From sequence record OK428535.1: a stretch of 64,000 nt of DNA; one strand, 5' to 3'. A program made the translations under genes and the position numbers. Under the pieces are notes generated by a model, which was not told the origin of the DNA, ran no database searches, and was given only the letters and a program-made list of their open reading frames with translations. This DNA comes from Escherichia phage vB_EcoM_Lh1B. Numbering within the stretch: the first letter of the stretch is position 1; each line of letters starts with the position of its first letter. Shown in pieces: positions 1 to 64,000 of this stretch.

Positions 1-1
1 G

Positions 2-634
2 CCTGATTGGAGTAAACCGCCGTCAATCACCTCTATCCTGTCACTGACCAGCAAATTGGGGTCGGTGAACGTATATGGGGAGTGGGGAACTCTTAGCACG
101 ACTGATGCTAACTTCCTGGATTACGTGTGGTTACGACACCAGTTCGGTGCCGACCAAGCGTATTACCAGTCTATCAGTGGGAGCTATCGTTCATACACCT
201 ACATCTACACCTCTTCTGGCTTTTGGCCAATCCTGGAGATGTTTGATGTTGCCAATGAACCTGTGCCGTTGATTGACGAAGGTGCAGAATTAACATGGGC
301 ACCGTCCGTGGTTACTCTGACGGACATCGACCAAAATGAATCGCTTCGTGTGGTGCCTATTACGGAAACCTCCGCTGCAGCGAATCCACGTCCGTTAGTT
401 TTCAACACCGACAACACCGAAACTGCCACCCCTGCCTGGGTGCGGGAAACGTCATCAGACTCACCACGTCCTCTGCTTGCCACGACGGACAATGATGAAC
501 GTGCATATTCCGTCGCGGTAACAGGCATGGCTAGCGTTAAGATTAGACCGATTATTCTCACGACTGACCAAATCGCCCAACCTTCAAAAATTACTCTGGG
601 CGATACTAACGGTGAGTTGGATGGATTCCAATAA
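2..634 (+). CDS. 3' portion of a virion-module protein; 5' end lies upstream of the window
   Basis: Frame is open from position 2 with no stop (the track start at 56 is only the first TTG); C-terminal motif TNGELDGF is shared with CDS 9033-9581. Confidence 0.5.
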   Translation, partial: PDWSKPPSITSILSLTSKLGSVNVYGEWGTLSTTDANFLDYVWLRHQFGADQAYYQSISGSYRSYTYIYTSSGFWPILEMFDVANEPVPLIDEGAELTWAPSVVTLTDIDQNESLRVVPITETSAAANPRPLVFNTDNTETATPAWVRETSSDSPRPLLATTDNDERAYSVAVTGMASVKIRPIILTTDQIAQPSKITLGDTNGELDGFQ

Positions 635-646
635 GAGGTAACGACA

Positions 647-1636
647 ATGGCTTTTACAATTCGTTGGNCGAACAATAACCCTGGGGCTTCGACCGTGAAG
701 CTGTACCGCGACACCAAACCTCTGGTGCGTACGGCATTACCTGAACCCCTGGCAACGTTCACTAACGGGGAAACTGAGTATACTGACCGAACAGCGATAC
801 TGGGGACAACGTATTACTACATGACCACTGTGACAGTGGGAAGCCGAACACTGTTCAGTCCGCAGAAATCAATTCTAATTCAGAACCGTCGCGGTATCGG
901 CATCGTGGCTCCACAGTACGGTGATGACCGCTTTGCGTATTACGGGTACGTGGCGTACGGNGAATTACCTAGNGCGGGNGATTTTCCGCCAGGGTTTGNG
1001 GCCCTTTCTGGATACGACCCAACTGTTAAGCCGGGCTTGATGAAGTTCCAGCTAGACGGTAAAATTCTGTATCTGTTTAGTGGTCTTCGTGTGAACGGCA
1101 ACACGCTGTATAGCCGTGATGCGATTTATAACGCGGGTTTGCTGTACGGTGTGGCGGGACCTGGTCCGGAAGGCGGTCATGGCGATTTACCTGACGTTGA
1201 CCAGGCTGGGGAGTTTACGTGGTTGGGTGACCGCTATCGGATGCGCCTGCTGCGCGGTTTAACACTCGACAGTGAAAGCCCGGTCATGACACTCGATGCA
1301 CAGTGGGACGGTAAACTCCATGACGCGTCACCGTATACTGCCGATAGCGAATACAACCGACTCATCTATGGGATAAGTAGCTGGTTCCCAGAAAAGAAAA
1401 AAGTGATGTCCCTGATAAAGTGGTCGAACTCCAGCATATTTGGAAATGGATNNNTGGTGGCAGGCCGTGGGGCGCATTGTCAGGAGTTTGACCCAGAACN
1501 TAAGTTGGGGCTGACGCGCGGATTGGCGGCGGTGGATTCCACTGATACCGTGGATAACCTCCAGCGTATACAACATGTCCCTGGTGCGACCGTGGGCGGT
1601 ATTTGGATTCCAGTAATCGAGCTTATCGAGGATTAA
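647..1636 (+). CDS. hypothetical virion-associated protein with FN3/Ig-like N-terminal domain
   Basis: 329-aa ORF with GAGG-type RBS; N-terminal 80 aa are paralogous to the N-terminus of CDS 1639-2538. Confidence 0.6.
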   Translation: MAFTIRWXNNNPGASTVKLYRDTKPLVRTALPEPLATFTNGETEYTDRTAILGTTYYYMTTVTVGSRTLFSPQKSILIQNRRGIGIVAPQYGDDRFAYYGYVAYXELPXAXDFPPGFXALSGYDPTVKPGLMKFQLDGKILYLFSGLRVNGNTLYSRDAIYNAGLLYGVAGPGPEGGHGDLPDVDQAGEFTWLGDRYRMRLLRGLTLDSESPVMTLDAQWDGKLHDASPYTADSEYNRLIYGISSWFPEKKKVMSLIKWSNSSIFGNGXXVAGRGAHCQEFDPEXKLGLTRGLAAVDSTDTVDNLQRIQHVPGATVGGIWIPVIELIED

Positions 1637-1638
1637 TC

Positions 1639-2538
1639 ATGCCTATTACATTACACTTTGCACAACGGAAGCCACAGGCGCTCGATAACATCGAAATCTA
1701 TCGCAAGACGCCGGGCAACGCCACAATTGATGTTAATGCACCGGGAACGCCTCTGGCAACCCTTCCGGGTGACGCTACATCGTACGAAGACAACGCTGTG
1801 GAAAACAACACCACTTACCGTTATTGGATAGCTGCGGTTAAAGACGGTGAGCGTGTCTTCAANACCCCNNCCNCCCAAGGGTTTTTTTTANACNCCGGGN
1901 CNGGCCCCCANAAANTGTTATACGGNGNCNGGCACNCNGGATACTTTGGAANANNAACNCCAGNAGANTTATTCACTAACACGGAACTGAACGGCCTCGT
2001 GGTGAATATGTTCAGTTCCGCCGTTGGTGCCTGGCATAAATTCATTTACAAAAACCGTATTCTGTTTATGTCCGATAACTCGATAATAAACGCTAGCCCG
2101 CAGTTCATTTATAACCAGGGGATGATGTACGGCCAGGATGGCAATGGATATGTACCGGGCTGGGCTACTGCACGTAACCAACGGCGCACGGTGACGAAAA
2201 ACGGTTACGAATACGTGGTGCGCTTGCCGTATTTGTTCGACTACAAATTCTGGACGTCTTACGTTGGAAGCGGTAACACTGAGTTGTATCTCGACGGTGA
2301 GTGGTTTAACACCTTCGCGCGCCTGTACAACNACAGGGGGCGGTTTCCGCGCTTTTACGAACTTCCGGTCGGTTCAATCGATTCGGTTACTGCCCAACAA
2401 TCTGCATTCTTTGCGGCTATGAATAACACGTCCAGTCAGTGGTACAACCGTCCACCTTACCCTGAGTCGCCGTCGTGGAGTAACTACGGTACCACTACAA
2501 TACGCTCCATTGCGGTACTTGAACTCGTTCTGCCTTAA
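1639..2538 (+). CDS. hypothetical virion-associated protein (paralog of 647-1636)
   Basis: ATG at 1639 preceded by GAGGA and immediately after the upstream TAA; shared N-terminal domain (TYRYWIAAV versus TYYYMTTV region). Confidence 0.6.
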   Translation: MPITLHFAQRKPQALDNIEIYRKTPGNATIDVNAPGTPLATLPGDATSYEDNAVENNTTYRYWIAAVKDGERVFXTXXXQGFFLXXGXGPXKXLYXXXHXGYFGXXXPXXLFTNTELNGLVVNMFSSAVGAWHKFIYKNRILFMSDNSIINASPQFIYNQGMMYGQDGNGYVPGWATARNQRRTVTKNGYEYVVRLPYLFDYKFWTSYVGSGNTELYLDGEWFNTFARLYNXRGRFPRFYELPVGSIDSVTAQQSAFFAAMNNTSSQWYNRPPYPESPSWSNYGTTTIRSIAVLELVLP

Positions 2539-2585
2539 CAGGAGACTTCATGGGATNGNATAGCGNACTTCACCATAACAGCTAA

Positions 2586-2617
2586 AAATAGGCCCTTCAG
2601 GGCCTATTTTCTTTTTT
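2586..2617 (+). terminator. rho-independent terminator
   Basis: Hairpin aaataGGCCC-ttca-GGGCCtattt followed by a T-run; intergenic. Confidence 0.5.
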
Positions 2618-2628
2618 AGGACGTTGCA

Positions 2629-3948
2629 ATGATCAACTATAACAAACCTGTCATGCAGCTGGTTTGGGATCAGATTAATCGTGATAACCCGCAGCTCAAG
2701 AAACCACTCAACGCAACCAACGTGGCGTTATTACAAGGTCCTTTAACCAATGCCTTGCGCGATGGCCGCAACAGCCGTATAGTGGTAAACGGATTACAGG
2801 GTGGCGGTTACAGCGGTAAGATGGACATCTACTACGACCGCTTAAACCTTTCGCAGTATTTTAAAGGCGTCAGCGTACCGGTTAAAGTACCTTATCGGGC
2901 GACGTCCTACCGCGACATCATCGACCGGATTTCCGCAGCTTGTGGGCTGGTGCTTACTGCTGACGATTTAACGTATCCTGACAGCCAGTTTGCAATGATC
3001 ACTGTGGCAACGGGCGATCGGACGGTGGCGATTAAATCGGATAACCCCGCATTCACGGGTCACATTCCTATTAGCTTTATTCGTGAAGAGCCCAGCTTTG
3101 CCGACTTGTACCACACCACCGAAACCGGAGCTTGGGAACCCATGGATGTTTACAGCACGGTCTATCGACTCGACTGGAGCATGTACACCCAACAGATAAT
3201 CAATATCCCGATGGGTACCCCGCTGCGACTAAACAGTAACTCGTACATGACCCAGTTCATCGCGGCGCTGTCGGCATGGTCGGGCATCCCGTTCACTATC
3301 GGTAATGCTGCTACTGATAACCCGTATGACCTCTATGGGTATGTCGCTACACGCAATAACAACCCAGGCTTAGACCCTGATATGCGTGGGGAGTACAATT
3401 ACTGCGTGAAGTTGACGCCACCTGAGGATATGGGTAATCTCCGCCGTCCGTTCTTCTTGCACTTTGGTCCGAAAAATAACGTGGCCNATTTGGCGCAGGA
3501 AAAGGANGNCGAACGTTATGCGCGTTACATGAGGTTCCGGGAAACCAGCCCAAATTCGATGAGCGTCACGTTGTATCAAAACGAGTACGTGTTGACTCGG
3601 GCAGAATCGCCTGAAACTGCGGATGATTTAACGGGTTCCCCGTATGGCACTCGATACTGTACCGGGAGTATTCGACGGCTGATGCAACACGCGTTTCCGA
3701 CCGAAGAGATGTTCCAAGAAAGTATTGCTAACCGGCGTCGGGTACTGTACCACACTGCTTACACCACCACGACATCAGCTATTACTTACCAGGGACTATA
3801 CCGTAACGGATACCAATCCAAACAAATGACGAGCCTCTACTCGAATTACTGTAACTATTTCATCTATTACGACCCAAGCAAAGGCGGCTATATGGTCTAC
3901 AGTCCATATAGCAAAACCGCCCCGGTCCCTTGGTATCCACCGCTATAG
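2629..3948 (+). CDS. putative tail fibre / virion protein
   Basis: 439-aa ORF; C-terminal motif YYD..G.M...PY.K.AP.PW shared with the C-terminus of CDS 3963-6131. Confidence 0.6.
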   Translation: MINYNKPVMQLVWDQINRDNPQLKKPLNATNVALLQGPLTNALRDGRNSRIVVNGLQGGGYSGKMDIYYDRLNLSQYFKGVSVPVKVPYRATSYRDIIDRISAACGLVLTADDLTYPDSQFAMITVATGDRTVAIKSDNPAFTGHIPISFIREEPSFADLYHTTETGAWEPMDVYSTVYRLDWSMYTQQIINIPMGTPLRLNSNSYMTQFIAALSAWSGIPFTIGNAATDNPYDLYGYVATRNNNPGLDPDMRGEYNYCVKLTPPEDMGNLRRPFFLHFGPKNNVAXLAQEKXXERYARYMRFRETSPNSMSVTLYQNEYVLTRAESPETADDLTGSPYGTRYCTGSIRRLMQHAFPTEEMFQESIANRRRVLYHTAYTTTTSAITYQGLYRNGYQSKQMTSLYSNYCNYFIYYDPSKGGYMVYSPYSKTAPVPWYPPL

Positions 3949-3962
3949 ACTAAGGTGTCACC

Positions 3963-6131
3963 ATGTCCTACACTCCTGATTTAGTGGCGACCNTGATTCG
4001 GTCGCTCAACCGTAAAAACGCGGTCGCCAAAGCAGTAGACCCCGCTAACGTTCGCCTGGTGTCCGTGGAGCATCGTGACGAAAAAACCCTAGACGTCACA
4101 CTGACAGGGGGTCCGGGGTATTCAAGTTACGGTCAAATTACGGCCCAAGTGACGAAGCAAAATATTGCTGATTATTTCGCTAAGGTTAAGTTGGATGCCA
4201 TTCCCACCTGTGCATCCATCCACGAGCTGTTGCCGCATTTAGACACTCTACTAGGGATTACCTTTTTAACCGACGACTTTGAAGACCTGCCTATCACTTG
4301 GACAAACAATGCTGCGCGCATCACGTTCCAGGCGAAACAGACAAGTCTTATCTGGTACGGCAGCCAAACGCTAGATGTGATAAACGGTGACGTGGATATC
4401 AACACTGTCTACACTGTTACCAATATCATTCTCACGCTAAAGGCTGCGAATAAACAGCAGTGGATTAACTTCTACTCTAATGCAGCCAAACGGATCGTGG
4501 ATCTTGATAAAGTCGATGTCAGCGCCCCGATGTCCCCGGAGGATATAGGCCAAACCTCTGCGTATAACAGCGTCGTGGCTTTGACCGCTAGACCGGGGAG
4601 CGGGATGTTTGGAACGAAGTATGTGTTCTTCTCACGTAACAAACTCGAGACATATGCAGGCAAAACCACATACGTCCCGGATGATTTCACCGGTAGCCTG
4701 CACGATGCTCTGGCCATCGAGACACTCGGCATTCGGAGCGTTTTTGATGTAAACGAAATTGCTCCTGTAGAGAACCTGGCAGGCGAGTGGCCGAGACAAG
4801 TGCAATTGGCACCCGTAGAGGGTTCGTACAAAGTCATGGGCAGCGCCACGTTGAATGTGGCACGCTATCAAGATAACGAGCAAACCCTTAACCTGAACTA
4901 CACAACTACGTCGCAAGTTTCGGACAGCTACTGGGCCACGACGTTGACCAACCATGCGGCGTGCGGGCGTTTGTTTNTTAACGTGACCGTAGANGNGGGG
5001 GNTTTNGTTTTTCGCNCCAACAACCTAAAACCGACGTTCGTTATCGACGAATTGCCGCAAATTGGCGAGGTGGTTTGGAACTTCGTTAACCGGGGAACCA
5101 TTCTTGGTCGNGGTGGTTCGGGTATGGTCTATTCTCTGCCTGCGAACACATCAGCAGACGGAGCTGACGCAATCCACATTACCGATACCTTCCGCGGCAA
5201 AGTCACCATCGAAAACTACGGCACCATCGCCGGAGGTGGGGGTGGGGGCGACTACTATGCGTTTACCACCNCCAAGNTCGGTGGAGCTGGTGGTGCGCCT
5301 CTCGGGCCAGGCGCGGCGGTACCCAGCGGCACCAATAACCGTAACGGCTTAGCTGGGTCCCGTGACAAAGGCGGTGCTACCCAGTTAGTCGTCGCACAAT
5401 TTACCGGCTACCAGAGTCGCNACTATGGCGGTCCTGGTGGCGATTGGGGCCAGCCGGGACGATATACAGCGTTCGAGCAATGGAACACCCCGGCTACCGG
5501 CTCGCCGGTCTATGTCTACGGTCGTGAAGACGGGATGTCATGGACTCGCCCTGGGATGGCAGGCGAAGCCGTCGGTGGGAATAAAAGTATCGTCAACNGG
5601 GTATCCNTCGNAACGGGGAAACCNAATTTCACCNACGAGTACCAANAGTTCCNCNNCNACCNCNCAGATTTAGATNCCAACCGATTGGCCAGTGCGGATG
5701 GGATAGATAAAGTCACCGACCCAACCAAACCTGTAGTTGTGGAGTTCTTAGGTACGATTATTTCAGGTACGCTNTTCAAAAAGCAAAACATACCCGGCGG
5801 TTTGGTGGGAACACCATACGGCGATGCTGTAGCCAACTTACCGAGCACCACATTGTTTGGTATCATGGCACACTGTGTATCGGAGTTTGATATTGTGCAC
5901 GACACTTGGCGTTACAACCGTGCGGTAATGTTCACCCTAAAACCCNCNCCTACCGGGGCGATTGGCCTCGCTGTGGAACGCAACCGGGTGAAATCGGCTA
6001 CCAGTAGTACACCGGTGGAGAGGTTCTATGTCGATCGCTTCGTGTATTACGATGCGTATCTCGGTAAAATGATGGAATGTAATCCGTATACCAAATCTGC
6101 CCCTAAACCGTGGGTGCGGCCAACGATATGA
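3963..6131 (+). CDS. putative tail fibre protein with Gly-rich repeats
   Basis: 722-aa ORF with poly-Gly/GGxGG stretches (GGGGGGDYY..GGAGGAPLGPGA) typical of fibre shafts; shares its C-terminal module with CDS 2629-3948; contains n-runs. Confidence 0.65.
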   Translation: MSYTPDLVATXIRSLNRKNAVAKAVDPANVRLVSVEHRDEKTLDVTLTGGPGYSSYGQITAQVTKQNIADYFAKVKLDAIPTCASIHELLPHLDTLLGITFLTDDFEDLPITWTNNAARITFQAKQTSLIWYGSQTLDVINGDVDINTVYTVTNIILTLKAANKQQWINFYSNAAKRIVDLDKVDVSAPMSPEDIGQTSAYNSVVALTARPGSGMFGTKYVFFSRNKLETYAGKTTYVPDDFTGSLHDALAIETLGIRSVFDVNEIAPVENLAGEWPRQVQLAPVEGSYKVMGSATLNVARYQDNEQTLNLNYTTTSQVSDSYWATTLTNHAACGRLFXNVTVXXGXXVFRXNNLKPTFVIDELPQIGEVVWNFVNRGTILGXGGSGMVYSLPANTSADGADAIHITDTFRGKVTIENYGTIAGGGGGGDYYAFTTXKXGGAGGAPLGPGAAVPSGTNNRNGLAGSRDKGGATQLVVAQFTGYQSRXYGGPGGDWGQPGRYTAFEQWNTPATGSPVYVYGREDGMSWTRPGMAGEAVGGNKSIVNXVSXXTGKXNFTXEYQXFXXXXXDLDXNRLASADGIDKVTDPTKPVVVEFLGTIISGTXFKKQNIPGGLVGTPYGDAVANLPSTTLFGIMAHCVSEFDIVHDTWRYNRAVMFTLKPXPTGAIGLAVERNRVKSATSSTPVERFYVDRFVYYDAYLGKMMECNPYTKSAPKPWVRPTI

Positions 6132-6190
6132 TTATCGTAATTTAACGNGGAACTTGNCGGGTTTAAANCCNGAANANAACCCNNNCCCNN

Positions 6191-6218
6191 TTCCCCNCGG
6201 GGAAGNGGNTTTNTTTTT
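6191..6218 (+). terminator. probable terminator (low-quality sequence)
   Basis: ttcccc-n-cggggaa hairpin followed by a T-run, inside an n-rich patch. Confidence 0.3.
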
Positions 6219-6836
6219 ATGACCCTATCAACTCAGGAGGTTATCGTGGTCGATCGTTGGAGTAAAGAGGGCATTATTCGTGCCAAAGTAAACATCGAAG
6301 CCGGTTACGTTAATAACCCGAAAGATTTGGGCAAAGCAACGAACCGCGGTGTCACCGAACTCACTGCGCGAGAATATGGCTATAAAGGGGATATGCGTGA
6401 CCTGAGCTTAGAAATCGCGTTAGACATTTACAACAAGCTCTGGTGGCAGCGGATGCGTTTAGACCAGATTATGAAAATGAATGTCCTGCTAGCTGACCGA
6501 ATGTTTGATTTCGGCATCAACGCAGGACGCGGTAACTGTATCAAGTCCCTGCAACGTATTCTGAACGTATTAAACCGCCAGGGTAAACTATACGATGATA
6601 TCGATGCCGATGGTGGTATCGGGCCACGTACGTTAACAGCGTTAGAAGGCTTCATCAAAGCCCGTGGGGAAGAGGGCCTGAATCGACTGATGTTCGCTTT
6701 AACCTGTCATCAGGTTGCGTATTACACGGAAATCAGTGAAGGGCGTGAGGATAACGAAGAGTTTACTTACGGCTGGTATGGCCGCGTCTATCAGGAAATG
6801 CCAGACTACGTGGCTAAGTTGGGGATGTGCAAATGA
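6219..6836 (+). CDS. endolysin: GH108-type N-acetylmuramidase with PG_binding_3 domain
   Basis: N-terminal EAGYVNNPKDLGKATNRGVTE matches the GH108 EGGYvnDP..GG.T..GIT signature; C-terminal DADGGIGPRTLTAL matches the PG_binding_3 DG.iGp.T..AL motif; no signal peptide or TM segment. Confidence 0.8.
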   Translation: MTLSTQEVIVVDRWSKEGIIRAKVNIEAGYVNNPKDLGKATNRGVTELTAREYGYKGDMRDLSLEIALDIYNKLWWQRMRLDQIMKMNVLLADRMFDFGINAGRGNCIKSLQRILNVLNRQGKLYDDIDADGGIGPRTLTALEGFIKARGEEGLNRLMFALTCHQVAYYTEISEGREDNEEFTYGWYGRVYQEMPDYVAKLGMCK

Positions 6837-7024
6837 AACAGAATTGGTTTGCTGCCTTAATGAAAGCTATCTGGCGCGCCCTTGTTTTTGCCNNAAGGAG
6901 AAAACGAAATGACCCACCGTCCAACTCCGCCTAAGTTCCCCGAAGTACAAACCGTTCCGGAAACGTATTACGATTCTGGGTTCTTCAAACTATTACGCGC
7001 GATCTTCTGTCGGAGGGTAAAGCC

Positions 7025-7117
7025 ATGCAATACGACAACGACGACTGGCCGAAAGGCTTAATGCCCATTTTACTGGGATTAATGGTCCTCACGATGCTCG
7101 TGCGTTATATGACGTGA
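7025..7117 (+). CDS. tiny single-TM peptide (30 aa)
   Basis: ATG preceded by GGAGGG; MQYDNDDWPKGLMPILLGLMVLTMLVRYMT has one hydrophobic helix; below the ORF-track length cut-off. Confidence 0.3.
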   Translation: MQYDNDDWPKGLMPILLGLMVLTMLVRYMT

Positions 7118-7124
7118 GGTCAGT

Positions 7125-7766
7125 ATGGAAGCACTTAAGTATAAGTTGTTAGAGAAGCCGTGGTTTATCCTCACGGATGATTTCCATTTCGAGTTTACGT
7201 TGCGCAGCCTCTATCGTGAGCACACCGGAATGGATGCGATGGTAGCATTAACAGGTGTACACCCGGATACTCCGTTATGGGTAACGGTACCGAAAGGATT
7301 TGTAACGGACCTGGCAAGCATTCCAGAAGCGNTNCNNCCTATCCTNCNNCCGGANGGGCCTTGGGCCGCNGCCNCTTGTGTGCATGATTTGTTTTACCAG
7401 AAACGTTCATCGGGGGTCTTGTACCCTGACACTGTCGAAGGTAATCTATCTCGTGCATGTGACAAAACATTCGCTGACCTGATGTTCTTACGTATCATGG
7501 AGGCATTAGGCGTTGACACCTTTATTCGTAAGTCCTTCTACCATGCCGTTCACGAGTTTGGTTGGCCGTCCTATGTAGACGATAACTCTAAGGTGGTTTA
7601 TAGCCGGCCGGTAGAAAAGACGTTGTCCTATAATCGCAACTACCTGTTCTTTAGAACGTCGCGTACGTTAGCGATTCCTGAACACGAACGTGTTGACATT
7701 ACTAATGGGCAACCGGTAAACGTGCAGTATTTGAATATCAAACGTGCGTTCCTGACTACCCCTTAA
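7125..7766 (+). CDS. hypothetical protein (DUF1353-like motif?)
   Basis: 213-aa ORF with GAGG RBS; motif VTDLASIP...CVHDLFY resembles the DUF1353 signature from memory. Confidence 0.55.
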   Translation: MEALKYKLLEKPWFILTDDFHFEFTLRSLYREHTGMDAMVALTGVHPDTPLWVTVPKGFVTDLASIPEAXXPIXXPXGPWAXAXCVHDLFYQKRSSGVLYPDTVEGNLSRACDKTFADLMFLRIMEALGVDTFIRKSFYHAVHEFGWPSYVDDNSKVVYSRPVEKTLSYNRNYLFFRTSRTLAIPEHERVDITNGQPVNVQYLNIKRAFLTTP

Positions 7767-7775
7767 GGAGAGAAA

Positions 7776-8291
7776 ATGTTTCATCCGAATCCTGCCAACT
7801 TCGCGTTAAAAGAGTTGATGCCGCAGGAGTACATCGCGAAATATGGTGAAGGTGCTATTCGTTTCCTTAATCCGTTACTGCTAATCTCGCTCCAACAGAT
7901 TCGTAATCGTTTTGGGCGGATGGTGATTTTAACCAGTTCCCAGCAACAGCGTAGTCTGCGTACCCTGCAGTTCTTTATTAATCAAGAGAAACCAAAGGGT
8001 GGAGATTGGCAAACTCGTGCAAACAAACTGTACGCCGAATCAGGCAGTATGCATAAATTCGGTAATGCGTTTGATGCAACAATGCTTGATACACCGTTGC
8101 AGAAAGTACACGACTATATTGCCGCGAACCCTAACGAGTTTCCGTTTATTCACTTTATCGAGTGCGATATTACCTGGCTGCATGTTGACGTACGCAACCA
8201 GCCTGATATCACCTTCTGGTCACCGACACGTGGTACCGTTAAAGTGGTTAAGCAACAACCCATCGATTGGAGCAAGCTAGTTAAAATCTAA
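7776..8291 (+). CDS. peptidase M15-family (Peptidase_M15_3-like) cell-wall peptidase
   Basis: AAGGAG RBS; motifs SMHKFGNAFDAT and WLHVDVRN match the Zn-binding S.H..G.A.D / HVDVR signature of M15 D-Ala-D-Ala / L-Ala-D-Glu peptidases. Confidence 0.6.
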   Translation: MFHPNPANFALKELMPQEYIAKYGEGAIRFLNPLLLISLQQIRNRFGRMVILTSSQQQRSLRTLQFFINQEKPKGGDWQTRANKLYAESGSMHKFGNAFDATMLDTPLQKVHDYIAANPNEFPFIHFIECDITWLHVDVRNQPDITFWSPTRGTVKVVKQQPIDWSKLVKI

Positions 8292-8383
8292 GCCACTTTA
8301 ATCAAAAGTAATATCATTTATCATTTGATACGTTTAATGCGCTTAGAGAGCGTTACAGAGCGTTTTAGAGGGTAAATAAAGCC

Positions 8384-8414
8384 CTTACCCACTCCCCTTA
8401 CGGGAGTGGGTAAG
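8384..8414. terminator. bidirectional rho-independent terminator
   Basis: Stem CTTACCCACTCCC / GGGAGTGGGTAAG with A-rich 5' and T-rich 3' flanks, between convergent genes. Confidence 0.6.
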
Positions 8415-8416
8415 CA

Positions 8417-8908
8417 TTATTTATTTTCTTCTAACGGAACAATCGTAATCGGAGTAGGAACTTCACCGATAAACCCGCTGCTGCAGCGAAAGAATGTCAT
8501 CCCTTTACCTTCGCCGGTATACGGGTTCACATCCGAAAAAGAATAAGTGGGGCTATCGTTTACGGTTTTATTAATACGGTAATAACGCTCACCTGTGGTG
8601 GTGTTAACATTCCCGTCGATTTTGCCGATCACGTCTTTAAACATCATCGGTGACTCTAGTTTGCCACCGTCCCACGCTGCTACCCAGTTTGCACCCACAT
8701 CCATTACTGTTACTGACCGCGGCATCATTTGTAGGTTGTCCAGTACCGGACGGTAGTCTACAAACTTCTCCTGCGTCCCTGTGCATGTATAAATCACCAA
8801 GTCGTGATTCTTTACTGGTGTGGCGCTAAATTGTCCTATGTTGCTTGGCGACTGAACACAACCGGCCAACAGGTTTATAATCGCGAATACGATAAATAGA
8901 CGTTTCAT
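8417..8908 (-). CDS. lipoprotein (possible superinfection-exclusion or receptor-masking protein)
   Basis: Signal peptide with lipobox MKRLFIVFAIINLLAGC; AGGA RBS. Confidence 0.65.
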   Translation of the reverse strand: MKRLFIVFAIINLLAGCVQSPSNIGQFSATPVKNHDLVIYTCTGTQEKFVDYRPVLDNLQMMPRSVTVMDVGANWVAAWDGGKLESPMMFKDVIGKIDGNVNTTTGERYYRINKTVNDSPTYSFSDVNPYTGEGKGMTFFRCSSGFIGEVPTPITIVPLEENK

Positions 8909-9032
8909 AGAGTATCCTTTCAGTGGTAAAAACTTTCTCGTTTAACAGCCAACTTTACTGTCATATTAAGCCCACTATGTTGTTTTTAGAACGATTTAGT
9001 ATGCACCACAAACCTACTATAAGGAAACAACC

Positions 9033-9581
9033 ATGGCAGTCATCTCTGCAAAAGACCAACTCGTCGCGCTGTTTAATGCTGCAAACAGCGGACTGTCTAG
9101 TCCGTTAACTACTGCTGACGTTACATTCGGCGCTGTTGCTGACTATTCACCAGCAGATTCTGGAGACACTCGCAACTCCAAACTCACCATCACTGCCACC
9201 GCGGAATCCGCTAACTTTACGGGCGAGAAAGAGCTGCACTATACCCGCCTCGATTCATTGAACATCATCGGTGCGAAAGCAGTTACCGCTGACCAGGCAG
9301 AATGGGATACCGATGAAGAAGTGCTTGCTTTTGTCAACGCAGATCTAATTGCCGCCGGTAAAACGGAAGATGCGTTTGCATTGTCTGAACTCACCATTTC
9401 ACGCGAGGACGGCGACAGTGGTGAGAAAATCATCACTGTTATGGTGAAAGAAGGCCACATTAAATACCAGCCTGCCAGCCTTGCAGTTTATACTGTAACG
9501 CAGCCAATCGTTAAAACTGACCTGAGCACCACCAACGGTGAACTAGACGGATTCGTTTCACAAAACAACGTTAGTATGTAA
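9033..9581 (+). CDS. hypothetical protein sharing a C-terminal motif with the first CDS
   Basis: 182-aa ORF; C-terminus DLSTTNGELDGFVSQ is paralogous to the TNGELDGFQ end of CDS 2-634. Confidence 0.55.
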   Translation: MAVISAKDQLVALFNAANSGLSSPLTTADVTFGAVADYSPADSGDTRNSKLTITATAESANFTGEKELHYTRLDSLNIIGAKAVTADQAEWDTDEEVLAFVNADLIAAGKTEDAFALSELTISREDGDSGEKIITVMVKEGHIKYQPASLAVYTVTQPIVKTDLSTTNGELDGFVSQNNVSM

Positions 9582-9620
9582 CTAAGAAATTAGTAGTTTC
9601 TAAGAAATAAATAAAAGGTA

Positions 9621-9644
9621 CCTACCTCCCTTCGGGGAGGTAGG
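9621..9644. terminator. bidirectional rho-independent terminator
   Basis: CCTACCTCCC-ttcg-GGGAGGTAGG hairpin with TTCG tetraloop and A/T-rich flanks, between convergent genes. Confidence 0.6.
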
Positions 9645-9661
9645 GCCTTTATTTTCTTTGC

Positions 9662-10333
9662 TTACATGCCGAGTGACTCGGACAATGTTTTTAATCCGGT
9701 GTAATCGCGCTTTTCAGCTAACTCACGGATTTGGCGTTTGTTATCTGCCATTGCTGAGTGCAACACTTGGTCACGTGCAACAATAGCGGCCAGCAACGCT
9801 TTACATTGGGCTACTGTAAACGGACTGTGCTTAGTATTCAGCGTATCGAGCCAGTATTCTGGTGCGGTATCTGCCTGAATGTATTGACCGAGGATGGTAC
9901 GCGACGATTCATCGGCTTGAAAGTGACTACCTTCAAACTCGATATAACCATGGCGCTCATCTTCGTAGCGGTGGTCGAGTTCCAACAGCATCTTCTGCAC
10001 GTCTTCGTAAATGTAACGTGCGGTAGATTTCAGATTCCCGCGAATTTCGTCGAGGTCAATCTCCAGCACATTAGCAATAAACTCTTTCGTGCGTTTCAAT
10101 GTGAAGTTAGCTTCAATCTCCGACATCTCATACAGCTTCATGCGTGCCAGGGCTTCTTTATCAGACATCCCTTCGATGAGATGGTAATGGAGTAATGCAC
10201 AAAATCCGGTACGACCCTGATCCTGCGCACCGATTCGTTCCATGAAATTACCGTGACGATCAATCGGCAAATCACGCTGGAAATAACNGGCGCGGATCTC
10301 TTCGTTCGTTAAGCTTTTGTCAGTAACAGACAT
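9662..10333 (-). CDS. hypothetical protein, last gene of the rSAM/Cys-peptide operon
   Basis: 223-aa ORF with GAGGAGG RBS; overlaps the upstream gene by 25 nt. Confidence 0.55.
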   Translation of the reverse strand: MSVTDKSLTNEEIRAXYFQRDLPIDRHGNFMERIGAQDQGRTGFCALLHYHLIEGMSDKEALARMKLYEMSEIEANFTLKRTKEFIANVLEIDLDEIRGNLKSTARYIYEDVQKMLLELDHRYEDERHGYIEFEGSHFQADESSRTILGQYIQADTAPEYWLDTLNTKHSPFTVAQCKALLAAIVARDQVLHSAMADNKRQIRELAEKRDYTGLKTLSESLGM

Positions 10334-10875
10334 TCGTCCTCCTCAATCAGGCCAAGTTCTAACAACAAACCGAAGTCCAGCATCTGGAAGTCCTGATCGA
10401 GGTTACCGGCCCACAACAGAGAAATGTTGTGTTGCTCTTCTTCTTCCAACTGCGGGAGCAGGTGTTCTTCGAAGATTTGACGTTCTGTGTAATAAGCGTC
10501 AACCGGGTTATTGGAGCGTAAGTTACGAATACGCATCCGCGGGAATGACAAGCCCAATGCCACTAAACTTTCAGGACTGGCTTCATCAATAGAGTGACGT
10601 AGCAGTTCGATTTTGTGGCGTGGGTATGCAAGCAGTCGCTTCTCAAAGCCAGGGTTGCGCTTTTCGATTTCCGCGACAGACTCGTGTCCTTTCTCAACGC
10701 AGTAGACCGGGATCATCACATTCAGCCCGTATTTAATCAACAGGCTTTGGATTTCATCAGTGAAGTCTTCCCCTGCCACAATTGCGTGCACATTGTACAG
10801 CTTGCTTTTGCGCAGGAAGCGATCGACCAAGTGCAGTTTACGCTTCGTAAAATTGTGAATCAGTATTGACTTCAT
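10309..10875 (-). CDS. hypothetical protein (start uncertain)
   Basis: ORF 10309-10953; most plausible start is the ATG at 10875 (MKSILIHNF...) with GGAG RBS; overlaps the rSAM/SPASM gene. Confidence 0.5.
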   Translation of the reverse strand: MKSILIHNFTKRKLHLVDRFLRKSKLYNVHAIVAGEDFTDEIQSLLIKYGLNVMIPVYCVEKGHESVAEIEKRNPGFEKRLLAYPRHKIELLRHSIDEASPESLVALGLSFPRMRIRNLRSNNPVDAYYTERQIFEEHLLPQLEEEEQHNISLLWAGNLDQDFQMLDFGLLLELGLIEEDECLLLTKA

Positions 10876-12166
10876 TCTGGGCTCCGTTTTGTAATTTTTC
10901 TGCTTCGGCACGTTGGCGTACACAACGTGAACAATAGCACATGGATTTATCATGCAAATCTGATGCGCGAGTCGTACCAGTTTTCTGATACCAATATTCC
11001 GCCGCCATCAGCTTCGCAGTAGTCCAACCACACTGACGACGCTCGGCGTGATACGCTTTACGGTCTTCCAGTGTACCTTCACCGTTTTCGTACGATGCTG
11101 CTGCGCAGCTACCGCAGCTGTGTTTCATCGGACACCCTAAACAAGTTTCTGGGTAGTTGGTGTACTGCGTTTGAATCTCTTCTAACAGCTTACCGCCGTC
11201 CAGGCTCACAAACTCACGACCGACCAGTTCCGCTACAGCAGAGCGGGAAGTTACCGTGGACATGAAACGGTTACAACCGTAAATCTTGCGATCAAAGCCG
11301 AGACAGGTCATGTGCGTCAACGTACCGCAGTACGGTTTCAGGCGTTCTGGGTCGAGACGAACAGAGTCGTCATGTAAGAGTTTGTCACGCCAATCCGGGT
11401 CCCAAGTTGCCATAAAGTTCAGGCCATCCGGGATGATGTGCGTAATCGTGTTACGCGGGTTGGTGTGCAGACCCTTCTCAATCCAGTAGTCCATCACGTC
11501 CATCATCTGGTTCGCGATATCCAACGCCATATGGCGCGGCAGGATATCTTCGTACGTCACGTTACCAGAAATGGTACCACCGCCGGACATGTCAATTAAC
11601 GATTTCATGCTGGCGGCATAGTGCGGCAATGTATCGATCGTAAACGTCGCCTTTACGCCCAGTTCAGCGATGCCAACACTCTTCAGATAATTGTAACCGC
11701 GTACCGCAGCTTCGTACGACCCTTCACGCGTCGTGGTAAAGATACGATATTTGTCATGGACTTCAGGTAAACCATCGATGGAGACCCCAATAGACAGTTT
11801 GTCTTTCCAGCGCTCGATAATTTCTTTGTTCAGCGGACGGTCCAGAAGCGTACCGTTCGTGGAGATACTGAACATATACGGGCGATTGTGTTCTGCGCAT
11901 AACTTCTCTGCGGTTTCAAAGGCCGCCAAAAGAAGTTTAGGCTGCATGAACGGCTCACCACCGATGATATCGATGATGACTTCAACGTTCGGGATATCTT
12001 TATCACGCTCGAAACAAGCGTGGATAAAATCAATCACGTCTGCTACTTTGTTGTTACGCGGATATTTACGCTCGTAGCAGTATTCGCAGTCCAGGTTACA
12101 TGACAAGTTAGTCACAACCTGATACGTGCGTGGTGTGTACTGGATTTGCTGTTCGTTATTACTCAT
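10838..12166 (-). CDS. radical SAM enzyme with SPASM-type C-terminal Cys cluster (anSME/peptide-maturase-like)
   Basis: CNLDCEYC (Cx3Cx2C) at residues 23-30; C-terminal CLGCPMKHSCGSC plus further Cys residues typical of SPASM auxiliary Fe-S domains. Confidence 0.8.
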   Translation of the reverse strand: MSNNEQQIQYTPRTYQVVTNLSCNLDCEYCYERKYPRNNKVADVIDFIHACFERDKDIPNVEVIIDIIGGEPFMQPKLLLAAFETAEKLCAEHNRPYMFSISTNGTLLDRPLNKEIIERWKDKLSIGVSIDGLPEVHDKYRIFTTTREGSYEAAVRGYNYLKSVGIAELGVKATFTIDTLPHYAASMKSLIDMSGGGTISGNVTYEDILPRHMALDIANQMMDVMDYWIEKGLHTNPRNTITHIIPDGLNFMATWDPDWRDKLLHDDSVRLDPERLKPYCGTLTHMTCLGFDRKIYGCNRFMSTVTSRSAVAELVGREFVSLDGGKLLEEIQTQYTNYPETCLGCPMKHSCGSCAAASYENGEGTLEDRKAYHAERRQCGWTTAKLMAAEYWYQKTGTTRASDLHDKSMCYCSRCVRQRAEAEKLQNGAQNEVNTDSQFYEA

Positions 12167-13073
12167 TGTTCGCCGCCCGTTTACGCTTAGCAGAAATTAC
12201 ACGGTTGATGTAGTTATACGCATCAACGCCGATAGAACGCGCCAGGCGATTACAGCCGACTTCCAATATCTCTGGGGCGTTCTGAATTTGCTCCTGCGTA
12301 CCGTCGGCGTTAAGCCACAGCACTTCACTGCACGTGTTGCACTCGGTATCGAACATTTTACTGATCGCAAGCCCACATTCAGAATCGTTCTGCATGTTAA
12401 GGCGTTCGATATTGTCGAGTATTTTCCAATACCCGTACATGAAGTTCATGACGTGGTCTGGCGATAACGGTTTCGGCATCATCGCATCAAACAACAACGA
12501 CACACCACCTGGACGGTAATGATAGATTGCTCGGTGCAGCTCGATGAAATCTTCGTACCAGCGTTTATCGCCTAACTGGTCACGCGTCATCACACCCCAG
12601 GTGTAATAATTGTCCAGCTCGTACAGCACTTCCAGCGCTTCGTGATTACCACCGTTTACAAAGTTCATAAACGGACGTTCCGACTTCTTGTAGCCGTCAA
12701 TGGACACAAAGATAAGGTCGAACTGTTTCAGCAACGGCAGATGTGATTTACGCATCTTTAAACCGTTGGTGTACATGTGATGACGGAGGTTCGGATGAGA
12801 CTCCTTCAACTCGTTCACGAAGTCTTCAATCTTACGCTGCGCTAACAGCGGCTCACCGCCCGTCCAATGAATCTCACCGATATCCGGATTCTTCTCTAAA
12901 ATCGAGAGAATCTCTTCACGTTGAAACTCACGAGAAGTATCTTCTCTATCCATGTAATAAGCCCCTCCACAGAAGCTACAGTCTAAGTTACACTTAGAAG
13001 TTGCGACAACCGACAGAATTGACGGTTTGTCGTACAGTTCAGACGAGATCCTGGATTCTACTTGATCTGTCAT
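12159..13073 (-). CDS. radical SAM enzyme (second, shorter)
   Basis: CNLDCSFC Cx3Cx2C motif near the N-terminus; C-terminal ECNTCSE...GCN partial Cys cluster; stop overlaps the start of the downstream rSAM gene by 8 nt. Confidence 0.75.
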   Translation of the reverse strand: MTDQVESRISSELYDKPSILSVVATSKCNLDCSFCGGAYYMDREDTSREFQREEILSILEKNPDIGEIHWTGGEPLLAQRKIEDFVNELKESHPNLRHHMYTNGLKMRKSHLPLLKQFDLIFVSIDGYKKSERPFMNFVNGGNHEALEVLYELDNYYTWGVMTRDQLGDKRWYEDFIELHRAIYHYRPGGVSLLFDAMMPKPLSPDHVMNFMYGYWKILDNIERLNMQNDSECGLAISKMFDTECNTCSEVLWLNADGTQEQIQNAPEILEVGCNRLARSIGVDAYNYINRVISAKRKRAANNE

Positions 13074-13094
13074 TGCAGGTTGCTCCAGTATTTT

Positions 13095-13982
13095 TTAAAT
13101 ATAATCAATGGCGAATAAAGGATCTTCGTCTACGTTAGCGCCAGGCACCAGTAACATCGGGTCGTGATAGGCAGCTAAAATTTTGTTCAGGTCGGCGTGT
13201 CTTTCGTTCAGACGTTTCAAATCGGCCAACGTTACCGAACGACCACGAATCTCAGAAACAGCTTCTGCTTCTTCTTTCGTTAAATCCACCTTCGTTAAGA
13301 GGAAACTTACCAGCTTACTCAAATCCGCTTCTGTCGCCGGGTAATCCCCATATCGGGTTTGAACCAGGTGTTGCATCCACGGCTTACGAATACGTTTGGT
13401 GATTTCAAAATCGTCAGTCAGCGCATACCAGACAGAACGCTTTTTATCCCACACGAACTTATAGCTATACGCCATCATGTCCGCTAAACGGGTGATGCCG
13501 AGTTCTTTATACCCCTCGATATCGATGTATGGTTCGGTGTCGAAATACGTTTCCGTATCGGCAGGTACCAGTACAAAGTAGTAAGGGAACGAGCCCAGAT
13601 AGTCCGGACTCCACCAACGGCGCGCCATCGGTTTTGCTTCAAGTTCGTCAAACGGTGTAAACATCAGTTCTAAATCGACGCTGTTGTTCAAAATCCCTTC
13701 GCTGAAGAAATACTTACCGTCGACTAACACGCCACGAGAGTTACCATCGCCGTTAAAGATAACGATGGCCTCTGCAACCATATCACGGATCTTAAACGTA
13801 TTTTCTACGGTGTAGTTCTTCTTGTCGGTCAAGAAGCGACCACGAACCTTTGGCCACTCACCAGGAATCTGTGCAATCAGTCTGACTTTGTCAGCAAGGT
13901 GCGCACGCACTGAATCTGGGGAAGATAGATGCAGCGGGTGGTTGAATGTGGTTTTATACGCAAGATGCAAATCGTTTTTCAT
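13095..13982 (-). CDS. hypothetical protein co-operonic with rSAM enzymes
   Basis: 295-aa ORF with GGAG RBS immediately after the peptide genes; no motif recognised. Confidence 0.55.
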   Translation of the reverse strand: MKNDLHLAYKTTFNHPLHLSSPDSVRAHLADKVRLIAQIPGEWPKVRGRFLTDKKNYTVENTFKIRDMVAEAIVIFNGDGNSRGVLVDGKYFFSEGILNNSVDLELMFTPFDELEAKPMARRWWSPDYLGSFPYYFVLVPADTETYFDTEPYIDIEGYKELGITRLADMMAYSYKFVWDKKRSVWYALTDDFEITKRIRKPWMQHLVQTRYGDYPATEADLSKLVSFLLTKVDLTKEEAEAVSEIRGRSVTLADLKRLNERHADLNKILAAYHDPMLLVPGANVDEDPLFAIDYI

Positions 13983-14004
13983 TTAATACTCCGAACGTTT
14001 TCTG

Positions 14005-14211
14005 TTATCGATTCCCCGCTCCACGGCTACAGCTTCCGCTGCAGGACCAGCTACACCCACCATTACAGTTATAGTGAGAAAGCGGTAAGCCAGCCAGGTT
14101 ATTTGTGGTCGACACGGTGCCCTGGTTAGCGATATAGTTGTTTGCCTGTGCGGTTGTAATGTAACCTTCTACCGTAACGAGACGGTTTCGAATAGTCTTG
14201 AGACTGATCAT
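14005..14211 (-). CDS. Cys-rich peptide, short paralog (leader + truncated core)
   Basis: 68 aa; leader MISLKTIRNRL... and core SHYNCNGGCSWSCSGSC are paralogous to the two larger peptides; GGAGG RBS. Confidence 0.55.
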   Translation of the reverse strand: MISLKTIRNRLVTVEGYITTAQANNYIANQGTVSTTNNLAGLPLSHYNCNGGCSWSCSGSCSRGAGNR

Positions 14212-14226
14212 ATAAGCCTCCGTCAG

Positions 14227-14631
14227 TTAGGAGTTAGGACCTGAACAACCACCAGAACACGCGCCGGAGCAGTTTGCGGAACAGGATTTGCCACAGCCGC
14301 CAGAGCAGTTACCAGTACACGTTCCGCTACAACCACCAGAACATGAAGAGCTGCAACCCGTACAGCTGCTGCTACAGCCCGATACACAGTTTGCGGAACA
14401 AGTCGACCCACAACCACCCGTAGCAGACCCAGTACACCCGCCAGAACAACTCGAGCAACTAAAAGAGCATGTGCCACCACAGTCATAGTGCGAACGGCCT
14501 TGACCTGCGAACAAGTCGGCGTTATTCGTAGCTTTATTGCGAATGTAGTTTTGCACATTCGTGGTGTTCTTTAAAGCGTTTGCATCGATCGTGTTTAATC
14601 GGTTATTCAGTTCTTTTAATCCAATTGCCAT
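14227..14631 (-). CDS. Cys/Gly/Ser-rich repeat peptide (candidate rSAM substrate)
   Basis: 134 aa; about 45-aa helical leader (MAIGLKELNNRLNTIDANALKN...) followed by an about 85-aa core of CSGGCSG-type repeats with more than 20 Cys. Confidence 0.65.
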   Translation of the reverse strand: MAIGLKELNNRLNTIDANALKNTTNVQNYIRNKATNNADLFAGQGRSHYDCGGTCSFSCSSCSGGCTGSATGGCGSTCSANCVSGCSSSCTGCSSSCSGGCSGTCTGNCSGGCGKSCSANCSGACSGGCSGPNS

Positions 14632-14641
14632 TTAATCCCCC

Positions 14642-15034
14642 TTAGCGACCTGAACAGCCGCCGGNGCAGGCCCCGGNGCAGTTTGCGGAANAGNAGCCNC
14701 CNCAACCNNCTGAAAAGTTACCGGTACAGCTACTACTGCAACCACCAGAACAACCAGAGCAACCAGAACAGTTACCGCCACACGTCGAAGAACAGCTACC
14801 GATACAAGAAGCAGAACAGCTTCCTGAACAGCTCGAACAGCCATGCGAGCAACCGTTAGAGCANGTCCAAGAACATGTCCCGCCGCAATCTAGCTGTGCT
14901 TTCGTCCAACCCCCAAATCGGTCTGCTGCATTATGGGCTTTAGAGGCCACTTGCGCCTCGATGCGGGGGCCTGTCGCCATGTTAGCTTCGACNATCTGGA
15001 CGCGGTTTCTGACGTCTTTAATAGATATCGCCAT
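14642..15034 (-). CDS. Cys/Gly/Ser-rich repeat peptide (candidate rSAM substrate)
   Basis: 130 aa; same leader/core architecture (..LDCGGTCSW.CSNGCSHGCSSCSGSC..); AAGGAAG RBS. Confidence 0.65.
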   Translation of the reverse strand: MAISIKDVRNRVQXVEANMATGPRIEAQVASKAHNAADRFGGWTKAQLDCGGTCSWXCSNGCSHGCSSCSGSCSASCIGSCSSTCGGNCSGCSGCSGGCSSSCTGNFSXGXXGXXSANCXGACXGGCSGR

Positions 15035-15045
15035 TACGCTTCCTT

Positions 15046-15090
15046 AAAAAGTAGAACGAGCGGACTATGTCCATAAACATAGTCCGGCTC
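15046..15090 (-). terminator. stem-loop / partial terminator between fibre gene and peptide genes
   Basis: Inverted repeat CGGACTATG...CATAGTCCG with T-run on the minus strand, directly upstream of the RBS of the first peptide gene. Confidence 0.4.
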
Positions 15091-15099
15091 GTAAACAAG

Positions 15100-16302
15100 T
15101 TACTTAGTACCCGCTTCAGCTTGAACATCGTCGCGCGAGGTGAGGCTGTTGTTGACGTGAACAGCAGCCTGCACAACACCTCCATACTGTTTATGGAGGT
15201 AATTCGGGTGTGGGTTATCCGCAGCCGCATGGTTCGCCAGATTCTGGTTTGCCTGCGAAATTGCGTTGGTGTTGTTTATAACCTGAGTTTTAAGACTGTT
15301 GATTTGTCCTTGCAGGTTATCAATTTGCTGTTGGAAGTCTTTGCCCTGATTCTCAAGATCCGTGACGCGCTGATTTGTTTCATTCAGTGCAGACTGAAGA
15401 TCGTTAACCATCTTCTGTAATTGCAACACCAGAGAATTAAGGTTAGCTAATGCTAACGACATTTTCTGGTAATTTTGAGCAACCACGTTAAGCTGGTCGT
15501 TCCACGCGGCTAACGAAGCCACAATTGCATCGATGCGTTGCCCCAACGCCGTGTCTGCTNCTCTTAAGTCGCCGATATCGTTGATAGTGGCGTCAATGGC
15601 AGTCTGTACACTTTGAATCAGGGCACGAATCTCCGTCTCCGTCAGGCCATTAACCTGATGAATGTCGAGATTGTGTACGTTACCTTCGGCGTTGATGTGT
15701 GTATTTAAGGCGTCGAGGAAGTCGTTTCTCAGACCGTCCAGAATACCTTTAATTTCTTCCAGCTGTACTGCAGAGCCGGAGTTAATCGCATCTTTAATCC
15801 CCGCGAGTACGGTAATGATATACTCAAAACCGTAGATATCGCCAAGGTCTTTATACGTCGGGGCGGACGGGAACGTATCGGGTACGTTTCGAAGATCCTT
15901 GAAGTCCACCACACGGTCTTCAATTTTCAGCGACGCAATCGCTTGTCGGATGCCTTCGACGTTCGCGGACTGAAAACCACCAACGACTTGCGCAGAGACT
16001 TCGATATCAGTAGGAATGGCCGAGTTAGTTACCACCACACCCATGACCACTTCGCGGTTCTTGGTCATTTTCTGATATGCAGTATGTGCAAAAATCAGTT
16101 CGTAGTCTGTGCCGCGTTTGTACGGGTAGACACCTGGTTTATTCGCAGCTGCCAAGCGGAAGGTATCCGCGTAGAAAGCTCCGTCAGGAAAAGCAAAAGC
16201 CCGGTTAACTTTACCAGAACCTAACGTAATACGCCGTGTAACGGCGTTCGACGTTAATGTCCCGGTAAGGTCGAGCGGGTACTGATGAATGATTTCGGCC
16301 AT
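15100..16302 (-). CDS. short fibre-like protein: N-terminal tail-attachment domain plus coiled coil
   Basis: ATG at 16302 with AAGGAG RBS; N-terminal PxGxFY...RGTDYEL motif shared with the three large fibre proteins; long heptad-like Q/N/L-rich segment. Confidence 0.65.
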   Translation of the reverse strand: MAEIIHQYPLDLTGTLTSNAVTRRITLGSGKVNRAFAFPDGAFYADTFRLAAANKPGVYPYKRGTDYELIFAHTAYQKMTKNREVVMGVVVTNSAIPTDIEVSAQVVGGFQSANVEGIRQAIASLKIEDRVVDFKDLRNVPDTFPSAPTYKDLGDIYGFEYIITVLAGIKDAINSGSAVQLEEIKGILDGLRNDFLDALNTHINAEGNVHNLDIHQVNGLTETEIRALIQSVQTAIDATINDIGDLRXADTALGQRIDAIVASLAAWNDQLNVVAQNYQKMSLALANLNSLVLQLQKMVNDLQSALNETNQRVTDLENQGKDFQQQIDNLQGQINSLKTQVINNTNAISQANQNLANHAAADNPHPNYLHKQYGGVVQAAVHVNNSLTSRDDVQAEAGTK

Positions 16303-16349
16303 TGCCAAACTCCTTTGATTGGGGCTTCCTTGCCCCATAGCGCTATCTG

Positions 16350-19300
16350 TTAGGTACGGAACATAAGATTGACCTGGATAATATCAGGCTGTTGACGTCC
16401 TCTCTCGTTCACCCAATCGTGTGCAATCGTTAACGTAAGATCATCGCCTTCCCACGACACGATCGGTGGTGGGAATAAACCCTGAGCGCCCGTGGTAACA
16501 ACCGGGATTGCACCTGCCACATTCGTAAACGTATAGCTACGACTGTTCAGAACAACCGGTGTGCCGTGGGTCTCTCCCGGCTGTGGTAAGATTTGAATCT
16601 TACTATCCGAAAGATCGGTGGTGATTGGTAGACCCCCAGCGTCCGTGAAAAGCCAAGAGCAAATATNCTGGTTNGCTGTTTCGAGCGCTGAAGAACTCTT
16701 CACAGCCGCGAAAGTAAAGGTGCACGGCACGCCTGCTGGCAGAGAGTGCTGTTTGTGGTGCACGGTATGTGGTGACGGCAATAACACTTCTGGATTTTCG
16801 TCAATGTTAACATCCGTACCTTCCGCCTCGACGTTGTAGAAAAAGCCATCCACCGCCTCCCATGGGGCAACGTGGACATTAAAGGTCGTTTCTACTCCCG
16901 GTGTACCTGGGACGACGAATTTACTTTGCACCACCACCATCATAGTTCTTGAGGTCGGTGAGAAAGCGGGCGTTGGAATACCTACCCACTCCATTCCCAA
17001 CGATGCCGCTTCACCGTTCTCATCAGCCGTTACCGTCGCGATTGTTGTAGGATGTTTCCAAAACGCCCCCGACTTGTTTGCCTGAGTAAACGCCGGCAAA
17101 GTTTTCAAGCCTTCGAAACGTTTGGACACCATCGCTTTACCGCGACGCTGTGCGTCAGATACGGTATAAAGCAACTGACTATCCAGATAGCCTTTCGTAG
17201 CATCGATCGACAAAGGACCCATCGCTTCTTTACGCAATGGTGCCAGTCTGCCCGTTGCTGCATCCCTTCCCACTTCCACATCATGCTTATTCTCAACCGC
17301 CGCATGTTCCAACAGTTGTTTCACCGCCCCCAATCGCTTAGCATGTTCGACGTTAGTCTCGACGACTCGTGACGAGCCCGTTTTAACATACCCGATATAG
17401 AGTTCCGTTTCAGTGTCTGGATGTTGAATCACGTCCATTACGTACTTCGGTGTACCATTTTCTACCTTGGCGTGCAGGTAGAATGTCCGGTTCTGATGGT
17501 TTGTTGGAAATGCTGCGCTGAGGTCAATATACCACGTAGGCAGCTTATAAGTGCTCGAGCCGAAACGCAGGTCAACTTCCTCAGTCACATATACCAGCCA
17601 ACCTTCGGCTGTTTCCACNCCAGCAATGACGACCGATTCAGTCGGGCCACTAAAATTAGGAGCCGCGACAAAATCACTCGACGACATTGCGATACCACCA
17701 CAATAGACGTAGTCGAGAGATGAGTTGTGTAGCATCACCTGATCACGATGAGCCAGATAAGCTGGGCTGACTGGAGTGTGTGATGGTGCCATGCGTCCAA
17801 TGCCGTGTGGAGCAGAAGAACGCGTCCAGGTACCATTAGACAGCGTAAGACCAACACCGTAGTTAAGCGCACCCAAGTCGCCAATTTGGCGCAAGGTTAA
17901 CGTGTGTGGAAGATACAACCCGAACTGCGTACCATCTACTGACACCAGTGTAGGTTGTCCCGGCCGGCGTGTTTTTCCTCCCGTTATCTCACCCAACGTA
18001 GCATAGTTCAAGCCATAGTCGAGGTTGTTATAGAAGTCAAACAATGCCAATATCGCTGCCGGGAATGTTACCTGCCCGTTACTGATTGTTGGTTTCAGTG
18101 TAAAGTAGTAGATATCCAACAAGTTAACATTGTTCACAGTACGCGTACATGCTACTTGTGCTAACGTGAGCGGTGTGGCCGTACCAATGCCGATGAACCA
18201 AATGGAGAACAGTGCCTTTCCGGCGTTATTTGCGGCAAGGATAAATTCCGAAGCATAACCATTCGCAGCGCCAGCCGGTGCGCCGTCGATAATCATCTGC
18301 TTCATCTTATCCCATTCGGCTTGTGACAGCGTCAACCGATCGGCATGAATCGTGAAAGTGCCAGAAACGTTGTGGTAAGGGAATGTTTCTGGTCCTGTGC
18401 AATACCAGCCGTTTAACTCTGTACCAGGCGACGCCGGTGTAACAATGTGGCACATCTGCGACAGATTCTCGTACGTGGTAGAATCTACTACACGACGATT
18501 GTTAGTTGGTCCATACCCCGCTTTACCTGAATAAGTGGTGTTCGGATCAAACTCAACTTCAATTGCCAAACGGGTACGCGGCTGTGACAACCAGATAAGT
18601 CTGGAATTCGCTCCCAGAGTCAGCGGATACGCCATGCCCAGCTCGTAGATAGAACCACGACCTTGGTTTAACATTACCGCACTAAAACTTCTGGCAGTGA
18701 AGTTGTAGTCGCACGACAGGTACTCGTACCAACTCACACCGTCATCTAACGTTGTAATCGTGACATAAGGCATTAGGTCGCGATCGCCTGCATGTCCTTG
18801 CGAAACGATATACTTGTCTTGCGATGTTGCAAAGGTTCGGTTATTAGCTTGACCTTCGCCCCATTTCCGGCTCGGAATCCCAATCTCAGCGCCACCGTTA
18901 TAACGAACCGTGGTAAGATCGGCCACAATAGGGAATCGATCAGCACCTTCCAGCGTTATCGTCATTGAACTACAATCAACAACAAAGCTTGACACCCATT
19001 GTTTAAAGTTAATAGTTTGCCCTGTAGTAGAAGCAAACCAAACCGTTGGAGTTAAACCAACACGAAAGTTCAGCCCATCCACACCAATCGCGTGATTACA
19101 TTCCGGACCATGGACAAATTTCGTCGCACTATTCCACTTCGCCGATGCGTCTGCGTAGATTTGTGTTACTGGCGCTACCAACACATCTGTATCAGAACGN
19201 TTCTGACCCTGACGCAAGTAGATATTATCTCCCGACGTTAACATCCCACCTGTTAACACATCCGCCACAAACGTGTTGCTACCACCCAGATTAAGTTCGT

Positions 19301-21533
19301 CGAGTGCGATGCTACGCATACTCACGAAATAGTCACCGGAGGTAAGCACAGTACGGAGCAGATAAACCCGCTCGTTGCAAACGATCAAATCGTTTGTTGA
19401 TGGATCAACAACCCATGGAGCGGTTGTAACTGACACCGGCCCGTTACCATTTCGGTAATCGCCCAACTGAACTTTAACAACACGATGATGTTTTGCATGG
19501 TCAATGGTGCCGTCAAAGATGACCAGGTAGTACGCACCGTCACTGCCTAAGCAGATCATTGCATCTGTACCGGTAATCACAATAGCAACCAGATTCACCC
19601 CAGGATACGCCGACATTCCAGCGGGTCGATAACGTACGGACGTCTGCTGCATATTTTCCAGCGTATTGCTTGGCGACACATCAGCATAGGCGTAATAGAT
19701 AGCCCAGTCACCTGGTGGATTCCCGTTAGAACCATTACGGAGCGAGTAAACCTTACCAGACTCGTAACGCGCCAAACCTTTCTGCCAGGTTTGGTTTTTG
19801 GTATACCCTTCGTAGTTCCCCTGGACAGGTATAGGCAAGAAGTTATTGTTGCCGTACGATGATCCGCCGACAGTCCATGCGGGCAACAGCGTAGCAATCT
19901 TGTCATTCAGTGTGTCAATCTTTTGTTCAAGCAAGAAGCCCTGACGCGAAGTGACCATCTTATCCGAGGTAGTGTCGATTGCATCCCACAGTTTAGCCAA
20001 ACCTGTAACAGACGTGGATGCGTACGGCACGTTATCGAGATCTGCAATGGTGTGGGTGTGCGTTGTAAGCGCTTTGCCTGATAGCACGGTGCGCAACGCA
20101 TTAGTAACCGGTTTCTCCAGCGGCCCGGTATTGTTCATCTTCTCAATACCGAAATCTGCCGCGGTTAAGGTCAGATGCATCTGCCCGTTTGAATCTAATA
20201 CAAACCCTTTACCATTGACTGTATACGTGTCGTCCACATATCCGTCGAGTTTGTTCTTCAAGTCAGTAACAGCTTTTTGGGAAATCGCTGTGGANGCCGC
20301 AGCGGACGCCGAAAGGTTAGTAATCGCAAACAAACCCTGCACAGTTGTGGTTGCTGCAGGCAGCTCCGCATTCATGTAAACTTTGTTTGTTTCTTTACCA
20401 GAGCCGTAAATCTTCAACGTGTCGCTGGACTTGAAGTAGGCGTTTGCTGGAAGTATCTTCACCGAGGTCAAGTACATCTTAACCATATCCGGTGTAACGA
20501 GATACACGCTGTTATACACAGGTGCAAGCACACCTGCATCATAAGCGCCCCACTTGTCACCTGCTTTACCCGAGTGAACCCAAAGCGTGTTCAGACCAGC
20601 ACTGAACTCCGTAGCGATACCCGGTTCGTTGTTATCCCGGTCAGCTTTTAATACCAGCGGTTTTGTCGAGGTGATAATGAACTTCTCACCCTTCATGCTG
20701 ATAACGTGACCAGACGTTGTTTGGAACGTAATCGCGTCGTTATTCAGAACACGCATACGGCCCAGTAAATCGCCCAGGGTATTATCCAGAAGCATGTCAA
20801 CGTGTTTCTGTTGGATGCCACTGGTAGACATTAACGTCACTAACTCTGCCAGTGTACGTCCAAACGCTTTAGTCGCATCCACGGCCTTACCGAGCACAGG
20901 GAGTGCGCCAATGTCACCGCAGGTGTAACCATGTGCATTTTTAATCAGGTGGTGTTGATACATTTCGTCATCAAACACCTGTTTACCGTTCTGATAAATC
21001 AAATCGGTAACTTCGGCAAATGCCTCATCCAGTTCGTGGGCGCGCTCTAAAATACCCAGACGGATATCTTCCAACGCCTTTACGATTTCATCGCGAAGAA
21101 TCGCTTCTTCGAGATCTTTTGGCGGGTCGATTGGCGAGATAATCGGTGGATATTTCATCAGCTCAGACCAATCGCAGTTGCGCGGGTCTTTCATATCCGT
21201 CTTAACCAGATACTTGCCGATTTCAGAAGCAGGGATGCGGTACTGTCGACCAACCGACAACAACTCGTATTCTACCTCTGTGGCGTTCAGCAGCATTATG
21301 CTGCCGTATATTGCATCGTTCTCAGCCTCGGCTAATTCCTGGAAGTAATGTCCTAAGAAATAATCAAGACCTTCTATTAACTTGCGTTTGGTTCCGGTTA
21401 TTTTATCGGTAACGGTTAACGTTAACCCGATGCGATAGAACGGTGCTTCGACGGGAATGACCGTCGAATAACGGTTCGGGTAAGTAGCGGTACTGAGGGT
21501 ACCGTTAAACTGCGCCGCATCTTCTCTCGGCAT
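16350..21533 (-). CDS. tail fibre protein (about 1727 aa)
   Basis: Giant ORF; ATG at 21533 with AGGAGT RBS; N-terminal anchor motif (PFY...GLDYF) shared with the other fibre genes. Confidence 0.7.
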   Translation of the reverse strand: MPREDAAQFNGTLSTATYPNRYSTVIPVEAPFYRIGLTLTVTDKITGTKRKLIEGLDYFLGHYFQELAEAENDAIYGSIMLLNATEVEYELLSVGRQYRIPASEIGKYLVKTDMKDPRNCDWSELMKYPPIISPIDPPKDLEEAILRDEIVKALEDIRLGILERAHELDEAFAEVTDLIYQNGKQVFDDEMYQHHLIKNAHGYTCGDIGALPVLGKAVDATKAFGRTLAELVTLMSTSGIQQKHVDMLLDNTLGDLLGRMRVLNNDAITFQTTSGHVISMKGEKFIITSTKPLVLKADRDNNEPGIATEFSAGLNTLWVHSGKAGDKWGAYDAGVLAPVYNSVYLVTPDMVKMYLTSVKILPANAYFKSSDTLKIYGSGKETNKVYMNAELPAATTTVQGLFAITNLSASAAXSTAISQKAVTDLKNKLDGYVDDTYTVNGKGFVLDSNGQMHLTLTAADFGIEKMNNTGPLEKPVTNALRTVLSGKALTTHTHTIADLDNVPYASTSVTGLAKLWDAIDTTSDKMVTSRQGFLLEQKIDTLNDKIATLLPAWTVGGSSYGNNNFLPIPVQGNYEGYTKNQTWQKGLARYESGKVYSLRNGSNGNPPGDWAIYYAYADVSPSNTLENMQQTSVRYRPAGMSAYPGVNLVAIVITGTDAMICLGSDGAYYLVIFDGTIDHAKHHRVVKVQLGDYRNGNGPVSVTTAPWVVDPSTNDLIVCNERVYLLRTVLTSGDYFVSMRSIALDELNLGGSNTFVADVLTGGMLTSGDNIYLRQGQXRSDTDVLVAPVTQIYADASAKWNSATKFVHGPECNHAIGVDGLNFRVGLTPTVWFASTTGQTINFKQWVSSFVVDCSSMTITLEGADRFPIVADLTTVRYNGGAEIGIPSRKWGEGQANNRTFATSQDKYIVSQGHAGDRDLMPYVTITTLDDGVSWYEYLSCDYNFTARSFSAVMLNQGRGSIYELGMAYPLTLGANSRLIWLSQPRTRLAIEVEFDPNTTYSGKAGYGPTNNRRVVDSTTYENLSQMCHIVTPASPGTELNGWYCTGPETFPYHNVSGTFTIHADRLTLSQAEWDKMKQMIIDGAPAGAANGYASEFILAANNAGKALFSIWFIGIGTATPLTLAQVACTRTVNNVNLLDIYYFTLKPTISNGQVTFPAAILALFDFYNNLDYGLNYATLGEITGGKTRRPGQPTLVSVDGTQFGLYLPHTLTLRQIGDLGALNYGVGLTLSNGTWTRSSAPHGIGRMAPSHTPVSPAYLAHRDQVMLHNSSLDYVYCGGIAMSSSDFVAAPNFSGPTESVVIAXVETAEGWLVYVTEEVDLRFGSSTYKLPTWYIDLSAAFPTNHQNRTFYLHAKVENGTPKYVMDVIQHPDTETELYIGYVKTGSSRVVETNVEHAKRLGAVKQLLEHAAVENKHDVEVGRDAATGRLAPLRKEAMGPLSIDATKGYLDSQLLYTVSDAQRRGKAMVSKRFEGLKTLPAFTQANKSGAFWKHPTTIATVTADENGEAASLGMEWVGIPTPAFSPTSRTMMVVVQSKFVVPGTPGVETTFNVHVAPWEAVDGFFYNVEAEGTDVNIDENPEVLLPSPHTVHHKQHSLPAGVPCTFTFAAVKSSSALETXNQXICSWLFTDAGGLPITTDLSDSKIQILPQPGETHGTPVVLNSRSYTFTNVAGAIPVVTTGAQGLFPPPIVSWEGDDLTLTIAHDWVNERGRQQPDIIQVNLMFRT

Positions 21534-21546
21534 TGCAAACACTCCT

Positions 21547-21592
21547 AATCTGTAATAAAACGGAGACCGCCCTCCCAATAACGGAAGGGCGG
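21547..21592 (-). terminator. intra-operon terminator/attenuator
   Basis: Hairpin CCGCCCTCC...GGAAGGGCGG followed on the minus strand by TTTTATT, between the 1376-aa and 1727-aa fibre genes. Confidence 0.4.
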
Positions 21593-21628
21593 TTTACCTA
21601 CGGACTACCCGCCCGTAGGCAGTCCGTC

Positions 21629-24600
21629 CTAAGAGGCCCACTCACCCGAGTTGTTGCCTTCGTTTCTACGTTCAGTATCCAACGTTTGTAAAATCCAATC
21701 CCATGTCCTGGTGGGGATGTGGAATGGATTACGCTTCTCAATGAGAATCGTCTCGCCACCCGTGCGAAGTTCCACCGGTGTCGTTTCAGTAATCACGAAC
21801 ATCGGATTACCACTACTACCCACACCGTTAATAGTGAACTTCGCTTGTAGCGGCGGCACAGAACCTTCCGGAGGCACGAACACGATGTGAATTGGCTGCA
21901 TCGGTTTCGTGCGGGCAAGAGTCCCAGATATCTGAACAGCTGTTGTCGATGCACTGAAAGGTATAACATTACCCGGAATTTTCTCACTACCCACGACGAT
22001 ATATCCAGGGTAGTTAGAGAGCATTGTCCCATTTACCGACACAAAACGCTCAGTTTGAGTTGGGCGATAAGCCCGCATAAAGCCGTACTTCCATTCACCA
22101 CCGTTAGACGTATAGTCTGCAGGAGCCGACTCAAGTAGCGGAGCACCACGTTTCTGCAGCCCTTTATAAAACGGCGCTGGGAGTTTACCGTTCGGTGCAA
22201 GTTCCGGATAACCCTCACTTGCAGCAGACATCGTGATGTATTCCGTAACCGGGTGATCAACGTTATCTCCAAATGACGCAAAAGGTACCGTTGTTACTGT
22301 CATCTCCTCGTGGCCGGAAGACTGTCTATCTGGTGTCCTTTCAATATACGACTCAAACAGTGAACGTAAATAATGGAAACGATTTATATCCACATCTGAG
22401 ATGATCGGCTGCATCAAACCGTGGTTAATAGTCACGTTGTCTCCAGTTTCAATACCGGAAACGTGGATGGCTAGCGCCCCACCTTTAAAGTAATCGATCG
22501 CATCAAACGGAATGTCGTATTCCATTTCGTAAACCTGCACCAGCGGATTGGCTATCAACTTAGAAACCATTGAGATGCGCAGTACCTGCGTATCAACAAT
22601 GTATCGATAACGTACAAGCCAACGATCTCCAAGCGGCGCAAGCTCACTATCGGTATGAACCGAAAGAAAATCTAAACACTCGGTAGATTGGCTCGTCAGG
22701 TTTTTAATTACCCTCGGATTTTCAAGCACCTTATTTGTAACACTGCCCTGCGTGGTCGAGATGATGCCTCCAGTTGCTTGGTTATAAGGAGACGTGATGA
22801 AGCCACAATTCAATTCTGGACGATTGCCACTCCATCTCAGTACCCTAGTCTTGCTTTTATCATCTGCAGACGGGGCCATGAAGTTTAATGTGATATCGCG
22901 ATCGCGAACAGTTTGCGCTTCCGACAAATCAACATCGACCACCACAGAACCTTCAAACGTCGCCATCCCTTTTTCTTTCGGGTTGCTTGGTGTAAACCAG
23001 CAGTACGGTGATGCGCTTTCTGTGGAGACAACCGCTCCAACAAACACTAGGCTTGAAATGGTGCTATCAAATTTATAATCGAATAACCCTCGGTCTAATC
23101 GAATATAGTGGTTACCAGAAACTGGACTATTAGGGTACGCATAAAGCCACTGTTTAGGCAACGGATCGACTTTGTTTAGCGGTAACATTTTTGGGTTATC
23201 CGTCAACGACCAGTCGGCATTACTCACTCCGTGTGCCAGACGTGTTTCGAAGTGCCGTTTAAGTTCGGACGCCATGCCAAAATCAAACGTCGTTTCAAAC
23301 TCGTAAGTCGTACCTGCAACCAATCCCGTCTCTGGTACATCAATATGTCCGATATAGCCGCGTTCCAAGTTAATACCTTCCGTGTCCACAATAGGTTCGG
23401 CGCGCGAATATAACGCATCGGTTATCATGTTCACATAGAGGTAATGCCTTAAACCATTCGGCGTCTTAACAAACTCCTGCAGGCGGGCAACTTTGGTGTT
23501 TTTATCCGAGGCCCCAACCGCAAAGTCACCGTCGTAAATTGTGAAACGAATTGCGGCTGCTTTAGCGCTATCGTTACACTCGGCACGGAATGCTAAGCAG
23601 TGTTGCTTCCACCCCTCCTTGACAGTCGCCTCCAGATACCCCGCTTCTGTAATACCCGCACCGATAATTTCACCGTCCAGATAAACAGAAACAGCACCAC
23701 CGCCACGAACCCAAATCCGCAGCTTACCAGAGTCGCAACGAACCCACGTTTTCGCCAAGAGGTTAACGACTGACAAATCACCCATTCCGGTTGTCGTTAA
23801 ACCAATCTGCGCACCGTAGTTCGTTTCCGGGACGGCAACCTCAAACCCACTAAAATCAATACCGGCACCGGTATTAATTACCGCGTTCTGCCACGTTCTT
23901 TCCATACGGTTATCTGGAGAGAACCACTGGAACATCGGTGTGGTTTGCAGGTCTATCGAACCAGATACCGTCCCCTCTTTACGTGCGCCATTTAACAGAT
24001 AGAAATAATTCAAATCCGTTATGGCGAGTGTGGTACGTGCTGACCCCACAGTCCAAGTCTTACCACGCACAGCGGCAAAATCGGTCACGGAATCCTCTTT
24101 CGCGTTTGCTAGCGCAGCTGCAACTACGTCTAAACGTTTTGACAAATCGTTCAGAACGTTCGGGGTAACGCCGCGATTACCCGACAAGCCGTTTAGGTTG
24201 GTAGAATATCGAGCGATACCGGGAACTGTTTGAGAAGCCGTTGGGATCTGTAAATCGGCGAAGTTGTGATGATGGCCTTTATCGCTAAGACCGGTAACTG
24301 CTTCTGCCAACGCATCAGAAAGTGGTTTATCGACGTCAGCTGTGTTATCAGCCAAGTCCAGACCCAAATCCTTTTTCGTTAGCGTTCGGCTACCAGTGTC
24401 CATCGGCTGGTTATTCAGCAGCGTTGTCTTCCTGACGTACGAAGACAGATCACCCTCGTACGGTAAGAGCGAAGCTGGGGTGGCTGCTTGTCCTTTGACT
24501 ACATCGCTCGGCTTATCAGTCAGCGTCACAACGCCGGGTTCAGAGGTCGTGGCGGGTTTGGCTGTAACCTTCCCGGTGACGGGATCGGCTTTTGACCCTT

Positions 24601-25759
24601 TGCCCGTGAAAGTAATACCGTTCACCCCGCTAATGTACAGTTTGTTGTCATCCGGGTCAACGGTACCGCCGCCGGTACCAGGGTCTTGTTGATAGCCCAT
24701 GAGAGCGGTGGTGGTCAGCAACGTTGTTCCGTTAAGTGTCAGCTTATCCATCCCCAAGGCACTGCCGGTTGACTCAATACGTAACGTATTGATGCCTGCT
24801 TTCCACTCCATAAACCGGACGGTTCCAGTAGTGTCAGCATACCCACACGCCAGCACGACAGAGCCATTAGATTTAAGAGTGAATGCCTCAGCAGAGAACA
24901 CAATTTCGGATTCGCCAGCAGGAGAACGGAACAGGGCACGAGTACCAGATATCGTCGCGTTAAACACCCCTTTGGATTCTTTCGATACCCATTTAGAAAT
25001 GTACTTGTCGATATCCGATTGTTGCAGGCCCAGTGCACGGACCTCGCTGGTTAATTGACGCAACGTCTTTCCATACGCCAGGAAAGTATCTGGCGTTTTC
25101 AGGTTGACAGGATGCGCCCCGGCCTGCGCCGCGGTAGTCCCATGAGGGTTAGTGGACGCAATGTGTCCGGGGTAGTTAAATGTGGCGATTTCAGTTCCTA
25201 AGCCCAGAACCGTATCTTTCAGCTCGGTAAGCTTTTCACGAATCTGCTCGTTGGCCGCCCCGGCATCTAACTCCACATCATGCACTGCAGAGGCAACATA
25301 CTTTTTATTCAGCATGTCTGACCAAGCTACCGCTGCGGGGGTGGCTGGGTACAGGGAAGGTCGATTACCTAAAAGCAGCCAATCTGCAGCCGTTGGATTG
25401 TTGAGAGCCTTAATTAACTCATCCAACATCTCAATCAGACCACTGTAAAACGTACCCCCGAGCATCTGGCCTTCAAAGACCACTGCACCACGCAGTTTAG
25501 GGTTAATAAGATGCACCCCACAGAACACCGGGGTCGTCACCGAGTCGTCCAACGGCGTTAAAGCATACTCCAGCTCATAGTCCGTCCCGCGGGTAAGCGG
25601 TATGGTCGAGCCGGCGAGCATTACCACCAATCCTTCGAAAAATGGGCGATGATCTAGCATCACCACCCGATCGTTAGGATTGTCGGAGTCGATGATACGT
25701 TCCTCGATGAAGTGACACTCGGGATTTACACCCCGAGGATCGTAAGGATACGTTTTCAT
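21629..25759 (-). CDS. tail fibre protein (1376 aa)
   Basis: Giant ORF with AAGGAG RBS; N-terminal PFFEGLVV...RGTDYELEY anchor motif. Confidence 0.7.
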   Translation of the reverse strand: MKTYPYDPRGVNPECHFIEERIIDSDNPNDRVVMLDHRPFFEGLVVMLAGSTIPLTRGTDYELEYALTPLDDSVTTPVFCGVHLINPKLRGAVVFEGQMLGGTFYSGLIEMLDELIKALNNPTAADWLLLGNRPSLYPATPAAVAWSDMLNKKYVASAVHDVELDAGAANEQIREKLTELKDTVLGLGTEIATFNYPGHIASTNPHGTTAAQAGAHPVNLKTPDTFLAYGKTLRQLTSEVRALGLQQSDIDKYISKWVSKESKGVFNATISGTRALFRSPAGESEIVFSAEAFTLKSNGSVVLACGYADTTGTVRFMEWKAGINTLRIESTGSALGMDKLTLNGTTLLTTTALMGYQQDPGTGGGTVDPDDNKLYISGVNGITFTGKGSKADPVTGKVTAKPATTSEPGVVTLTDKPSDVVKGQAATPASLLPYEGDLSSYVRKTTLLNNQPMDTGSRTLTKKDLGLDLADNTADVDKPLSDALAEAVTGLSDKGHHHNFADLQIPTASQTVPGIARYSTNLNGLSGNRGVTPNVLNDLSKRLDVVAAALANAKEDSVTDFAAVRGKTWTVGSARTTLAITDLNYFYLLNGARKEGTVSGSIDLQTTPMFQWFSPDNRMERTWQNAVINTGAGIDFSGFEVAVPETNYGAQIGLTTTGMGDLSVVNLLAKTWVRCDSGKLRIWVRGGGAVSVYLDGEIIGAGITEAGYLEATVKEGWKQHCLAFRAECNDSAKAAAIRFTIYDGDFAVGASDKNTKVARLQEFVKTPNGLRHYLYVNMITDALYSRAEPIVDTEGINLERGYIGHIDVPETGLVAGTTYEFETTFDFGMASELKRHFETRLAHGVSNADWSLTDNPKMLPLNKVDPLPKQWLYAYPNSPVSGNHYIRLDRGLFDYKFDSTISSLVFVGAVVSTESASPYCWFTPSNPKEKGMATFEGSVVVDVDLSEAQTVRDRDITLNFMAPSADDKSKTRVLRWSGNRPELNCGFITSPYNQATGGIISTTQGSVTNKVLENPRVIKNLTSQSTECLDFLSVHTDSELAPLGDRWLVRYRYIVDTQVLRISMVSKLIANPLVQVYEMEYDIPFDAIDYFKGGALAIHVSGIETGDNVTINHGLMQPIISDVDINRFHYLRSLFESYIERTPDRQSSGHEEMTVTTVPFASFGDNVDHPVTEYITMSAASEGYPELAPNGKLPAPFYKGLQKRGAPLLESAPADYTSNGGEWKYGFMRAYRPTQTERFVSVNGTMLSNYPGYIVVGSEKIPGNVIPFSASTTAVQISGTLARTKPMQPIHIVFVPPEGSVPPLQAKFTINGVGSSGNPMFVITETTPVELRTGGETILIEKRNPFHIPTRTWDWILQTLDTERRNEGNNSGEWAS

Positions 25760-25771
25760 TCAAAAATCTCC

Positions 25772-28700
25772 TTAATCACGAATAATAAGTGTTCGACCTG
25801 ACGTGTTTTTCGGATTGAACGTCATCATCTTGGATGGGTGCGCCGCCGGTGGAATTTTACCTGTATCCACTGGTCGGAACGAACTGTATGAATAGTTGCA
25901 CATCGCGCTGTTCATCTCATTAATCGTTGAACCTGCATCCACCACGCCAGTAAAGAATCTTGCGCGGTTTAAGCCGGAATAGTTAATCGCATAGTCAAGG
26001 AACGTGGCGTAATAACGATTCTTTGTCGGCATCGTGTTCAGGTTAGCGTAAGTCAAACGCGCTTCTGTGTCGGAACTAAACAAACCACCCACGCCGTGAT
26101 AAATCGGCGTACTCGGATCGGTAATCAGTTTCGTCAAGTCGATATAGTCAGGACGGAGACGGGTAGACAAATCCTCAGTCCACGACTCGCCGGTCGACTG
26201 CAAGGTGTATTTCAGCGTCTTTGTTGTCGCGGTTAGCGTCAGCTCAAAGTTGATCGTTTTGGAATCGATGTTAATCGTTCCCACGAACGAAATACCGTCC
26301 GCTGTTCGCGCGTGGCTGAAACGCACCGATGGATTAAGTGCCGTCCAGTCATGGCCGGAACCAGTGACGCCGTTCAAGCCAATAACAACCTGTGCAGCAC
26401 GTCCGTAGTTAACCGCGATTCCCGCATACGTGCTCACGCCGCCTGGAGTGGTAATACGCCCTGCGGTGCGTGCGACGAGTACAGAAATACGGTGCATGAA
26501 CGTGGCCGAGTGATGGCAACACCCAATTACCGTTTCTAGCACACTGTCCGCTGTTGCGGTTAAAGGTGTCCACGTCGCGGTAATGCCGTTATTCTGGAAC
26601 ATCGGGAATGTGTTGTGGACAAAACGATAATNGGTTACAGATAAACTGGTTGTTTTAAACGTCCATTTATCAGCAGCCGGATCGTAGTCCGCTTTCAACA
26701 TAGGCGTATAGCTGCTAGCCTGCGCGTAACGCCAATCGGCATCTATACGTTTTGTACCCGGTGCACCCGTGGACCACACAGGCCCGCCCGTACCGTAAGT
26801 AAATCCGAAATCAGCTTGCGTCATGCCCCGACGAATATGGGCGTTATCATCCTCGATATGCTCGCCTAATTCACGGAACTCACCTAAACGCGTCACGTTG
26901 CGGATTTCTACAAAAACCACACCGGTTTCACTGGTGACGATGGAACCTATTTTGGTCATCGTCTCAGTTTCTGCCGTGTTTGGATTTTCGTAGATAATGT
27001 ACTTGCCATCATNGCCCGCCGCGTCAACATACACGCCAAACTCGGCATCTTCGTGCGTCGCTGGGAATAGCTCAGCCAAGTTAAATGTGGAGAGAGGTAC
27101 TTTGTACTCGCGACCAACGAAATAATCGTTCGCTTTAATAGTAACCATCCAGTCGGTGTAAGTGATGCCGTTTTCAATGATATCCGTGCCGGGTAAACCG
27201 TAACGAATAATGTTGATTGAAGCACCAGAGTCGACTGTCTTCGCAACCTTCTCTATCTCTGTGATGGCGTCCGCCTGTCGGATGACCTCAGCGCCGTCTA
27301 ATGCCAGCGTGGCATCGTCAACCGCGGTGCCGAACTGTACTAAACCGAACTCCGTCGTTGTTGCACGCTTAATCCCGAGCGCATCAGGAGTGTGTGTGTG
27401 ACCGACGACTGCATACTTGTCCAGCTCAGCTCGTTGGAGCGGGGAAATCGGCAATTGCACATCTGGGATGTTCTGTACGTTCGATAAGCCGAAGTTAGTT
27501 TTATCGATGTAAATGGAACNCGTCAGCGGCATGTCGTTGATGTACGATTTAACGGCAACCAACTTGCCCGTAAACTGCTGATCCAATTTCTTGATGAGTG
27601 CCGGCGTTGCGGCCAAGTCCTCACGATCACCGAATTCAGTAGCCAACAAACGGACAGCCATCAGGCCAAGGTCATCGGACTCCGGTGGAACAAAAGTACA
27701 AATGAACGGAACAGACTGAATACCGTTACCGTTAATGGTTACAGTAGCTGTGGATGTTCCGTAAAACAGTCCATCACCACCCGACTCGTTACCCGGCAGG
27801 TACGGCCCGACCGTAGTAGGGTCCAACAGTTTCTTACCGTTGAACTCCAATCCACGGGAATCCGGATAAAGGATGAGTTGGTTAGCCCCACCTTGCCATG
27901 TAATCGGATTGTTCCCGGCGTTAACGGTTTGCGAATCGCGTCCAATAAAACGNATAACCCTCGGGTCAACCGTAAATTGTGCACCCACGCCTTCAGACTC
28001 ATCGGTACCCACTGCCGACGTTATTGAAGTCAGGCCAGGCTTCATGCCGAACGTGCCGTTGATAGACTGTGCAGCCGTCGGTAAACGTAAAAGCTTATTC
28101 GCCAGCGCTGACAGTTTCGGCAACAGATTGTTAACGTAATCTGTCAGCTGCGGTTGCGTTTTTCCGTATACCAGTGTCGCGTCCGAAGCAATACCGTTAT
28201 TCTCCAAAGCACGGATTGCGCCCCACGAATCGCGATGCGGGTTATCCTTGCGCGGCACGTGTGTGTGTGCCGGTGCATCACGGTACAGTTTATCGACAAT
28301 CTGGTGATATTTTACCAGCAGCTGGTACACGTCATTGTTAACGTCAGGTGACGGTGCGCCTGGTAATGAACGAATCTGGACGTAATCGTTCTCACCCGCC
28401 CACCAGTTTAGGTTGACGCCCGATTTAAACTTCAACCATTTAGCGACATCAGTTTTCTGATACCCTGGTGCAAATTCGCTCGGCGGGTTGTCAACGTTAA
28501 AGCTGTAGTTAACGGTTTGCTTGCTTGTTTTAACGGTGATGTCGTAAATGCCGTTACCTTCGCGTCTGACCACGCTAAACTCAACCTCACCCGCCAACTC
28601 GGCATCGGTCAGGCCAGTCGTCAACGTATAGCTGTAATTAGACGAACCGGAACCAATCGCTGTCGTTAAGGTAAGATAAATCGCGCGTTGCTTCAACTGA

Positions 28701-29485
28701 AGACGCAGGATACTTGCCCCACCGTTTGCGTAACAGAGCATCCAATCGATCAACTCGCCTGGATTCAACGTTGTTTCCGGTGGAATGCTCGGTAAACGGT
28801 ATTTTACCGCTAACGAATACGCACCGAACGTCGTGTTCTGGTAAGATAACGAATAACGACGACGCGACGCGTTATACGTGTAGCCGCCAGTACCGTCGTA
28901 CGTCGCATACTGCTCGGATGTGATAAGCGTGACACCGGCGCGATATTGAAGGTCTAACGTGTTACGAGCAATCGGGTCAACGCGACTGATCGCTTCACCG
29001 AGCTTAGCACCAACCGCAACAATGGCTTCCATCAACTCGGATTCGCCACGCCAGTTTTCCCAGTCGAACTTAATATCGACCGGTGGGAAATATAAGTCCC
29101 CAATGACGTTATCCCATTGGCAGTCTACGGGATAGCGATCTTTATTCGCTTCTCGTTCTGCGGCGATCATTTCTGCAGTGGCTTCACCGATGCCAATTGC
29201 GTGGTAATCGAGTGTAAAGCCACTCTGATATTTCGGGTTGGTAATCCACACGCCGCCGTGACAAACATGGCCAGTGCGTGCCATGCCCGTAACGTACGCA
29301 TGGGTGATGACGTAATCATCACCTAATGTTAATTTCTTGCCGCCACTCTTGACCACCAGGGATGTGGTATAAAAGGGGGCGTGTGCGGGGAACAGCATCC
29401 GGTACTTAGTACCGATCGGCGTTACCGCTTCACCGGTCTGCATATTCCCCGGTTCTTGATAGTGCGGGTCAGGGACGACAGCCAT
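25772..29485 (-). CDS. tail fibre protein (1237 aa)
   Basis: Giant ORF with AAGGAG RBS; N-terminal APFYTTSLVV...LGDDYVITH anchor motif; first gene of the minus-strand block. Confidence 0.7.
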   Translation of the reverse strand: MAVVPDPHYQEPGNMQTGEAVTPIGTKYRMLFPAHAPFYTTSLVVKSGGKKLTLGDDYVITHAYVTGMARTGHVCHGGVWITNPKYQSGFTLDYHAIGIGEATAEMIAAEREANKDRYPVDCQWDNVIGDLYFPPVDIKFDWENWRGESELMEAIVAVGAKLGEAISRVDPIARNTLDLQYRAGVTLITSEQYATYDGTGGYTYNASRRRYSLSYQNTTFGAYSLAVKYRLPSIPPETTLNPGELIDWMLCYANGGASILRLQLKQRAIYLTLTTAIGSGSSNYSYTLTTGLTDAELAGEVEFSVVRREGNGIYDITVKTSKQTVNYSFNVDNPPSEFAPGYQKTDVAKWLKFKSGVNLNWWAGENDYVQIRSLPGAPSPDVNNDVYQLLVKYHQIVDKLYRDAPAHTHVPRKDNPHRDSWGAIRALENNGIASDATLVYGKTQPQLTDYVNNLLPKLSALANKLLRLPTAAQSINGTFGMKPGLTSITSAVGTDESEGVGAQFTVDPRVXRFIGRDSQTVNAGNNPITWQGGANQLILYPDSRGLEFNGKKLLDPTTVGPYLPGNESGGDGLFYGTSTATVTINGNGIQSVPFICTFVPPESDDLGLMAVRLLATEFGDREDLAATPALIKKLDQQFTGKLVAVKSYINDMPLTXSIYIDKTNFGLSNVQNIPDVQLPISPLQRAELDKYAVVGHTHTPDALGIKRATTTEFGLVQFGTAVDDATLALDGAEVIRQADAITEIEKVAKTVDSGASINIIRYGLPGTDIIENGITYTDWMVTIKANDYFVGREYKVPLSTFNLAELFPATHEDAEFGVYVDAAGXDGKYIIYENPNTAETETMTKIGSIVTSETGVVFVEIRNVTRLGEFRELGEHIEDDNAHIRRGMTQADFGFTYGTGGPVWSTGAPGTKRIDADWRYAQASSYTPMLKADYDPAADKWTFKTTSLSVTXYRFVHNTFPMFQNNGITATWTPLTATADSVLETVIGCCHHSATFMHRISVLVARTAGRITTPGGVSTYAGIAVNYGRAAQVVIGLNGVTGSGHDWTALNPSVRFSHARTADGISFVGTINIDSKTINFELTLTATTKTLKYTLQSTGESWTEDLSTRLRPDYIDLTKLITDPSTPIYHGVGGLFSSDTEARLTYANLNTMPTKNRYYATFLDYAINYSGLNRARFFTGVVDAGSTINEMNSAMCNYSYSSFRPVDTGKIPPAAHPSKMMTFNPKNTSGRTLIIRD

Positions 29486-29552
29486 TTTACACTCCTTTTC
29501 TCTGAGGGCGTCGAGTTCATACTATGACCCGAATCCTTAGAGGAAACAGCCA

Positions 29553-30815
29553 ATGACTACTGCTTATCAAGTGCGGGCCGACAGCGCTTTTGGCTTCTCT
29601 CGAGACACCCGAACTTGGGGAACCATCGATGTCACGCAGCCCTTAAATACCCTTTGTGCTAACTACCACTTTTTCGAAGTAGGACTAGAAGCACTAGGTG
29701 CTGAATACACCTTCTATAGCCAGTATCACCTGGCTGATTTACAAAACCGTACGGACACGTTGCAAGATTGGTTAAACACCAANNCAGGAACCCCGATTCC
29801 CACGCTTGGGAAGGGCCTNCCGAANCTCNAATTNNTTGNGGCANATTACCAGTCTATTAATGCAGATGTGCCCGTAGAAACGCACCTGTGCCCTCCTGGG
29901 TACCACTACACTCAGGACTTCAATCCTGATGATGCACACGACGTTGTTGTAGTCTGCGACGATGAGTGGAAAGAGAAATACCGTACTGGGGTACTGTACA
30001 ACATCAACGGTCAATGGGTACCGCACCAATCTGACCCAGTGGGTGTTCGCTTAACCGGCGCTGGTAACATCGTGCGGAGAGCCAACACACCCNACANCGG
30101 CNGTCTAGTGATGGCGAATATTGGTAAAGTGAAGACTTACCCCATATCCGGTTTAACGATGAACAAACTCGATACTACGCGAGATTACTATTCTTCGTTA
30201 ATGTTGACCTTACCCGATTCCATTACAGGGAAAACCGTTGGGTTCGTCATCGGGGGTATTCTGCATTGGTTGCCACCGCAGGGCTATTTCAGCGACCGTG
30301 CGATTATGCTGAGTCTGCCAAACCTTAGCGTGGCGAAGATTGTATTGGAAACCCGTCGCTATTACGATTGGGACGCCATCGGTGTAGGTGATTTAAGTAC
30401 GCCTACGTCCGTTCAACGTATTCGTAACTCAGAAACGTTAAAAGCGTTGCTGACGCACGAATCCTCGTTTATCTTTACGATAGACAACCCGTATCTCGAA
30501 AAAGAGATTCACGGAATAAGCCACAACGCTATCTGGGGCCGGTTCTATTTAAAAGACCCGACTGACCCAGATGGGAAGAAGACGCTAGGTCCTATCTTTA
30601 ACCGTATTGGTAAATGTGTAGGGTACTGGCCGACCTGGGAAGAAGGGGAGTGGGTCTTTAATACCACATTCTTCGACCGGGAAAACTTTTTNTTGGGGAA
30701 CGCACGTTGGTNTAACCAGAATTTGGNAAANGACNCNCAGGNAATNGNNGGGCCTTTCGGGGNTTGGGGTAAGCCGTTTNTTGAAATGCATCGCTACAAA
30801 GNAAGAAAAAAATAA
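29553..30815 (+). CDS. hypothetical protein
   Basis: 420-aa ORF with GAGGAA RBS, divergent from the fibre operon; n-rich at the 3' end. Confidence 0.55.
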   Translation: MTTAYQVRADSAFGFSRDTRTWGTIDVTQPLNTLCANYHFFEVGLEALGAEYTFYSQYHLADLQNRTDTLQDWLNTXXGTPIPTLGKGXPXLXXXXAXYQSINADVPVETHLCPPGYHYTQDFNPDDAHDVVVVCDDEWKEKYRTGVLYNINGQWVPHQSDPVGVRLTGAGNIVRRANTPXXGXLVMANIGKVKTYPISGLTMNKLDTTRDYYSSLMLTLPDSITGKTVGFVIGGILHWLPPQGYFSDRAIMLSLPNLSVAKIVLETRRYYDWDAIGVGDLSTPTSVQRIRNSETLKALLTHESSFIFTIDNPYLEKEIHGISHNAIWGRFYLKDPTDPDGKKTLGPIFNRIGKCVGYWPTWEEGEWVFNTTFFDRENFXLGNARWXNQNLXXDXQXXXGPFGXWGKPFXEMHRYKXRKK

Positions 30816-30823
30816 AAGGTAAA

Positions 30824-30846
30824 CCCTACTCCCAATGGGAGNAGGG
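30824..30846. terminator. bidirectional rho-independent terminator
   Basis: CCCTACTCCC-aat-GGGAGnAGGG hairpin with A-rich and T-rich flanks. Confidence 0.55.
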
Positions 30847-30877
30847 NACCTATATNTTTTTTTTGCCNGNNGGCCGA

Positions 30878-31087
30878 TTACGCGTTTACNTAATANATGG
30901 CGTTGCCGAACATTTTGTTGTTGCCGCCACAAGCGGTAACTTTAAATGCTACGCCGCCTTCAGCTTCGGCTTTCTTAGCCAGCGCTTCGGTAACTTCGGT
31001 AACGGTGCTCAGTCCAGAAACCTGAACGGTGCCTGCTTCTACCAGACCAGAAACGTCGCTGCCTGCGGTGATTTCACGAATGCTCAT
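30878..31087 (-). CDS. small protein with YdgH/BhsA/McbA (DUF1471)-like domain, no signal peptide
   Basis: 69 aa with GGAGA RBS; GTVQVSGLSTVTEVTEALAKKAEAEGGVAFKVTACGGNNKMFGNA.Y fits the DUF1471 pattern as recalled. Confidence 0.45.
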   Translation of the reverse strand: MSIREITAGSDVSGLVEAGTVQVSGLSTVTEVTEALAKKAEAEGGVAFKVTACGGNNKMFGNAXYXVNA

Positions 31088-31295
31088 TTACTTATCTCCA
31101 TTAACAAATGATAGCAGAAGAACCCTATGTTCAACTACTTGTACTTCGAGGCATATTAACTGCCCCGTCTCGTAAATTAGTTGACAATAAACCGGCTTTT
31201 GTGCGAAAAAAGTGGCTAACCGTGTACAAGCGATTTGGGTTATCGTTNCAGTTAGGNGGTTTATTGTCACAATATACAGCTCACACGTAATTAAA

Positions 31296-32228
31296 TTAGT
31301 GCGGTGTGCTAGTGTCGTTGCCCGGACCATGGCCAGTATGCAAGTGAAGACTAAAGGTAATGCCGCCGATAACCGATTCGGTAACTGTGAATGTACCCTT
31401 ACCTTCACCCTTGCCATTATAGAGGAAATCCTTACCTACTTCCAGGTTGCCGGTAAATAGATTCGTTGGACAATCGGTCTTCCAGTCTTCAGTCGTCCAT
31501 GCCATGTTTTTCGACGCTGTAGAGTTGCGAGTTTCGCACTTCTCGTTAATCGTTTTTGTCTCGAGATTAATAGAACGTTTAGCATAAATGAAAGCGTCCT
31601 CTTTATTGATATTAACCTTCGATCGGCAGGCGTTTTCAAACCCTAAGTCATCCTCTGGGGAGTTAAGGTAGAACTTACGCCCTTCGTCATCTACTAACTG
31701 GAAAAACCCATCGCGTGTGTTCAATTGAAATAGATACGCATTTTTCTCACCGTTAGTCATACTGGTACGTAAAGTAACGTGACCATCCATCGGGGAGATA
31801 TTCAGTACGTAGGCGTTAGAGAGGTCATCGGCCATCTGGTTTACTGGGTCAGCAGACCAGGCGTATACCCCATCTTCCAGTCGCTTAACGTTACTGTTGT
31901 TTAAATCTTCCCAGAAGTACATATCAGTTTCACCGATACGCCAGATTCTTACGTAGTCTTCTTTTTTCACATCCGGAGGGTTAACCCGGTTGCTGTTGGA
32001 CTTCATCCATTTTGCAGTGATGGCATTACCTTGCTTTACAGTAAGGTTGTCAGTACCACTTAAACTGTTGTGTTGCTTCTCTACAGGTGTCTCTGTTGCA
32101 TCGACAGCTGTAGGATTAATAAAGTTAACTTCGATAGGGATGACTTTAACTCGAGTGGCACCACGAGGTTTATCTTCCGCGACGATACCTATCGAGAAGA
32201 TGTGCAACCCTGACTTAGATTTATTCAT
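31296..32228 (-). CDS. hypothetical protein
   Basis: 310-aa ORF with GAGGAGGG RBS. Confidence 0.55.
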   Translation of the reverse strand: MNKSKSGLHIFSIGIVAEDKPRGATRVKVIPIEVNFINPTAVDATETPVEKQHNSLSGTDNLTVKQGNAITAKWMKSNSNRVNPPDVKKEDYVRIWRIGETDMYFWEDLNNSNVKRLEDGVYAWSADPVNQMADDLSNAYVLNISPMDGHVTLRTSMTNGEKNAYLFQLNTRDGFFQLVDDEGRKFYLNSPEDDLGFENACRSKVNINKEDAFIYAKRSINLETKTINEKCETRNSTASKNMAWTTEDWKTDCPTNLFTGNLEVGKDFLYNGKGEGKGTFTVTESVIGGITFSLHLHTGHGPGNDTSTPH

Positions 32229-32408
32229 ACCACCCTCCTCTCATACTACACTTTTTTACGTTTCGATCTCATCGTTTGACAATCGAGGAGTGTACGGGGG
32301 TAAGGGGGTTTATGTATTGGATGCGAACATAAACGGAGGTATCCGTAGGATACCGACATCCTTTTTGTAGTTGACCTTGACTTTTAACCTAACGAGGAGT
32401 GCAGTACC

Positions 32409-32726
32409 ATGTCTTTATTTCAAACCATTAAAAGTGCATTAGAGCGTAATGATGCAGACAGTGCCTTTACTGCGTTACAGAAAGCCAGTAACGGGAAGCT
32501 AGACAGCGTCTTTGCTAACAATCAAAGAATGCGCTTTTACAAAGTGGGGGAAGTAGACCAGTTCTACGACGAACTGTTTACGGGGGTAGTGCAAAGCGCG
32601 GTATACGCCATGCCGACTGAACAATTAAGTCAGTTTGAAAAAGGGATGCGTTACCAGCGGTTAAGTAACGACTACGCATTACTGAATCTGGCTATCGATG
32701 ACTGCGTCGTGCTGGTCGTATACTAA
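32409..32726 (+). CDS. hypothetical protein
   Basis: 105-aa ORF with GAGGAG RBS. Confidence 0.5.
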   Translation: MSLFQTIKSALERNDADSAFTALQKASNGKLDSVFANNQRMRFYKVGEVDQFYDELFTGVVQSAVYAMPTEQLSQFEKGMRYQRLSNDYALLNLAIDDCVVLVVY

Positions 32727-32732
32727 GTTTTT

Positions 32733-32751
32733 ACAGATAGATGTCATCTTA
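32733..32751 (+). promoter_or_regulatory. partial copy of the recurring intergenic motif (candidate phage promoter element)
   Basis: ACAGATAGATGTCATCTTA resembles the CTCAGA-YAGATATTATCTA motif seen upstream of other plus-strand genes. Confidence 0.25.
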
Positions 32752-32846
32752 GTGAGCATTGTGTATAAACCCACAGTCGCTTAAACACCAACTGTTCTTT
32801 AGTAACAGTTTTTGGTCGCTTTAGTGTACTTTAAAGGAAATACCAA

Positions 32847-34085
32847 ATGTATAACGAATACGAATTAGTTTACCAGACACCGAAAGAAGCATTCTTTAAT
32901 GCAGTAATTACTAACTCAATTGTACTGTTGGGAATGCAGTTCAGTATTCGGAGTATGGCTTACAGCGACGTAACGTGGCAGGATTGTGCGTACCTGCCAC
33001 AAAAGCTCTCAACCGTTGTCGAAAAGCGGCTGCTTGACAAAGGGGAAGTAAAGTGCCGTTTAGGCCACCACGTCTCTGACTTTGAGCCGTGGGTTGAGTT
33101 AACCATGACATTCGAAGGGGATTCGCGGGTAGCTTACCTATCGGGTAATCAAAACATCGGACGCGCCATTGCTGAGGGTAACACAATGTGGGTGCACTAC
33201 ATTCTTACTCTGCTGACCGGTAAACCGGTGTTCGAGTTAACACCTGACATGCCCGCACTAAGCGATAGCAACTGGTGGACTGGCGGAGAGCTGAATACAG
33301 GGTTTAATGAGAAATTACAAAACTTTAATTCAGAGCGACTCGATGTTGATGCGGAAGTGTTAGTGCAGCAGTTCCCCGAATTCACTGCGTACCAAATTAC
33401 TACCGTATGGAATAGAGCGGTAAGCAAGCGCAGATTCTACACGAAAAACGCACCGCGTGAAGCAGCCAAACCTGTGGAAATTGACGAAGACACCAAAGAA
33501 GCACTGCGTGATCTAGTCACCATAGCCAATGATAGCAATATGATGTTCTGGACATCTGATGAAAACGCTAACCATTATTTCGGTGAGATGTTAGACGCCG
33601 ATGTTTGGTCAGTAATGCCGATAGCAGAGCCCGGAAACCTTAAAGATTACCATAAGGTCGAAAAAGGCGATGTGGTTAATGAGAAGGTCGTCACCCTTCT
33701 TAACGTTTTCCGCGAAGTTATCCAGTCAGAAATACTGTTAAGCATCTATAAACGCAAGACCCCGGCCAGTGAAAATGACACGGCGTGGGTATTTGACTGT
33801 CGACCGACAAATACAATATCGCCTGCGTTCTGGATACAGGTGACAGGAAAGCTGCAGCGTGTGAACAGTTCCGTTGTTTCTCGCCTGCCAGATTCTGAAA
33901 NGCGCTCCGTTGCCGAACCTGCTTATTTGNTGTCGGNGAAGGNGGTANGGGATGCGTGGGGTACCAACGAACTGAAACAGTGGCATTACGATGCCATCAT
34001 CAAATGGGGTGTTAACAATGGCTGGAAAGAAGTGACTAAGTACGGCCGTCAACTATTGTTTGTCGCTGATTTGCGTTTACTGTAA
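32847..34085 (+). CDS. hypothetical protein
   Basis: 412-aa ORF. Confidence 0.55.
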   Translation: MYNEYELVYQTPKEAFFNAVITNSIVLLGMQFSIRSMAYSDVTWQDCAYLPQKLSTVVEKRLLDKGEVKCRLGHHVSDFEPWVELTMTFEGDSRVAYLSGNQNIGRAIAEGNTMWVHYILTLLTGKPVFELTPDMPALSDSNWWTGGELNTGFNEKLQNFNSERLDVDAEVLVQQFPEFTAYQITTVWNRAVSKRRFYTKNAPREAAKPVEIDEDTKEALRDLVTIANDSNMMFWTSDENANHYFGEMLDADVWSVMPIAEPGNLKDYHKVEKGDVVNEKVVTLLNVFREVIQSEILLSIYKRKTPASENDTAWVFDCRPTNTISPAFWIQVTGKLQRVNSSVVSRLPDSEXRSVAEPAYLXSXKXVXDAWGTNELKQWHYDAIIKWGVNNGWKEVTKYGRQLLFVADLRLL

Positions 34086-34095
34086 TCTCGTCATC

Positions 34096-34126
34096 GGGGG
34101 TCTTGTACCCCCTTCTTATTTTTTAA
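34096..34126 (+). terminator. rho-independent terminator
   Basis: GGGGGT-cttg-TACCCCC hairpin followed by TTCTTATTTTTT. Confidence 0.5.
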
Positions 34127-34145
34127 CCGTAAAGAGTATTTAACC

Positions 34146-34727
34146 ATGCCACAACCAATTATTGAACAACATGAAATGAACTACGAAGAACTGACCCGCC
34201 GCTATCGCGTGAAAGCCCCACGGGTAGTAGAAGGTTGCGAGAAATACAAAGAAGCAGACTTCGTGGTATTCCAACGCGAAGGTGTTCCGATGCTGGTGTT
34301 CGTAAAACACGTCACCACCGATAACGACGACCGTCTAGTGATGCTGTATAACGTGATGGCTACCGTACTAGATACTGATATTGGGTTGTTACGTCGTTAT
34401 AAATCATCCTACGAACAGAAAGCGAAGGTGGTTGCTTTTGACTTACCACGCACGGTACTAGTAGATGGTTCCCGTCCGGCTATTCTTCGTTTTACGAAAA
34501 GCGAAGACGACAGTAACCCAGCGCATATTGTTCAGCCACTAACGCTGTCGCAAGATACGTTACAGCAGAACGGTGGGATGGATTGGCTAAACGTCATGTT
34601 ACCGGGCCTAGCTGAAGGTCAGGAACTGCATCTGGTTTGCTACACCCCATCCGTCGAGCACACCTATGCGCGTTACCTTACCGAAGAACACGGTTTCCGT
34701 AACCACCGTGGTATTTACATTGCGTAA
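34146..34727 (+). CDS. hypothetical protein
   Basis: 193-aa ORF. Confidence 0.55.
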   Translation: MPQPIIEQHEMNYEELTRRYRVKAPRVVEGCEKYKEADFVVFQREGVPMLVFVKHVTTDNDDRLVMLYNVMATVLDTDIGLLRRYKSSYEQKAKVVAFDLPRTVLVDGSRPAILRFTKSEDDSNPAHIVQPLTLSQDTLQQNGGMDWLNVMLPGLAEGQELHLVCYTPSVEHTYARYLTEEHGFRNHRGIYIA

Positions 34728-34736
34728 GGTGAGTGT

Positions 34737-35300
34737 ATGTTCCGTTTACTAGAAATTCGAAACGATATCTGGCAAGAGCACATCCGCAACGATCCGGAGT
34801 GGGAAGGGGTTGAAAGTGATTTACCGGATAACCCCGACCAGCTGTTGGTGTTCCTTTATAGCGATAAAGCCAAACAGATCAAGGGGATATTTGAACGTAA
34901 AACGACAAGCTTGTCGACCTTACTGAGCTGCATTTGCTGTGGCGTCAGTGAGCTTGATCCCAATCTATTCACCAACTATCTTGCGCGTAAAGTCCGTACA
35001 CCGCTACTGGAGGTTACACTCCCGCCAGATATTCGTATCAGTAAAACTGTACCGACTGTTTTGCGTTTACAGGATGTCTCTGGCAGCAGCGACGACGGGG
35101 AAACAACGATTACCCTTTCCTCGTCAGAGAGTGAACTCGCAACCGAATCGTTTCTTAGCGAAGTCGAGGCCGGATTAAAGCAGGACGTAATCGTCTATAA
35201 TCTCGGCGGTGTGCCCATTGAGCCCATTTTACACTTCTTTGAAAGCCAAACCTGCCATCTCGTAGAGAGCTTAACATATCACTTTAAAGGAGCCTTATAA
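34737..35300 (+). CDS. hypothetical protein
   Basis: 187-aa ORF. Confidence 0.55.
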   Translation: MFRLLEIRNDIWQEHIRNDPEWEGVESDLPDNPDQLLVFLYSDKAKQIKGIFERKTTSLSTLLSCICCGVSELDPNLFTNYLARKVRTPLLEVTLPPDIRISKTVPTVLRLQDVSGSSDDGETTITLSSSESELATESFLSEVEAGLKQDVIVYNLGGVPIEPILHFFESQTCHLVESLTYHFKGAL

Positions 35301-35584
35301 TGAAACTCGAAGGTTATATTGTTACTGATAAGCCGTTTGTTGAGGCTAACCTTTCACGTTCTCAAGTTGTCTATAAAGACATCGATGTCCCTGCTGAAAT
35401 TGTTAAAGCGAANCCCAGCTGGCNAATCAACCNCGTTTCTTTGGAAATCACNAANCCGTTTATCAACGANCCAACCGNCCCATTTGTCGACATGGGTAAT
35501 TTCCGCGAGATTCTTTCCCCGCATCAATACCAGACAGTTGCACAGAAGAAAGGGAAGCTGCTCATTGAAACGTTGAGTGTGTAG
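35300..35584 (+). CDS. hypothetical protein
   Basis: 94-aa ORF; start overlaps the upstream stop; n-rich. Confidence 0.45.
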   Translation: MKLEGYIVTDKPFVEANLSRSQVVYKDIDVPAEIVKAXPSWXINXVSLEIXXPFINXPTXPFVDMGNFREILSPHQYQTVAQKKGKLLIETLSV

Positions 35585-35589
35585 TTTAT

Positions 35590-35630
35590 CTCCAGTAACC
35601 ACGAGGGTTACTGGAGTCCTCTTATTTTTT
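35590..35630 (+). terminator. rho-independent terminator
   Basis: CTCCAGTAACC-acgag-GGTTACTGGAG hairpin followed by a T-run. Confidence 0.6.
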
Positions 35631-35663
35631 ACACTTAACTCAAATTAATTTGAGGTGTGGTAT

Positions 35664-36251
35664 ATGACAGAACGTATTTTACGACTGCAAGAGAACAAGT
35701 TAGAAGACCTGCACGTAATGCGTAGTCGTGGCTTGTTTCCGGTGGGGCTTGATGTGAGTGGATTATTAACTGCCGCAGAGCACGGGGATAGGGTCATTAC
35801 AATGCATTCGCGTGGGAGCGAAGTGGTCTCTGCGATTTTCATCGATAAGGTTATTCCAGACTCGGAAAGCGGTAGGGAGGCAGGACACATCATTTACGAA
35901 TACTTTCGCAGCATTCTATACGAGGAAAAGATAAATGTCAAAACTTTTATGGAGTACGCTAAGCGAAATAACTACATCGATGCGCGACTGATGGTCACGG
36001 AAGGCACCCCAACTATAAACGGTAAAGTCCATCATCGTTTACTTGGGGCGCAGTTGCCGAGACTGGGTGAGTTACCGACGNNGNTAGAGCTANACCAAAA
36101 AACAGATTGGCGACACAAAATCGAAGTGCTTCACAAGCTTTACGATTTATCGATCGTTCAAATCAAACTGGTGGACTTCACGCCTGCAAATATGCAAATC
36201 GCTAAGCGAGCATTGGGTTTTCGTATTCTTAACACAACCTTCACATTGTAA
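35664..36251 (+). CDS. hypothetical protein
   Basis: ATG at 35664 with GAGGTG RBS. Confidence 0.55.
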   Translation: MTERILRLQENKLEDLHVMRSRGLFPVGLDVSGLLTAAEHGDRVITMHSRGSEVVSAIFIDKVIPDSESGREAGHIIYEYFRSILYEEKINVKTFMEYAKRNNYIDARLMVTEGTPTINGKVHHRLLGAQLPRLGELPTXXELXQKTDWRHKIEVLHKLYDLSIVQIKLVDFTPANMQIAKRALGFRILNTTFTL

Positions 36252-36255
36252 AATA

Positions 36256-36277
36256 TCTCAGATATATATTACCTAGG
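36256..36277 (+). promoter_or_regulatory. recurring intergenic motif (candidate phage promoter element)
   Basis: TCTCAGATATATATTACCTAGG upstream of the secreted-protein gene cluster. Confidence 0.3.
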
Positions 36278-36302
36278 TGAGAGTTAAGAGATTAACTCAA
36301 CT

Positions 36303-36331
36303 GGCTACCCTCGGGTAGCCTATTCTTTTTT
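36303..36331 (+). terminator. rho-independent terminator
   Basis: GGCTACC-ctcg-GGTAGCC hairpin followed by TATTCTTTTTT. Confidence 0.5.
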
Positions 36332-36356
36332 AAACCAATCGACTATAGAGTAAAAC

Positions 36357-36758
36357 ATGACTATCAAGAAGTTCTTACAAGCAGTAGTAGTTCTGGCCGC
36401 ATGTGGTATTGCAGCAACTTATGCTTTCGATAAGCCAGACGTGACTGAATACACATCAGCTGATTCGGATTATGGCATTGCACCGAATGAAAAACCGGAA
36501 CTGATGCGTGAGGTCGAACAGTTACAAATCTACAGACTGACGGACGGTAAGAACTGCACAGGGCTGGTTATCGCTGATAAGAAATTGAAAATGTATCAGC
36601 GGTTAATCGACATATCGTGCAATCAACCAAAAGTCACCTCGGTCAGTGTATCGCCACTGGAATTACCGAATTTGGTTGCTGTGAGCTTTTATCACAACGA
36701 TGTGCTCGTCGGTCGCATCACCCTCAATCGTGGAGATATCAAAAATGAAATGCAATAA
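36357..36758 (+). CDS. putative lipoprotein / secreted protein
   Basis: Signal peptide MTIKKFLQAVVVLAACG with lipobox-like LAAC. Confidence 0.55.
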   Translation: MTIKKFLQAVVVLAACGIAATYAFDKPDVTEYTSADSDYGIAPNEKPELMREVEQLQIYRLTDGKNCTGLVIADKKLKMYQRLIDISCNQPKVTSVSVSPLELPNLVAVSFYHNDVLVGRITLNRGDIKNEMQ

Positions 36759-37236
36759 CGTCAATCGCCNCTTGGCCAAAGTGGTGCTTTTTACTGTGCT
36801 GTTGATGGCAGTTGTTGTTGGGCTACGGATTTCTAAGGCACGCGCTGACGAATTCAGCGGGTTCCAGGGCAGTATTAACGGCAGCATTCCAGCATATACC
36901 CGCACCATCAATCTTAATGATAAGCCGTTCTGGTGCAATGCGCGTAAGCTGCTTAAGAAACAGTGTCGTGTAGTTGACATATCCTTCAACGGTCGTGTCG
37001 CTATCGTACACCGTCCTGGCGATAAAGATTGCCCAGGTGGTTGGTGGGGTGCAGTCGACCGTCACAATGGTGACGCGTTATGGCTTATCCCTAATCGTGA
37101 TGAACTATCAGTGGAGAAAATTTGCAGCAAAGATTTCAGGGCCGGTTTTGTACAGCGACCGGATACCAAAACTCTGGCCTCCATCGCTATGTACTACGGT
37201 ATGGAAACCATCAAAACAATCGACTATTCAGAATAA
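36745..37236 (+). CDS. secreted Cys-containing protein (paralog family member A)
   Basis: ATG at 36745 with GGAGA RBS; signal peptide; PFWC-x-C motif shared with 37259-37669. Confidence 0.55.
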   Translation: MKCNNVNRXLAKVVLFTVLLMAVVVGLRISKARADEFSGFQGSINGSIPAYTRTINLNDKPFWCNARKLLKKQCRVVDISFNGRVAIVHRPGDKDCPGGWWGAVDRHNGDALWLIPNRDELSVEKICSKDFRAGFVQRPDTKTLASIAMYYGMETIKTIDYSE

Positions 37237-37258
37237 CTCAAAAAATTGAGGTACTATT

Positions 37259-37669
37259 ATGAAACATTTTTTATTACCAGTTTTACTTGCTACTCTGGCC
37301 ATTAGCTTCTTCGCTCGCGCTGGAAGTATCGAGTTACCAAAAGTTGTTAACGATCACGAATACGGCGGGCCGTTCTGGTGCCAGAACTCTGACGTACAAG
37401 GCGGTAGCTGTCAGATCGTTGCGATGTCCGATAACAACCGTTACCTGTTAGTGAAAACGATGGGCGGTGTCGCATGTGGCGACCCTGAATACGGGGTTAT
37501 TAACATGGCAACAGGTCAGGCCGAATCCATGAACTACAATGATAACCAAGCCTGCAGTGGTGAAGCCGTTGCTGAGTTTACTCGCGACCCAGGTGATAAT
37601 GCCCTGACGGTTATCATGTACGACCCTACGATTAAGAAAAACGTGGGCATCAATAAACTCGACTTTTAA
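37259..37669 (+). CDS. secreted Cys-containing protein (paralog family member B)
   Basis: Signal peptide MKHFLLPVLLATLAISFFARA; GGPFWCQNSDVQGGSC motif. Confidence 0.6.
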   Translation: MKHFLLPVLLATLAISFFARAGSIELPKVVNDHEYGGPFWCQNSDVQGGSCQIVAMSDNNRYLLVKTMGGVACGDPEYGVINMATGQAESMNYNDNQACSGEAVAEFTRDPGDNALTVIMYDPTIKKNVGINKLDF

Positions 37670-37682
37670 GTAAGGAAACAAC

Positions 37683-38066
37683 ATGCGTGGACTTATGGGT
37701 ATTATCGCGGCGGTGTTCTTGACCGCTTCTGCTTCAGCTACAACCAGCGTAGAAGATTTACTGCCAGGCACACCGTATCAGTACAACCCGCCTTCATTCG
37801 AAGTCTGTACTGGCGACAATGGCAGATGTGAAGAAGTCAGCCGTCACGACGAGTATATCCTGGTCCACGCAAAGGGCGAGGAAACTTGTCCGGCTGGTTA
37901 CTACTTCTTGTTGAACTCAAAGGCACAAGAGATTGTGCCGGTAGAGACAATAACGTGCGACCCGACGCTTCGCGCGTCGCTCGCTTACAATACGAAAACC
38001 AAACAACGCCTCCTGGTTATTGAACAGCAAGGGGTGGTGCGTGGTTCAGTAGCGCTCGACCAGTAA
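37683..38066 (+). CDS. secreted Cys-containing protein (paralog family member C)
   Basis: Signal peptide MRGLMGIIAAVFLTASASA; similar Cys spacing (C.GDNGRC...C). Confidence 0.6.
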   Translation: MRGLMGIIAAVFLTASASATTSVEDLLPGTPYQYNPPSFEVCTGDNGRCEEVSRHDEYILVHAKGEETCPAGYYFLLNSKAQEIVPVETITCDPTLRASLAYNTKTKQRLLVIEQQGVVRGSVALDQ

Positions 38067-38076
38067 CCGAAAAGTT

Positions 38077-38100
38077 TTCAGACAGATGTTATAACGTGAG
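38077..38100 (+). promoter_or_regulatory. recurring intergenic motif (candidate promoter element)
   Basis: TTCAGACAGATGTTATAACGTGAG; variant of the CTCAGA-YAGATATTATCTA motif. Confidence 0.25.
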
Positions 38101-38120
38101 ATGACGACCCATCTCACTTT

Positions 38121-38166
38121 GGCCCTGCGGTGATTTCCCCAACACTTAGCCGCAGGGTCCTTTTTA
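38121..38166 (+). terminator. stem-loop / terminator
   Basis: GGCCCTGCGG ... CCGCAGGGTCC inverted repeat with 19-nt loop followed by TTTTT. Confidence 0.45.
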
Positions 38167-38195
38167 ATCGACTATTACTCGTAAGGATTAAGCAA

Positions 38196-38696
38196 ATGAA
38201 CATGAACATTCTCGACGATACCCGTTCTTCTTTCTTTACTCAGATGAACGTCAATCCCGAACGTACCCNTGCCATTCTTTCCACTGGCTGGAAGTTAAAG
38301 CTGTTAGGCGAGTTAACCCTAAACCGCACCGACTGGCCAGAAGAAGCGACCGTATTGATTAACAGCATTCACAGCGAGTGGCTAGATGCTGCGTTGAATG
38401 CCCCACAACTACGTCCGTACTATCGGATGCTTCATGCGGGTTATGAAGTATACCGCAAAGGTTGGTACGCTGCAGCCACTTATTGCAAAACCCCTGAAGG
38501 TCGTGAAGACAACACTGTCGACCACGTATTAGTAAACAATTTCTGGGGCGACCAAATCGAAGTCTTACAACTTTCCACCGGNGACCGTATTCCGGCCTGT
38601 GAGTTATTCGAAACTAACGCACAAATGTACGAACCATATGCAATGATTCGTGGCCGTAAGGTCCCAATCATTTCCCTTATGCATATGGGGCTGTAA
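38196..38696 (+). CDS. hypothetical protein
   Basis: ATG at 38196 with AAGGA RBS (track start 38130 lies inside the upstream stem-loop). Confidence 0.5.
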   Translation: MNMNILDDTRSSFFTQMNVNPERTXAILSTGWKLKLLGELTLNRTDWPEEATVLINSIHSEWLDAALNAPQLRPYYRMLHAGYEVYRKGWYAAATYCKTPEGREDNTVDHVLVNNFWGDQIEVLQLSTXDRIPACELFETNAQMYEPYAMIRGRKVPIISLMHMGL

Positions 38697-38704
38697 ATAC
38701 GAGA

Positions 38705-38733
38705 GGTAGCCCGTAGGCTACCTTCTTTTTTTG
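38705..38733 (+). terminator. rho-independent terminator
   Basis: GGTAGCC-cgta-GGCTACC hairpin followed by TTCTTTTTTT. Confidence 0.55.
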
Positions 38734-38750
38734 TTGAAGAAGGATTAAAC

Positions 38751-39377
38751 ATGAACGAGATTACCCTGATTCGTTTCATCGACGACATGGTGACGTGTCA
38801 GAAAGCGAATCGTCAGGATACCAAACTGCGTATCAATCTGATGGAAGAAGAGGTAGAAGGGTTTCTGGAATACCCGCGATTGGTGAAGTGGTTTAAAGAA
38901 GCGCTGCCGCGTAGCTGGGAACAGCTAGAAGCGTGGTTTGCTCTACCTATTGCAGAACGTAATCCCAATAATACGATCTTCACCGGAACTACTGCATTAG
39001 ATTTGGCTGGTTCGGTGGAGCAACCTAAACGTTTAGTTTTCTTCTACGTCAATGGCGATTCAATAATGGCTGATACAGTTAACTGGATTTCCGATGAGTT
39101 AACTGTAAACACCACTTTGGTCGGTAGCGCTGCTGATGCCTGGGTTGTTGGTCAGCACCAATCGCAACCGTACGAAGAAATCAAAACCGGTTATTTAATC
39201 CCGATATATCTCGACGGCGTGGCACCGGGTCGCAGCGCAGAACTGTTCAAATTCCTGCTTACTGAAACGTTAAAGGTTGTCGATTCTGATGCCGGGCGTG
39301 CGTGGTATGAATTAACCAAAGAGCGCACCGATAGTTTTTGGGAATCACTCGGACACCGTAAGTTTATTCCGCAATAA
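38751..39377 (+). CDS. hypothetical protein
   Basis: 208-aa ORF with AAGGA RBS. Confidence 0.55.
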   Translation: MNEITLIRFIDDMVTCQKANRQDTKLRINLMEEEVEGFLEYPRLVKWFKEALPRSWEQLEAWFALPIAERNPNNTIFTGTTALDLAGSVEQPKRLVFFYVNGDSIMADTVNWISDELTVNTTLVGSAADAWVVGQHQSQPYEEIKTGYLIPIYLDGVAPGRSAELFKFLLTETLKVVDSDAGRAWYELTKERTDSFWESLGHRKFIPQ

Positions 39378-39387
39378 CTCTCCTCTC

Positions 39388-39420
39388 TGGAACCCTTCGG
39401 GGTTCCATTTNTTCTTTTTT
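39388..39420 (+). terminator. rho-independent terminator
   Basis: TGGAACCC-ttcg-GGGTTCCA hairpin followed by a T-run. Confidence 0.55.
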
Positions 39421-39473
39421 ACGCATGACCTTTTGGATATGAACNNCTAATNCTTTCTCATTANAAGGCAAAC

Positions 39474-41984
39474 ATGCACAAGGTCGAACGTATCATTTTN
39501 AAAGNNTTTACCGGCATGGGGTTACATGAAANNNAAANNTTTGATTTCACCCTTAANTCAACCGTTACCANCATCCTCGGTGGCAACGGCTGCGGTAAAA
39601 CAAGCCTCCTGTCTGTTTTTCTCCCCTTAGCTCCAGCAAAATCAGAATTCCGTGAAGGTGGTTCCTACACTAACTACGCGTTAGTTGGGGACGACCGTCT
39701 TAAGTTTGAAGTCCTGCGTCGTGGCTCTTCTCTGTCTTGTAGTATTTTCAATATCACTAAAGGTGTCTCCATCGTAGACTCGGTAAACGCCAAAGTTTAC
39801 AACTCCATGGTGGAGCAATTAACCGGAATCACCAAAGAAATCAAAGAGTTAATTAATGGTGAGACCTTATTAACTGACGCCACTACCGAAGTTCGTCGTA
39901 AATGGTTTACGTTAATGTCAGAATCTGATCTGACGTACGTTGTTGGTTGCTATCGACGTTTGCGTAAACTCGCTTCCAGTTTAAGTGGGGCCATTGAGCA
40001 CACCGGCCGTAAAATCGGTGAGGCAAAAATGCGCGTGGTGGACGATGAAGAAGATCGTGCACGTTTAGAAGTTCGTTTGAAAGAACTCGATGCTGAGCTT
40101 CAGGAATTAAACCGCACAATTGAAGCGAGACCCGGTTTAGATAACGCCGTTTCGGTTGATAGTATCCGGAAACGCATTGCTTCGTTGCAACCGGCTGTAA
40201 AACTCATTATGGAACGTTATGGCGTTCTGCCTTCTGACGAACTGATTAACGAGTTTCAAAGTCGTGTGGTTGCCTGGCGTGAGCAAGCTGCCTCTGCTGA
40301 AACTGAATGCAACATGTACAATAAAGAGTTGTCACAGCTACTGGATGAGGAGTCGCGTCAAGCGTATCTGATGCGCAACCATACCGGTCTAAAACAAACA
40401 ATCGACAGCTTAAAACAGGAACTGGCAACGTTCCAACAGAACTGGATGTTCCCGGCTCTGTTTGAAGGTACCCGCATTGATGTGGATAGCATTCAGAACG
40501 CGTTAAACGATGCCTGTAACTGGAATTTACCGTTGTCCATGCATCTGGACCAGTTAAAGACAACAGATCGCCTGGGAGCGTTAGAGAAGCGTTTACAGGG
40601 TATGGATTTAACCTCTGCGGGTCTATCTGAAAAGCTGCAACGTTGTGAGAATGTGCTACACGGTTTATACCACGACCGTCAACACTTCTTAGAAACTGCA
40701 GAAGTTGATTGTCCACAGTGTAACCACCGTTTCCGTCCTGGGATTCGTAAGTCGTTACCTGAAATTGAAAAGGCCATCAACGATAATGAAGGTTGGAAGA
40801 AGCAGCTGAAAGACGAAATGGATAGTCTTTTGCGTGACCGCAAAGAGATTGAAGAGGACGTCCGTAGCTTACGTACGATTCGCGAAATCGTCATGTCGTA
40901 TTCCAACCATCCTGTTGTCGGTTTGTTTTTCCGTAAACTGCAGGAGCTGGATATCTTCACCACGGCGCGGGATCGTTACGGTGCCATTGCACGTGCCTTT
41001 ACTGAAGAGCTAGATTCGGCCATGATGTATCTGCGTCAATCGGCGAAGCTTGCAACAGCGGAACGGGAATGGCAAGAGGCTGTTGCCGCAGTAGGTAACG
41101 TTGATGGTGCGCTGAGCCAGAAAATTGAACATATCCGTTCACAACTGGACGGGGCTAACCGTCGACTGATAGAATACCGCAGACAAGCCAATGAGCTGGA
41201 ACGCGAAACCACCCAACTGCAACAAACCAAAGAAGCAATCGAACGTTTCCAAAAAGGCTACGAACATCTGGTATCGGAAATGAACATCTCCGTTAACAAC
41301 GTCGTGGTTCGTGAGTTGTTAAACCGACGCGAAGCGAAGCTCGATGCGTATACTTCAGCTCGTGAACGGTTTCGTCAAATGGAAGGGGCTATTGCACGTT
41401 TAGCGGAATTGGAAAAAGAGCAAGCTGAGTTGCTCAAAGAACACCATCNNGNCNGATTGATTATCAATGCCGTCTCACCCGAAAAAGGATTATTGCGTCG
41501 TTACTTTTATGCTGCGATTACCCGCATCATGGATTTAATGAATCGGTATATCGAAATGGTGTGGGCATATCCGATGCAGGTTATTCCATGCGATCTAACC
41601 GACGGGGATTTGGATTATACTTTCCCGGTGCGATTAAAAGACCATGAAGAACTGGTGCCGGATGTGAAGAAAGGTTCGAAGGCACAGCGTATTATCTTTA
41701 ACATGATGTTTCGTTTAACGGCGTATAAAGCGCTTGGTTTACAAAACTATCCTTTGTTNTTNGATNAANCCNCNNAAGGCATGGATGAANAACANAAAAA
41801 NCGCCTGGTCAACTTCTTTAAATCGTTGGNGTTGTTGGGGGAGTTTTCTNAANTGCTGGTCGTTTCGCATGAAGCGGAAGTTCATTCTAAACTTAACGAA
41901 GCCACCTACTGTGTCGTGGAGCCAGAAGGTGTAACGCTTCCACCGGTTTATAACGAAGGGGTAATAATCAAATATGCATCATAA
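39474..41984 (+). CDS. SbcC/Rad50-like recombination ATPase
   Basis: N-terminal Walker A ILGGNGCGKTSLL; very long central coiled coil with central CPQC zinc-hook-like motif; C-terminal Walker B/D-loop (..GMDE..) and LVVSHEAEV H-loop. Confidence 0.75.
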   Translation: MHKVERIIXKXFTGMGLHEXXXFDFTLXSTVTXILGGNGCGKTSLLSVFLPLAPAKSEFREGGSYTNYALVGDDRLKFEVLRRGSSLSCSIFNITKGVSIVDSVNAKVYNSMVEQLTGITKEIKELINGETLLTDATTEVRRKWFTLMSESDLTYVVGCYRRLRKLASSLSGAIEHTGRKIGEAKMRVVDDEEDRARLEVRLKELDAELQELNRTIEARPGLDNAVSVDSIRKRIASLQPAVKLIMERYGVLPSDELINEFQSRVVAWREQAASAETECNMYNKELSQLLDEESRQAYLMRNHTGLKQTIDSLKQELATFQQNWMFPALFEGTRIDVDSIQNALNDACNWNLPLSMHLDQLKTTDRLGALEKRLQGMDLTSAGLSEKLQRCENVLHGLYHDRQHFLETAEVDCPQCNHRFRPGIRKSLPEIEKAINDNEGWKKQLKDEMDSLLRDRKEIEEDVRSLRTIREIVMSYSNHPVVGLFFRKLQELDIFTTARDRYGAIARAFTEELDSAMMYLRQSAKLATAEREWQEAVAAVGNVDGALSQKIEHIRSQLDGANRRLIEYRRQANELERETTQLQQTKEAIERFQKGYEHLVSEMNISVNNVVVRELLNRREAKLDAYTSARERFRQMEGAIARLAELEKEQAELLKEHHXXXLIINAVSPEKGLLRRYFYAAITRIMDLMNRYIEMVWAYPMQVIPCDLTDGDLDYTFPVRLKDHEELVPDVKKGSKAQRIIFNMMFRLTAYKALGLQNYPLXXDXXXXGMDEXXKXRLVNFFKSLXLLGEFSXXLVVSHEAEVHSKLNEATYCVVEPEGVTLPPVYNEGVIIKYAS

Positions 41985-42165
41985 AGGTTGGCGCTTATGG
42001 GCTTGGTGGGGTTTCCAGTTCCTTCAGTTTGTTGTGATGGTACTGTACCTCTCCTTTTGTGCAACCGTAGTGGTTATCGCTGCGGTCGTTTATTTAGCTG
42101 CTGCTCTTAAAGAACGTCTGTTCGACACGCGTTGTGAGTGGCGAGATATGGGGGAACGGACATGA
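41974..42165 (+). CDS. small membrane protein (63 aa)
   Basis: One long hydrophobic segment FVVMVLYLSFCATVVVIAAVVYLAAAL; overlaps the SbcC-like stop. Confidence 0.4.
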   Translation: MHHKGWRLWAWWGFQFLQFVVMVLYLSFCATVVVIAAVVYLAAALKERLFDTRCEWRDMGERT

Positions 42166-42266
42166 TTGAAGGTATCGTATTAACCGGTATTGCACTGTGG
42201 TTGATTCGTGGTGCCTGGGGTTGGATTATCCGCACGAAAGGATGGGCGTTCCATGGCAACACGTAA
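42162..42266 (+). CDS. tiny TM peptide (34 aa)
   Basis: ATGA overlap with the upstream stop; MIEGIVLTGIALWLIRGAWGWIIRTKGWAFHGNT. Confidence 0.3.
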   Translation: MIEGIVLTGIALWLIRGAWGWIIRTKGWAFHGNT

Positions 42267-42444
42267 ACCACGTCGCTTAAAATCTTGGGNGGTTGTGGTA
42301 ATGCACACTGTAGTGTTGCTGGGTNTTTTCTTGTCTCGTGCCACNCCTGCCTTTTGGGGCTTAGTTGTTTTGGTGTTCTTAGAAGGGGTTTACTTCGGTA
42401 ATCTGTGGAGCAAGCCCCCCGNGTTTAAGGGACCCGGCTTATGA
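42253..42444 (+). CDS. small membrane protein (about 63 aa)
   Basis: ATG at 42253; two hydrophobic stretches (VVVMHTVVLLG, FWGLVVLVFLEGV); contains n. Confidence 0.35.
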   Translation: MATRKPRRLKSWXVVVMHTVVLLGXFLSRAXPAFWGLVVLVFLEGVYFGNLWSKPPXFKGPGL

Positions 42445-42572
42445 CAGTCGTGAATAGTGTCAACGCGGCGATGATTGNAACGGGTGCGTATGACGGTGCC
42501 ACATGGACAGATGTTGGTATCACGCTTATCATTTGCGCAATCGGAGCGTTTGTAGCAACATGGTTATTTTAG
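42441..42572 (+). CDS. tiny TM peptide (43 aa)
   Basis: ATGA overlap; C-terminal hydrophobic helix VGITLIICAIGAFVATWLF. Confidence 0.3.
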   Translation: MTVVNSVNAAMIXTGAYDGATWTDVGITLIICAIGAFVATWLF

Positions 42573-43018
42573 TGAAATGGGTTGGGTGTATCGTCTGTAG
42601 CCTGATACTAGGAGCGGGCGCATACGCCCTAGGCGCAATCCTTGCATTGACGCAAGGTTGGTTTTAACAGGAGGGTAATTACGAAGTGGGAGAAGTATCA
42701 TGTAACAGTGAAACAGTCTCTGATCCCGTGGTCGTGGGTTCAGGGGCGGCCGAGCCAACCCGGCGTATCGTTCTTTCGAGCGCGGGGATGGCTATAGGGT
42801 CTTCAAAGAACCTTCTAGCAGACATCGCGGAAGTCTGCGGGCCGGATGATTTTGCAGTTTCACGTACAGTCGGGGAAGACTGGCGTGGTAATCAGAAGCG
42901 CCATGAGCGAATGTGGCGACGGAAGGTTACCTCAGCATCGCGACGTTTTCAACGTCGTTGCTGATTATAGACACGGTTCCGATAGAGAACTGGTCTTCAC
43001 CTCTGGCGGTATACACCG

Positions 43019-43042
43019 CTTAAGTTTACCGGTAAACTTAAG
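43019..43042. promoter_or_regulatory. perfect 24-bp palindrome (candidate operator / protein-binding site)
   Basis: CTTAAGTTTACCGGTAAACTTAAG equals its own reverse complement; adjacent smaller inverted repeat GCGGT-ata-ACCGC at 43005-43018. Confidence 0.35.
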
Positions 43043-43110
43043 AAAACACAAACCCAATTCTTCGTTACTCNCTTTCATCGCAGGTGAAAGCTCACTTAGG
43101 AATTCAGCTC

Positions 43111-43599
43111 ATGGCCGAAATTGTCATTCTTTCCTCATCCTCAGATTTAACGGAAGCACAAAATAAACAGCTGTTGGGGCTGCATTATAAATTTCTGAAC
43201 CACCAACGTACCATACTCCATATCGAAAAAGGTGAGATTCCGAACCTCACTCTGGAGAAACTGTTGGCGGGGAACCGTGCTTGTGTTGCTCTGGAAGGGG
43301 GTACCCCTGTTGGTTACTGTTTGTATCGCGTAATCGCTGGGGTTCTGAAGATTCGTACGATGTTCGTGTCTGAAATGGCACGCCGTCGTAAAACGATGAC
43401 GCAGATTTTTGATGCGCTTGATGTGAATGNGCAGTTCACCAGTGCGCATGGGGGAATATACGCTTGCCAGGAAGCTGGTATTGCGTTCTTTACCNCTCGC
43501 GGTTTTGACAAGACCGTCTCTACAGACGGACAATGGCTTGAATTTAAGAAGCAGGTTCTTGCGGAAGCAGATGAACCTTTAAGGACTGCGGTAGCATAG
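43111..43599 (+). CDS. hypothetical protein
   Basis: ATG at 43111 with AGGAA RBS; 162 aa. Confidence 0.5.
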   Translation: MAEIVILSSSSDLTEAQNKQLLGLHYKFLNHQRTILHIEKGEIPNLTLEKLLAGNRACVALEGGTPVGYCLYRVIAGVLKIRTMFVSEMARRRKTMTQIFDALDVNXQFTSAHGGIYACQEAGIAFFTXRGFDKTVSTDGQWLEFKKQVLAEADEPLRTAVA

Positions 43600-43634
43600 T
43601 CCTGTTTTAGCACTCCTTACGATTATGCCTCACT

Positions 43635-43880
43635 ATGAGTGGGGTATTTTTTACGCGAGGAGTGCTATTTATGTTTCACCGTCCCGGGTTTTCAGCTTTA
43701 AACACCGATGTCTGTTGGGCTGAGTACGAGCGGGTGAAGGAGTTCTTACCCGTAAATCCTAAACACATCAACGTGGGTACTATCGGGCGTGTTGCGTTCG
43801 ATGACACTCCGCTGAGTACGTGTATTAAAGCTGCGCTTGGTACGCTGCCGGCGTCTATAGTGTTTGAGGAATTAAAATGA
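43635..43880 (+). CDS. hypothetical small protein
   Basis: 81-aa ORF ending with an ATGA overlap into the next gene. Confidence 0.4.
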   Translation: MSGVFFTRGVLFMFHRPGFSALNTDVCWAEYERVKEFLPVNPKHINVGTIGRVAFDDTPLSTCIKAALGTLPASIVFEELK

Positions 43881-44395
43881 CGGACATTCGTGTTGACATA
43901 TATGGGGAAATTCATACCACGGCCGATCGTAATCGTGTTGAATGGGCTATCATCGATAACCATCGGAAAAAACCATACGATTTTTTACTGTGTGAAGAAC
44001 TGGGGCCGTATGAACATCACACTGCAAAAGCGCAAGATAAGGCATTAAAGGAGAAGATGTACTCTATTGGACCCATGGGGCTGGAGTTGGCTAAGAAACT
44101 CGGCATCCCTGCTATTGGGATCGATGACTGGAGCGACGCAACCTACGCTAAAGATATCAAGGATAAAAAGGGAATGGCTGTAAACTTTAGCCGTTCTTTT
44201 TATATTNGTGAAACTAAAATGGTTGCAAAAATTAAAAAGTATATGGCAAAAGGGCGTTGTGCTGTTATGCTTGGCGACTCACACTTGCGCACCACGAAAA
44301 CTAAAGAGCTTGGTGATGCGTCCCTTATCTGGGAAACGTTTAAGGATAATCCTGAAGTGAAGTTTCACAGGAGCCCTAAACGCGAGATTGATTAA
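43877..44395 (+). CDS. hypothetical protein
   Basis: 172-aa ORF. Confidence 0.55.
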   Translation: MTDIRVDIYGEIHTTADRNRVEWAIIDNHRKKPYDFLLCEELGPYEHHTAKAQDKALKEKMYSIGPMGLELAKKLGIPAIGIDDWSDATYAKDIKDKKGMAVNFSRSFYIXETKMVAKIKKYMAKGRCAVMLGDSHLRTTKTKELGDASLIWETFKDNPEVKFHRSPKREID

Positions 44396-44413
44396 ATCTA
44401 AAGGAGCATTAAA

Positions 44414-44836
44414 ATGGTTACCGCTATTCGCGAAACAAAATCACTATACGATCATTTATCAGAAGAAGAAACAGCCTTATTCTACGACCTGTTACCTGAA
44501 ACCAAAGCAAATGTTCAGTGGTGGTTACGTTTAGCGCTACGTGATAAAGTTGGGGAAACGCCGGTTAGTATTCTCGCACACACGTTGGACATGACACCCA
44601 TGATTGAAATCGCGATTACCCGCCCTAAATTCTGGCGACCTGGTATGGTGCGTGAGGCGTATCTACTCCAACGCTTAGGTGTTGACCCGGAGAAGTGTTG
44701 GCGTAAGATGGACGACCATCGCTACCGTGAAGAAATTACGAATAGCCTCAACACTATGTTGGCAATGAAACGACTCGGTATCGAANACGAAGGTTTCGAG
44801 TCTGCGGTGCAAGCGTGGGTGAGAAGGAATAGCTAA
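44414..44836 (+). CDS. hypothetical protein
   Basis: 140-aa ORF with AAGGAG RBS. Confidence 0.55.
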   Translation: MVTAIRETKSLYDHLSEEETALFYDLLPETKANVQWWLRLALRDKVGETPVSILAHTLDMTPMIEIAITRPKFWRPGMVREAYLLQRLGVDPEKCWRKMDDHRYREEITNSLNTMLAMKRLGIEXEGFESAVQAWVRRNS

Positions 44837-45085
44837 ATGCAAAAAACAATCATCGGAATAATGGTTAGTTCTTTCTGTGGTTTCCCTACCCCGCAGACAG
44901 AACCCCAATATTTGGGCGCAGGCAAACCTGATCCGGAAGTCCGTAAGTTGCGCGAAGAAGCAAAAGCCAGAGTTCTTACTGAGCTGGAATCGTTGCTTCA
45001 GTCTCCGGTTATTTCACAATGGGGTATGGCAATAGATGTCACTCGAACTGATCGACGAGGCTATTATCTCCCACGACCTGTTTAA
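44837..45085 (+). CDS. hypothetical small protein (overlaps next gene by 50 nt)
   Basis: 82-aa ORF with AGGAA RBS. Confidence 0.35.
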   Translation: MQKTIIGIMVSSFCGFPTPQTEPQYLGAGKPDPEVRKLREEAKARVLTELESLLQSPVISQWGMAIDVTRTDRRGYYLPRPV

Positions 45086-45536
45086 CGCGCCTGAGCGCTT
45101 CAAGGTCGTTACAGTTAACTGTGTTGGTGCAATGGGAAGGGGCATTGCCTTGGCGTGCCGAGAACGCTTCCCATCGCTTTATAATGACTATCGCCAGAAA
45201 TGTCGTAAAGAGCAAATCGTTATCGGTGAGGTCTATTGTTATCCTGAGGAAGGGGTAATACTCCTTCCTACTAAAACCCATTTTCGCTATAAATCGCAGA
45301 TTTACTATGTCACGTCCGGCATTGATGCGCTGGCGCGACTAGGGGAAGACTTAGAAGGAGGGATTGCGATACCNCCCCTAGGGATGGCTAACGGTTGGTT
45401 ACGTTACCATGAGCGATTGGAAATCTTTATACACTTACAGAAACGACTACAGCACACGGAGCAGACTTATCGATTCTATTTACCAGACACCCTGCTGAGG
45501 GAAGCAGAGAAAATCATCCCAAAAAGTTTCAAATAG
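45036..45536 (+). CDS. macrodomain protein, Macro_2/TARG1 (OARD1)-like; probable ADP-ribosyl hydrolase
   Basis: HDLFNAPE...VNCVGAMGRGIALACRERFP...IGEVYCY...LLPTK...PLGMANGW follows the TARG1 pattern GDLF.CP...C.....MGAGIA..F...F...GEV..L...K...IGCGLD (recalled from memory). Confidence 0.55.
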   Translation: MSLELIDEAIISHDLFNAPERFKVVTVNCVGAMGRGIALACRERFPSLYNDYRQKCRKEQIVIGEVYCYPEEGVILLPTKTHFRYKSQIYYVTSGIDALARLGEDLEGGIAIXPLGMANGWLRYHERLEIFIHLQKRLQHTEQTYRFYLPDTLLREAEKIIPKSFK

Positions 45537-45551
45537 ATATTATTATCAGGG
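45530..45551 (+). promoter_or_regulatory. recurring intergenic motif (candidate promoter element)
   Basis: CAAATAGATATTATTATCAGGG, overlapping the stop of the macrodomain gene. Confidence 0.25.
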
Positions 45552-45635
45552 CACATTACAAAGGAGCACAATGCCGTCCGCGCCGTCTTCCCGGATTGGG
45601 AACGGAAAAGTATAAATCCGTTTGGAGATACATCC

Positions 45636-46358
45636 ATGTTTCNCACCATTTTATTTCTTCTGGTAGCAGTGACCACATTCAACAGCAACGCTTCTTACCA
45701 GACCACCAGTAACAAACACCAAAAAGAATTCGTCCTTATCCAGGACCAGTTCAATGAGATTAAACCTCTCATCGTCACCGCATCTCGAAAACAAGGCGTA
45801 CATGCCGGGATGCTCGCGACCACCATTTATCGTGAATCCCGTTTTAATAAAAACGTGGGTAAGAATAAATCGAGCAGTGCTAGTAGTGTTGTCCAAATGA
45901 CGACAGGCACTAAACGCTCCATGATACGTCTGTATGGGAAACAACTTAACATCCCAAAGAATGCGGACCTTAATAAACCGAAGTATGCTGTACAGCTTGC
46001 TGCCGTTTACATGAAACACATCGAGGATCATCTGACAAAACAACTCAAACGCAAGCCGAGCACAGCCGAAATCGCTTTAGGCTATCGCTTCGGTGAGGGT
46101 GCCGCTGTTGCGATGATTAAAAAGAAATCACCGGTCGGGAAACGCTGGATGGCNNGCNACNGAAAAGACGCAGCATTCTACGGTGCGAAAATGACACCAC
46201 CGAAAGNTGAAANACNNCNGNTTNNNTTTGNGNAGGNAGNCCANGNCCAACGNGTCGCCGAACTTCAGAAAATCTGGGATACGCTGTACACCAAAATATC
46301 ACCTGCGGCCGGTACATTACTGGCAAATAACACTATCATGAAAGGAGCATTGCTATGA
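45636..46358 (+). CDS. SLT-domain lytic transglycosylase-like protein with N-terminal signal peptide
   Basis: Hydrophobic N-terminus; YRESRFNKNVG...SSASSVVQMTTGT...YAVQLAAVYMKH...ALGYRFGEG matches the ES / Q-M / AYN-G motif order of SLT domains; n-rich C-terminal part. Confidence 0.5.
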   Translation: MFXTILFLLVAVTTFNSNASYQTTSNKHQKEFVLIQDQFNEIKPLIVTASRKQGVHAGMLATTIYRESRFNKNVGKNKSSSASSVVQMTTGTKRSMIRLYGKQLNIPKNADLNKPKYAVQLAAVYMKHIEDHLTKQLKRKPSTAEIALGYRFGEGAAVAMIKKKSPVGKRWMXXXXKDAAFYGAKMTPPKXEXXXXXFXXXXXXQXVAELQKIWDTLYTKISPAAGTLLANNTIMKGALL

Positions 46359-46948
46359 CACTCGTAACACGCCCCTGGTATCCAGGTCTTAAAACAGCCG
46401 NACAAATCACCGCCAAAGACGTTTACGAACTGATTCGCGCGGGTGCGGAACACGTTCAAACCAATCCGAACTACGTTGAGCGTCCTATCGGTGAAGTCGA
46501 TGGGGAAGCTGTCGAAGCACCTGTCTACGTTGAGTACGGCGAATGGTTCGCAGAGAACCACGGTTTCTACGACGCGTTAAACGCGGCGTTTGGTGATGAC
46601 GAAGACGAAGGTATCGAATTCGACTGGAACGTTAATCTGGCGCTGATGTGGATTTGTGGTTTACGTCCAGCAATTAACGAAACCGAAGCAGGCTTCGTGC
46701 TGACGTGGCGACAGTCGGCGGGTTACGATAAAGAACTCGACTTCAAACAGGCGTATATGGATGTGTCGATTGCACTGCAGAAACTGTTCTTCGGCGATCG
46801 TGCTTTCTGCCAGCTCAGCTGGTTGACCATCCTGGAAAAACTGGCAACGTGCCACAAACTGTGGCGAGCAGAAGATGCCCCAGAACATCTTTTCGTGCTC
46901 GAATATGCAGTGGTACCGAACCAGCCGTTCTTTGAGGCCGAAGCGTAA
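46355..46948 (+). CDS. hypothetical protein
   Basis: 197-aa ORF, ATGA overlap with the upstream gene. Confidence 0.55.
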   Translation: MTLVTRPWYPGLKTAXQITAKDVYELIRAGAEHVQTNPNYVERPIGEVDGEAVEAPVYVEYGEWFAENHGFYDALNAAFGDDEDEGIEFDWNVNLALMWICGLRPAINETEAGFVLTWRQSAGYDKELDFKQAYMDVSIALQKLFFGDRAFCQLSWLTILEKLATCHKLWRAEDAPEHLFVLEYAVVPNQPFFEAEA

Positions 46949-46953
46949 TTAAC

Positions 46954-46986
46954 GGTCAGACCTTCGGGTCTGACCNCCTTTTATTT
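46954..46986 (+). terminator. rho-independent terminator
   Basis: GGTCAGACC-ttcg-GGTCTGACC hairpin followed by CTTTTATTT. Confidence 0.6.
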
Positions 46987-46999
46987 AATTCTTGGGTGT

Positions 47000-47266
47000 G
47001 TGTTCGTGAAACGTTTAATAAATATTCTCTACTGGATGGAGAAACGCTATAGCCACAACATTCCGATGATGTATAGTTTGTTATTCTCTACGGTAATGTT
47101 GGTGATCGGTGCGATTGTCGCGCATCTGATGGAACTCACGTCTCCATGGGCGCAACTCTTTCTTACCATCTGGATGTTGTTCTCAGGCTACCACATACGT
47201 GGTTTCATAACCCGATTCTTTCGCTGGCGTAGTACCTGGCACGTCTTTAATTCCGACCGTAACTAG
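47000..47266 (+). CDS. small membrane protein (GTG start)
   Basis: 88 aa with two hydrophobic segments; start codon GTG. Confidence 0.45.
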   Translation: MFVKRLINILYWMEKRYSHNIPMMYSLLFSTVMLVIGAIVAHLMELTSPWAQLFLTIWMLFSGYHIRGFITRFFRWRSTWHVFNSDRN

Positions 47267-47326
47267 TTTTTTACAGCAGTAACTAATCATCTGAAAATAC
47301 CATTGACTTTTATAAGGACTATTAAC

Positions 47327-48460
47327 ATGCAATTTCCAATTTCCGTAATCGAAGATATGGCTCGTGTAGTACGTGACCGTGCGTATGTGCTTAGCTACGA
47401 AGGTATTCGTGCATATTCAGAAGCTCTGATTGCACAACACGTCACTGGCACCGGTGTTATCAACCCGGATCTTTACAATGCGCTGGTCGATAACAATGTG
47501 GAGGCTTATCTGCCGCTGCCGCACCTGCGTAATAAGTTGTGCCTTTCTTCTCAAACTCTTCAGTTTGATAACCTGCCGCCACTGAAATATTCGCCAGATG
47601 ACCGTTGGGGAAGTATGCTGGGCGTAGCTTTCCAAAATTGCCACGCGCCTTATAACTGGTCTATTCTCGTTGAAGGTGTTGATGGTGTCTGGTATGCCAT
47701 TGCACATTCTGACGGATTCTTCTTCGAACCAGGTGAGTTGATTAAACCAGTAAGTGCCCCACAAGGTCGTGCTAAGGTTGGGCATTGTTACATTGAATTG
47801 ACTCATGTCCAGTGGACTATCGAAGACTGGCGTGCTGCCTCCGTTATCTTCGGTGACGGTAAACCACACTCAGTTACTTTCGAGCGTTGTGAAGCAGAGC
47901 ATGTTGAAGAGACTGACAATGACGAAGTGGGAGATCGTTACGCGCCGCTGGAAGAGTGTCGTAACATCGNNAACANCNACTGGGTGAAAGTCTTTACGGC
48001 CAACCCCGGTTTCCGTGGCCANACNATCAACCCCGGNGAAGNAACCTGGGAAGGTTTCGTACAACTCGCAGATAAACTCGGTTATGACGTGTGGGATTAT
48101 ACCTACAAACGTCCATACCCGAATGCGTCGGAAGATGAAGACCACGATGAAATCATTCTGGAAAACCTGGCTGATATCGAAAACGTGTTCATCGATGATG
48201 AAATCTTCATCACCCTCGGCATTGAGCGTCCGAAATCAACCGCATATCCGGTATCGGTTGCCAGCGTTATTCAGGAACTGGGCAAGATGCAGGAGCAGAC
48301 CGTCGAAGTGAAAATCGACGAAGAGCAAATGCATATCGTTGCACAGGTACAGAAAACTCTGAACCTGGATAAACTGTACGCGGAAATCCGCAAGCAGCCG
48401 AAAAAGAAACGTACTGCTGCCACAATCAAAGCAATGATGCGTGAAATTATCGGCAAGTAA
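47327..48460 (+). CDS. hypothetical protein
   Basis: ATG at 47327 with AAGGA RBS. Confidence 0.55.
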   Translation: MQFPISVIEDMARVVRDRAYVLSYEGIRAYSEALIAQHVTGTGVINPDLYNALVDNNVEAYLPLPHLRNKLCLSSQTLQFDNLPPLKYSPDDRWGSMLGVAFQNCHAPYNWSILVEGVDGVWYAIAHSDGFFFEPGELIKPVSAPQGRAKVGHCYIELTHVQWTIEDWRAASVIFGDGKPHSVTFERCEAEHVEETDNDEVGDRYAPLEECRNIXNXXWVKVFTANPGFRGXXINPXEXTWEGFVQLADKLGYDVWDYTYKRPYPNASEDEDHDEIILENLADIENVFIDDEIFITLGIERPKSTAYPVSVASVIQELGKMQEQTVEVKIDEEQMHIVAQVQKTLNLDKLYAEIRKQPKKKRTAATIKAMMREIIGK

Positions 48461-48479
48461 TGCGATAAAAAATAAAAGC

Positions 48480-48505
48480 CTACCTACTCCCAAGGGAGTA
48501 GGTAG
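48480..48505. terminator. bidirectional rho-independent terminator
   Basis: CTACCTACTCCC / GGGAGTAGGTAG stem with A-rich and T-rich flanks between convergent genes. Confidence 0.6.
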
Positions 48506-48517
48506 TTCTTTTTTTCT

Positions 48518-49141
48518 TTAATTTGTTAACCCGTTATCTTTCAGGATTTTCAACATCGCATCATTCAACGCCTGCAGTTCTTGATTCTGCTTAGTGAGTG
48601 TTGCAACTTGTTCTGTCAGAGGAACCTGCTCACGGATTTTGGCTTTACGCACCGCTTCCATTTGCAAGTGTTCTTCTTCCGTCACCGTCCCTTCGTAATC
48701 CATCGATGTGATGTCCACACGTGCATCGATTCCTAAACCGCGTTCTAAGATGCTTTTCAGGTCGTTCGTTAGCAGTGTGACATCGACGTATTCGGGTATT
48801 AATGCCAGGTCAATAACCACCACATTGCGTCTATAATTTAACCCGTTCAGTCCAGGATACGTCTCAATGTACGTATCAGGCAACTCGTAGACTTGACCGT
48901 CCCTCGACTTTAATGTTACAATCGAGGCTTCGACATTAGCGTCGCTGATATAGTCGTCACGAGTTAGGCCGACAGGTTTATAATACTTGTTATAAACGTC
49001 AATATTATTACGTTGGAGTTTCGGAAAGTTCTGTACCGCGTCAACACGGTAAATCACTTTATCTGGCAACGTATAAGGTGCCTTAACCTTGAACAACCCC
49101 TCAAGGTTAACCTGAGGCGTGTTAGGCAACAGTTGTGCCAT
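48518..49141 (-). CDS. hypothetical protein (possibly structural)
   Basis: 207-aa ORF downstream of the 459-aa ORF. Confidence 0.55.
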   Translation of the reverse strand: MAQLLPNTPQVNLEGLFKVKAPYTLPDKVIYRVDAVQNFPKLQRNNIDVYNKYYKPVGLTRDDYISDANVEASIVTLKSRDGQVYELPDTYIETYPGLNGLNYRRNVVVIDLALIPEYVDVTLLTNDLKSILERGLGIDARVDITSMDYEGTVTEEEHLQMEAVRKAKIREQVPLTEQVATLTKQNQELQALNDAMLKILKDNGLTN

Positions 49142-49151
49142 TTAACCCTCC

Positions 49152-50531
49152 TTAGGCTTCTGGCTCTGCCNCAGGGACATCCCAAACAGCTTTGCGGGCC
49201 AAGACACGATACTCCACGTTATCGAATTCGAAGACGTAGAAGTAAACGTTAGGATCGACGTCGTCTACGAGCTTCACGATATCCAGCGGGGTGGAATGTG
49301 GGTGATACTCTTCCGCTGCGATTAACGCCTGGAAGAACAAGTCCAGCCACTCGGTGGTTTTCTTCGACATTCTCGCAATATCTGCATTGTTAGTGCCGAT
49401 TAATGCGTAGTCGGGAATCGTATCATGCAGGGTCGTTTTGCGTGAATCGTTTTCAGGGCCCGCGATAACTACAGCGTTTAGTGATTTATAGATGGACGGT
49501 AAATCCGTTACATCGGTAGTTGGAGTTGAGATTGCTCCACTATTTTTTTCCGTAATGGTTTGAACAGTCCACTCCCCAAATCGGGAGATTGCTTTGACCC
49601 AGAAATCATATGGGAGAATCGGCGAGTATAATGCCGCAACGTCTTCCTCATTTGGAANCCCACNAATTGACCAACCGGGAACAATTGTGAANTTGGNGGT
49701 CGTAAANATTTCTGGGAACACCTTGACACCCAACGCCACAGNAAAACTGGNGTTTNCCAAAATGTAATCACNNAACNCTTGTTTAATCCTGNTCGGGTTA
49801 CGACCCGCGCGTCCGTAGATGATAGCCGACATCGGTATCGGTAAGGTGGAATCAAAGTCTTCCTGGTCGTGCCAAGTATAGATGTTAGTAATCAGGCTAG
49901 TGTACGGATAACCGTCAGCTAATTCGTTAATCTTATTATGGTGATCCGGAAGGTTGAACCCTTCCATTGCCTTTTCGACTACAGATTTCACAGCCAAGAA
50001 AGTATCAACCGGTAATATCGGCATTTGGACTTCAATTTCAAATCCGGTATAGTCCTGATTGAAATCTTCATCAGCAAACCAGAGAATAATCTGGTTATTC
50101 ACATCAGATGGGTCTTCGACTTTATCTGCTGTGGTTTCAAGTTTCCAACTGACCCAACGTGGGAACCAGTTACTGTTAGTCTGAATCATCGCGCCAGACT
50201 GAACACCGCTGATGACACTATTAAATTGCCCCAACAGCAAACGCTGGAATTCAACTTCGTCGTTTCTTAAGTTGCCCAGGATAGACTGTTGGTAGATCCA
50301 TTGGGAAACAGTAAGAACGTGGTCGCTAAAGACGGCCGGGGTCTTAATAGGCAACTCGTCACGTTTAGAAGTAAAAGCAACCAGTTCCACCTGCAGATTT
50401 TCTTTAGTAAAATACTGCTTGCTTTTAGCGAACGAATATGACAGCTCAGACAACTCACCTACCGGAGCGGTGTTGCCAGGGCCATTATCAATCAGAGCCG
50501 CTATTTGAATAAAGCCTTGTAAATCATACAT
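49152..50531 (-). CDS. hypothetical protein (possibly structural)
   Basis: 459-aa ORF; contains n-run. Confidence 0.6.
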   Translation of the reverse strand: MYDLQGFIQIAALIDNGPGNTAPVGELSELSYSFAKSKQYFTKENLQVELVAFTSKRDELPIKTPAVFSDHVLTVSQWIYQQSILGNLRNDEVEFQRLLLGQFNSVISGVQSGAMIQTNSNWFPRWVSWKLETTADKVEDPSDVNNQIILWFADEDFNQDYTGFEIEVQMPILPVDTFLAVKSVVEKAMEGFNLPDHHNKINELADGYPYTSLITNIYTWHDQEDFDSTLPIPMSAIIYGRAGRNPXRIKQXXXDYILXNXSFXVALGVKVFPEXFTTXXFTIVPGWSIXGXPNEEDVAALYSPILPYDFWVKAISRFGEWTVQTITEKNSGAISTPTTDVTDLPSIYKSLNAVVIAGPENDSRKTTLHDTIPDYALIGTNNADIARMSKKTTEWLDLFFQALIAAEEYHPHSTPLDIVKLVDDVDPNVYFYVFEFDNVEYRVLARKAVWDVPXAEPEA

Positions 50532-50549
50532 AATTAAAAACTCTCCGAG

Positions 50550-51065
50550 GTGAGCATGATAGCATCAGTTTTCAAACTGCTTCCATTCTTACAAATGCTG
50601 TGGGAAGCATTTAAACCGGGCGAGGGGGAGAAAGTAACACGAGCCGGGAAAATAGTGACACTAGTGATAGTGGCACTGATCGCGTTCTCTGCATTTGTCT
50701 CATACGCCTACATTGTTCAATACCACACACTGGTTAGCGTTCAATCGCGTACTCAGTATCTGGAGATATCCTATAAGGAGCTAAAAGAGAAGTCCGATCA
50801 TGGCGAAGTGGAGAACAATAAGTTGTACGATCGTCTCTTCACGTGCCTGGGTTCTCGACCGCCATATGATGGTACCAAATCTCCAACAGGAACAGGCACT
50901 GAGGCCGCGGTTCCGCCTGTANAAANCAANCCNGTAANNCCNCCGGCNCCGTTNAATCCNTCTANCCCNCCNNCCAAGAAATACCNGGCCNCTTCTCNCC
51001 CGGTAGGGTCGCAGGAGGCAAATGATTTCCGACAGGAGATTATCAGTACGCTTAATAATCCATGA
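50550..51065 (+). CDS. membrane protein with periplasmic coiled coil (i-spanin candidate)
   Basis: TM segment IVTLVIVALIAFSAFVSYAYIV followed by charged helical region (ISYKELKEKSDHGEVENNKLYDRL); n-rich C-terminus. Confidence 0.4.
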   Translation: MSMIASVFKLLPFLQMLWEAFKPGEGEKVTRAGKIVTLVIVALIAFSAFVSYAYIVQYHTLVSVQSRTQYLEISYKELKEKSDHGEVENNKLYDRLFTCLGSRPPYDGTKSPTGTGTEAAVPPVXXXXVXXPXPXNXSXXXXKKYXAXSXPVGSQEANDFRQEIISTLNNP

Positions 51066-51074
51066 GGAGCATAC

Positions 51075-51554
51075 ATGAAGTTATTTTTGGTGGCGATACT
51101 GGTGCTATTGTTGACAGGATGCCCTGGAGCCATCCGTCACGTAGACCCAGATTACTCCTCAACCGGAGATTGGCCTTTTCGTCCTTTAGAACACCCACCA
51201 GTTTATGCTGGTGGGAACAGTCCTGAGGCGAAAAAGCTGGCAGGGAAAATGTTTGTTGCGGATGTGAACGCTTATGCTTATTACGTTTATCTGTACGCTA
51301 AGTCGTTGAACAATTACGCAGAAGCTAAGGGGTGGCGCACCCCGATGGCCGCACCGCTTTGTGAAGAGTTTATTCGCCCCACTCTTCATGATATACCCTC
51401 CGGGATATATCTCGACCCTGGTTCTCGTAGCCCTCAAGACATTAGTCGTGATTTGTCACGACAGATTAAGTCNCTCATTCGCAGCTATCGCGAAGACAGA
51501 GAGTCTTTTAATCATGCCTACGAACGGCACAAAAGTAGTTGCCTTGTGCAATGA
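51075..51554 (+). CDS. lipoprotein (o-spanin candidate)
   Basis: MKLFLVAILVLLLTGC lipobox immediately downstream of the membrane protein. Confidence 0.55.
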   Translation: MKLFLVAILVLLLTGCPGAIRHVDPDYSSTGDWPFRPLEHPPVYAGGNSPEAKKLAGKMFVADVNAYAYYVYLYAKSLNNYAEAKGWRTPMAAPLCEEFIRPTLHDIPSGIYLDPGSRSPQDISRDLSRQIKXLIRSYREDRESFNHAYERHKSSCLVQ

Positions 51555-51560
51555 AAACTC

Positions 51561-51597
51561 CCTCTTACCTTCGGGTAAGAGGGGATTTCCTTTTTTA
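51561..51597 (+). terminator. rho-independent terminator
   Basis: CCTCTTACC-ttcg-GGTAAGAGG hairpin followed by a T-run. Confidence 0.6.
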
Positions 51598-51614
51598 NNT
51601 TAATANTCAATANT

Positions 51615-51629
51615 GTGATATATAATCTC
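51615..51629 (+). promoter_or_regulatory. recurring intergenic motif (candidate promoter element)
   Basis: GTGATATATAATCTC upstream of the exonuclease gene. Confidence 0.25.
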
Positions 51630-51642
51630 NTGGNGAGTTGAA

Positions 51643-52362
51643 ATGACATATCCTAAAATTCTGCCTGTTTTAACGCCCACCGTTGTTGTTGGGACGGACT
51701 TAGAGACCCTGGCTTTACGTCCAGATGCCTACATCTTAACGTTGGCAAACGTGGCATTCGATGTTCCGACAATGAAAATGATCGGTTCATGTTACCACAA
51801 AATCGACCCCAATGATGCAAAAGCAAAAGAAATCTTCTACATCGATCCACAAACGGTCGGTTATTGGGAAGGTAAAGGCGACCCCGAATACGCACCGAGC
51901 GAGAAAGCACGTATTGAAGCGTTTTCTGGGACCACTCCACTGCCAGAAGCACTGTGGGCGGCCAAAAAATGGTTGGATGATCTGGGCAACGTGAAAATGG
52001 TTATCACCATGCGCGGTCCCGATTTCGATGCTCCAATTCTGATGAACGCATTCGCGCAGTGCGATATCCCGCCGGGCAAGTACCGCAAGTTTTCTATATT
52101 GGACTCTGACCGGACTGCAGAACGTATTGCATATGCGTTTGGCCTGGAACCGAACTGGCACGCAGAAGCGCACCATTGGACCCGTGGCAAAGAAGCGTAC
52201 GAGCATAACGCTAGCTTCGATGCTGCGAAGGAAGCGTATTCTACGGCACGCATCTATCATTTGGCCCTGGTCGCGCGTACGTACGGCTTCGAACGCATGT
52301 TAGAAGCCCACCGCGAAATGTGCACAGGTGAATACATTCCACCGCAGTTGCGAGGAGAATAA
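51643..52362 (+). CDS. DEDD-family (DnaQ-like) 3'-5' exonuclease
   Basis: Exo I motif VVGTDLETLALRP (DxE) near the N-terminus; Exo III-like H..S.DA (HNASFDA) near the C-terminus. Confidence 0.5.
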   Translation: MTYPKILPVLTPTVVVGTDLETLALRPDAYILTLANVAFDVPTMKMIGSCYHKIDPNDAKAKEIFYIDPQTVGYWEGKGDPEYAPSEKARIEAFSGTTPLPEALWAAKKWLDDLGNVKMVITMRGPDFDAPILMNAFAQCDIPPGKYRKFSILDSDRTAERIAYAFGLEPNWHAEAHHWTRGKEAYEHNASFDAAKEAYSTARIYHLALVARTYGFERMLEAHREMCTGEYIPPQLRGE

Positions 52363-53876
52363 TGAAAGACGTCGACGTAGCGGTTATTTATACCGATGGT
52401 AGTCATACTGAGTCCCCGAAAGGTTCGGGGGCTGGTATTCATGGTTATTTATTCAACAACGGAGATTTGGAAGACAGTCAGGCTTATAGCCATCCGGGTG
52501 TTTCANAANGGATTACCACTGTTGGATANAAAAAAGNGCCGCAGGNTGNGAAGTGTCCGGNGTTGCCGGACACCGTTNAATTTNTNGACGCCGTTNTTCC
52601 CGTTCCNAAANAGTTNTNCNCAGATGTGGGNGNGTTAATCNCCTTCATCACGTTNTTTGAGAACGCGCCCTTCCGCGCGAAGAACTATATCATCTACGTG
52701 GATGCCAGTTACGTTGTAAACACTTTTAACGAGTGGATAGACGGCTGGCATAAACGTGGTTGGGTTCGTGCTGACGGTACTCCGCTGGCGAACAAAGAAC
52801 TTATTGTTCGTATCTGGGAAATCAAACAGCAGATGAAAAAAGAAGGACGGGGTGTTAAGGTTATCAAAATCAAAGGACACTCCGGCCACTACGGTAACGA
52901 CCGGGCGGACGAATTGGCTAGAAAAGGTTCAGCCATCACAGCGACCAACGACGGCGTTCCATATCAGCCGTACTGGTCGAAGGATGAGTTGCCTGCATCC
53001 GCGGAACCCGAGCCCATCGCCGCTGGGATGAACCTTGCGGCATATCCGCCTATTTGTACGGTTAAATATTGCTATCCGTTGGTGAACGAGGACCATCCTA
53101 CTGTAAAAGTGAAAGATGAAACTTTCTATTACATGTTTGGTGGCAACCATGCAAAGAACAAGGACGACTTGGTGTTTATTGGGAAAATGATTCCTGATGC
53201 ACACTTTTCCGTAATGTTCACTAAACAACCGTGGGATAACATCTACACGATTGTAAATACCCACGCCGCCCTGGCATGGAAAGATACACCGAAGATGCGG
53301 CAGTATGATCCAATCGGTGTTGTTAACAATGAGTTCGTTAAACGTAAGAAGTTCGTTGATGTGGCAGGTGATGGATTACCGGCAGACAAGATGCATTTCA
53401 GTGGAGAAGATTCCAATGTCTGGTTCTTTGAAGACCTGGCCATCTCCAGAATGCTTCGCCCGCCCTTATTGTCGTACCGTGCGCTGGATATTCGTGATGA
53501 ACTCGCTACAACGTTGCGAGATGTTCTGCATCAGGAAAAGGGTTACGTCTTAAACGACATTACCGACTTGCTATTCGACGACAAAGGTAAACCTGTCAAG
53601 GAATACTACCGTAGCGTCGATAAGTCAATAACGTTAAAGATTGACTTTCCGATGGGTAAACGACCTGTCTCGGTTATTTTGACTCGCGGTATCGATATTC
53701 CATCACGTACGGAAATCAACCGTATTAAAGAACCCGAAGGCCGTTATTACATCGCGGTGTGTCGTCCTGAAAAATACTACATCCGTTACTTCTTAATCTA
53801 TATCGGTAAAGAGTATCATGGGTTGTGGTGTGCGTATTACGCAAACCGTCGCATACTGCGAGAAGAAGAGGTGTAA
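52362..53876 (+). CDS. RNase H-domain protein with about 300-aa C-terminal extension
   Basis: IYTDGS ... NEWIDGWHKRGW ... KGHSGHYGNDRADELARKG match the RNase HI catalytic signature; ATGA overlap with the exonuclease stop; n-run inside the domain. Confidence 0.6.
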   Translation: MKDVDVAVIYTDGSHTESPKGSGAGIHGYLFNNGDLEDSQAYSHPGVSXXITTVGXKKXPQXXKCPXLPDTVXFXDAVXPVXKXXXXDVXXLIXFITXFENAPFRAKNYIIYVDASYVVNTFNEWIDGWHKRGWVRADGTPLANKELIVRIWEIKQQMKKEGRGVKVIKIKGHSGHYGNDRADELARKGSAITATNDGVPYQPYWSKDELPASAEPEPIAAGMNLAAYPPICTVKYCYPLVNEDHPTVKVKDETFYYMFGGNHAKNKDDLVFIGKMIPDAHFSVMFTKQPWDNIYTIVNTHAALAWKDTPKMRQYDPIGVVNNEFVKRKKFVDVAGDGLPADKMHFSGEDSNVWFFEDLAISRMLRPPLLSYRALDIRDELATTLRDVLHQEKGYVLNDITDLLFDDKGKPVKEYYRSVDKSITLKIDFPMGKRPVSVILTRGIDIPSRTEINRIKEPEGRYYIAVCRPEKYYIRYFLIYIGKEYHGLWCAYYANRRILREEEV

Positions 53877-53877
53877 C

Positions 53878-54618
53878 ATGTTGCGAGTCGTGAGTGAATC
53901 GCTCACGCTCCACACACAAAGTCTGATTAACTGTGTGGAGCAATACGGATGGATGTCGTGGATGGCAACGAACCGTGAGTTTGGTGCTGCGCCCATGGAA
54001 GATTACGACGTGTTGTACAAGTGGGGATTTGAAGCGGCTTGTGATGTTGTGGCAGAGCTGGTTACCGAAACAATTGCGCGTTACAACGCAAGATGTGATG
54101 AACCGATGCCTAAACAAGTCCCGCCGCAAATACCTCCGCTACCGACAATCGATCGTGAGCATTGTCGAATCTGGACAATGGAAGAGTTGTACGACGAACA
54201 CGTTAGAATGCTGAAACCGAACGAGCTAATAACCGGTGCGTTGAACTGGTTCTTACATCGTTTCTGGACAGAGTTGGTCGATGTGGCGGGTGACGAAGAT
54301 AATTGTTCTCAGGTTATTTGGTACGATCGAGCGATGTTTCATCGCAGTCTTAAAGATCGTAGTCTCTGCAACCTGTATATTGTTGACCCGTGTGAAGACA
54401 TTGTAAAGGTTGCAGAAGGTAACTCTTATTCCGACTTGGTGATGCCCGTGGTAGAAAAACCGATGGGTATTTTCCTGCAGGGNGACGNTTGGGTTTTAAC
54501 GGATGATATCTCGGGCTACCTGCTGGACCCGGATGACATTCACTCGGACGAACCTGATACCATCGAGTATTTTCACTTTACAGAACAGGCAGCACGCTTC
54601 TTGCATCTCTTAAAGTAA
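53878..54618 (+). CDS. hypothetical protein
   Basis: ATG at 53878; N-terminus MLRVVSESL is paralogous to that of CDS 55802-56209. Confidence 0.5.
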   Translation: MLRVVSESLTLHTQSLINCVEQYGWMSWMATNREFGAAPMEDYDVLYKWGFEAACDVVAELVTETIARYNARCDEPMPKQVPPQIPPLPTIDREHCRIWTMEELYDEHVRMLKPNELITGALNWFLHRFWTELVDVAGDEDNCSQVIWYDRAMFHRSLKDRSLCNLYIVDPCEDIVKVAEGNSYSDLVMPVVEKPMGIFLQXDXWVLTDDISGYLLDPDDIHSDEPDTIEYFHFTEQAARFLHLLK

Positions 54619-54619
54619 T

Positions 54620-54640
54620 CTGAGATAGATATTATCTACA
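54620..54640 (+). promoter_or_regulatory. recurring intergenic motif (candidate promoter element)
   Basis: CTGAGATAGATATTATCTACA, preceded by TTGCAT at 54601. Confidence 0.3.
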
Positions 54641-54671
54641 GGGACGTAACCTTAAGGAGAATTTATTCACG

Positions 54672-55406
54672 ATGCTTAAAGTCGAAGTGCCAGTGCTTTT
54701 AAACCTCACGCCCCAGTTCTTTGAAGCGTTGTTCGAAAAGCATTGGCCCGCGTTCGCGAAGAACGAACTAAAGGATAACCCACAGTGGTATCCACTGCGC
54801 GATGAATTCAAGTACACAGCCATCAACGTCTGTATAGAAGTCTTCACTGCGTGGTTACAAGAGATGTACGACTGCATCAACACCGAACGGTTGTTCACGC
54901 TAGAACATGTAGAGATTAATGTTGTTGACGTCTACGAAGGTTACACCTACGAAGAAGGCATTACTGCCACGGGGTTAAGCCAACAAGACGTTGAAGAACA
55001 AATCTTTGCGTGGATCGAGTGGTTCACGGAAAAGTTGATGCTGGCTGATTTTGTCACGCAGGTGGAAGATGTATTCATCCCAATGTACGAGCGGTTAGCT
55101 GAGATACGTCGTAACCATCGTCTGCTCGGTTACTGGTATGACACTTATACCACCTCCTCAACATTGTGGTCTTCCGCTACTGCCGCATTTGGCATAACTG
55201 AAGGCGATTACGATGTCATTCATTCCGGCCCTTGGCAGTATGGTTTCGGCACCCTGTGGCACGAGCTGACCGATGCCATGTGCCTGGACTTTTATCTGTG
55301 TGGAGGTAAGTTTTACACGGATAACTGCGTGAGCCAAATTCCGAATGGTGCGATGGTGGTGATGTGTCGCATCCGTAAAGAAGTCGCTGAGAAACTAAAC
55401 TACTGA
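54672..55406 (+). CDS. hypothetical protein
   Basis: 244-aa ORF with AAGGAG RBS. Confidence 0.55.
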   Translation: MLKVEVPVLLNLTPQFFEALFEKHWPAFAKNELKDNPQWYPLRDEFKYTAINVCIEVFTAWLQEMYDCINTERLFTLEHVEINVVDVYEGYTYEEGITATGLSQQDVEEQIFAWIEWFTEKLMLADFVTQVEDVFIPMYERLAEIRRNHRLLGYWYDTYTTSSTLWSSATAAFGITEGDYDVIHSGPWQYGFGTLWHELTDAMCLDFYLCGGKFYTDNCVSQIPNGAMVVMCRIRKEVAEKLNY

Positions 55407-55419
55407 AGGAGTATTTAAA

Positions 55420-55791
55420 ATGACGCAAGACGAATTTGAAACGATGGTAAAACAGTATTACAAAGAAGGGACTATTCTGTACATAGTCGCACCCGAGAGC
55501 GAAAACTGGTTGACGTTATCGTCGCGGGTAACCACCCTACGCGGCCCAGTTTCTCAAGAAATAAGACAGATGGCTCGTATAGTTCGAGATACCGCCATCC
55601 AGGGCGGTAAAGTCGTCAGCTTCTCCCACCTCTCTCCGATCGGCCACTCTAACTTAGAAACCGAAGTTGATGTCGTTGCTACTGTTGGTTTTGATTTAGA
55701 TGGCTCTCCAGGCTCGAACCTTGTCGTGATTAAGAAATGGCGTGGATACGATGCAATCCCATCGCCAGGGGTGTGGCCGGCAACCAACTAG
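55420..55791 (+). CDS. hypothetical protein
   Basis: 123-aa ORF with AAGGAG RBS. Confidence 0.5.
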   Translation: MTQDEFETMVKQYYKEGTILYIVAPESENWLTLSSRVTTLRGPVSQEIRQMARIVRDTAIQGGKVVSFSHLSPIGHSNLETEVDVVATVGFDLDGSPGSNLVVIKKWRGYDAIPSPGVWPATN

Positions 55792-55801
55792 AGGGGTCGC
55801 T

Positions 55802-56209
55802 ATGTTAAAGGTGTATAGCGAGTCATTGATGGACTTGCAAGAGTATCTAAAGCATGTGGAAATTAACGGCAACCGTGGAATGATATACTCCATGGTTGTC
55901 GAGATTTTAATTAAAATCGTGCTTGTTTCATTCCACGTAGCAGAAAATGGCACTGCTGTACCAGGAGATGTTTATAAAGGCGTTATTAAGCATCTTAGCG
56001 AGCGCTACAGTTGTTTACGTGAACCGGATATCTTTAATGAGGTGCAGCGTGTTGTGTTGCTTATCCTCGACAACCGTGAAGACTTGGCGTACAAGCTTGC
56101 GCATGAATTGGCAGACACGTCACAGCACGGTGGACAACTGAAATATAACGTTGTGGATCTCGTAGCGTGCAGATACTGGTATACGCAGCCCGAGGTAAGT
56201 AACTTTTAA
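55802..56209 (+). CDS. hypothetical protein
   Basis: ATG at 55802 with GAGGGG RBS; N-terminus MLKVYSESL. Confidence 0.5.
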   Translation: MLKVYSESLMDLQEYLKHVEINGNRGMIYSMVVEILIKIVLVSFHVAENGTAVPGDVYKGVIKHLSERYSCLREPDIFNEVQRVVLLILDNREDLAYKLAHELADTSQHGGQLKYNVVDLVACRYWYTQPEVSNF

Positions 56210-56219
56210 GGAGCATTAG

Positions 56220-56759
56220 ATGCAAATCGTAATTGACTTCGCTCTGTCGGAGTCGAGACGTCAGCTAGATGAAATTCTGTTAGGATTAAAACGTGACGTG
56301 GAATTTGAACTTCACGATGCGTTGGCCGTCCACGAAAATCGTTTGTCTGACGAAATAGGTTCGGGTGTAGATGTGGCTATCTGTGACACTGGGGATATGG
56401 TAAATCAGCTTATTGAACGTATGTTCACGCGGCTGCGTAACATTCTGAACTATCCCCATCGTTTTGAACTGGTAGAAGGGACGGACCAAATCACCGACTT
56501 ATTGAGTGAAGCCTTTGATAAGGTTGGTGAATCTCTGGCGGGGTTACATCAAGAGAACCTGGGCGAGACATATGTTGCTGTGGTCATTAACGGGCAAACG
56601 TCGAACGTTACGGATACGGTAACATGGTCCGATATCGTTGACCAGCCAATCATTGACAAAATCACCAAGCTGTATCNTGAGGCGGAGATGAAGGTGCTGG
56701 CTATCTGTCGTCGCGAACTGCTCTATCTCGGCGAGAAATATGGGAAACCTGTTGAATGA
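56220..56759 (+). CDS. hypothetical protein
   Basis: 179-aa ORF with AAGGAG RBS. Confidence 0.55.
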   Translation: MQIVIDFALSESRRQLDEILLGLKRDVEFELHDALAVHENRLSDEIGSGVDVAICDTGDMVNQLIERMFTRLRNILNYPHRFELVEGTDQITDLLSEAFDKVGESLAGLHQENLGETYVAVVINGQTSNVTDTVTWSDIVDQPIIDKITKLYXEAEMKVLAICRRELLYLGEKYGKPVE

Positions 56760-57298
56760 AAATATTCATTGATTTACTCGATGACGAATTTCGTGAAATA
56801 TTTCCAGCGGCGTTGTTCGAGTTTAAGCGTAAGTGTGAAGACTATCTGATACCGAAGAATATCGATCGTCAACACCTCGCTGGACTTATCTCTGCGGCGT
56901 ACGTCAATATCGCGGTAAATGAAGTTCATCAACTCGCGCAACGTATTGCGTGTTTCGAATACAACGACGAAGACATTGAAGACGGCTTCCTGCAGTCTAA
57001 GATGGGTCGCTTCTCACTCGAACTCAAGACCGATGAGGTTATTGATAAGGTCGGTAAAGCCTTTGATGAAATGAAGGACATCGAAATGATGATTAAGATG
57101 TCTGGACCGGAAGCAGGCCCATTGAAAGAAGCGTGGGAACATCTCAACCGCGACGAGTATAAAGAGATGTACATGGGTGAGTTCACCACCATGCTACGTC
57201 ACCTCGAAGCACAGGTCTGGGAGCATATCGTTTCACGTCTGAAAGAAATACTGATTGTGATTGAGCCAATGCAGCCACTCGCTATTAGTAAATTCTAG
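56756..57298 (+). CDS. hypothetical protein
   Basis: 180-aa ORF, ATGA overlap. Confidence 0.55.
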   Translation: MKIFIDLLDDEFREIFPAALFEFKRKCEDYLIPKNIDRQHLAGLISAAYVNIAVNEVHQLAQRIACFEYNDEDIEDGFLQSKMGRFSLELKTDEVIDKVGKAFDEMKDIEMMIKMSGPEAGPLKEAWEHLNRDEYKEMYMGEFTTMLRHLEAQVWEHIVSRLKEILIVIEPMQPLAISKF

Positions 57299-57302
57299 TT
57301 AA

Positions 57303-57337
57303 ACGGACACTCTTCGGGGTGTCCGTAGTTTTATTTT
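57303..57337 (+). terminator. rho-independent terminator
   Basis: ACGGACAC ... GTGTCCGT hairpin followed by AGTTTTATTTT. Confidence 0.55.
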
Positions 57338-57366
57338 AATCGACCATTAATCTAAAGGAGTATTAA

Positions 57367-58290
57367 ATGGACAGCTTTCTTTTTGATTTGGCAGAATCGG
57401 TAAATGTAGATGTAATCGGTATGCGCGAATCCCCGAGTAATTTCTTAAACGGTCTTACTAAAATCGACGAACGTGTGAAATCCAGAAGTGGAGATCCCGC
57501 CATCATCGAGCAATACGCAATAGCCCATTGTGGCGAGATAGGCCAGCACTTTATACCGATTGAGGCGTTCCTAAAGAACTGCTTCGCCGAAGAATGCACC
57601 GCAGACTTCCTGTCTCTTGCCTACGGCTGGCGATACGGGGGTATCCAAATGGAATTTGATCTTAATATTTTTGAACAAGTTCTACTTGGCGACGTTCTCA
57701 CTGAGATACCACGCAGCTGGATAGACAAGATTCCCGGTTGGGCCGTCTCCTTTTCAGTGTGCTATCGCGCTAAAGATATCGGTATCCAAGAAAAGACTTA
57801 CGTTTTCGGTCGGCGAATGTTTAAAGGGAAAGATTGTTTAACAATGATGATTTTTGGAAAACGTATCGAGGGGGAAACCTTTGAAATCGTGGACGTGGGT
57901 GACGGCTTTGTATCCTTGCGTGTGGCGGAAACTGGTACGCCGGCCAATGAGAAAACGTTACGCATTGTCGGCGCTACCATGTTTACATTCTCACTGATCC
58001 CGCACAACCCTACACCCGTCAAACTGAGACAATTAACTGGAAAGAAACGTATCGCCAATTACCACATTGAACCAAAATCTAAACCGACTGTCCTCTCCAC
58101 CGTAAAAGCACAAAGCGAGTATCTTGAAGAATTTGATACTGATACGGAGAAAAGAACACAAGGTAGCAGATGTGCGCATATGCGTCGTGCACACTGGTGT
58201 ACTTACTGGCTCGGTCCACGTGACGGGAATCGGACAAAGATTTTGAAATGGATACCGCCGACATTTGTCAACGGTTCTAAATGCAAATAA
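57367..58290 (+). CDS. hypothetical protein
   Basis: 307-aa ORF with AAGGAG RBS. Confidence 0.55.
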   Translation: MDSFLFDLAESVNVDVIGMRESPSNFLNGLTKIDERVKSRSGDPAIIEQYAIAHCGEIGQHFIPIEAFLKNCFAEECTADFLSLAYGWRYGGIQMEFDLNIFEQVLLGDVLTEIPRSWIDKIPGWAVSFSVCYRAKDIGIQEKTYVFGRRMFKGKDCLTMMIFGKRIEGETFEIVDVGDGFVSLRVAETGTPANEKTLRIVGATMFTFSLIPHNPTPVKLRQLTGKKRIANYHIEPKSKPTVLSTVKAQSEYLEEFDTDTEKRTQGSRCAHMRRAHWCTYWLGPRDGNRTKILKWIPPTFVNGSKCK

Positions 58291-58299
58291 AATAAAGCC

Positions 58300-58326
58300 T
58301 ACCCACTCCCGTAAGGGGAGTGGGTA
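58300..58326. terminator. bidirectional rho-independent terminator
   Basis: TACCCACTCCC-gtaa-GGGGAGTGGGTA; same stem sequence as the terminator at 8384. Confidence 0.6.
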
Positions 58327-58341
58327 CTGCTTACTTNNTNT

Positions 58342-59097
58342 TTATTTTTTGTTTGCTTTCAGGGTCTTGAGGCGATCACCGGTTACGTTCAGACATTCTG
58401 TCAGTTCATTAATCTGTTTCATAAACAGTCCGAACAGCTCAACCCAGTCAGCACCCATGTCAGCCATTTTCACTAACTCTGCCGCCACATTAGGATGGAC
58501 TTGTGAATTAGAGATAATGTCTACAGAGACGTTGATGCTTTCAACTGTACGGTCAATACCTTTCTGGAGTTTCTTAGTCACTTCCAGGTTCAGCGCTTTG
58601 GCACGATTAAACGCAACGTCAATCTCACCTGCACTGTGGTAGGTCTTTTCAATCGCACGCTGGTCGATCACATTGTTGGTGTACGACTTCGCCAGTTTTT
58701 CAACCAGGTCTTTCGGATTGATGTTTTTCAGTGGATAGTTCAGGTCTTTGAACTTAAACCNAATCGNNNGAGTTAACATGCCCNGGTCGTGTGTCATCGC
58801 GCCGAAACGTTTGTCGATGGGACTTAAAACCCCTTCCTGAATCTTCTGGAGCACAGCCCATACAGATTCCAACCGTTCTATGTGGTCCATCACATACGTG
58901 TTGAAGCCCGGTGGTACGGGTACAAGCATTCCGGTAAAGTTTAAAAACTTCTCTTGCTGCATCCACTTGGACACATCAGACATGTCGTCATAGGTGGTCA
59001 GCGCGAGTTCCTGTTGAGAGCCGCTGAAGGCTTTAGGCAGAATCGTGGATGCTTTGGCAACAAAGCCCGACAACGCTGCAAGTGGATTAACATTCAT
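58342..59097 (-). CDS. hypothetical protein
   Basis: 251-aa ORF on the minus strand, flanked by terminator. Confidence 0.55.
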   Translation of the reverse strand: MNVNPLAALSGFVAKASTILPKAFSGSQQELALTTYDDMSDVSKWMQQEKFLNFTGMLVPVPPGFNTYVMDHIERLESVWAVLQKIQEGVLSPIDKRFGAMTHDXGMLTXXIXFKFKDLNYPLKNINPKDLVEKLAKSYTNNVIDQRAIEKTYHSAGEIDVAFNRAKALNLEVTKKLQKGIDRTVESINVSVDIISNSQVHPNVAAELVKMADMGADWVELFGLFMKQINELTECLNVTGDRLKTLKANKK

Positions 59098-59195
59098 TCT
59101 ATCAACCTCGAATATATAAGGGATTGGGCTACATAGTAAGTCTTTTACGTATCACCCAAACCTTATGTACGAGAACTGCAAAAAGGTAACACCTG

Positions 59196-59495
59196 ATGAA
59201 AATCAAATTACTGACTCGTGCTTTAACCTCTCGTATCGAACCTGAGATTTACACCACCCCGACGAAGAAGAATACCGATGGTAGTCCGATCGTGGTTGGT
59301 AAAATCCTGAACGTGACCACACGTGCTGATGGTCAACGCGTTCTGGAAATCGAAATCGACGAACGTAACCGTAACCGCTTCAAAAGCATTTCTAACATCA
59401 ATCCTAAGGATGACAACCAAGTCACCGAGTGGGCAGAAGTGCATTTCGAAGTTTGGCATAAACGTCGTCTGTTACTCCCACTGAAAAAACGCTAA
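59196..59495 (+). CDS. hypothetical protein
   Basis: 99-aa ORF. Confidence 0.5.
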   Translation: MKIKLLTRALTSRIEPEIYTTPTKKNTDGSPIVVGKILNVTTRADGQRVLEIEIDERNRNRFKSISNINPKDDNQVTEWAEVHFEVWHKRRLLLPLKKR

Positions 59496-59510
59496 TTGAC
59501 GGNGCGNTAA

Positions 59511-61004
59511 ATGGCAGGTCCAGCTAAACAAGTCATGGGTGAAGTGATTCGCCCTCGTTTTAACGTATATACCATCATGGACCACGCTCTCGGTAACTAC
59601 GAGCGCGGGGAAGATGGTTTGTACTACCTCAACGGTGGTTTTGCCCACATCATGGGCTTCGCAGGTCGTGGGAATACCTTTAAGTCTACCTTATTGGACT
59701 TCTGTATTTTCATGATTCTGCAACGTTATAATGCAGCCTGGGGATCGAAATACGATACCGAAGTTACGGCAGCATTAAGTCGTCTGGAAACGGGGTACAT
59801 TTCCGCAGCGAAAGCAAACGGATTAGAAGTATCGCCAACAGGCGGCGTGCTGGACCTGATCCACGAAGGTCGTTACAACATGGTTGGCTCGGATATCATG
59901 GCGGGTGAGGAGTATTACTCTGCTTATATCCGTGACGAAGTCGAAAAACGTTTCAAAGAGTATATGGCTGGTAAGGCACGTGAAACACCGTTCCCGGACC
60001 CAATCCGTCGCTCTGCGAAAAAGATTCTCGACCCGTGGTTGTACTCGATTGACTCCCTGTCCGAATGGCACACCTCTTCCCTGGAAGAGAAACACGCCAA
60101 ATCAGAAGTCGGTGATTCTGAACAGAACATCCTGAACGCCCACGATGCGCTGCAGAAATCGAACATGATGAGCCGTTGGCCGTCTGCGTTTGCGCGTGGT
60201 GGTTTCTATATGGGCTTCGTTGCTCAGTTGGCCGACGATGCGGGNAAAGCAATGGCGGCAGGTGGCCGGGGTGGACCGAAGGCGAACGGTAAACTGTTGG
60301 ACGATGCAGGCGATGATCTGAAGTTTGCGGGTATCCCGCGCCGTCAGTTGTCGTTCTTAACTAACTCCCTGCTGGTTGCAACCAAGTCTGGTGAGTTGAA
60401 GCAGGATCAGACTTACAACGCGAAGACCGGTGTAAACGAAGAGAAATACCCGACTGCGCGTTCGAAAGCAATGAATGCTTCGGTGAACGACCTGAAAGAA
60501 ATTGTTTTCACGCAGTACCGTGCGAAGGGTGGTCACACAGGCGTTAAGTTCAAAATGGTCTTCTCGCAGGAGATGGGTCTGCTTTATCACCTCTCTCTGT
60601 GGCATTACCTGAGCGACACACTGAAAGATGAATGGGGCTACAAACGTAGTGGTGCTAACTATACCCTCGATTTGCTACCTGGTACATCTTTCATGCGTAC
60701 CACGATTCGCGACATGTGTGACAGCAACCCGCGTTTGCGCCGTGCGTTGGAAATCACCGCCGCACTAGCGTACATGCAGAATAACTACCACCGACTGGAA
60801 ATGAAGTACCATCTCTCACCGGCGGAGCTTTATAAAGTTATCGACGAAAAGTGGGACTGGAATGAAATTCTGGACAATACAGTGGAATACTGGATGTTCA
60901 AGGATCAGGAAGTCAAAGGTGGTAAGCGTTGCTTAACAGCAATGTCATTACTGGCGATGGCCGTGGATGGTCTGGAACCTAAGTTCTTGACTAAGAAGAA
61001 ATAA
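59511..61004 (+). CDS. hypothetical protein
   Basis: 497-aa ORF followed by a strong terminator. Confidence 0.6.
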   Translation: MAGPAKQVMGEVIRPRFNVYTIMDHALGNYERGEDGLYYLNGGFAHIMGFAGRGNTFKSTLLDFCIFMILQRYNAAWGSKYDTEVTAALSRLETGYISAAKANGLEVSPTGGVLDLIHEGRYNMVGSDIMAGEEYYSAYIRDEVEKRFKEYMAGKARETPFPDPIRRSAKKILDPWLYSIDSLSEWHTSSLEEKHAKSEVGDSEQNILNAHDALQKSNMMSRWPSAFARGGFYMGFVAQLADDAXKAMAAGGRGGPKANGKLLDDAGDDLKFAGIPRRQLSFLTNSLLVATKSGELKQDQTYNAKTGVNEEKYPTARSKAMNASVNDLKEIVFTQYRAKGGHTGVKFKMVFSQEMGLLYHLSLWHYLSDTLKDEWGYKRSGANYTLDLLPGTSFMRTTIRDMCDSNPRLRRALEITAALAYMQNNYHRLEMKYHLSPAELYKVIDEKWDWNEILDNTVEYWMFKDQEVKGGKRCLTAMSLLAMAVDGLEPKFLTKKK

Positions 61005-61009
61005 GCATG

Positions 61010-61034
61010 GGCGGGGCAACCCGCCTGTTTTTTC
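61010..61034 (+). terminator. rho-independent terminator
   Basis: GGCGGG-gcaa-CCCGCC hairpin (GNRA loop) followed by TGTTTTTT. Confidence 0.5.
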
Positions 61035-61049
61035 CCCTNAGGATTAGCG

Positions 61050-61325
61050 ATGCGTTATCAGAAAGATATTGTAGAGCGTCTGTGTCTGGGTCTCGCTGGT
61101 ATTAGCCAGGAACTTAGCACCGCGTTCCATAACGAGTTCTCAGCACCGCGACATGCACTGTCTGAATTTAGTCATCAGGTAAATGCCCATTACGGCAACC
61201 TGATTAATGATAAACCGAAGGTTGATGCGGTCGGTGTGCCTGAACACAATGAAGATATCCCGTACTGGATTGAAGACCTGGAACGTGTGGTTCTTCCAGT
61301 GCTCCGTGAGAGGATGAAAAAATGA
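61050..61325 (+). CDS. hypothetical protein
   Basis: 91-aa ORF. Confidence 0.5.
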   Translation: MRYQKDIVERLCLGLAGISQELSTAFHNEFSAPRHALSEFSHQVNAHYGNLINDKPKVDAVGVPEHNEDIPYWIEDLERVVLPVLRERMKK

Positions 61326-61990
61326 GATTAGACCCGGCACGGCGAAAAAAAGCAGAAGCTTATGCTTTACAGTTACTGAACTTAGTTGACCCGACCGGGA
61401 TTAACGCGGAAGCTGCCAAGCGCGCTTTCTCACGAATGTCTGACGAAGAGTTCAATCGTCTGCGCGAAGGGTTGCCTGTTTACAACCCAACTGGTGNCAA
61501 GGTCAAAATTGACCATATGCGCAATATTAAAATTTGCGAAGCGATGGGACTGAACTTGTGTCAGCGCCTGTGGCTCACGGAACCGAAAACCGGTATCCTG
61601 CAGCGTACCCGTTACCCCCATTTAGTCTTCCGCCTGCCTGCACGTCGCCAGACGCAGATGCAAGAGAAGAAAATGGCGGTGGCGAAGAACGATAAAGTCC
61701 GCGATAAACTCTCAGGTCAGGTAGTAGGGCCTTCCAAAGCTTCGGGTGTTTCGTTTCCAGAAGCGTACATCATGTACTCGGATGGACACGACTCAACGCT
61801 CCAGGAGTTCCTGTGGGCGCGTGGTGGTAACGATACGTTACAACGTGCGTTCTATCAATCGCTACGGCAAACCGGTAAAGGTCGCATCAACCTGGAAGGG
61901 GCTGAGCGTACCAGTTCAAAAGCGCCGCGTACATGGTCTTCGTACTTTAAAGCAATGCACATCGGTAACAACTTAGGACGCCCGGAATGA
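61322..61990 (+). CDS. hypothetical protein
   Basis: 222-aa ORF, ATGA overlap. Confidence 0.55.
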   Translation: MRLDPARRKKAEAYALQLLNLVDPTGINAEAAKRAFSRMSDEEFNRLREGLPVYNPTGXKVKIDHMRNIKICEAMGLNLCQRLWLTEPKTGILQRTRYPHLVFRLPARRQTQMQEKKMAVAKNDKVRDKLSGQVVGPSKASGVSFPEAYIMYSDGHDSTLQEFLWARGGNDTLQRAFYQSLRQTGKGRINLEGAERTSSKAPRTWSSYFKAMHIGNNLGRPE

Positions 61991-62715
61991 GATTAGGACG
62001 CCGTTTCTTAGTCGATATCGACACAATCTTCGATACACGAATTGGTTGGGCGAAAGTGTTGCAGCCTGATGTATTAGAGAAGCTTGATTTAGAAGTGTAT
62101 CGGATGCGGTTCACGGATGCGTGGGCCGAAGTGGTAGGAATTCAGGACTGGAATAAAAAGTTCGCGGAGCGTGATAAACGCGCGTTGCAGAACGCGCAGC
62201 CAACAGAAATGTTGCTTACGCTAAAGAACGAAGTACAGGCAATGTTAATGACGATACAGATGCACGCTCCTATCGAGCGACCAGTCTTAACGTTTAACCT
62301 GTGGCCGTACGCCGATCTCGATGATGAAGAACGTCATGCGTTTTTGGAAGAACTGCGTTACTACTATAACGAAGTGCAAGTAGACGTCGTTGTTATTCCT
62401 CACAGCGATCTTACACCAGGACGACTTGCTTCGGCGTGGGACGGTTGGATAATGTACGACTGGTACCCGTGGATAGAACAACACGCGGGCCATTTCCAGA
62501 AACCGATTCCGGACTTCACTATTACCCGACCGAGTATGCTGACCAGCGAATTAACGGAAGAAGCCATCGCGCAAATAAAAAGAGATAAGGTGAACCCCTT
62601 TAAGGAGTCCACCCGTTTTCTTGCTCAGTACGTCGGTACTGACGTAAAGGACACTGCGCTGTTTAGTCTTCGTCGTCATCAGCAGGACGACGACTCGCAA
62701 ACGCAGACGCCATGA
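61987..62715 (+). CDS. hypothetical protein
   Basis: 242-aa ORF, ATGA overlap. Confidence 0.55.
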   Translation: MRLGRRFLVDIDTIFDTRIGWAKVLQPDVLEKLDLEVYRMRFTDAWAEVVGIQDWNKKFAERDKRALQNAQPTEMLLTLKNEVQAMLMTIQMHAPIERPVLTFNLWPYADLDDEERHAFLEELRYYYNEVQVDVVVIPHSDLTPGRLASAWDGWIMYDWYPWIEQHAGHFQKPIPDFTITRPSMLTSELTEEAIAQIKRDKVNPFKESTRFLAQYVGTDVKDTALFSLRRHQQDDDSQTQTP

Positions 62716-63133
62716 TCTGGTCAACGTCAATCTTTTCGCCTACTGGTGCCAACTCACCTTCTTTCGGAGGCCGTACTGCGGCAATCTGTGGGACGGTGGG
62801 TTGGTATCCGTTATTTAAATCTTCTTCATCGTCGTGACGTTTGATACCAACGCCAGCACGGGTCATTAAGAAGCCGTTTAAACTGTTGGCCAAATNTTGA
62901 GTCGCCTCAGCGCCTTTCNCAGCAGCTTTAATTTTCCGCTTCGTCATGACCTGTTTGTCGATGCCGTTGATTAGGCGTTCGATTCGGTCGACGGCTTTTA
63001 AGTCTTTGTGTACTTCACCGTCGTTCACCATATCCGTGACGAGCTTAACGCGTAGCTGTTGTGTTTGGCGGAGAAGCGAATCTTCGTTGTCCACATCTCC
63101 GTCGAACGCTTGGTATTTCACTTCTTCGCTCAT
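62663..63133 (-). CDS. hypothetical acidic protein (convergent, 3' ends overlap by about 50 nt)
   Basis: 156-aa ORF with GAGGT RBS on the minus strand. Confidence 0.45.
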   Translation of the reverse strand: MSEEVKYQAFDGDVDNEDSLLRQTQQLRVKLVTDMVNDGEVHKDLKAVDRIERLINGIDKQVMTKRKIKAAXKGAEATQXLANSLNGFLMTRAGVGIKRHDDEEDLNNGYQPTVPQIAAVRPPKEGELAPVGEKIDVDQIMASAFASRRPADDDED

Positions 63134-63157
63134 GGGATAACCTCATCTCAAAAAGAA

Positions 63158-63179
63158 CTCAGACAGATATTATCTATCC
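63158..63179 (+). promoter_or_regulatory. recurring intergenic motif (candidate promoter element)
   Basis: CTCAGACAGATATTATCTATCC upstream of CDS 63210. Confidence 0.3.
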
Positions 63180-63209
63180 GAGACAACATCTCATAATAGG
63201 ATAACACCT

Positions 63210-63740
63210 ATGCTTTTTAAATGGCTTTCAACACTCCTGCGTCGTAAGGCTGTAGAAGCTCGCAGACGCTCTTTGGAGGCTGAGTTTCATAAGAATACCC
63301 ATAACACCCTACACAGAGTGATGGTGGGCTTAGAACTCATTACAGAGCCTCTGGAATATAATGGGAAAGAATACCTTCCTTTTTCATTGCGTGGACAACT
63401 CGAATTACGTATTCGAGATTTTGACACGTTGGTGGAGCGATTGGAATTCTTCATTTCTGAGTATAACCGTGTATCCAGTAGCAACATTCCCAATCAACGT
63501 TGGTTAGAGTTGCCTGAGGCAATCGATAGAAAAGGAGAGAGTTCAGAACCACGATGGCTTGATCATTATTTCGGTGCATCCGATCCTGAAGTCGCGCGCG
63601 AAAAACTGCGCACAGTCTTCGCTATGTTAGAACTGTATCAGCGTGCATTTGATAAACAAACACCCGAACAGGATACGCTGTTTAATCAAACCGCACATAT
63701 CTTCCGCGAGTTAGAAGTGATAGTGGAACACTATCTCTAA
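63210..63740 (+). CDS. hypothetical protein
   Basis: 176-aa ORF. Confidence 0.55.
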   Translation: MLFKWLSTLLRRKAVEARRRSLEAEFHKNTHNTLHRVMVGLELITEPLEYNGKEYLPFSLRGQLELRIRDFDTLVERLEFFISEYNRVSSSNIPNQRWLELPEAIDRKGESSEPRWLDHYFGASDPEVAREKLRTVFAMLELYQRAFDKQTPEQDTLFNQTAHIFRELEVIVEHYL

Positions 63741-63773
63741 CTTTTAATCTATTCCCTTGTAACAAGGTGATGT

Positions 63774-64000
63774 ATGGATGATGAGAAAAAGCCGCCGCTG
63801 AATAGCACACGCGAGCAAATTTGGCACGGTACGCCACCGGCGTCAGATTCCAGCTACCCGTTAAGGAAAGCTTATTGGAATCTGGTTAAGTTGATGGGTA
63901 TTAGCGACGGGATATGGAAAGACCTTATCCGTCAACATGTCAACGACCCGGAGTATCTGAAACAGTTTCGCGACAGCAAACTGACCACGATGACCGACCG
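63774..64000 (+). CDS. hypothetical protein, 3'-truncated by window end
   Basis: ATG at 63774 with AAGGTG RBS; frame open to the end of the window. Confidence 0.45.
   Translation, partial: MDDEKKPPLNSTREQIWHGTPPASDSSYPLRKAYWNLVKLMGISDGIWKDLIRQHVNDPEYLKQFRDSKLTTMTD

What the first reader, a model, noticed from the sequence alone, without database searches (positions are those of the whole stretch)
14005..15034. Tandem array of three paralogous peptides with conserved helical leader and CSGGCSG-type repeat core
The three ORFs share an N-terminal segment (MAI.lK..rNRl....eAN...) ending near a Gly-Gly/Gly-Ala-like junction (ADRFGG / ADLFAG / NNLAGL), followed by DCGGTCSWSCS-type cores in which Cys recurs every 3-4 residues (more than 20 Cys in the two long copies); the third copy has a truncated core. 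This leader/core split with multiplied precursors is characteristic of RiPP substrates, and the composition (almost only C, S, G, T, N, A) is unlike normal globular proteins.
Basis: seen in the sequence. Interest (0 to 1): 0.8.

Follow-up and report, generated by a model that had tools for sequence, protein, structure and literature searches.

The report
Radical-SAM-matured cysteine-repeat tail-fibre peptides
A giant Salmonella phage encodes three small proteins with a cysteine at every fourth residue, next to two radical-SAM enzymes, and the same cysteine-repeat module ends true tail fibres in unrelated phages, so these look like enzyme-cross-linked parts of the host-recognition apparatus rather than secreted peptide antibiotics.

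Summary
Three tightly packed minus-strand genes (130, 134 and 68 aa), each with a strong ribosome-binding site, lie at 14005-15034 in an SPN3US-like Salmonella jumbo phage. All three are kept, in the same order, in every related phage examined and are under strong purifying selection in this reading frame. Databases often miss them or annotate them in the wrong frame or strand.

The link to the radical-SAM (rSAM) genes is supported. The downstream 442-aa rSAM/SPASM enzyme scores best against the "CXXX-repeat target" maturase family. Among related viral loci, 68 of 80 carry a CXXX-repeat gene beside the enzyme.

The classical RiPP reading (a cleaved Gly-Gly leader and a diffusible product) is not supported. 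The supposed cleavage site is a conserved junction, "NAxxLxGxxxxYxCxGxCSWxC". The same junction links genuine tail-fibre proteins to a C-terminal CXXX domain in podo-, myo- and jumbo-phage contigs. Those loci also carry a homologue of gp165 and the same pair of rSAM enzymes, sometimes fused. No peptidase or exporter is present. The third copy is a conserved short paralogue, not a decayed one.

My best reading is that these are stand-alone tail-fibre-tip modules, covalently cross-linked (probably by thioethers) by the rSAM pair. Neither virion incorporation nor the chemistry has been tested. I found no literature on this.

The parts
14642..15034 (-). CXXX-repeat protein type 1 (130 aa, 21 Cys). 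N-terminal helix plus the motif 'ATGPR..QVASKAHNAADRFGGWTKAQLDCGGTCSWTCS', followed by about 80 aa of C-[S/T]-G-x units. Several codons contain N in the window.
   Evidence: PHROG 6085, E 2.6e-35; always 21 Cys in 23 loci
14227..14631 (-). CXXX-repeat protein type 2 (134 aa, 20 Cys). Its Shine-Dalgarno sequence overlaps the stop codon of type 1.
   Evidence: TIGR04114, 16.3 bits; PHROG 6085, E 1.8e-41; AF2: helices 5-20 and 24-35, core unstructured
14005..14211 (-). CXXX-repeat protein type 3 (68 aa, 4 Cys). A conserved short paralogue that keeps the junction 'NNLAGLPLSHYNCNGGCSWSCSGSCS'.
   Evidence: (E 2.8e-25); the 210-aa variant with a C-terminal domain is in L176
13095..13982 (-). gp165-like accessory protein (295 aa, PHROG 8030). 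Its C-terminal half is homologous to the protein found between the fibre gene and the rSAM gene in unrelated phage loci.
12159..13073 (-). Short radical-SAM enzyme (304 aa). It has CX3CX2C at residues 29-36, a GGEP motif and a small C-terminal Cys cluster, but no full SPASM domain. It is fused to the N-terminus of the SPASM enzyme in L009 and L040.
10838..12166 (-). Radical-SAM/SPASM peptide-maturase homologue (442 aa). It has CX3CX2C plus seven conserved SPASM cysteines.
   Evidence: (TIGR04115 E 3e-36; PapB E 1e-32)
10309..10953 (-). gp162-like protein of unknown function (PHROG 7988). The annotated start in SPN3US gives 188 aa. It is co-transcribed and conserved in the cluster.
9662..10333 (-). 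DUF4376 protein (gp161). It is the last gene of the operon. DUF4376 also gives a weak hit to a tail-protein PHROG.
9621..9644 (.). Strong bidirectional hairpin terminator that closes the operon. It is the only convincing terminator between 9.5 and 16.6 kb.
15100..16338 (-). gp167 coiled-coil 'viral fiber' virion protein, immediately upstream of the array.
   Evidence: detected in SPN3US virions
16350..29485 (-). gp168, gp169 and gp170: giant baseplate/tail-fibre candidate proteins (paralogue family C) that head the same minus-strand gene block.

Best explanation
The three genes encode small stand-alone versions of a cysteine-repeat (CXXX, PHROG 6085) module. In other phages this module forms the C-terminal end of tail-fibre proteins.

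Proposed mechanism:
1. The three proteins are made late, together with the baseplate/fibre proteins gp167-170.
2. In the reducing cytoplasm they are modified by a dedicated three-protein machinery encoded just downstream: the gp165-like accessory protein, a short rSAM enzyme and an rSAM/SPASM enzyme.
3. By analogy with every characterised close relative of the SPASM enzyme, the repeated Cys thiols are converted into carbon-sulfur (thioether) cross-links. This turns an intrinsically unstructured C-[S/T]-G-x chain into a rigid rod or knot that is insensitive to redox state and to proteases.
4. The helical N-terminal ~50 residues and the NAxxLxGxxxxY junction serve as the recognition and/or oligomerisation-attachment element. 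They are not a leader that is cut off.
5. The products end up as part of, or tightly associated with, the tail-fibre/baseplate host-recognition apparatus. They may form a type1:type2:type3 hetero-oligomer.

Shown: the genes are real and conserved; they are associated with the rSAM pair and with gp165; the module is homologous to the C-termini of tail-fibre proteins.

Inferred: that the proteins are the enzymes' substrates; thioether chemistry; virion incorporation; hetero-oligomer formation.
For: 1. Enzyme-substrate link.
- The best family for the 442-aa enzyme is the CXXX-repeat-target rSAM maturase, followed by PapB.
- It has a full CX3CX2C motif and a 7-Cys SPASM signature, invariant across six diverse homologues.
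- 68 of 80 viral loci and 55 of 80 bacterial loci that encode a relative have a CXXX-repeat ORF beside it.
- In L016 and L031 an extra short-rSAM paralogue sits between peptide genes 1 and 2.

2. Fibre link.
- The array lies between the virion fibre proteins gp167-170 and a DUF4376 protein, in one terminator-bounded block.
- PHROG 6085 occurs as the C-terminal domain of proteins whose N-terminal parts match tail-fibre PHROGs: L040 (phrog_2631, E 3e-32), L041, and L009/P0011.
- L033's 568-aa protein carries the same C-terminal module after a long repeat-rich N-terminal part. That part matched only a virion-structural PHROG.
- The junction motif preceding the first Cys is shared (hhalign 98.4%, E 4e-15).
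- In the T7-like contig L009 the CXXX protein follows the Phage_T7_tail gene. It is a paralogue of a neighbouring protein that carries collagen-like repeats in place of the CXXX repeats.
- In siphophage-type L062 the CXXX gene follows TMP-Dit-minor tail.
- In L041 it lies between a tail-fibre gene and what read as tail sheath and tube genes.

3. Conserved four-part module.
- gp165 homologues accompany the fibre-CXXX gene in five other lineages (hhalign 98.65%, E 5e-16).
- The two rSAM enzymes are fused in L009 and L040.

4. Structural rather than natural-product behaviour.
- The Cys count is fixed (type 1 always has 21) across phages whose maturases are only 63% identical.
- Type 3 carries a 145-aa C-terminal domain in L176.
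- Relatives have cores of up to 363 aa with 92 Cys, and some have C-terminal globular domains.

5. The core has no predicted fold of its own (AF2 pLDDT 30-45).

6. An independent paper notes rSAM gene cassettes in the 'host recognition cluster' of pelagimyophages (PMC7029224).
Against: - There is no direct evidence that the proteins are in virions. SPN3US virion proteomics lists gp160 and gp167-171 but nothing from gp161-166. However, the correct ORFs were not in the annotation: gp166 is a wrong-frame ORF.
- The maturase scores are far below the curated cut-offs (125.6 vs 350 bits for TIGR04115; 113.6 vs 340 for PapB), so the chemistry cannot be transferred from those families.
- The cores lack the Asp/Glu acceptor used by PapB and QhpD.
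- Genes near tail-fibre genes can also be cargo ('morons').
- The small size and the leader/core look fit RiPP precursors, and some bacterial relatives look like genuine short-leader RiPPs.
Confidence: 0.55

Rival explanations
1. Classical RiPP. The three peptides are precursors whose leader is removed. The cross-linked Cys-rich cores are released at lysis as diffusible products: a bacteriocin-like, signalling or anti-competitor/anti-superinfection molecule.
For: - Short precursors with a helical N-terminal part and a repetitive core.
- Multiple precursor genes lie directly upstream of rSAM/SPASM maturase homologues.
- Bacterial relatives include short-leader peptides that look like true RiPPs, and TAT-signal exported forms.
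- gp161-166 were not detected in virions.
Against: - No peptidase, transporter or immunity gene, and no RRE/PqqD hit, in the operon.
- The putative cleavage motif is an internal junction of tail-fibre proteins.
- The Cys number and the three-paralogue set are rigidly conserved, unlike typical diversifying cores.
- Type 3 is fused to a C-terminal domain in L176.
- The array sits in the same position within structural tail modules in four different phage architectures.
Confidence: 0.17
2. Non-virion assembly factor. The modified peptides and gp165 act transiently as scaffolds or chaperones for folding or trimerising the giant fibre proteins gp167-170, and are not part of the finished particle.
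For: - Location among fibre genes, with a DUF4376 protein and a tail assembly chaperone gene nearby.
- The best, though weak, structural match of gp165 is a tail-fibre chaperone.
- gp161-165 are absent from virion proteomes.
Against: - In other phages the CXXX domain is covalently part of the fibre protein itself, which argues for a structural fate.
- Intramolecular chaperone domains that are later cleaved off remain possible, but no autoproteolysis motif was seen.
Confidence: 0.12
3. Metal- or Fe-S-binding cysteine array. The thiols stay free and coordinate metal ions along a fibre (analogous to the His-Fe needle of T4 gp37) or act as a metallothionein-like sink. The rSAM enzymes would then do something else.
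For: - 25% Cys with regular spacing and small side chains.
- No acidic acceptor residues for PapB- or QhpD-type thioethers.
Against: - No metallothionein or other Pfam family matched at E <= 0.1.
- The tight and widespread co-occurrence with a peptide-maturase-type rSAM/SPASM enzyme is unexplained if the Cys residues are not its substrate.
- Free thiols on an extracellular particle would oxidise uncontrollably.
Confidence: 0.1
4. Artefact. The ORFs are not genes, but a by-product of a repetitive GC-rich stretch or of a Gly-rich/collagen-like gene read in the wrong frame.
For: - Overlapping alternative-frame ORFs exist (14223-14558 and 14632-14844).
- RefSeq annotates one of them in SPN3US.
Against: - Only the Cys frame is intact with SD+ATG in all lineages.
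- pN is far below the saturated pS.
- PHROG 6085 matches.
- The repeat period is 4 residues, not the 3 of collagen.
- The alternative frames give V/A/L- or P/E/Q-rich strings of variable length.
Confidence: 0.01

Closest known systems
CXXX-repeat radical-SAM target systems (NCBIfam TIGR04114 / Pfam PF27846 'tSAM_targ_Cxxx_rpt', TIGR04117, with maturase TIGR04115). These are defined bioinformatically; I know of no biochemical characterisation.
   Same: - Cys at every fourth residue in long runs of small residues.
- An adjacent rSAM/SPASM enzyme whose best HMM is TIGR04115.
- Distant homologues in the database carry PF27846.
   Different: - All scores are below the curated cut-offs: 16.3 vs 20 bits for the peptide and 125.6 vs 350 for the enzyme.
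- Phage-encoded.
- A different N-terminal part: no TAT-like signal and no short Firmicute-type leader.
- A second short rSAM enzyme plus a gp165-family protein.
- Embedded in a tail-fibre module and homologous to tail-fibre C-termini.
Ranthipeptide freyrasin / PapB (own knowledge: six Cys-to-Asp beta-carbon thioethers in CX3D repeats)
   Same: - Repeated i to i+4 Cys-containing units.
- PapB is the second-best HMM for the 442-aa enzyme (E 1e-32, aligned over residues 22-357).
   Different: - No Asp or Glu in the cores.
- The score is far below the cut-off (113.6 vs 340).
- 20 or more units instead of 6.
- No sign of leader removal or export.
QhpD / QhpC (own knowledge: an rSAM/SPASM enzyme that installs Cys-Asp/Glu thioethers inside the small gamma subunit of quinohemoprotein amine dehydrogenase)
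   Same: It is a precedent for an rSAM/SPASM enzyme that cross-links a protein subunit which stays part of a larger assembly, rather than making a free natural product. TIGR03906 is among the enzyme's hits (E 3.7e-15).
   Different: - A different substrate architecture.
- Acidic acceptor residues.
- Periplasmic enzyme context rather than a virus particle.
His-Xaa-Ser repeat system (HxsA with paired rSAM enzymes HxsB and HxsC; NCBIfam TIGR03978 / TIGR03977)
   Same: A short-period repeat substrate with two rSAM enzymes, one SPASM-type and one short. The SPASM enzyme matches HxsB (E 4e-21) and the short enzyme matches HxsC (E 6e-12).
   Different: The repeat is HXS, not CXXX. Scores are well below the cut-offs, and that system has no phage or fibre context.
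Repeat-built tail-fibre shafts and tips (collagen-like GXY fibres; T4 gp37 needle with HxH-iron sites; own knowledge)
   Same: - A simple short-period repeat of small residues placed after a tail-fibre N-terminal domain and a 'NAxxLxG...Y' motif.
- In L009 a paralogue carries collagen-like repeats where P0011 carries CXXX repeats.
   Different: Those fibres fold on their own without a dedicated enzyme. Here a radical-SAM machinery is always co-encoded and the repeat has no predicted fold.

Membership tests
RiPP precursor peptide (leader/core, processed and released) | Short gene product with an N-terminal recognition part and a C-terminal modified core, encoded next to its maturase | tested here: met
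   The proteins are 68-134 aa, with a ~50-aa helical N-terminal part and a CXXX core. The rSAM/SPASM gene lies within 2 kb on the same strand.
RiPP precursor peptide (leader/core, processed and released) | Leader peptidase and/or exporter (e.g. C39-ABC for Gly-Gly leaders) in the cluster, with a cleavage motif specific to the precursors | tested here: not met
   Pfam, NCBIfam and PHROG scans of all operon proteins show no peptidase or transporter. The 'GG/AG' segment is part of a junction shared with internal regions of tail-fibre proteins.
RiPP precursor peptide (leader/core, processed and released) | RiPP recognition element (PqqD-like RRE) in the maturase or a partner protein | tested here: inconclusive
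   No PqqD/RRE HMM hit. The SPASM enzyme starts directly with the rSAM domain. The gp165 fold has no significant match.
CXXX-repeat rSAM target system (TIGR04114/PF27846 + TIGR04115) | Long runs of Cys-Xaa-Xaa-Xaa | tested here: met
   Cys spacings are 4 (occasionally 3): 17 of 20 intervals in type 1 and 16 of 19 in type 2 are 4. Family-wide, 72% of spacings are 4 and 25% are 3.
CXXX-repeat rSAM target system (TIGR04114/PF27846 + TIGR04115) | Substrate reaches the curated TIGR04114 score (20 bits) | tested here: not met
   16.3 bits (type 2), 13.7 bits (type 3) and no hit (type 1, which contains X residues). The local Pfam copy lacks PF27846.
CXXX-repeat rSAM target system (TIGR04114/PF27846 + TIGR04115) | Adjacent maturase reaches the curated TIGR04115 score (350 bits) | tested here: not met
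   125.6 bits. It is the best-scoring family but is far below the cut-off.
rSAM/SPASM peptide maturases | CX3CX2C radical-SAM cluster motif plus the seven-Cys SPASM signature | tested here: met
   C22, C26 and C29, plus C279, C297, C341, C344, C350, C353 and C378, are invariant in alignment A2.
Ranthipeptides (PapB type) | Cys ... Asp/Glu acceptor in each repeat (CX3D/E) | tested here: not met
   The cores contain no Asp or Glu. The positions after Cys are S/T, then G/S, then G/S/T/N. The PapB HMM scores 113.6 vs 340 bits.
Sactipeptides / thioether-cross-linked peptides in general | Demonstrated S-C(alpha/beta/gamma) bonds | not testable with these tools
   This requires mass spectrometry or NMR of the product.
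Phage tail-fibre C-terminal CXXX module (PHROG 6085) | Significant match to PHROG 6085 | tested here: met
   E 2.6e-35, 1.8e-41 and 2.8e-25 for the three proteins.
Phage tail-fibre C-terminal CXXX module (PHROG 6085) | Shared junction 'NAxxLxGxxxxYxCxGxCSWxC' with fibre proteins, and co-occurrence with a gp165-family protein and the rSAM pair | tested here: met
   hhalign gives 98.4% for the junction and 98.65% for gp165. Fused rSAM enzymes occur in L009 and L040. The fibre proteins match both tail-fibre PHROGs and PHROG 6085.
Phage tail-fibre C-terminal CXXX module (PHROG 6085) | Presence in the virion | not testable with these tools
   The published SPN3US virion proteome could not contain these proteins, because only a wrong-frame ORF (gp166) was annotated.
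Metallothioneins | Match to a metallothionein family, with CxC / CC clusters | tested here: not met
   No Pfam hit at E <= 0.1. The spacing is a regular CxxxC, not CxC or CC.

The most novel reading that the evidence does not exclude
Radical-SAM enzymes of the RiPP-maturase type have been recruited by many unrelated phages (jumbo myo-, P2/Mu-like myo-, T7-like podo- and siphophages) to install thioether cross-links in a cysteine-repeat domain at the distal end of tail fibres. This would be a previously unrecognised class of enzymatically cross-linked virion protein. In SPN3US-like phages the domain has been split off as three small proteins that assemble, possibly as a 1:1:1 hetero-oligomer, onto the baseplate fibres and contribute to host recognition or fibre stability.
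Probability: 0.4. Interest if true: 0.9.

Novelty: new variant of a known kind. Interest (0 to 1): 0.72.

Why it matters
If the reading is right, RiPP-type radical chemistry is used to build virus particles, not only to make antibiotics. That would be a new kind of covalent reinforcement in phages, alongside HK97-type isopeptide bonds. It would also offer a solution to a specific problem: how to make covalently stabilised extracellular fibres inside a reducing cytoplasm where disulfides cannot form.

It would give a function to the two 'radical SAM superfamily proteins' that have been annotated without explanation in SPN3US-like jumbo phages, which are used in biocontrol and as a genetic model. 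It would also add three missing or mis-annotated genes to their genomes.

The CXXX-repeat rSAM family is widespread. As far as I know it is biochemically uncharacterised. SPN3US has amber-mutant genetics and established virion proteomics, so it offers a tractable system for determining both the chemistry and the biological role.

For phage engineering, a protease- and redox-resistant fibre module could be useful.

Tried and rejected
- Gly-Gly leader cleavage: rejected. No peptidase or exporter is present, and the motif is internal in fibre proteins.
- Collagen-like or shifted-frame artefact: rejected. The repeat period is 4 residues, purifying selection acts in this frame, and the other frames are not conserved.
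- 'Truncated third copy': rejected. It is a conserved orthogroup.
- AlphaFold2 of peptide 2 with a 6-sequence alignment: uninformative for the core (pLDDT 40.9).
- Pfam gave no hit for the peptides, gp165 or gp162. PHROG annotations for them are all 'unknown function'.
- C-terminal extra domains (L176 type 3, L062, L044): no PHROG hit.
- Leader-only profile against 1.84 billion representatives: only 27 hits. These are essentially the same phage group; two long repetitive proteins (P0080, P0085) are spurious.
- Apparent divergent 'variants' of the cassette in phages SPFM1/5-10/12/14/15/20: in SPFM14 this is a deposition artefact, with 60-nt lines in reversed order. The others show the same odd hit pattern but were not checked.
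- Sigma-70 promoter scan: nothing useful. tRNA and Rfam scans of the window: empty.
- The cluster of N characters in peptide 1 is one of many such clusters in the window (315 N in total), so it is not a special hypervariable spot.
- Ten literature searches found no paper that connects these peptides, CXXX repeats or rSAM enzymes with tail fibres. The Haft & Basu 2011 paper that, to my knowledge, defined these families was not available.
Full report
WHAT THE WINDOW IS. The window is 99% identical to Salmonella jumbo phage MET_P1_082_240 and 97.5% identical to SPN3US (genus Seoulvirus) over 9600-17000. The finding lies in a long minus-strand block. Its gene order is gp170, gp169, gp168 (1237, 1376 and 1742 aa), gp167 (412 aa, coiled coil), the three small ORFs, a 295-aa protein (gp165), two radical-SAM (rSAM) proteins (304 and 442 aa), a ~190-214-aa protein and a DUF4376 protein. 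The only convincing terminator between 9.5 and 16.6 kb is a bidirectional hairpin at 9621-9644, just past the last gene. In SPN3US, gp168-170 are 'paralog family C' baseplate/tail-fibre candidates related to phiKZ gp131 and are absent from tailless particles. gp167 is a virion protein (PMC5105663 and PMC5694885).

The three ORFs are at 14642-15034 (130 aa), 14227-14631 (134 aa) and 14005-14211 (68 aa), on the minus strand. Each has an ATG preceded by a strong Shine-Dalgarno sequence (AAGGAA, AAGGGGG, GGAGG). The intergenic gaps are 10, 15 and 22 nt, and the ribosome-binding site of gene 2 overlaps the stop codon of gene 1 (sequence). The clean copy from MET_P1_082_240 shows 21, 20 and 4 Cys, spaced 4 residues apart with a few spacings of 3. 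The cores are made almost only of C, S, G, T, N and A, with unit consensus C-[S/T]-G-x. The N-terminal ~50 residues are mutually homologous.

THE GENES ARE REAL. All three orthogroups are intact in phiEaH2, CR5, Kwan and Phobos, whose maturases are only 63-77% identical to the window's. Synonymous sites are saturated while non-synonymous divergence is 0.15-0.5, in both the N-terminal part and the core. All three match PHROG 6085. By contrast, RefSeq and GenBank SPN3US annotate only a wrong-frame 111-aa ORF (gp166, equivalent to window 14223-14558). MET_P1_082_240 annotates none of the three. Kwan and Phobos carry opposite-strand ORFs there. Only a few records, such as vB_EcoM_EC001, have all three.

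THE LINK TO THE RADICAL-SAM GENES. The 442-aa protein has CX3CX2C and all seven SPASM cysteines, invariant across six diverse homologues. Its best NCBIfam family is TIGR04115, 'radical SAM peptide maturase, CXXX-repeat target family' (E 3e-36), followed by the PapB ranthipeptide maturase (E 1e-32). Both are well below the curated cut-offs. The peptides give sub-threshold hits to the matching substrate models TIGR04114 and TIGR04117. More distant database homologues carry Pfam PF27846, 'tSAM_targ_Cxxx_rpt'.

A scan of viral contigs with an alignment of the enzyme found at least 510 stretches that encode relatives. In the best 80 loci, 68 have a CXXX-repeat ORF on the same strand within a few kb. 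At least two of the remaining loci show the repeat in a broken frame. In bacterial genomes 55 of 80 loci do. In two relatives (L016, L031) an extra copy of the short rSAM gene sits between peptide genes 1 and 2.

WHY I DO NOT READ THEM AS ORDINARY RiPP PRECURSORS.

(1) No peptidase, exporter, immunity protein or RRE was detected anywhere in the operon.

- L041, 401 aa, with collagen-like GXY triplets, lying between a tail-fibre gene and what read as sheath and tube genes.
- L040, 451 aa, with the T4-type 'SPALTGTPTAPTA..QIATTKFV' fibre motif.
- L033, 568 aa, with repeated 'LDLKAPL..A.LTG' motifs.
- L034 and L036, ~255 aa.
- P0011 (L009), 206 aa, directly after the Phage_T7_tail gene of a T7-like contig.

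Profile-profile comparison of the window-type leader+junction with these fibre junctions gives 98.4% probability, E 4e-15.

PHROG scans confirm the domain architecture. L040 matches tail-fibre PHROGs (phrog_2631, E 3e-32, and several others) N-terminally and PHROG 6085 at residues 356-444. L041 and L009/P0011 likewise combine tail-fibre or minor-tail PHROGs with PHROG 6085. L033 carries PHROG 6085 at 443-531 after an N-terminal part that matched only a virion-structural PHROG.

(3) In L009 the neighbouring 118-aa paralogue has the same N-terminal domain followed by collagen-like repeats where P0011 has CXXX repeats. The Cys repeat therefore occupies the place of a known fibre-shaft repeat.

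(4) The protein between the fibre gene and the rSAM gene in these loci is homologous to gp165 (98.65%, E 5e-16 over 109 columns). The two rSAM enzymes are fused, in the same order, in L009 and L040. Together this defines a four-part module that recurs in at least six phage lineages: the CXXX-bearing fibre protein, a gp165-family protein, a short rSAM enzyme and an rSAM/SPASM enzyme.

(5) A more distant group of loci has single rSAM enzymes (23-28% identity). Their CXXX proteins are 200-570 aa with up to 92 Cys, usually with a ~110-aa N-terminal domain that begins with the same 'LKxxVxxE..RR' helix, and sometimes with a ~190-aa C-terminal domain. In siphophage-type L062 the gene follows tape-measure, Dit and minor tail genes.

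(6) Within the SPN3US-like group, the set of one type 1, one type 2 and one type 3 gene, in that order, is invariant in all 23 loci. Type 1 always has exactly 21 Cys. In one 222-kb relative, type 3 continues into a 145-aa beta-rich C-terminal domain. These are properties of structural parts, not of diversifying natural-product cores.

WHAT IS NOT KNOWN. Virion incorporation is untested. The published proteome lists gp160 and gp167-171 but none of gp161-166. The correct ORFs were not in the annotation, and heavily cross-linked Cys-rich cores would be hard to identify anyway.

The chemistry is also unknown. The cores lack the Asp/Glu acceptors of PapB and QhpD substrates, so Ser, Thr, Gly or Asn carbons would have to serve as acceptors.

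AlphaFold2 predicts two N-terminal helices and no structure for the core (pLDDT 40.9). This is consistent with a chain that needs cross-links or partners in order to fold.

MOST LIKELY MECHANISM (inferred). The three proteins are made late with the fibre proteins. gp165 and/or the rSAM enzymes recognise the N-terminal helix and junction. The SPASM enzyme and its short partner convert the regularly spaced thiols into thioether links, producing a rigid element that is insensitive to redox state and proteases. The products stay attached to, or become part of, the baseplate/tail-fibre apparatus. A rationale from general knowledge is that phage particles assemble in a reducing cytoplasm where disulfides cannot form. 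Radical-SAM thioether formation is a covalent cross-linking chemistry that works there and survives outside the cell.

The rivals are a diffusible RiPP, a transient assembly factor and a metal-binding array. They are listed with their tests.

COMPARISON WITH WHAT IS KNOWN. The system is a phage variant of the bioinformatically defined CXXX-repeat rSAM target family. That family also includes Bacteroidales proteins with a TAT-like 'SRREFFKKAAK' signal and short-leader Firmicute peptides. The window's system does not reach the curated thresholds of those families, or of PapB.

Ten full-text searches found nothing that connects these genes, or rSAM enzymes generally, with tail-fibre maturation. 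The nearest remark is that rSAM cassettes occur in the 'host recognition cluster' of pelagimyophages (PMC7029224). I therefore rate this as a new variant of a known kind. There is a substantial chance (about 0.4) that it represents a new class of enzymatically cross-linked virion protein.

VERDICT.

Noticed in passing
L175 (GenBank LR535912.1, Salmonella phage SPFM14, 92500-104500) compared with window 9001-17000: The deposited SPFM14 sequence is scrambled. About 130 consecutive 60-nt pieces each match the window at ~100% identity in the same orientation but in reversed order, as if the FASTA lines had been reversed without reverse-complementing. SPFM1, 5-10, 12, 15 and 20 show the same odd tblastn pattern. 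Their 'proteins' (e.g. P0016, P0048, P0049, P0052, P0057, P0061) would then be artefacts too.
   Followed up: partly
window 14223-14558 (-); L001 18624-18959; L007 3608-3985; L008 5589-6410: Public annotations of this locus are often wrong. SPN3US gp166 (YP_009153460 / AEP83999) is a V/A/L-rich alternative-frame ORF over peptide 2. Kwan gp183 and Phobos gp167/gp168 are opposite-strand ORFs. MET_P1_082_240 and several other records annotate none of the three genes.
   Followed up: yes
L176 8001-8633 (ENA ERZ2916498, 222.5-kb SPN3US-like contig): The type-3 peptide gene here encodes 210 aa. The usual 65-aa N-terminal part and CxGxCSWxCSGSCS motif continue into a 145-aa beta-rich C-terminal domain that has no PHROG match. 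The rest of the cluster is normal.
   Followed up: partly
L016 4542-5453 and L031 (IMG/VR contigs 3300014543_000002 and 3300045988_078609): An additional 303-aa short-rSAM paralogue is inserted between the type-1 and type-2 peptide genes.
   Followed up: no
L062-L092 (many ~60-kb siphophage-like contigs from IMG sample 3300045988): The CXXX-repeat protein is either ~360 aa (ending just after the repeats) or ~530-570 aa (continuing into a ~190-aa C-terminal domain) in otherwise near-identical contigs. In L051 and L060 the repeat is read in the V/A/L frame. This could reflect frameshifts within the repeats, either real or from assembly.
   Followed up: no
L009 9632-9988 and 10001-10621 (T7-like 87-kb contig): Two adjacent paralogues share an N-terminal tail-fibre-like domain. 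One continues with collagen-like GXY repeats and the other with CXXX repeats. The downstream rSAM enzyme is a 668-aa fusion of the short and SPASM enzymes.
   Followed up: yes
window, whole: 315 N characters occur in tight clusters throughout the window (e.g. 1863-1968, 5598-5676, 6148-6213, 30692-30896, 46154-46253, 52506-52655). One cluster of 8 lies in the core of peptide 1 (14665-14709). This looks like masked or ambiguous consensus positions, not a feature of the peptides.
   Followed up: partly
window 9621-9644: A perfect 10-bp GC-rich hairpin with U/T tracts on both strands (a bidirectional terminator) lies between the convergent genes gp160 (+) and gp161 (-).
   Followed up: no
window 10838-12166 (-), residues ~378-442: The rSAM/SPASM enzyme has a C-terminal extension beyond the SPASM domain. 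It carries an extra Cys cluster (CYCSRC) and a conserved terminal 'QFYEA' in the SPN3US/Erwinia/CR5 group. Its function is unknown.
   Followed up: no

Follow-up and report, generated by a model that had tools for sequence, protein, structure and literature searches.

Four consecutive genes of Escherichia phage vB_EcoM_Lh1B probably encode a peripheral fibre set, in which gp131-type N-terminal modules dock under the platform protein gp171, the paralogs share a fibre base and the distal bodies bind receptors. The genes are located in the window analysed here, a stretch of 64,000 nucleotides (sequence record OK428535.1). The phage is a phiKZ-related giant myovirus (Chimalliviridae, Seoulvirus), and SPN3US, vB_EcoM_EC001 and 20 further Seoulvirus genomes match the whole 14.4 kb of the locus at 94.7–97% DNA identity (94.7% for SPN3US). 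By sequence, the four genes are the orthologues of SPN3US gp170, gp169, gp168 and gp167, whose names are used throughout. The four successive fibre genes called in an earlier sequence-only reading are indeed present on the minus strand (Table 1), and the gene models of SPN3US and EC001 agree with them. The start codon of gp168 is an ATG at 21533, with a TAGGAG Shine–Dalgarno site upstream; that of gp167 is an ATG at 16302, preceded by an AAGGAG site and shared by its orthologues.

The locus has already been described: gp168, gp169 and gp170 were published in 2017 as the three members of virion ‘paralog family C’, while gp167 appeared there among the virion proteins with neither family nor function assigned (PMC5694885). 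The small addition made here is that gp167, judged by its sequence, joins paralog family C. Beyond the SPN3US papers, we worked out the module boundaries, a common shaft module, an insertion in gp170 and the conservation profile. The PHROG label for these proteins is ‘virion structural protein’.

Table 1. Fibre proteins, their modules and the adjacent platform gene in the window
Feature	Coordinates	Strand	Description and evidence
gp170 orthologue, 1237 aa	25772..29485	-	N-domain, ~200-aa insertion (aa 165-385), shaft module, divergent C-terminal body; full-length match phrog_7557
gp169 orthologue, 1376 aa	21629..25759	-	N-domain, putative helix, shaft module, distal beta-sandwich body; full-length match phrog_8078
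gp168 orthologue, 1727 aa	16350..21533	-	N-domain, putative helix, shaft module, long divergent body; full-length match phrog_7449
gp167 orthologue, 400 aa	15100..16302	-	N-domain, long coiled coil, conserved C-terminal tail; phrog_2163 E 9e-109
gp131-like N-terminal module of gp170 (aa 1-215)	28841..29485	-	HHalign between groups and vs phiKZ; family HMM; alignment
gp131-like N-terminal module of gp169 (aa 1-215)	25115..25759	-	HHalign between groups and vs phiKZ; family HMM; alignment
gp131-like N-terminal module of gp168 (aa 1-215)	20889..21533	-	HHalign between groups and vs phiKZ; family HMM; alignment
gp131-like N-terminal module of gp167 (aa 1-215)	15658..16302	-	HHalign, family HMM, alignment; AF2 pLDDT 80-90 for aa 10-110
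Shaft module in gp170 (aa 377-787)	27125..28357	-	NPH at 415, HxH at 696; HHalign vs gp168 97.5%, vs gp169 98.8%
Shaft module in gp169 (aa 164-518)	24206..25270	-	NPH at 204, HHH at 496; HHalign and motif alignment
Shaft module in gp168 (aa 174-585)	19779..21014	-	NAH at 199, HTH at 492; HHalign and motif alignment
Variable hot spot in gp169 (aa 900-1200)	22160..23062	-	61-64% identity to SPN3US; rest of gp169 89-100% (100-aa blocks)
gp171 orthologue, 420 aa, divergent gene; phiKZ gp130 homologue	29553..30815	+	blastp vs phiKZ gp130 E 2e-13 over 420 aa

All four proteins begin with a related module. HHalign comparisons of ortholog-group profiles, built from the first 175 aa of each protein, matched the six paralog-group pairs without exception (probability 96.4–99.4%, E values of 1e-9 to 7e-22, 129–163 columns), a similarity far above chance, at a pairwise identity among the four N-domains of just 17–23%. 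Every one of the proteins matches phrog_2163 (E values of 7e-14 to 9e-109), and of the window's 369 six-frame ORFs with a length of 60 aa or more, a family HMM picks exactly these four. The common N-terminal module proposed in the sequence-only reading is thus borne out, and the alignments show the motif by which it was recognised (APF[YF]...L.V....L..G.DY.[IL]). Its extent was underestimated: instead of 60–70 aa, it comprises a beta-rich domain of ~160 aa followed by a predicted helix and an NPH-type motif, ~215 aa altogether. The AF2 model of the gp167 orthologue places helices at residues 159–175 and 178–204 with low confidence (pLDDT 43–59 for aa 150–200), and gp168, gp169 and gp170 align to that segment.

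The same module is found in phiKZ. In small-profile HHalign comparisons, the gp168, gp169 and gp170 groups matched a phiKZ gp131/133/134/135 profile at 97.8–99.4%; full-length profiles, including that of gp167, matched single phiKZ proteins at 93–97% over 160–240 columns, and blastp linked all four proteins to phiKZ gp131 or gp135 at 43–62 bits. According to HHalign, the homology stops past the helix and NPH motif, at about residue 200–260. These comparisons clearly point to a phiKZ gp131-type N-domain. Each paralog is matched best by the orthologues that occupy its position in phiEaH2, CR5 and Vibrio phage pVa-21 (90–300 bits), and paralogs of its own genome score at most 25.5 bits. Since orthologues outscore in-genome paralogs, the four N-domains are old, non-interchangeable lineages, as would be predicted if each had its own place within a single complex.

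The N-domain belongs to a wide family. A profile search matched 3144 cluster representatives, and in all 150 matches listed the domain lies at the extreme N-terminus of proteins ranging from 159 to 2164 aa. In a sample of 49 family members, 11 carry the Peptidase_S74 fibre chaperone as their C-terminal end and two contain a phage tail Collar domain; PKD domains also occur in this sample. Goslar gp25 combines a gp167-type N-domain with a terminal Peptidase_S74, and the pVa-21 array is interleaved with Caudo_TAP and tail-assembly-chaperone genes. Fibres chaperoned by S74 or Tfa, such as the T5 L-shaped fibre and endosialidases, combine common N-terminal anchors with exchangeable distal domains and have the same modular layout of a conserved proximal and a host-specific distal part, whereas the Pfam search of the four window proteins retrieved no S74, Collar or other domain. 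Likewise, no Tfa-type chaperone gene was found within the four-gene array, the nearest candidate encoding a DUF4376 protein at 9662–10333.

Past the N-domain, the three long proteins have a second module of ~350 aa in common, which we call the shaft, and gp168 and gp170 also share a third domain. An HxH motif is invariant in the three shafts (motif alignment) and resembles the HxH of T4-type fibre shafts, where such motifs coordinate metal. Compared with the orthologues of Erwinia phages, the proximal ~500–800 aa (depending on the protein) are 55–89% identical and the distal parts 14–47%, the variable gp170 insertion being an exception to this pattern. By conservation, then, the three long proteins act like receptor-binding proteins: their proximal halves are kept, and their distal halves differ according to host genus. 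By analogy, their distal parts are presumed to be receptor-binding, and residues 900–1200 of gp169, variable even relative to SPN3US, are a likely specificity determinant judging from their sequence.

The AF2 model of gp169 residues 560–1376 is a chain of beta-sandwich domains, predicted with moderate confidence (mean pLDDT 63.6). Foldseek matched it to PA14, legume-lectin and GH2/GH101 accessory sandwich domains, and no pectate-lyase-like helix was among the matches of this model. The sequence-only reading had considered depolymerase or beta-helix folds for the C-terminal regions; for the distal part of gp169 alone, lectin- or PA14-like beta-sandwiches were obtained instead. For the gp168 and gp170 bodies, neither Pfam nor the PDB yielded a sequence match. 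When the complete proteins were compared with PDB chains by sequence and by profile, nothing usable emerged; phiKZ gp131 is deposited only as 4gbf (residues 374–771), from which the N-domain is absent. The seven-bladed beta-propeller of that entry found no sequence or profile match in any of the four proteins, the gp131 homology ending at about residue 260. For gp170, the paralog nearest to gp131 in its N-domain, a propeller was also considered, and the profiles gave no evidence of one. The propeller of gp131 is not a defining trait of the wider paralog family.

The shortest member, gp167, was described from sequence alone as an anchor followed by a coiled coil, directly upstream of Cys-rich peptide genes, and both points hold. 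AF2 predicts a beta-rich N-domain (pLDDT 80–90), a helix spanning residues 222–360 and a conserved 40-aa tail, and the Cys-rich peptide ORFs directly follow the gene. The leader parts of these peptides gave only noise-level matches to fibre segments. According to the identity profile, gp167 is uniformly conserved over host genera, and it has no distal domain; it is most likely a structural coiled-coil partner within the fibre base. No Foldseek match to the gp167 model reached E≤0.001. Weak matches to podovirus tail-complex chains of ~170–190 aa (LME-1, P-SCSP1u and Kp7) probably reflect adaptor or head-completion proteins and lend no support to a link with T7 gp17, and the Pfam matches of gp167 (crescentin, XhlA and similar), all under the family cut-offs, are coiled-coil noise.

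The gene next to the array, gp171, encodes the putative docking partner. A PDB-wide phmmer search aligned its residues 17–402 with 9xqd_L (PHIKZ130) at E 2.4e-11, and the layout of a divergent platform gene followed by an array of N-domain paralogs also occurs in phiKZ, phiEaH2, CR5, pVa-21 and Goslar. In SPN3US, gp171 is an essential gene of the tail whose listed homologue is phiKZ ORF130 (PMC5105663), and gp130 is the protein beneath which the phiKZ fibres dock (PMC13250141). The 2026 cryo-EM atlas of phiKZ places six gp131-like N-domains and a six-helix bundle beneath gp130 at each attachment site, with two near-identical kinds of site only, and proposes a fibre base of three gp131 copies with one each of gp133, gp134 and gp135, twelve fibres being present per virion (PMC13250141). 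This base consists of AlphaFold models fitted into density low-pass filtered to ~6 Å, and its authors call the complex a ‘candidate’ (PMC13250141). Transposon insertions are absent from all of phiKZ gp131–135 (PMC12676376), and immunogold labelling located gp131 at the baseplate periphery and on the fibres.

Homology, synteny, domain layout and conservation pattern are our own observations; the virion and tail location of the four proteins is taken from the literature. The SPN3US virion contains gp168, gp169 and gp170 in low copy number; all three are missing from a tailless mutant and were proposed as baseplate/tail fiber candidates similar to phiKZ gp131 (PMC5694885). Mass spectrometry also detected gp167 in the virion, with an SC/M of 1.90 (PMC5694885), and gp168 is a tail protein ‘expected essential’ (PMC5105663). 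Both phages combine a homologous N-domain and NPH motif, with a helix that is predicted here, with an array of four N-domain paralogs beside a divergent gp130 homologue, and presumably share the docking mode and a multi-paralog fibre base. They differ in that the phiKZ set comprises a single long paralog and three short ones (~460 aa), whereas this phage has three very long ones (1237–1727 aa) with a common shaft and a single short one. The two paralog sets are not one-to-one, an observation that counts against the explanation we favour.

The favoured explanation would work as follows. [quoted passage not shown] There, different paralogs would contribute the six N-domains and the six-helix bundle of one fibre base. 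From it, the three long proteins would extend via the homologous shaft with its HxH motif into large, host-variable distal bodies, of which at least that of gp169 would consist of lectin- or PA14-like beta-sandwich modules. Because the N-domains of different phiKZ paralogs are proposed to form one hetero-hexameric base, the four proteins probably co-assemble by analogy, rather than forming four independent fibres.

The sequence-only reading had pictured a multi-fibre adsorption apparatus. Its core stands, as these appear to be fibre or adsorption proteins with a common N-terminal anchor and divergent bodies, but the proposed phiKZ hetero-hexameric base argues against four separately attached fibres. 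In that picture, four independent homotrimeric fibres would plug the same adaptor domain into equivalent baseplate sockets and offer four alternative receptor specificities. Such an arrangement, which we regard as unlikely, draws on the classic layout of multi-tailspike phages, where a common N-terminal anchor precedes divergent bodies, and on the compatibility of the invariant shaft HxH with homotrimeric metal sites; moreover, the phiKZ hetero-hexamer is itself a candidate model only. The S74 chaperone, typical of homotrimers, ends many relatives, Goslar gp25 among them, which makes separate homotrimeric fibres plausible and counts against the favoured explanation. However, interchangeable plugs for equivalent sockets would not be expected to have N-domains of such low mutual identity, each traceable through separate orthologues as far as a Vibrio phage, and in the phiKZ density every attachment site, of only two near-identical kinds, holds six N-domains together with a six-helix bundle. 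The apparent essentiality of all phiKZ paralogs speaks against redundant alternatives. A further point against independent fibres is gp167, which has no distal domain and is not host-variable. Far less probable is that the four proteins are static structural parts of the outer baseplate, neither fibres nor receptor-binding proteins. The SPN3US papers do list them merely as ‘baseplate/tail fiber candidates’, PHROG labels them ‘virion structural protein’ and gp167 looks purely structural. A static role is at odds with distal halves that diverge by host genus, the intraspecies hot spot of gp169 and its lectin/PA14-like distal domains, as well as with the S74, Collar and PKD domains of relatives, the fibre chaperone genes within the pVa-21 array and the presence of phiKZ gp131 on fibres and the baseplate periphery.

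The origin of the N-domain raises a further alternative. The sequence-only reading noted a resemblance to the tail-binding domain of T7 gp17, which plays the same role, as a tail-attachment module before a variable fibre body, and contains a similar short motif. Some basis for this was found in a weak colinear match between a deep profile of the family and the T7 gp17 N-terminal family profile (probability 23%, P 8.9e-4, score 30.4), which aligned columns 11–84 with 2–58 (~55 columns) at the very N-termini; in the same comparison, the reversed profile scored 14.0 and 30 column shuffles at most 16.3. The motif noted earlier (Y.LDG ... L...TDY) falls within the aligned stretch. If the signal is real, the module would be truly, if remotely, homologous to the attachment domain of T7 gp17, reflecting an ancient relationship and a T7-like fibre attachment, which we consider quite doubtful. 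The match covers 55 columns out of a module of ~160–215 aa at an HHalign probability of only 23%, and small-profile HHalign comparisons with T7 gp17 gave 0.1–1.3%. Membership of the Phage_T7_tail family (PF03906), present in all true T7 gp17 relatives, did not hold up, as the profile matched none of the four proteins at E≤1, none of eight relatives at E≤0.01 and none of the 49 family members at E≤1e-4. The docking partners differ too: T7 gp17 is a podovirus protein whose docking site is the gp11/gp12 adaptor–nozzle junction, whereas the window proteins belong to a myovirus baseplate with a gp130-like platform.

Within the favoured reading of a shared fibre base docked under gp171, a more specific architecture can be tentatively sketched, as a possibility rather than an expectation. 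The gp171 docking sites, probably twelve, might each carry a branched hetero-hexamer formed by a gp167 homotrimer, which would supply three N-domains and a central coiled coil, and a gp168–gp169–gp170 heterotrimer, whose shafts would run in register with their HxH motifs aligned before parting into three different giant lectin-like arms. The normalised spectral counts of SPN3US (1.08 for gp168, 1.41 for gp169 and 1.00 for gp170, with 0.93 for the 12-copy portal; PMC5694885) are too rough to settle the stoichiometry. If this architecture is true, a single fibre would show three specificities simultaneously. Multi-receptor adsorption, as suggested in the sequence-only reading, may apply to the four-gene set; the sole receptor reported for SPN3US is the flagellum (PMC11428620).

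Most Seoulvirus records call the four genes ‘hypothetical’ or ‘virion structural protein’; they could be annotated as gp131-type fibre proteins, and their neighbour gp171 as a docking platform of the gp130 type. For SPN3US-like phages that serve in Salmonella biocontrol, the obvious place to seek determinants of host range is in the distal halves, above all in residues 900–1200 of gp169. The question whether paralogs join into hetero-oligomers to form jumbo-phage fibres was already raised by the phiKZ cryo-EM atlas, and, since an amber-mutant system exists for SPN3US, this locus offers a second, genetically tractable system in which to address it.

The SPN3US gp170, gp169, gp168 and gp167 orthologues are encoded consecutively on the minus strand. 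The gp168 and gp167 starts were chosen by canonical Shine-Dalgarno sites and match the orthologues and the GenBank gene models. This 14.4-kb stretch aligned over its full length with 22 Seoulvirus genomes at 94.7-97.0% identity (Escherichia phage vB_EcoM_EC001, 97.0%; Salmonella phage SPN3US, 94.7%), and gp170, gp169, gp168 and gp167 each matched a PHROG of their own (phrog_7557, phrog_8078, phrog_7449 and phrog_2163, respectively) from end to end, with gp167 covered almost completely. The window sequence contains 315 N, single or in short runs, scattered in clusters across the 64 kb, and N-derived X residues occur in the translations of gp170 (four), the gp168 ORF (six) and gp167 (one). The gp169 stop and the gp168 start are 95 nt apart, and this gap contains a strong terminator-like hairpin, with a second GC-rich hairpin just upstream; these may constitute an attenuation or mRNA-stability element within the fibre operon.

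Features of the fibre locus, its neighbourhood and two related proteins
Feature	Coordinates	Strand	Basis or remarks
gp170 orthologue, 1237 aa	25772-29485	minus	ORF and translation
gp169 orthologue, 1376 aa	21629-25759	minus	ORF and translation
gp168 orthologue, 1727 aa	16350-21533	minus	ORF; start with TAGGAG Shine-Dalgarno before 21533
gp167 orthologue, 400 aa	15100-16302	minus	ORF; start with AAGGAG Shine-Dalgarno before 16302
gp171 orthologue	29553-30815	divergent from fibre genes	annotation of related genomes
gp170-only insertion, ~200 aa (aa 165-385), between N-module and shaft	~28330-28990		identity profile, module alignment
gp169/gp168 gap, hairpin region	21566-21625	minus	
Terminator-like hairpin	21593-21566	minus	12-bp stem, 8 G-C pairs, then T-run
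Region downstream of gp167	10838-15034	minus	
Small Cys-rich ORF, 130 aa	14642-15034	minus	
Small Cys-rich ORF, 134 aa	14227-14631	minus	
Small Cys-rich ORF, 68 aa	14005-14211	minus	
SPN3US gp166 frame, 111 aa	14223-14558	minus	
Radical-SAM ORF	12159-13073	minus	
Larger radical-SAM ORF	10838-12166	minus	
SPN3US gp172 orthologue, 69 aa	30878-31087	minus	YdgH/BhsA/McbA-like (DUF1471) bacterial periplasmic family, E 2e-10
RefSeq 'tail assembly chaperone' ORF	7125-7766	plus	Pfam DUF1353, E 1e-15
DUF4376 protein, downstream of radical-SAM genes	9662-10333	minus	E 1e-9
Goslar gp25, gp167-type N-domain	L009:19736-21784		C-terminal Peptidase_S74 chaperone, E 1e-5, above cut-off
pVa-21 gp121, gp167-type N-domain	L008:19509-20906		Dermatopontin-like segment, PF14704, E 2e-9

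The sequence-only reading had proposed that all four proteins begin with a related module of 60-70 aa. Plain MAFFT alignment of the N-termini gave just 17-23% pairwise identity and blastp linked only some pairs, whereas profiles built from each window protein and its orthologues in Erwinia phage phiEaH2, Cronobacter phage CR5 and Vibrio phage pVa-21 matched in all six paralog pairs (probability 96.4-99.4%, E 1e-9 to 7e-22, 129-163 columns). All four proteins also matched phrog_2163, and an HMM of the N-domain family recovered exactly the four fibre ORFs from the 64-kb window. The similarity is therefore real, but the proposed size is too small: the motif APF[YF]..L.V....L..G.DY is present and forms the core of a unit of ~215 aa. 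In this unit a beta-rich domain (residues 10-110 of the gp167 orthologue, AF2 pLDDT 80-90) is joined by a linker to an alpha-helix, and an NPH-type motif follows at about residue 200-210.

By blastp, all four proteins matched the phiKZ gp131 or gp135 N-termini at 43-62 bits, and profile comparisons with phiKZ gp131, gp133, gp134 and gp135 reached 93-99%, the homology stopping after the helix and NPH motif. The N-module is a phiKZ gp131-type N-terminal domain; the T7 gp17-type family suggested at first is wrong or unproven. Pfam PF03906, carried by all genuine T7 gp17 relatives, had no match in the four window proteins (E<=1), eight relatives or 49 family members. Small profiles compared with T7 gp17 gave a probability of 0.1-1.3%, and fold searches starting from the gp167 model shed no light on this resemblance. 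A deep profile of 161 sequences was colinear with a gp17 N-terminal family profile of 22 sequences at the extreme N-termini (columns 11-84 vs 2-58; probability 23%, P 8.9e-4, score 30.4). Since this match outscores the reversed profile (14.0) and 30 column shuffles (<=16.3), the suggested resemblance is not baseless, although homology is not established and the module falls outside the Pfam family.

The system has been described before, in SPN3US and in phiKZ. SPN3US gp168, gp169 and gp170 form 'paralog family C', similar to phiKZ gp131; they are low-abundance virion proteins absent from a tailless mutant and were termed 'baseplate/tail fiber candidates' (Thomas et al., PMC5694885; PMC5105663). 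SPN3US gp167 was reported there as a virion protein, with neither family nor comment (PMC5694885). Added here are the membership of gp167, the sole increment over the published family C, and the module map.

Downstream of the N-module, the three long proteins share a second module that the sequence-only reading had missed, the shaft (~350 aa). Residues 20-515 of gp168 are colinear with 28-518 of gp169 (profile comparison, 99.7%), and the gp170 counterpart is displaced to residues 377-787 because ~200 extra residues follow its N-domain. Residues 1284-1417 of gp168 also match 749-883 of gp170 (97%), and an HxH motif is invariant at a homologous shaft position in the long proteins and their CR5 orthologues. 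When the orthologues of the Salmonella and Erwinia phages are compared, the gp170 insertion (aa 200-400) shows 16-24% identity and the adjoining blocks 75-89%. The insertion may form a side domain that lies exposed to the host close to the baseplate.

The four proteins are fibres with a common anchor and variable bodies. An N-domain profile search retrieved 3144 cluster representatives (2156 at E<=1e-10), with the domain at the extreme N-terminus in all 150 matches listed, in proteins of 159-2164 aa. S74, tail Collar and PKD domains occur among the 49 family members, and the pVa-21 array includes Caudo_TAP and tail-assembly-chaperone genes. Over roughly their first 500-800 aa the long proteins are 55-89% identical to phiEaH2, except for the gp170 insertion, while identity to the orthologues of the Erwinia and Cronobacter phages drops to 14-47% in the distal parts. 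Between the window phage and SPN3US, identity is 61-64% at gp169 aa 900-1200 and 89-100% in the remainder of gp169; conservation is uniform along gp167. AF2 modelled gp169 aa 560-1376 with a mean pLDDT of 63.6, several all-beta domains reaching 70-90. At E 5e-5 to 1e-2, Foldseek matched the model to PA14-containing proteins (6m8m, probability 1.00), to legume lectins (0.96-0.99) and to the sandwiches that bind sugars in GH2/GH101 enzymes; it shows neither the beta-helix that had been suggested as a check nor a propeller. The gp168 and gp170 bodies gave zero Pfam and zero PDB sequence matches. The C-termini of Goslar gp25 and pVa-21 gp121 indicate that the short, gp167-type lineage sometimes does carry a distal domain in other phages. 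For SPN3US, the flagellum has been reported as receptor (PMC11428620). More than 100 gp169 homologues (P0064-P0173) are proteins of 1392-1394 aa with 34-36% identity, many on contigs of ~220-226 kb and some filed in NCBI assemblies under Salmonella enterica, E. coli or Shigella, which suggests that a CR5/Derbicus-sized jumbo phage is common in isolate sequencing data, as a carrier state or contaminant.

Directly downstream of gp167, three paralogous small ORFs share a conserved leader-like N-terminus and Cys/Ser/Gly-rich tails of CxxxC type, followed by a 295-aa ORF and two radical-SAM ORFs, all on the minus strand. The larger radical-SAM protein best matched NCBIfam TIGR04115 ('radical SAM peptide maturase, CXXX-repeat target family'; E 3e-36, below the cut-off) and also the PapB ranthipeptide maturase; one Cys-rich peptide matched TIGR04114 weakly. 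Both phiEaH2 and CR5 keep the cluster next to their fibre arrays, and it looks like a phage-encoded RiPP-like system; no similarity was found between the peptide leaders and the fibre proteins. SPN3US gp166, a Val/Ala-rich ORF in RefSeq and GenBank, lies in an alternative frame and overlaps the ORF of the 134-aa Cys-rich peptide annotated in EC001. The frame chosen for gp166 is probably wrong, in which case the Cys-rich peptides would have escaped proteomic searches against the SPN3US model. The gp172 orthologue, a reported 7-kDa virion protein in SPN3US (PMC5694885), is flanked by the fibre platform gene on one side and a gene with the annotation baseplate assembly protein on the other. As the fibre array in the window has no Tfa-type chaperone gene, the DUF1353 ORF or the DUF4376 protein could be a fibre-assembly factor.

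In a PDB-wide search, gp171 matched phiKZ gp130 (9xqd_L; E 2.4e-11, residues 17-402 vs 13-413), and SPN3US gp171 had been listed as an essential tail gene and ORF130 homologue (PMC5105663). As in the window, a gp130-like gene stands divergent from an array of N-domain paralogs in phiKZ, phiEaH2, CR5 and pVa-21 (four paralogs each) and in Goslar (two). In the 2026 phiKZ atlas the sites where fibres attach lie beneath gp130, and its authors propose a candidate hetero-hexamer of three gp131 with gp133, gp134 and gp135, and twelve fibres per virion; the fibre-base assignment comes from AlphaFold models fitted into low-resolution density (PMC13250141).

Each window paralog matches best the orthologues at its own position in phiEaH2, CR5 and pVa-21 (90-300 bits), against at most 25.5 bits for in-genome paralogs, so the four N-domains are old, distinct lineages in a fixed gene order. 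This is as expected for non-equivalent positions within one complex and speaks for co-assembly of the paralogs. Co-assembly is also favoured by the absence of transposon insertions from all of phiKZ gp131-135 (PMC12676376) and by the similar normalised spectral counts of SPN3US gp168 (1.08), gp169 (1.41) and gp170 (1.00), close to the 12-copy portal (0.93), gp167 being somewhat higher at 1.90 (PMC5694885). Against it, 11 of the 49 diverse family members, among them Goslar gp25, have a C-terminal Peptidase_S74 chaperone, a hallmark of homotrimeric fibres, so that independent homotrimers stay a live rival. The multi-fibre apparatus originally envisaged is partly right: it holds for the common anchor and variable bodies, while its four independent fibres are probably wrong or unproven. 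By analogy with phiKZ, co-assembly of the four paralogs under the gp130-type platform gp171 is most likely: the N-module would serve as a docking and oligomerisation unit, and the paralogs would assemble together at gp171 sites rather than as four separately plugged fibres.

Follow-up and report, generated by a model that had tools for sequence, protein, structure and literature searches.

Enterobacteria carry 5–10 paralogs of the DUF1471 domain, and these have been tied to stress, biofilm and virulence. A short open reading frame of Escherichia phage vB_EcoM_Lh1B, located in the 64,000-nucleotide stretch of sequence record OK428535.1 that was analysed here (hereafter the window), appeared to encode a protein of the same kind. 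The locus raises the question of whether the phage has recently picked up a host gene as a moron, as the earlier note had suggested, or whether the gene is an old resident of the phage genome, and what its product could be doing there. For the bacterial family the literature gives no established molecular function (PMC11705850, PMC4092069). The bacterial proteins are approximately 90 residues long, mostly have a signal sequence, are found in Enterobacteriaceae only and fall into approximately 12 subfamilies, with amino acid identities above 50% within and 20–40% between the subfamilies (PMC4092069).

The Gene and its Neighbours

The window belongs to an SPN3US-like jumbo phage of the genus Seoulvirus, and the 3.3 kb round the gene have 96–98% identity with the DNA of Proteus phage 7, of the SPFM phages and of SPN3US. 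The features of the locus are collected in Table 1. In SPN3US, a sister isolate within the SPFM/SPN3US group, the same gene, with the same neighbours, spacer and terminator, encodes gp172 (phrog_8068), and this name is used here for the protein in general. The window protein is identical to SPN3US gp172 at 67 of the 69 residues, the remaining two being X derived from N positions. Clean genomes align to the window ORF without gaps and read ATC (Ile) and TAC (Tyr) at the two N-containing codons, so the reading frame is sound and the ambiguous positions, which had been a concern, do not alter it. In several SPFM GenBank records sequence ambiguities have caused the gene to be mis-called as 61-aa ORFs in a wrong frame. 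The RefSeq label "DUF1471 domain-containing protein" was already in place for SPN3US gp172, and some GenBank records name the gene "multiple stress resistance protein BhsA." Proteins of the gp172 type are approximately 7 kDa in size and acidic (pI 4.6–5.3).

The gene had been described as an isolated minus-strand gene. By strand it is not isolated, since the upstream baseplate gene has the same orientation. On the other side lies the convergent ortholog of SPN3US gp171, a tail/baseplate protein that is essential and homologous to ϕKZ ORF130 (PMC5105663), and the gp168–170 fibre paralogs are located on that same side, opposite to the spike gene.

Table 1. Features of the DUF1471 locus (window coordinates).
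Feature	Position	Strand	Remarks
Convergent downstream neighbour	29553..30815	plus	SPN3US gp171 ortholog; phrog_3337
Bidirectional intrinsic terminator, common to the DUF1471 gene and the convergent gp171 ortholog	30803..30866		A-run, hairpin CCCTACTCCC-AAT-GGGAGNAGGG (30824-30846), T-run
DUF1471 CDS	30878..31087	minus	69 aa, ATG start, single PF07338 domain without signal; ortholog of SPN3US gp172 (SPN3US_0172 / YP_009153466.1)
Spacer between baseplate gene and DUF1471 gene, 208 bp	31088..31295	minus	38.3% GC; P2, conserved core, perfect inverted repeat, degenerate P1-like motif
Predicted 5'UTR, 64 nt	31088..31151	minus	Small hairpin GAAC-AUAGG-GUUC; upstream recombination breakpoint within
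Shine-Dalgarno GGAG	31096..31099	minus	8 nt from ATG; GGAG/GAGG conserved in all nine orthologs
Phage-type promoter-like motif TTTACGAGACGGGGCAGTTAATATG (TTTAC-N16-TATG)	31152..31176	minus	Predicted transcription start at G of TATG, 31152
Perfect 12-nt inverted repeat	31182..31269	minus	Arms 31182-31193 and 31258-31269; encloses conserved core
Conserved non-coding core GCCACTTTTTTCGCA	31202..31216	minus	Single occurrence in window
Upstream neighbour, baseplate assembly/puncture (spike) protein	31296..32228	minus	SPN3US gp173 ortholog; phrog_3216, E 5e-123

A DUF1471 Domain without an Export Signal

The likeness to DUF1471 was borne out by profile searches. The 69-aa protein matches PF07338 (YdgH_BhsA-like) at E 2e-10 with 41 bits, above the gathering cutoff of 27, over profile positions 2–51 of 55, and it matches phrog_8068 at E 3e-31. 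The DUF1471 fold is of the alpha+beta type and combines a long helix with an antiparallel sheet of three strands and a short strand at the N-terminus (PMC4092069). The AlphaFold2 model of the phage protein (pLDDT 89.7) has the same long helix and three-stranded sheet, its elements being arranged as short strand, strand, helix, strand and strand (E4–5, E15–26, H29–42, E47–54, E59–68). The top Foldseek matches in the PDB are all solved DUF1471 domains (4EVU, 2MA8, 2M2J, 2JNA and 2NOC/2MA4; TM 0.66–0.76), those of YdgH, SrfN and YahO, followed by RcsF, the outer-membrane lipoprotein sensor of the Rcs envelope-stress pathway (TM 0.79 to 2Y1B). Both this ranking and the likeness to RcsF were noted for the bacterial family by Eletsky et al. 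(2014; PMC4092069). With approximately 12% identity, no lipobox or signal and at most one non-conserved Cys, the phage protein lacks the redox-active disulfides of RcsF, and the resemblance is one of fold only.

With the bacterial DUF1471/YhcN/BhsA-McbA proteins (SrfN, YahO, YdgH/SssB), the phage protein shares the fold, the GG(N/D)N(K/Q)...G(N/S/T)A motif and a single-domain size equal to that of the mature protein. It fits none of the approximately 12 bacterial subfamilies: identity to BhsA is 31–43%, and the NCBIfam equivalog models all score far below their cutoffs, the best being McbA with 38.9 bits (cutoff 110) and BhsA with 36.4 bits (cutoff 90). A selenium-binding or other Cys-based function (TIGR03884 at E 0.031; fold match to 2JZ7) was considered and put aside, as not all alleles keep the single Cys. 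A DNA-binding or histone-like role is unlikely, all alleles being acidic, and the search for an anti-defence or defence annotation gave no PADLOC match. Among the bacterial members of the family, SrfN binds sulfated polysaccharides.

The earlier claim that the protein has no export signal also holds. The alignments to the McbA, BhsA, YbiJ and YhcN models of NCBIfam begin only at approximately position 29–34 of about 86, in the mature part, an in-frame TAA (31088–31090) stands immediately 5' of the ATG, and the maximal N-terminal hydropathy is 0.3–1.4 in the phage proteins vs. approximately 1.6–3.1 in full-length bacterial relatives. What the phage encodes is therefore equivalent to just the mature periplasmic domain, devoid of the Sec signal that most DUF1471 sequences possess. 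A longer N-terminus concealing a signal peptide is ruled out by the in-frame TAA and by the nine orthologs, in which the ATG and the Shine-Dalgarno sequence are conserved and the upstream reading frames are not. For YdgH, the sole family member so tested, periplasmic location is necessary for function (PMC11705850).

Promoter Motif, Spacer and Terminator

The gene does have a ribosome-binding site of its own, as had been noticed, and the sequences further upstream and downstream contain additional putative signals. The motif TTTAC-N12-18-TATG occurs nine times in the window vs. 4.2 expected. Six of the nine matches are wholly intergenic, correctly oriented and 29–204 nt upstream of a gene start, non-coding DNA making up 9% of the window, and one match lies 65 nt upstream of the DUF1471 gene. 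Among related phages, 16 of 18 loci have TTTAC-N15-16-TATG at a distance of 41–65 nt before the DUF1471 ATG, the spacing of its two parts being fixed and the bases between them not conserved. The defining feature of late promoters in ϕKZ is T(-3)ATG(+1), that of middle promoters an AT-rich element around -24 (PMC7598289). We infer that TTTAC-N15-16-TATG is a promoter for a phage RNA polymerase, and the likeness to the ϕKZ promoters, taken by itself, would point to late timing of the DUF1471 gene. No sigma-70 promoter was found at the locus and no transcriptome of SPN3US-like phages was found in the literature.

The hairpin in the predicted 5'UTR varies in its stem by allele (AGAC/GUCU in the folded orthologs, GGCA/UGCC as judged by eye), and its folding energy alone is not significant (z -0.4 to -0.8). 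Upstream of the gene there is indeed a non-coding stretch of about 200 bp, as the earlier note had pointed out, but its AT-richness is only moderate (38.3% GC vs. 45.2% for all non-coding DNA and 48.1% for the whole window) and it is not featureless. Of 15 spacers, 13, which represent four of the five genera in which the gene occurs, have the core GCCACTTTTTTCGCA either unaltered or altered at one or two positions; the core was rejected as a repeated genomic signal, since there is only one copy in the window. The inverted repeat enclosing the core would, if transcribed, close a long hairpin (-24.2 kcal/mol and z -4.3 in SPN3US), and spacers folded individually give z values of -3 to -5.3. The RNAalifold consensus of the spacers retains the terminator and a 3-bp stem only, at -2 kcal/mol, and the search for known RNA families in the spacer or terminator returned a sub-threshold miRNA match only. 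Independently of the role of the protein, the conserved upstream spacer may encode a small structured RNA that has a promoter and a terminator to itself.

The flanking terminator that had been noticed is confirmed. The hairpin at 30824–30846, with an A-run upstream and a T-run downstream, was missed by a simple terminator scanner due to the Ns in its stem. All of 11 loci have the hairpin, some of the changes in it being compensatory, and in clean orthologs it folds with -31 to -37 kcal/mol (z -5.1 and -5.6). The same CCTAC...GTAGG type of hairpin is seen at other gene ends in the window, with four matches vs. 0.42 expected.

Codon Usage and Expression

The DUF1471 gene has a codon adaptation index (CAI) of 0.675 and ranks first among the 64 genes of the window (median 0.315; z +6.1); none of 5,000 random 67-codon segments reached this value. 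The Sharp-Li E. coli scale was used, and a reference-free control, in which the same protein was encoded with codons drawn from the phage's own usage, agrees (p = 0.02). Across nine phages the orthologs have values of 0.57–0.68 and the flanking genes 0.28–0.39. ACC, GAA, CTG and AAC are used exclusively, as are GTT and GTA for the residue that these two encode. The dS of the gene is lower than that of the flanks, and diverged alleles with synonymous dS of 0.56–0.97 keep the atypical codon usage, which argues for selection for expression and not for foreignness of the gene.

The high CAI agrees with an independent source, Reilly et al. (2020), where gp172 is annotated with the comment "Unusually high abundance in cell" (PMC7411985 Table S2). 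On this one supplementary comment and the codon statistics, gp172 probably ranks among the most strongly expressed small proteins in SPN3US-like infections.

Distribution and Age of the Gene

With divergent alleles as queries, tblastn detected exactly one copy of the gene in at least 61 jumbo phage records from five genera, the hosts of the carrier phages being Salmonella, Erwinia, Cronobacter, Escherichia and Proteus, which are all Enterobacterales. In Seoulvirus, Machinavirus, Erskinevirus, Wellingtonvirus and Derbicusvirus the order of the locus is invariant: the spike gene, a spacer of 207–403 bp, the DUF1471 gene, the terminator and the convergent gp171 ortholog. A second DUF1471 gene is found in tandem in Wellingtonvirus.

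Beyond these phages no close relatives emerged. Among 5.8 billion proteins, a word-indexed search turned up no relatives with at least 70% identity other than phage-type ones. A profile search, run exhaustively over 1.84 billion representatives, gave 73 matches, with four signal-less phage-type clusters on top and, below them, typical bacterial proteins of 80–88 aa in which the match starts near residue 28–38. Bacterial relatives are at most 43% identical to the phage protein. In the opposite direction, an E. coli BhsA query recovered from 50,697 phage records essentially this jumbo phage clade only. At the DNA level, where 5,426 E. coli genomes were covered, no match was obtained by blastn, and IMG/VR yielded only SPN3US and Caitlin themselves. 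In a neighbour-joining tree of 56 columns the phage alleles form one split, with a bootstrap value of only 15/100, and for every phage allele the closest sequence is another phage allele, not a bacterial representative.

As the domain is otherwise restricted to Enterobacteriaceae (PMC4092069) and the carrier phages all infect enterobacterial hosts, an enterobacterial host origin is likely. A recent capture from the host was rejected, given the lack of a blastn match in the E. coli genomes and the exclusively phage-type relatives in the word-indexed search; a single copy at the same locus in five genera points to an old, fixed gene. The term moron, applied to the gene by the earlier note, is for these reasons only partly fitting. 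Like the lambda bor and lom genes, the DUF1471 gene is a small accessory ORF of probable host origin, which lies among tail genes with its own promoter-like element (16 of 18 loci) and terminator and is exchanged as a unit. Unlike morons, it is not variably present, one copy being found in every related record examined (at least 61), it is not recent, it has no foreign affinity in the form of an E. coli match or close bacterial relatives, and its putative promoter is of the phage type instead of being sigma-70 driven. SPN3US-like jumbo phages are furthermore lytic (PMC6614189), and the reasoning from lysogenic conversion that goes with morons has no place here. Typical envelope-acting morons keep an export signal, and gp172 is without one.

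It is consequently highly improbable that the gene was acquired recently and gives an infected or lysogenised host a BhsA/McbA-like stress or biofilm phenotype. Such a role would accord with the otherwise enterobacterial distribution of the family, the autonomous promoter-like motif and terminator and the BhsA name in some GenBank records, but it is opposed by the distant relationship to BhsA and the low equivalog scores, the fixed position in five genera, the lytic lifestyle of the phages and the missing signal peptide, the periplasm being where YdgH has to reside.

Selection and Exchange of Alleles

The DUF1471 gene is under purifying selection, with dN/dS values of 0.07–0.42 within allele groups. 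Its alleles do not follow the relatedness of the surrounding genes. Between SPN3US and SPAsTU the DUF1471 proteins are 43% identical and the spike and gp171 orthologs 75% and 85%, whereas between Asesino and SPAsTU the DUF1471 proteins are 90% identical and the flanking ones 70% and 79%. Sliding-window comparisons put one breakpoint into the 5'UTR, a little before the ATG, and the other at the stop codon/terminator: in pEa29 and SPAsTU both flanks are 80–88% identical and the interior of the ORF 32–60%, and in SPAsTU and Asesino the interior is 82–95% identical. Allele identity that is out of step with the flanks, together with breakpoints at the edges of the ORF, means that the ORF is exchanged between phages as a gene-sized unit.

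Detection of gp172 in Virions

Two explanations connect gp172 with the structural proteins encoded around it. It could be a genuine low-copy tail or baseplate component or decoration, assembled in the cytoplasm, carried on the tail tip to the envelope of the next host, and bound so weakly that it is lost in long CsCl buoyant-density runs. Alternatively, it could serve, without being structural itself, as a chaperone in the assembly of the neighbouring baseplate, spike or giant fibre proteins, transiently bound to intermediates and left in virions in trace amounts. Its mode of action would then be like that of T4 gp57A and other tail-assembly chaperones, to which gp172 has no sequence relation.

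In the study of Ali et al. (2017), gp172 was the smallest SPN3US virion protein (7 kDa) and of low abundance, identified with 100% probability by four unique peptides covering 81% of the sequence in wild-type virions purified by a CsCl step (PMC5694885). The peptides mean that gp172 is translated. Its spectral count per kDa in the wild-type sample, 0.86, was like those of low-copy structural proteins, close to gp171 (0.74) and the portal protein (0.93), and it was missing from 47(am1) particles (PMC5694885). The authors caution that small proteins may be lost from gels (PMC5694885), so that non-detection of a 7-kDa protein is weak evidence. In the later work of Reilly et al. (2020), gp172 was labelled "Tail" on the ground of its absence from tailless am27 heads (PMC7411985 Table S2), and the ratio of its peptide-spectrum matches (PSMs) to those of the major capsid protein was similar in two independent one-step preparations (6/1592 and 3/652). 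These observations, as well as the invariant synteny within a baseplate and fibre module in five genera, speak for a tail component.

The same tables, however, contain evidence to the contrary. There were 13 PSMs of gp172 after differential centrifugation only, six and three after one CsCl step and none in doubly purified tailed particles, while two were found in DNA-full tail-less heads; none were obtained either from three doubly purified samples that contained tails and had plenty of gp171 and gp173 (PMC7411985 Table S2). Triplicate wild-type virion tables from 2023, which go deeper, list gp171, gp173 and even "non-virion" proteins with two or three PSMs but have no entry for gp172. In the published tables, the PSM counts follow the crudeness of the preparation, and detection in virions is not reproducible. 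This and the missing 2023 entry make it unlikely that gp172 is a stable virion component. Moreover, the codon adaptation, compared with 0.414 for an abundant head protein (9033..9581), greatly exceeds what a few copies per virion would call for, and alleles that are 43% identical between flanks 75–85% identical are hard to square with a tight structural interface. A tail component or decoration is accordingly regarded as unlikely, although it deserves consideration.

Some of the same observations would suit a chaperone, namely a seemingly high abundance in the cell combined with substoichiometric and variable amounts in particle preparations, the location of the gene between the spike gene and the genes for gp171 and the gp168–170 fibre paralogs, and the late-type promoter motif. 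Yet allele identity does not follow that of the presumed clients in either of the phage pairs compared above, no DUF1471 protein is known in such a role, and gp172 is not among the essential genes of the SPN3US amber screen, which was not saturating (PMC5105663). On balance we find a chaperone function quite improbable.

A Proposed Role for gp172

The reading that we prefer, with a probability of roughly 0.55, is that gp172 is an abundant, soluble and non-exported accessory protein: a domesticated DUF1471 domain without a signal, encoded by an autonomous cassette of ancient origin. An ancestor of the enterobacterial SPN3US-like jumbo phages would have captured a bacterial DUF1471 (YhcN/BhsA/McbA) domain long ago, and the captured copy would have been reduced to the mature domain through loss of the Sec signal. 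The gene may then have become fixed inside the baseplate cluster as a self-contained cassette consisting of a phage-type promoter, a strong ribosome-binding site, the ORF and a bidirectional terminator. From its TATG-type, late-like promoter, gp172 would be made in the cytoplasm in large amounts and presumably stay there in soluble, unexported form. It would not be a stoichiometric part of the virion, the few detections in virion preparations probably reflecting carry-over or loose binding, and it would work by mass-action (stoichiometric) binding rather than by catalysis.

What gp172 may bind is more conjectural. The conserved loops of the family are kept, so the ligand is most likely of the same envelope-associated kind that host DUF1471 proteins meet in the periplasm. 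A protein without an export signal would reach such a ligand only once the envelope is breached, at lysis or later, and would meet it on debris, neighbouring cells or virions. This leads to a tentative and rather unlikely extension of the preferred reading, in which gp172 is an effector, released by lysis or dependent on envelope breach, that binds an outer-membrane or exopolysaccharide ligand. It might mask receptors or alter aggregation or the biofilm matrix, and in this way protect or spread the progeny, and its alleles might be swapped between co-infecting phages under host-interaction pressure.

Implications

The gene, its RefSeq DUF1471 label, the BhsA name in some records and its presence in proteomics tables were already known. 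As far as the literature was searched, the clade-wide subfamily of signal-less phage DUF1471 proteins, their extreme codon adaptation, the promoter/terminator cassette, the allele exchange and the tandem copy in Wellingtonvirus are undescribed. The phage proteins differ from the bacterial ones in being encoded by a lytic jumbo phage under a putative phage-type promoter, in not being periplasmic at synthesis, in belonging to no subfamily and in their extreme codon usage.

The results call into question the listing of gp172 as a tail protein. The TTTAC-N15-16-TATG promoter motif and the CCTAC...GTAGG type of terminator provide testable regulatory signals for a group of phages that has no published transcription map. 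Finally, a clade of lytic jumbo phages that retains a signal-less, apparently highly expressed and allele-trading DUF1471 protein offers a second, simpler context in which the ligand of this domain may be sought.

The spacer upstream of the DUF1471 gene

The spacer between the spike gene and the signal-less DUF1471 gene (the ortholog of SPN3US gp172), described as non-coding in the earlier note, contains conserved elements which follow a fixed order in four of the five genera of related jumbo phages (Table). Directly after the spike stop codon there is a second copy of the promoter-like motif TTTAC-N-TATG, exact in Machinavirus. Next come a hairpin with variable stem (GTCGA/TCGAC, GCTAC/GTAGC or CCTC/GAGG) and then a core, CGCTTG...GCCACTTTTTTCGCA; the DUF1471 promoter is, in most genera, immediately preceded by a strong hairpin with a T-run. 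Folded singly, the spacer sequences gave z values of -3 to -5.3, and no convincing consensus RNA structure was found across the related spacers. The spacer may encode a small RNA, belong to the spike mRNA as a structured 3'UTR, or act as a site at the DNA level.

Two mechanically called ORFs, of 109 and 82 aa, overlap the spacer and the strand opposite the DUF1471 gene. No related record annotates either ORF, and the related spacers do not preserve their frames; both were considered spurious. The window contains 315 ambiguous bases (N), some of them within 30690-30870. Evidently because of the same kind of ambiguity, the DUF1471 gene is mis-annotated in the sister GenBank records SPFM5, 7, 9, 10, 12 and 15 as 61-aa ORFs, which agree with the DUF1471 protein over the first 20-23 residues only.

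Coordinates of the features in the window and in loci (L) of related jumbo phages
Feature	Location	Strand	Remark
Spacer element set	window 31177-31295	-	
Spacer element set	L002 3731-3935		
Spacer element set	L003 3745-3910		
Spacer element set	L007 3274-3426		
Spacer element set	L008 3268-3414		
Spacer element set	L014-L017 1229-1434		
Second DUF1471 gene	L007 3787-4347		Erwinia phage Kwan gp190
Second DUF1471 gene	L018 1802-2368		pEa_SNUABM_11
TTTAC(G)-N12-18-TATG	window 8954-8979	+	
TTTAC(G)-N12-18-TATG	window 15072-15095	-	
TTTAC(G)-N12-18-TATG	window 39418-39441	+	
TTTAC(G)-N12-18-TATG	window 43650-43673	+	
TTTAC(G)-N12-18-TATG	window 59144-59167	+	
Mechanical ORF	window 31088-31417	-	considered spurious
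Mechanical ORF	window 30863-31111	+	considered spurious
CCTAC...GTAGG hairpin	window 9621-9644		
CCTAC...GTAGG hairpin	window 21597-21619		
CCTAC...GTAGG hairpin	window 48479-48502		

Recurrent promoter-like motifs and hairpins

The motif, as TTTAC(G)-N12-18-TATG, has further intergenic copies in the window, at distances of 29-204 nt upstream of a gene start. One of the genes that follow, at 39474, is SbcC-like, and two others, 59196..59495 (phrog_10750) and 9033..9581 (a head-protein paralog), are among those with the highest CAI in the window. No transcription map for SPN3US-like phages was found; the motif is a candidate promoter consensus for this group. CCTAC...GTAGG hairpins recur at gene ends (four matches in the window vs. 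0.42 expected) and look like a common terminator type, the one at 48483-48502 being nearly identical to the terminator adjoining the DUF1471 gene.

A second DUF1471 gene in Wellingtonvirus

Wellingtonvirus phages carry a second DUF1471 gene in tandem, immediately 3' of the first. Its product begins with a DUF1471 domain that lacks a signal peptide (29.7 bits in Pfam; cutoff 27) and continues as an acidic, low-complexity tail of approximately 120 aa, rich in Ala, Pro and Thr. The Wellingtonvirus spacer also has an additional 52-aa ORF. The DUF1471 family has thus expanded at this locus.
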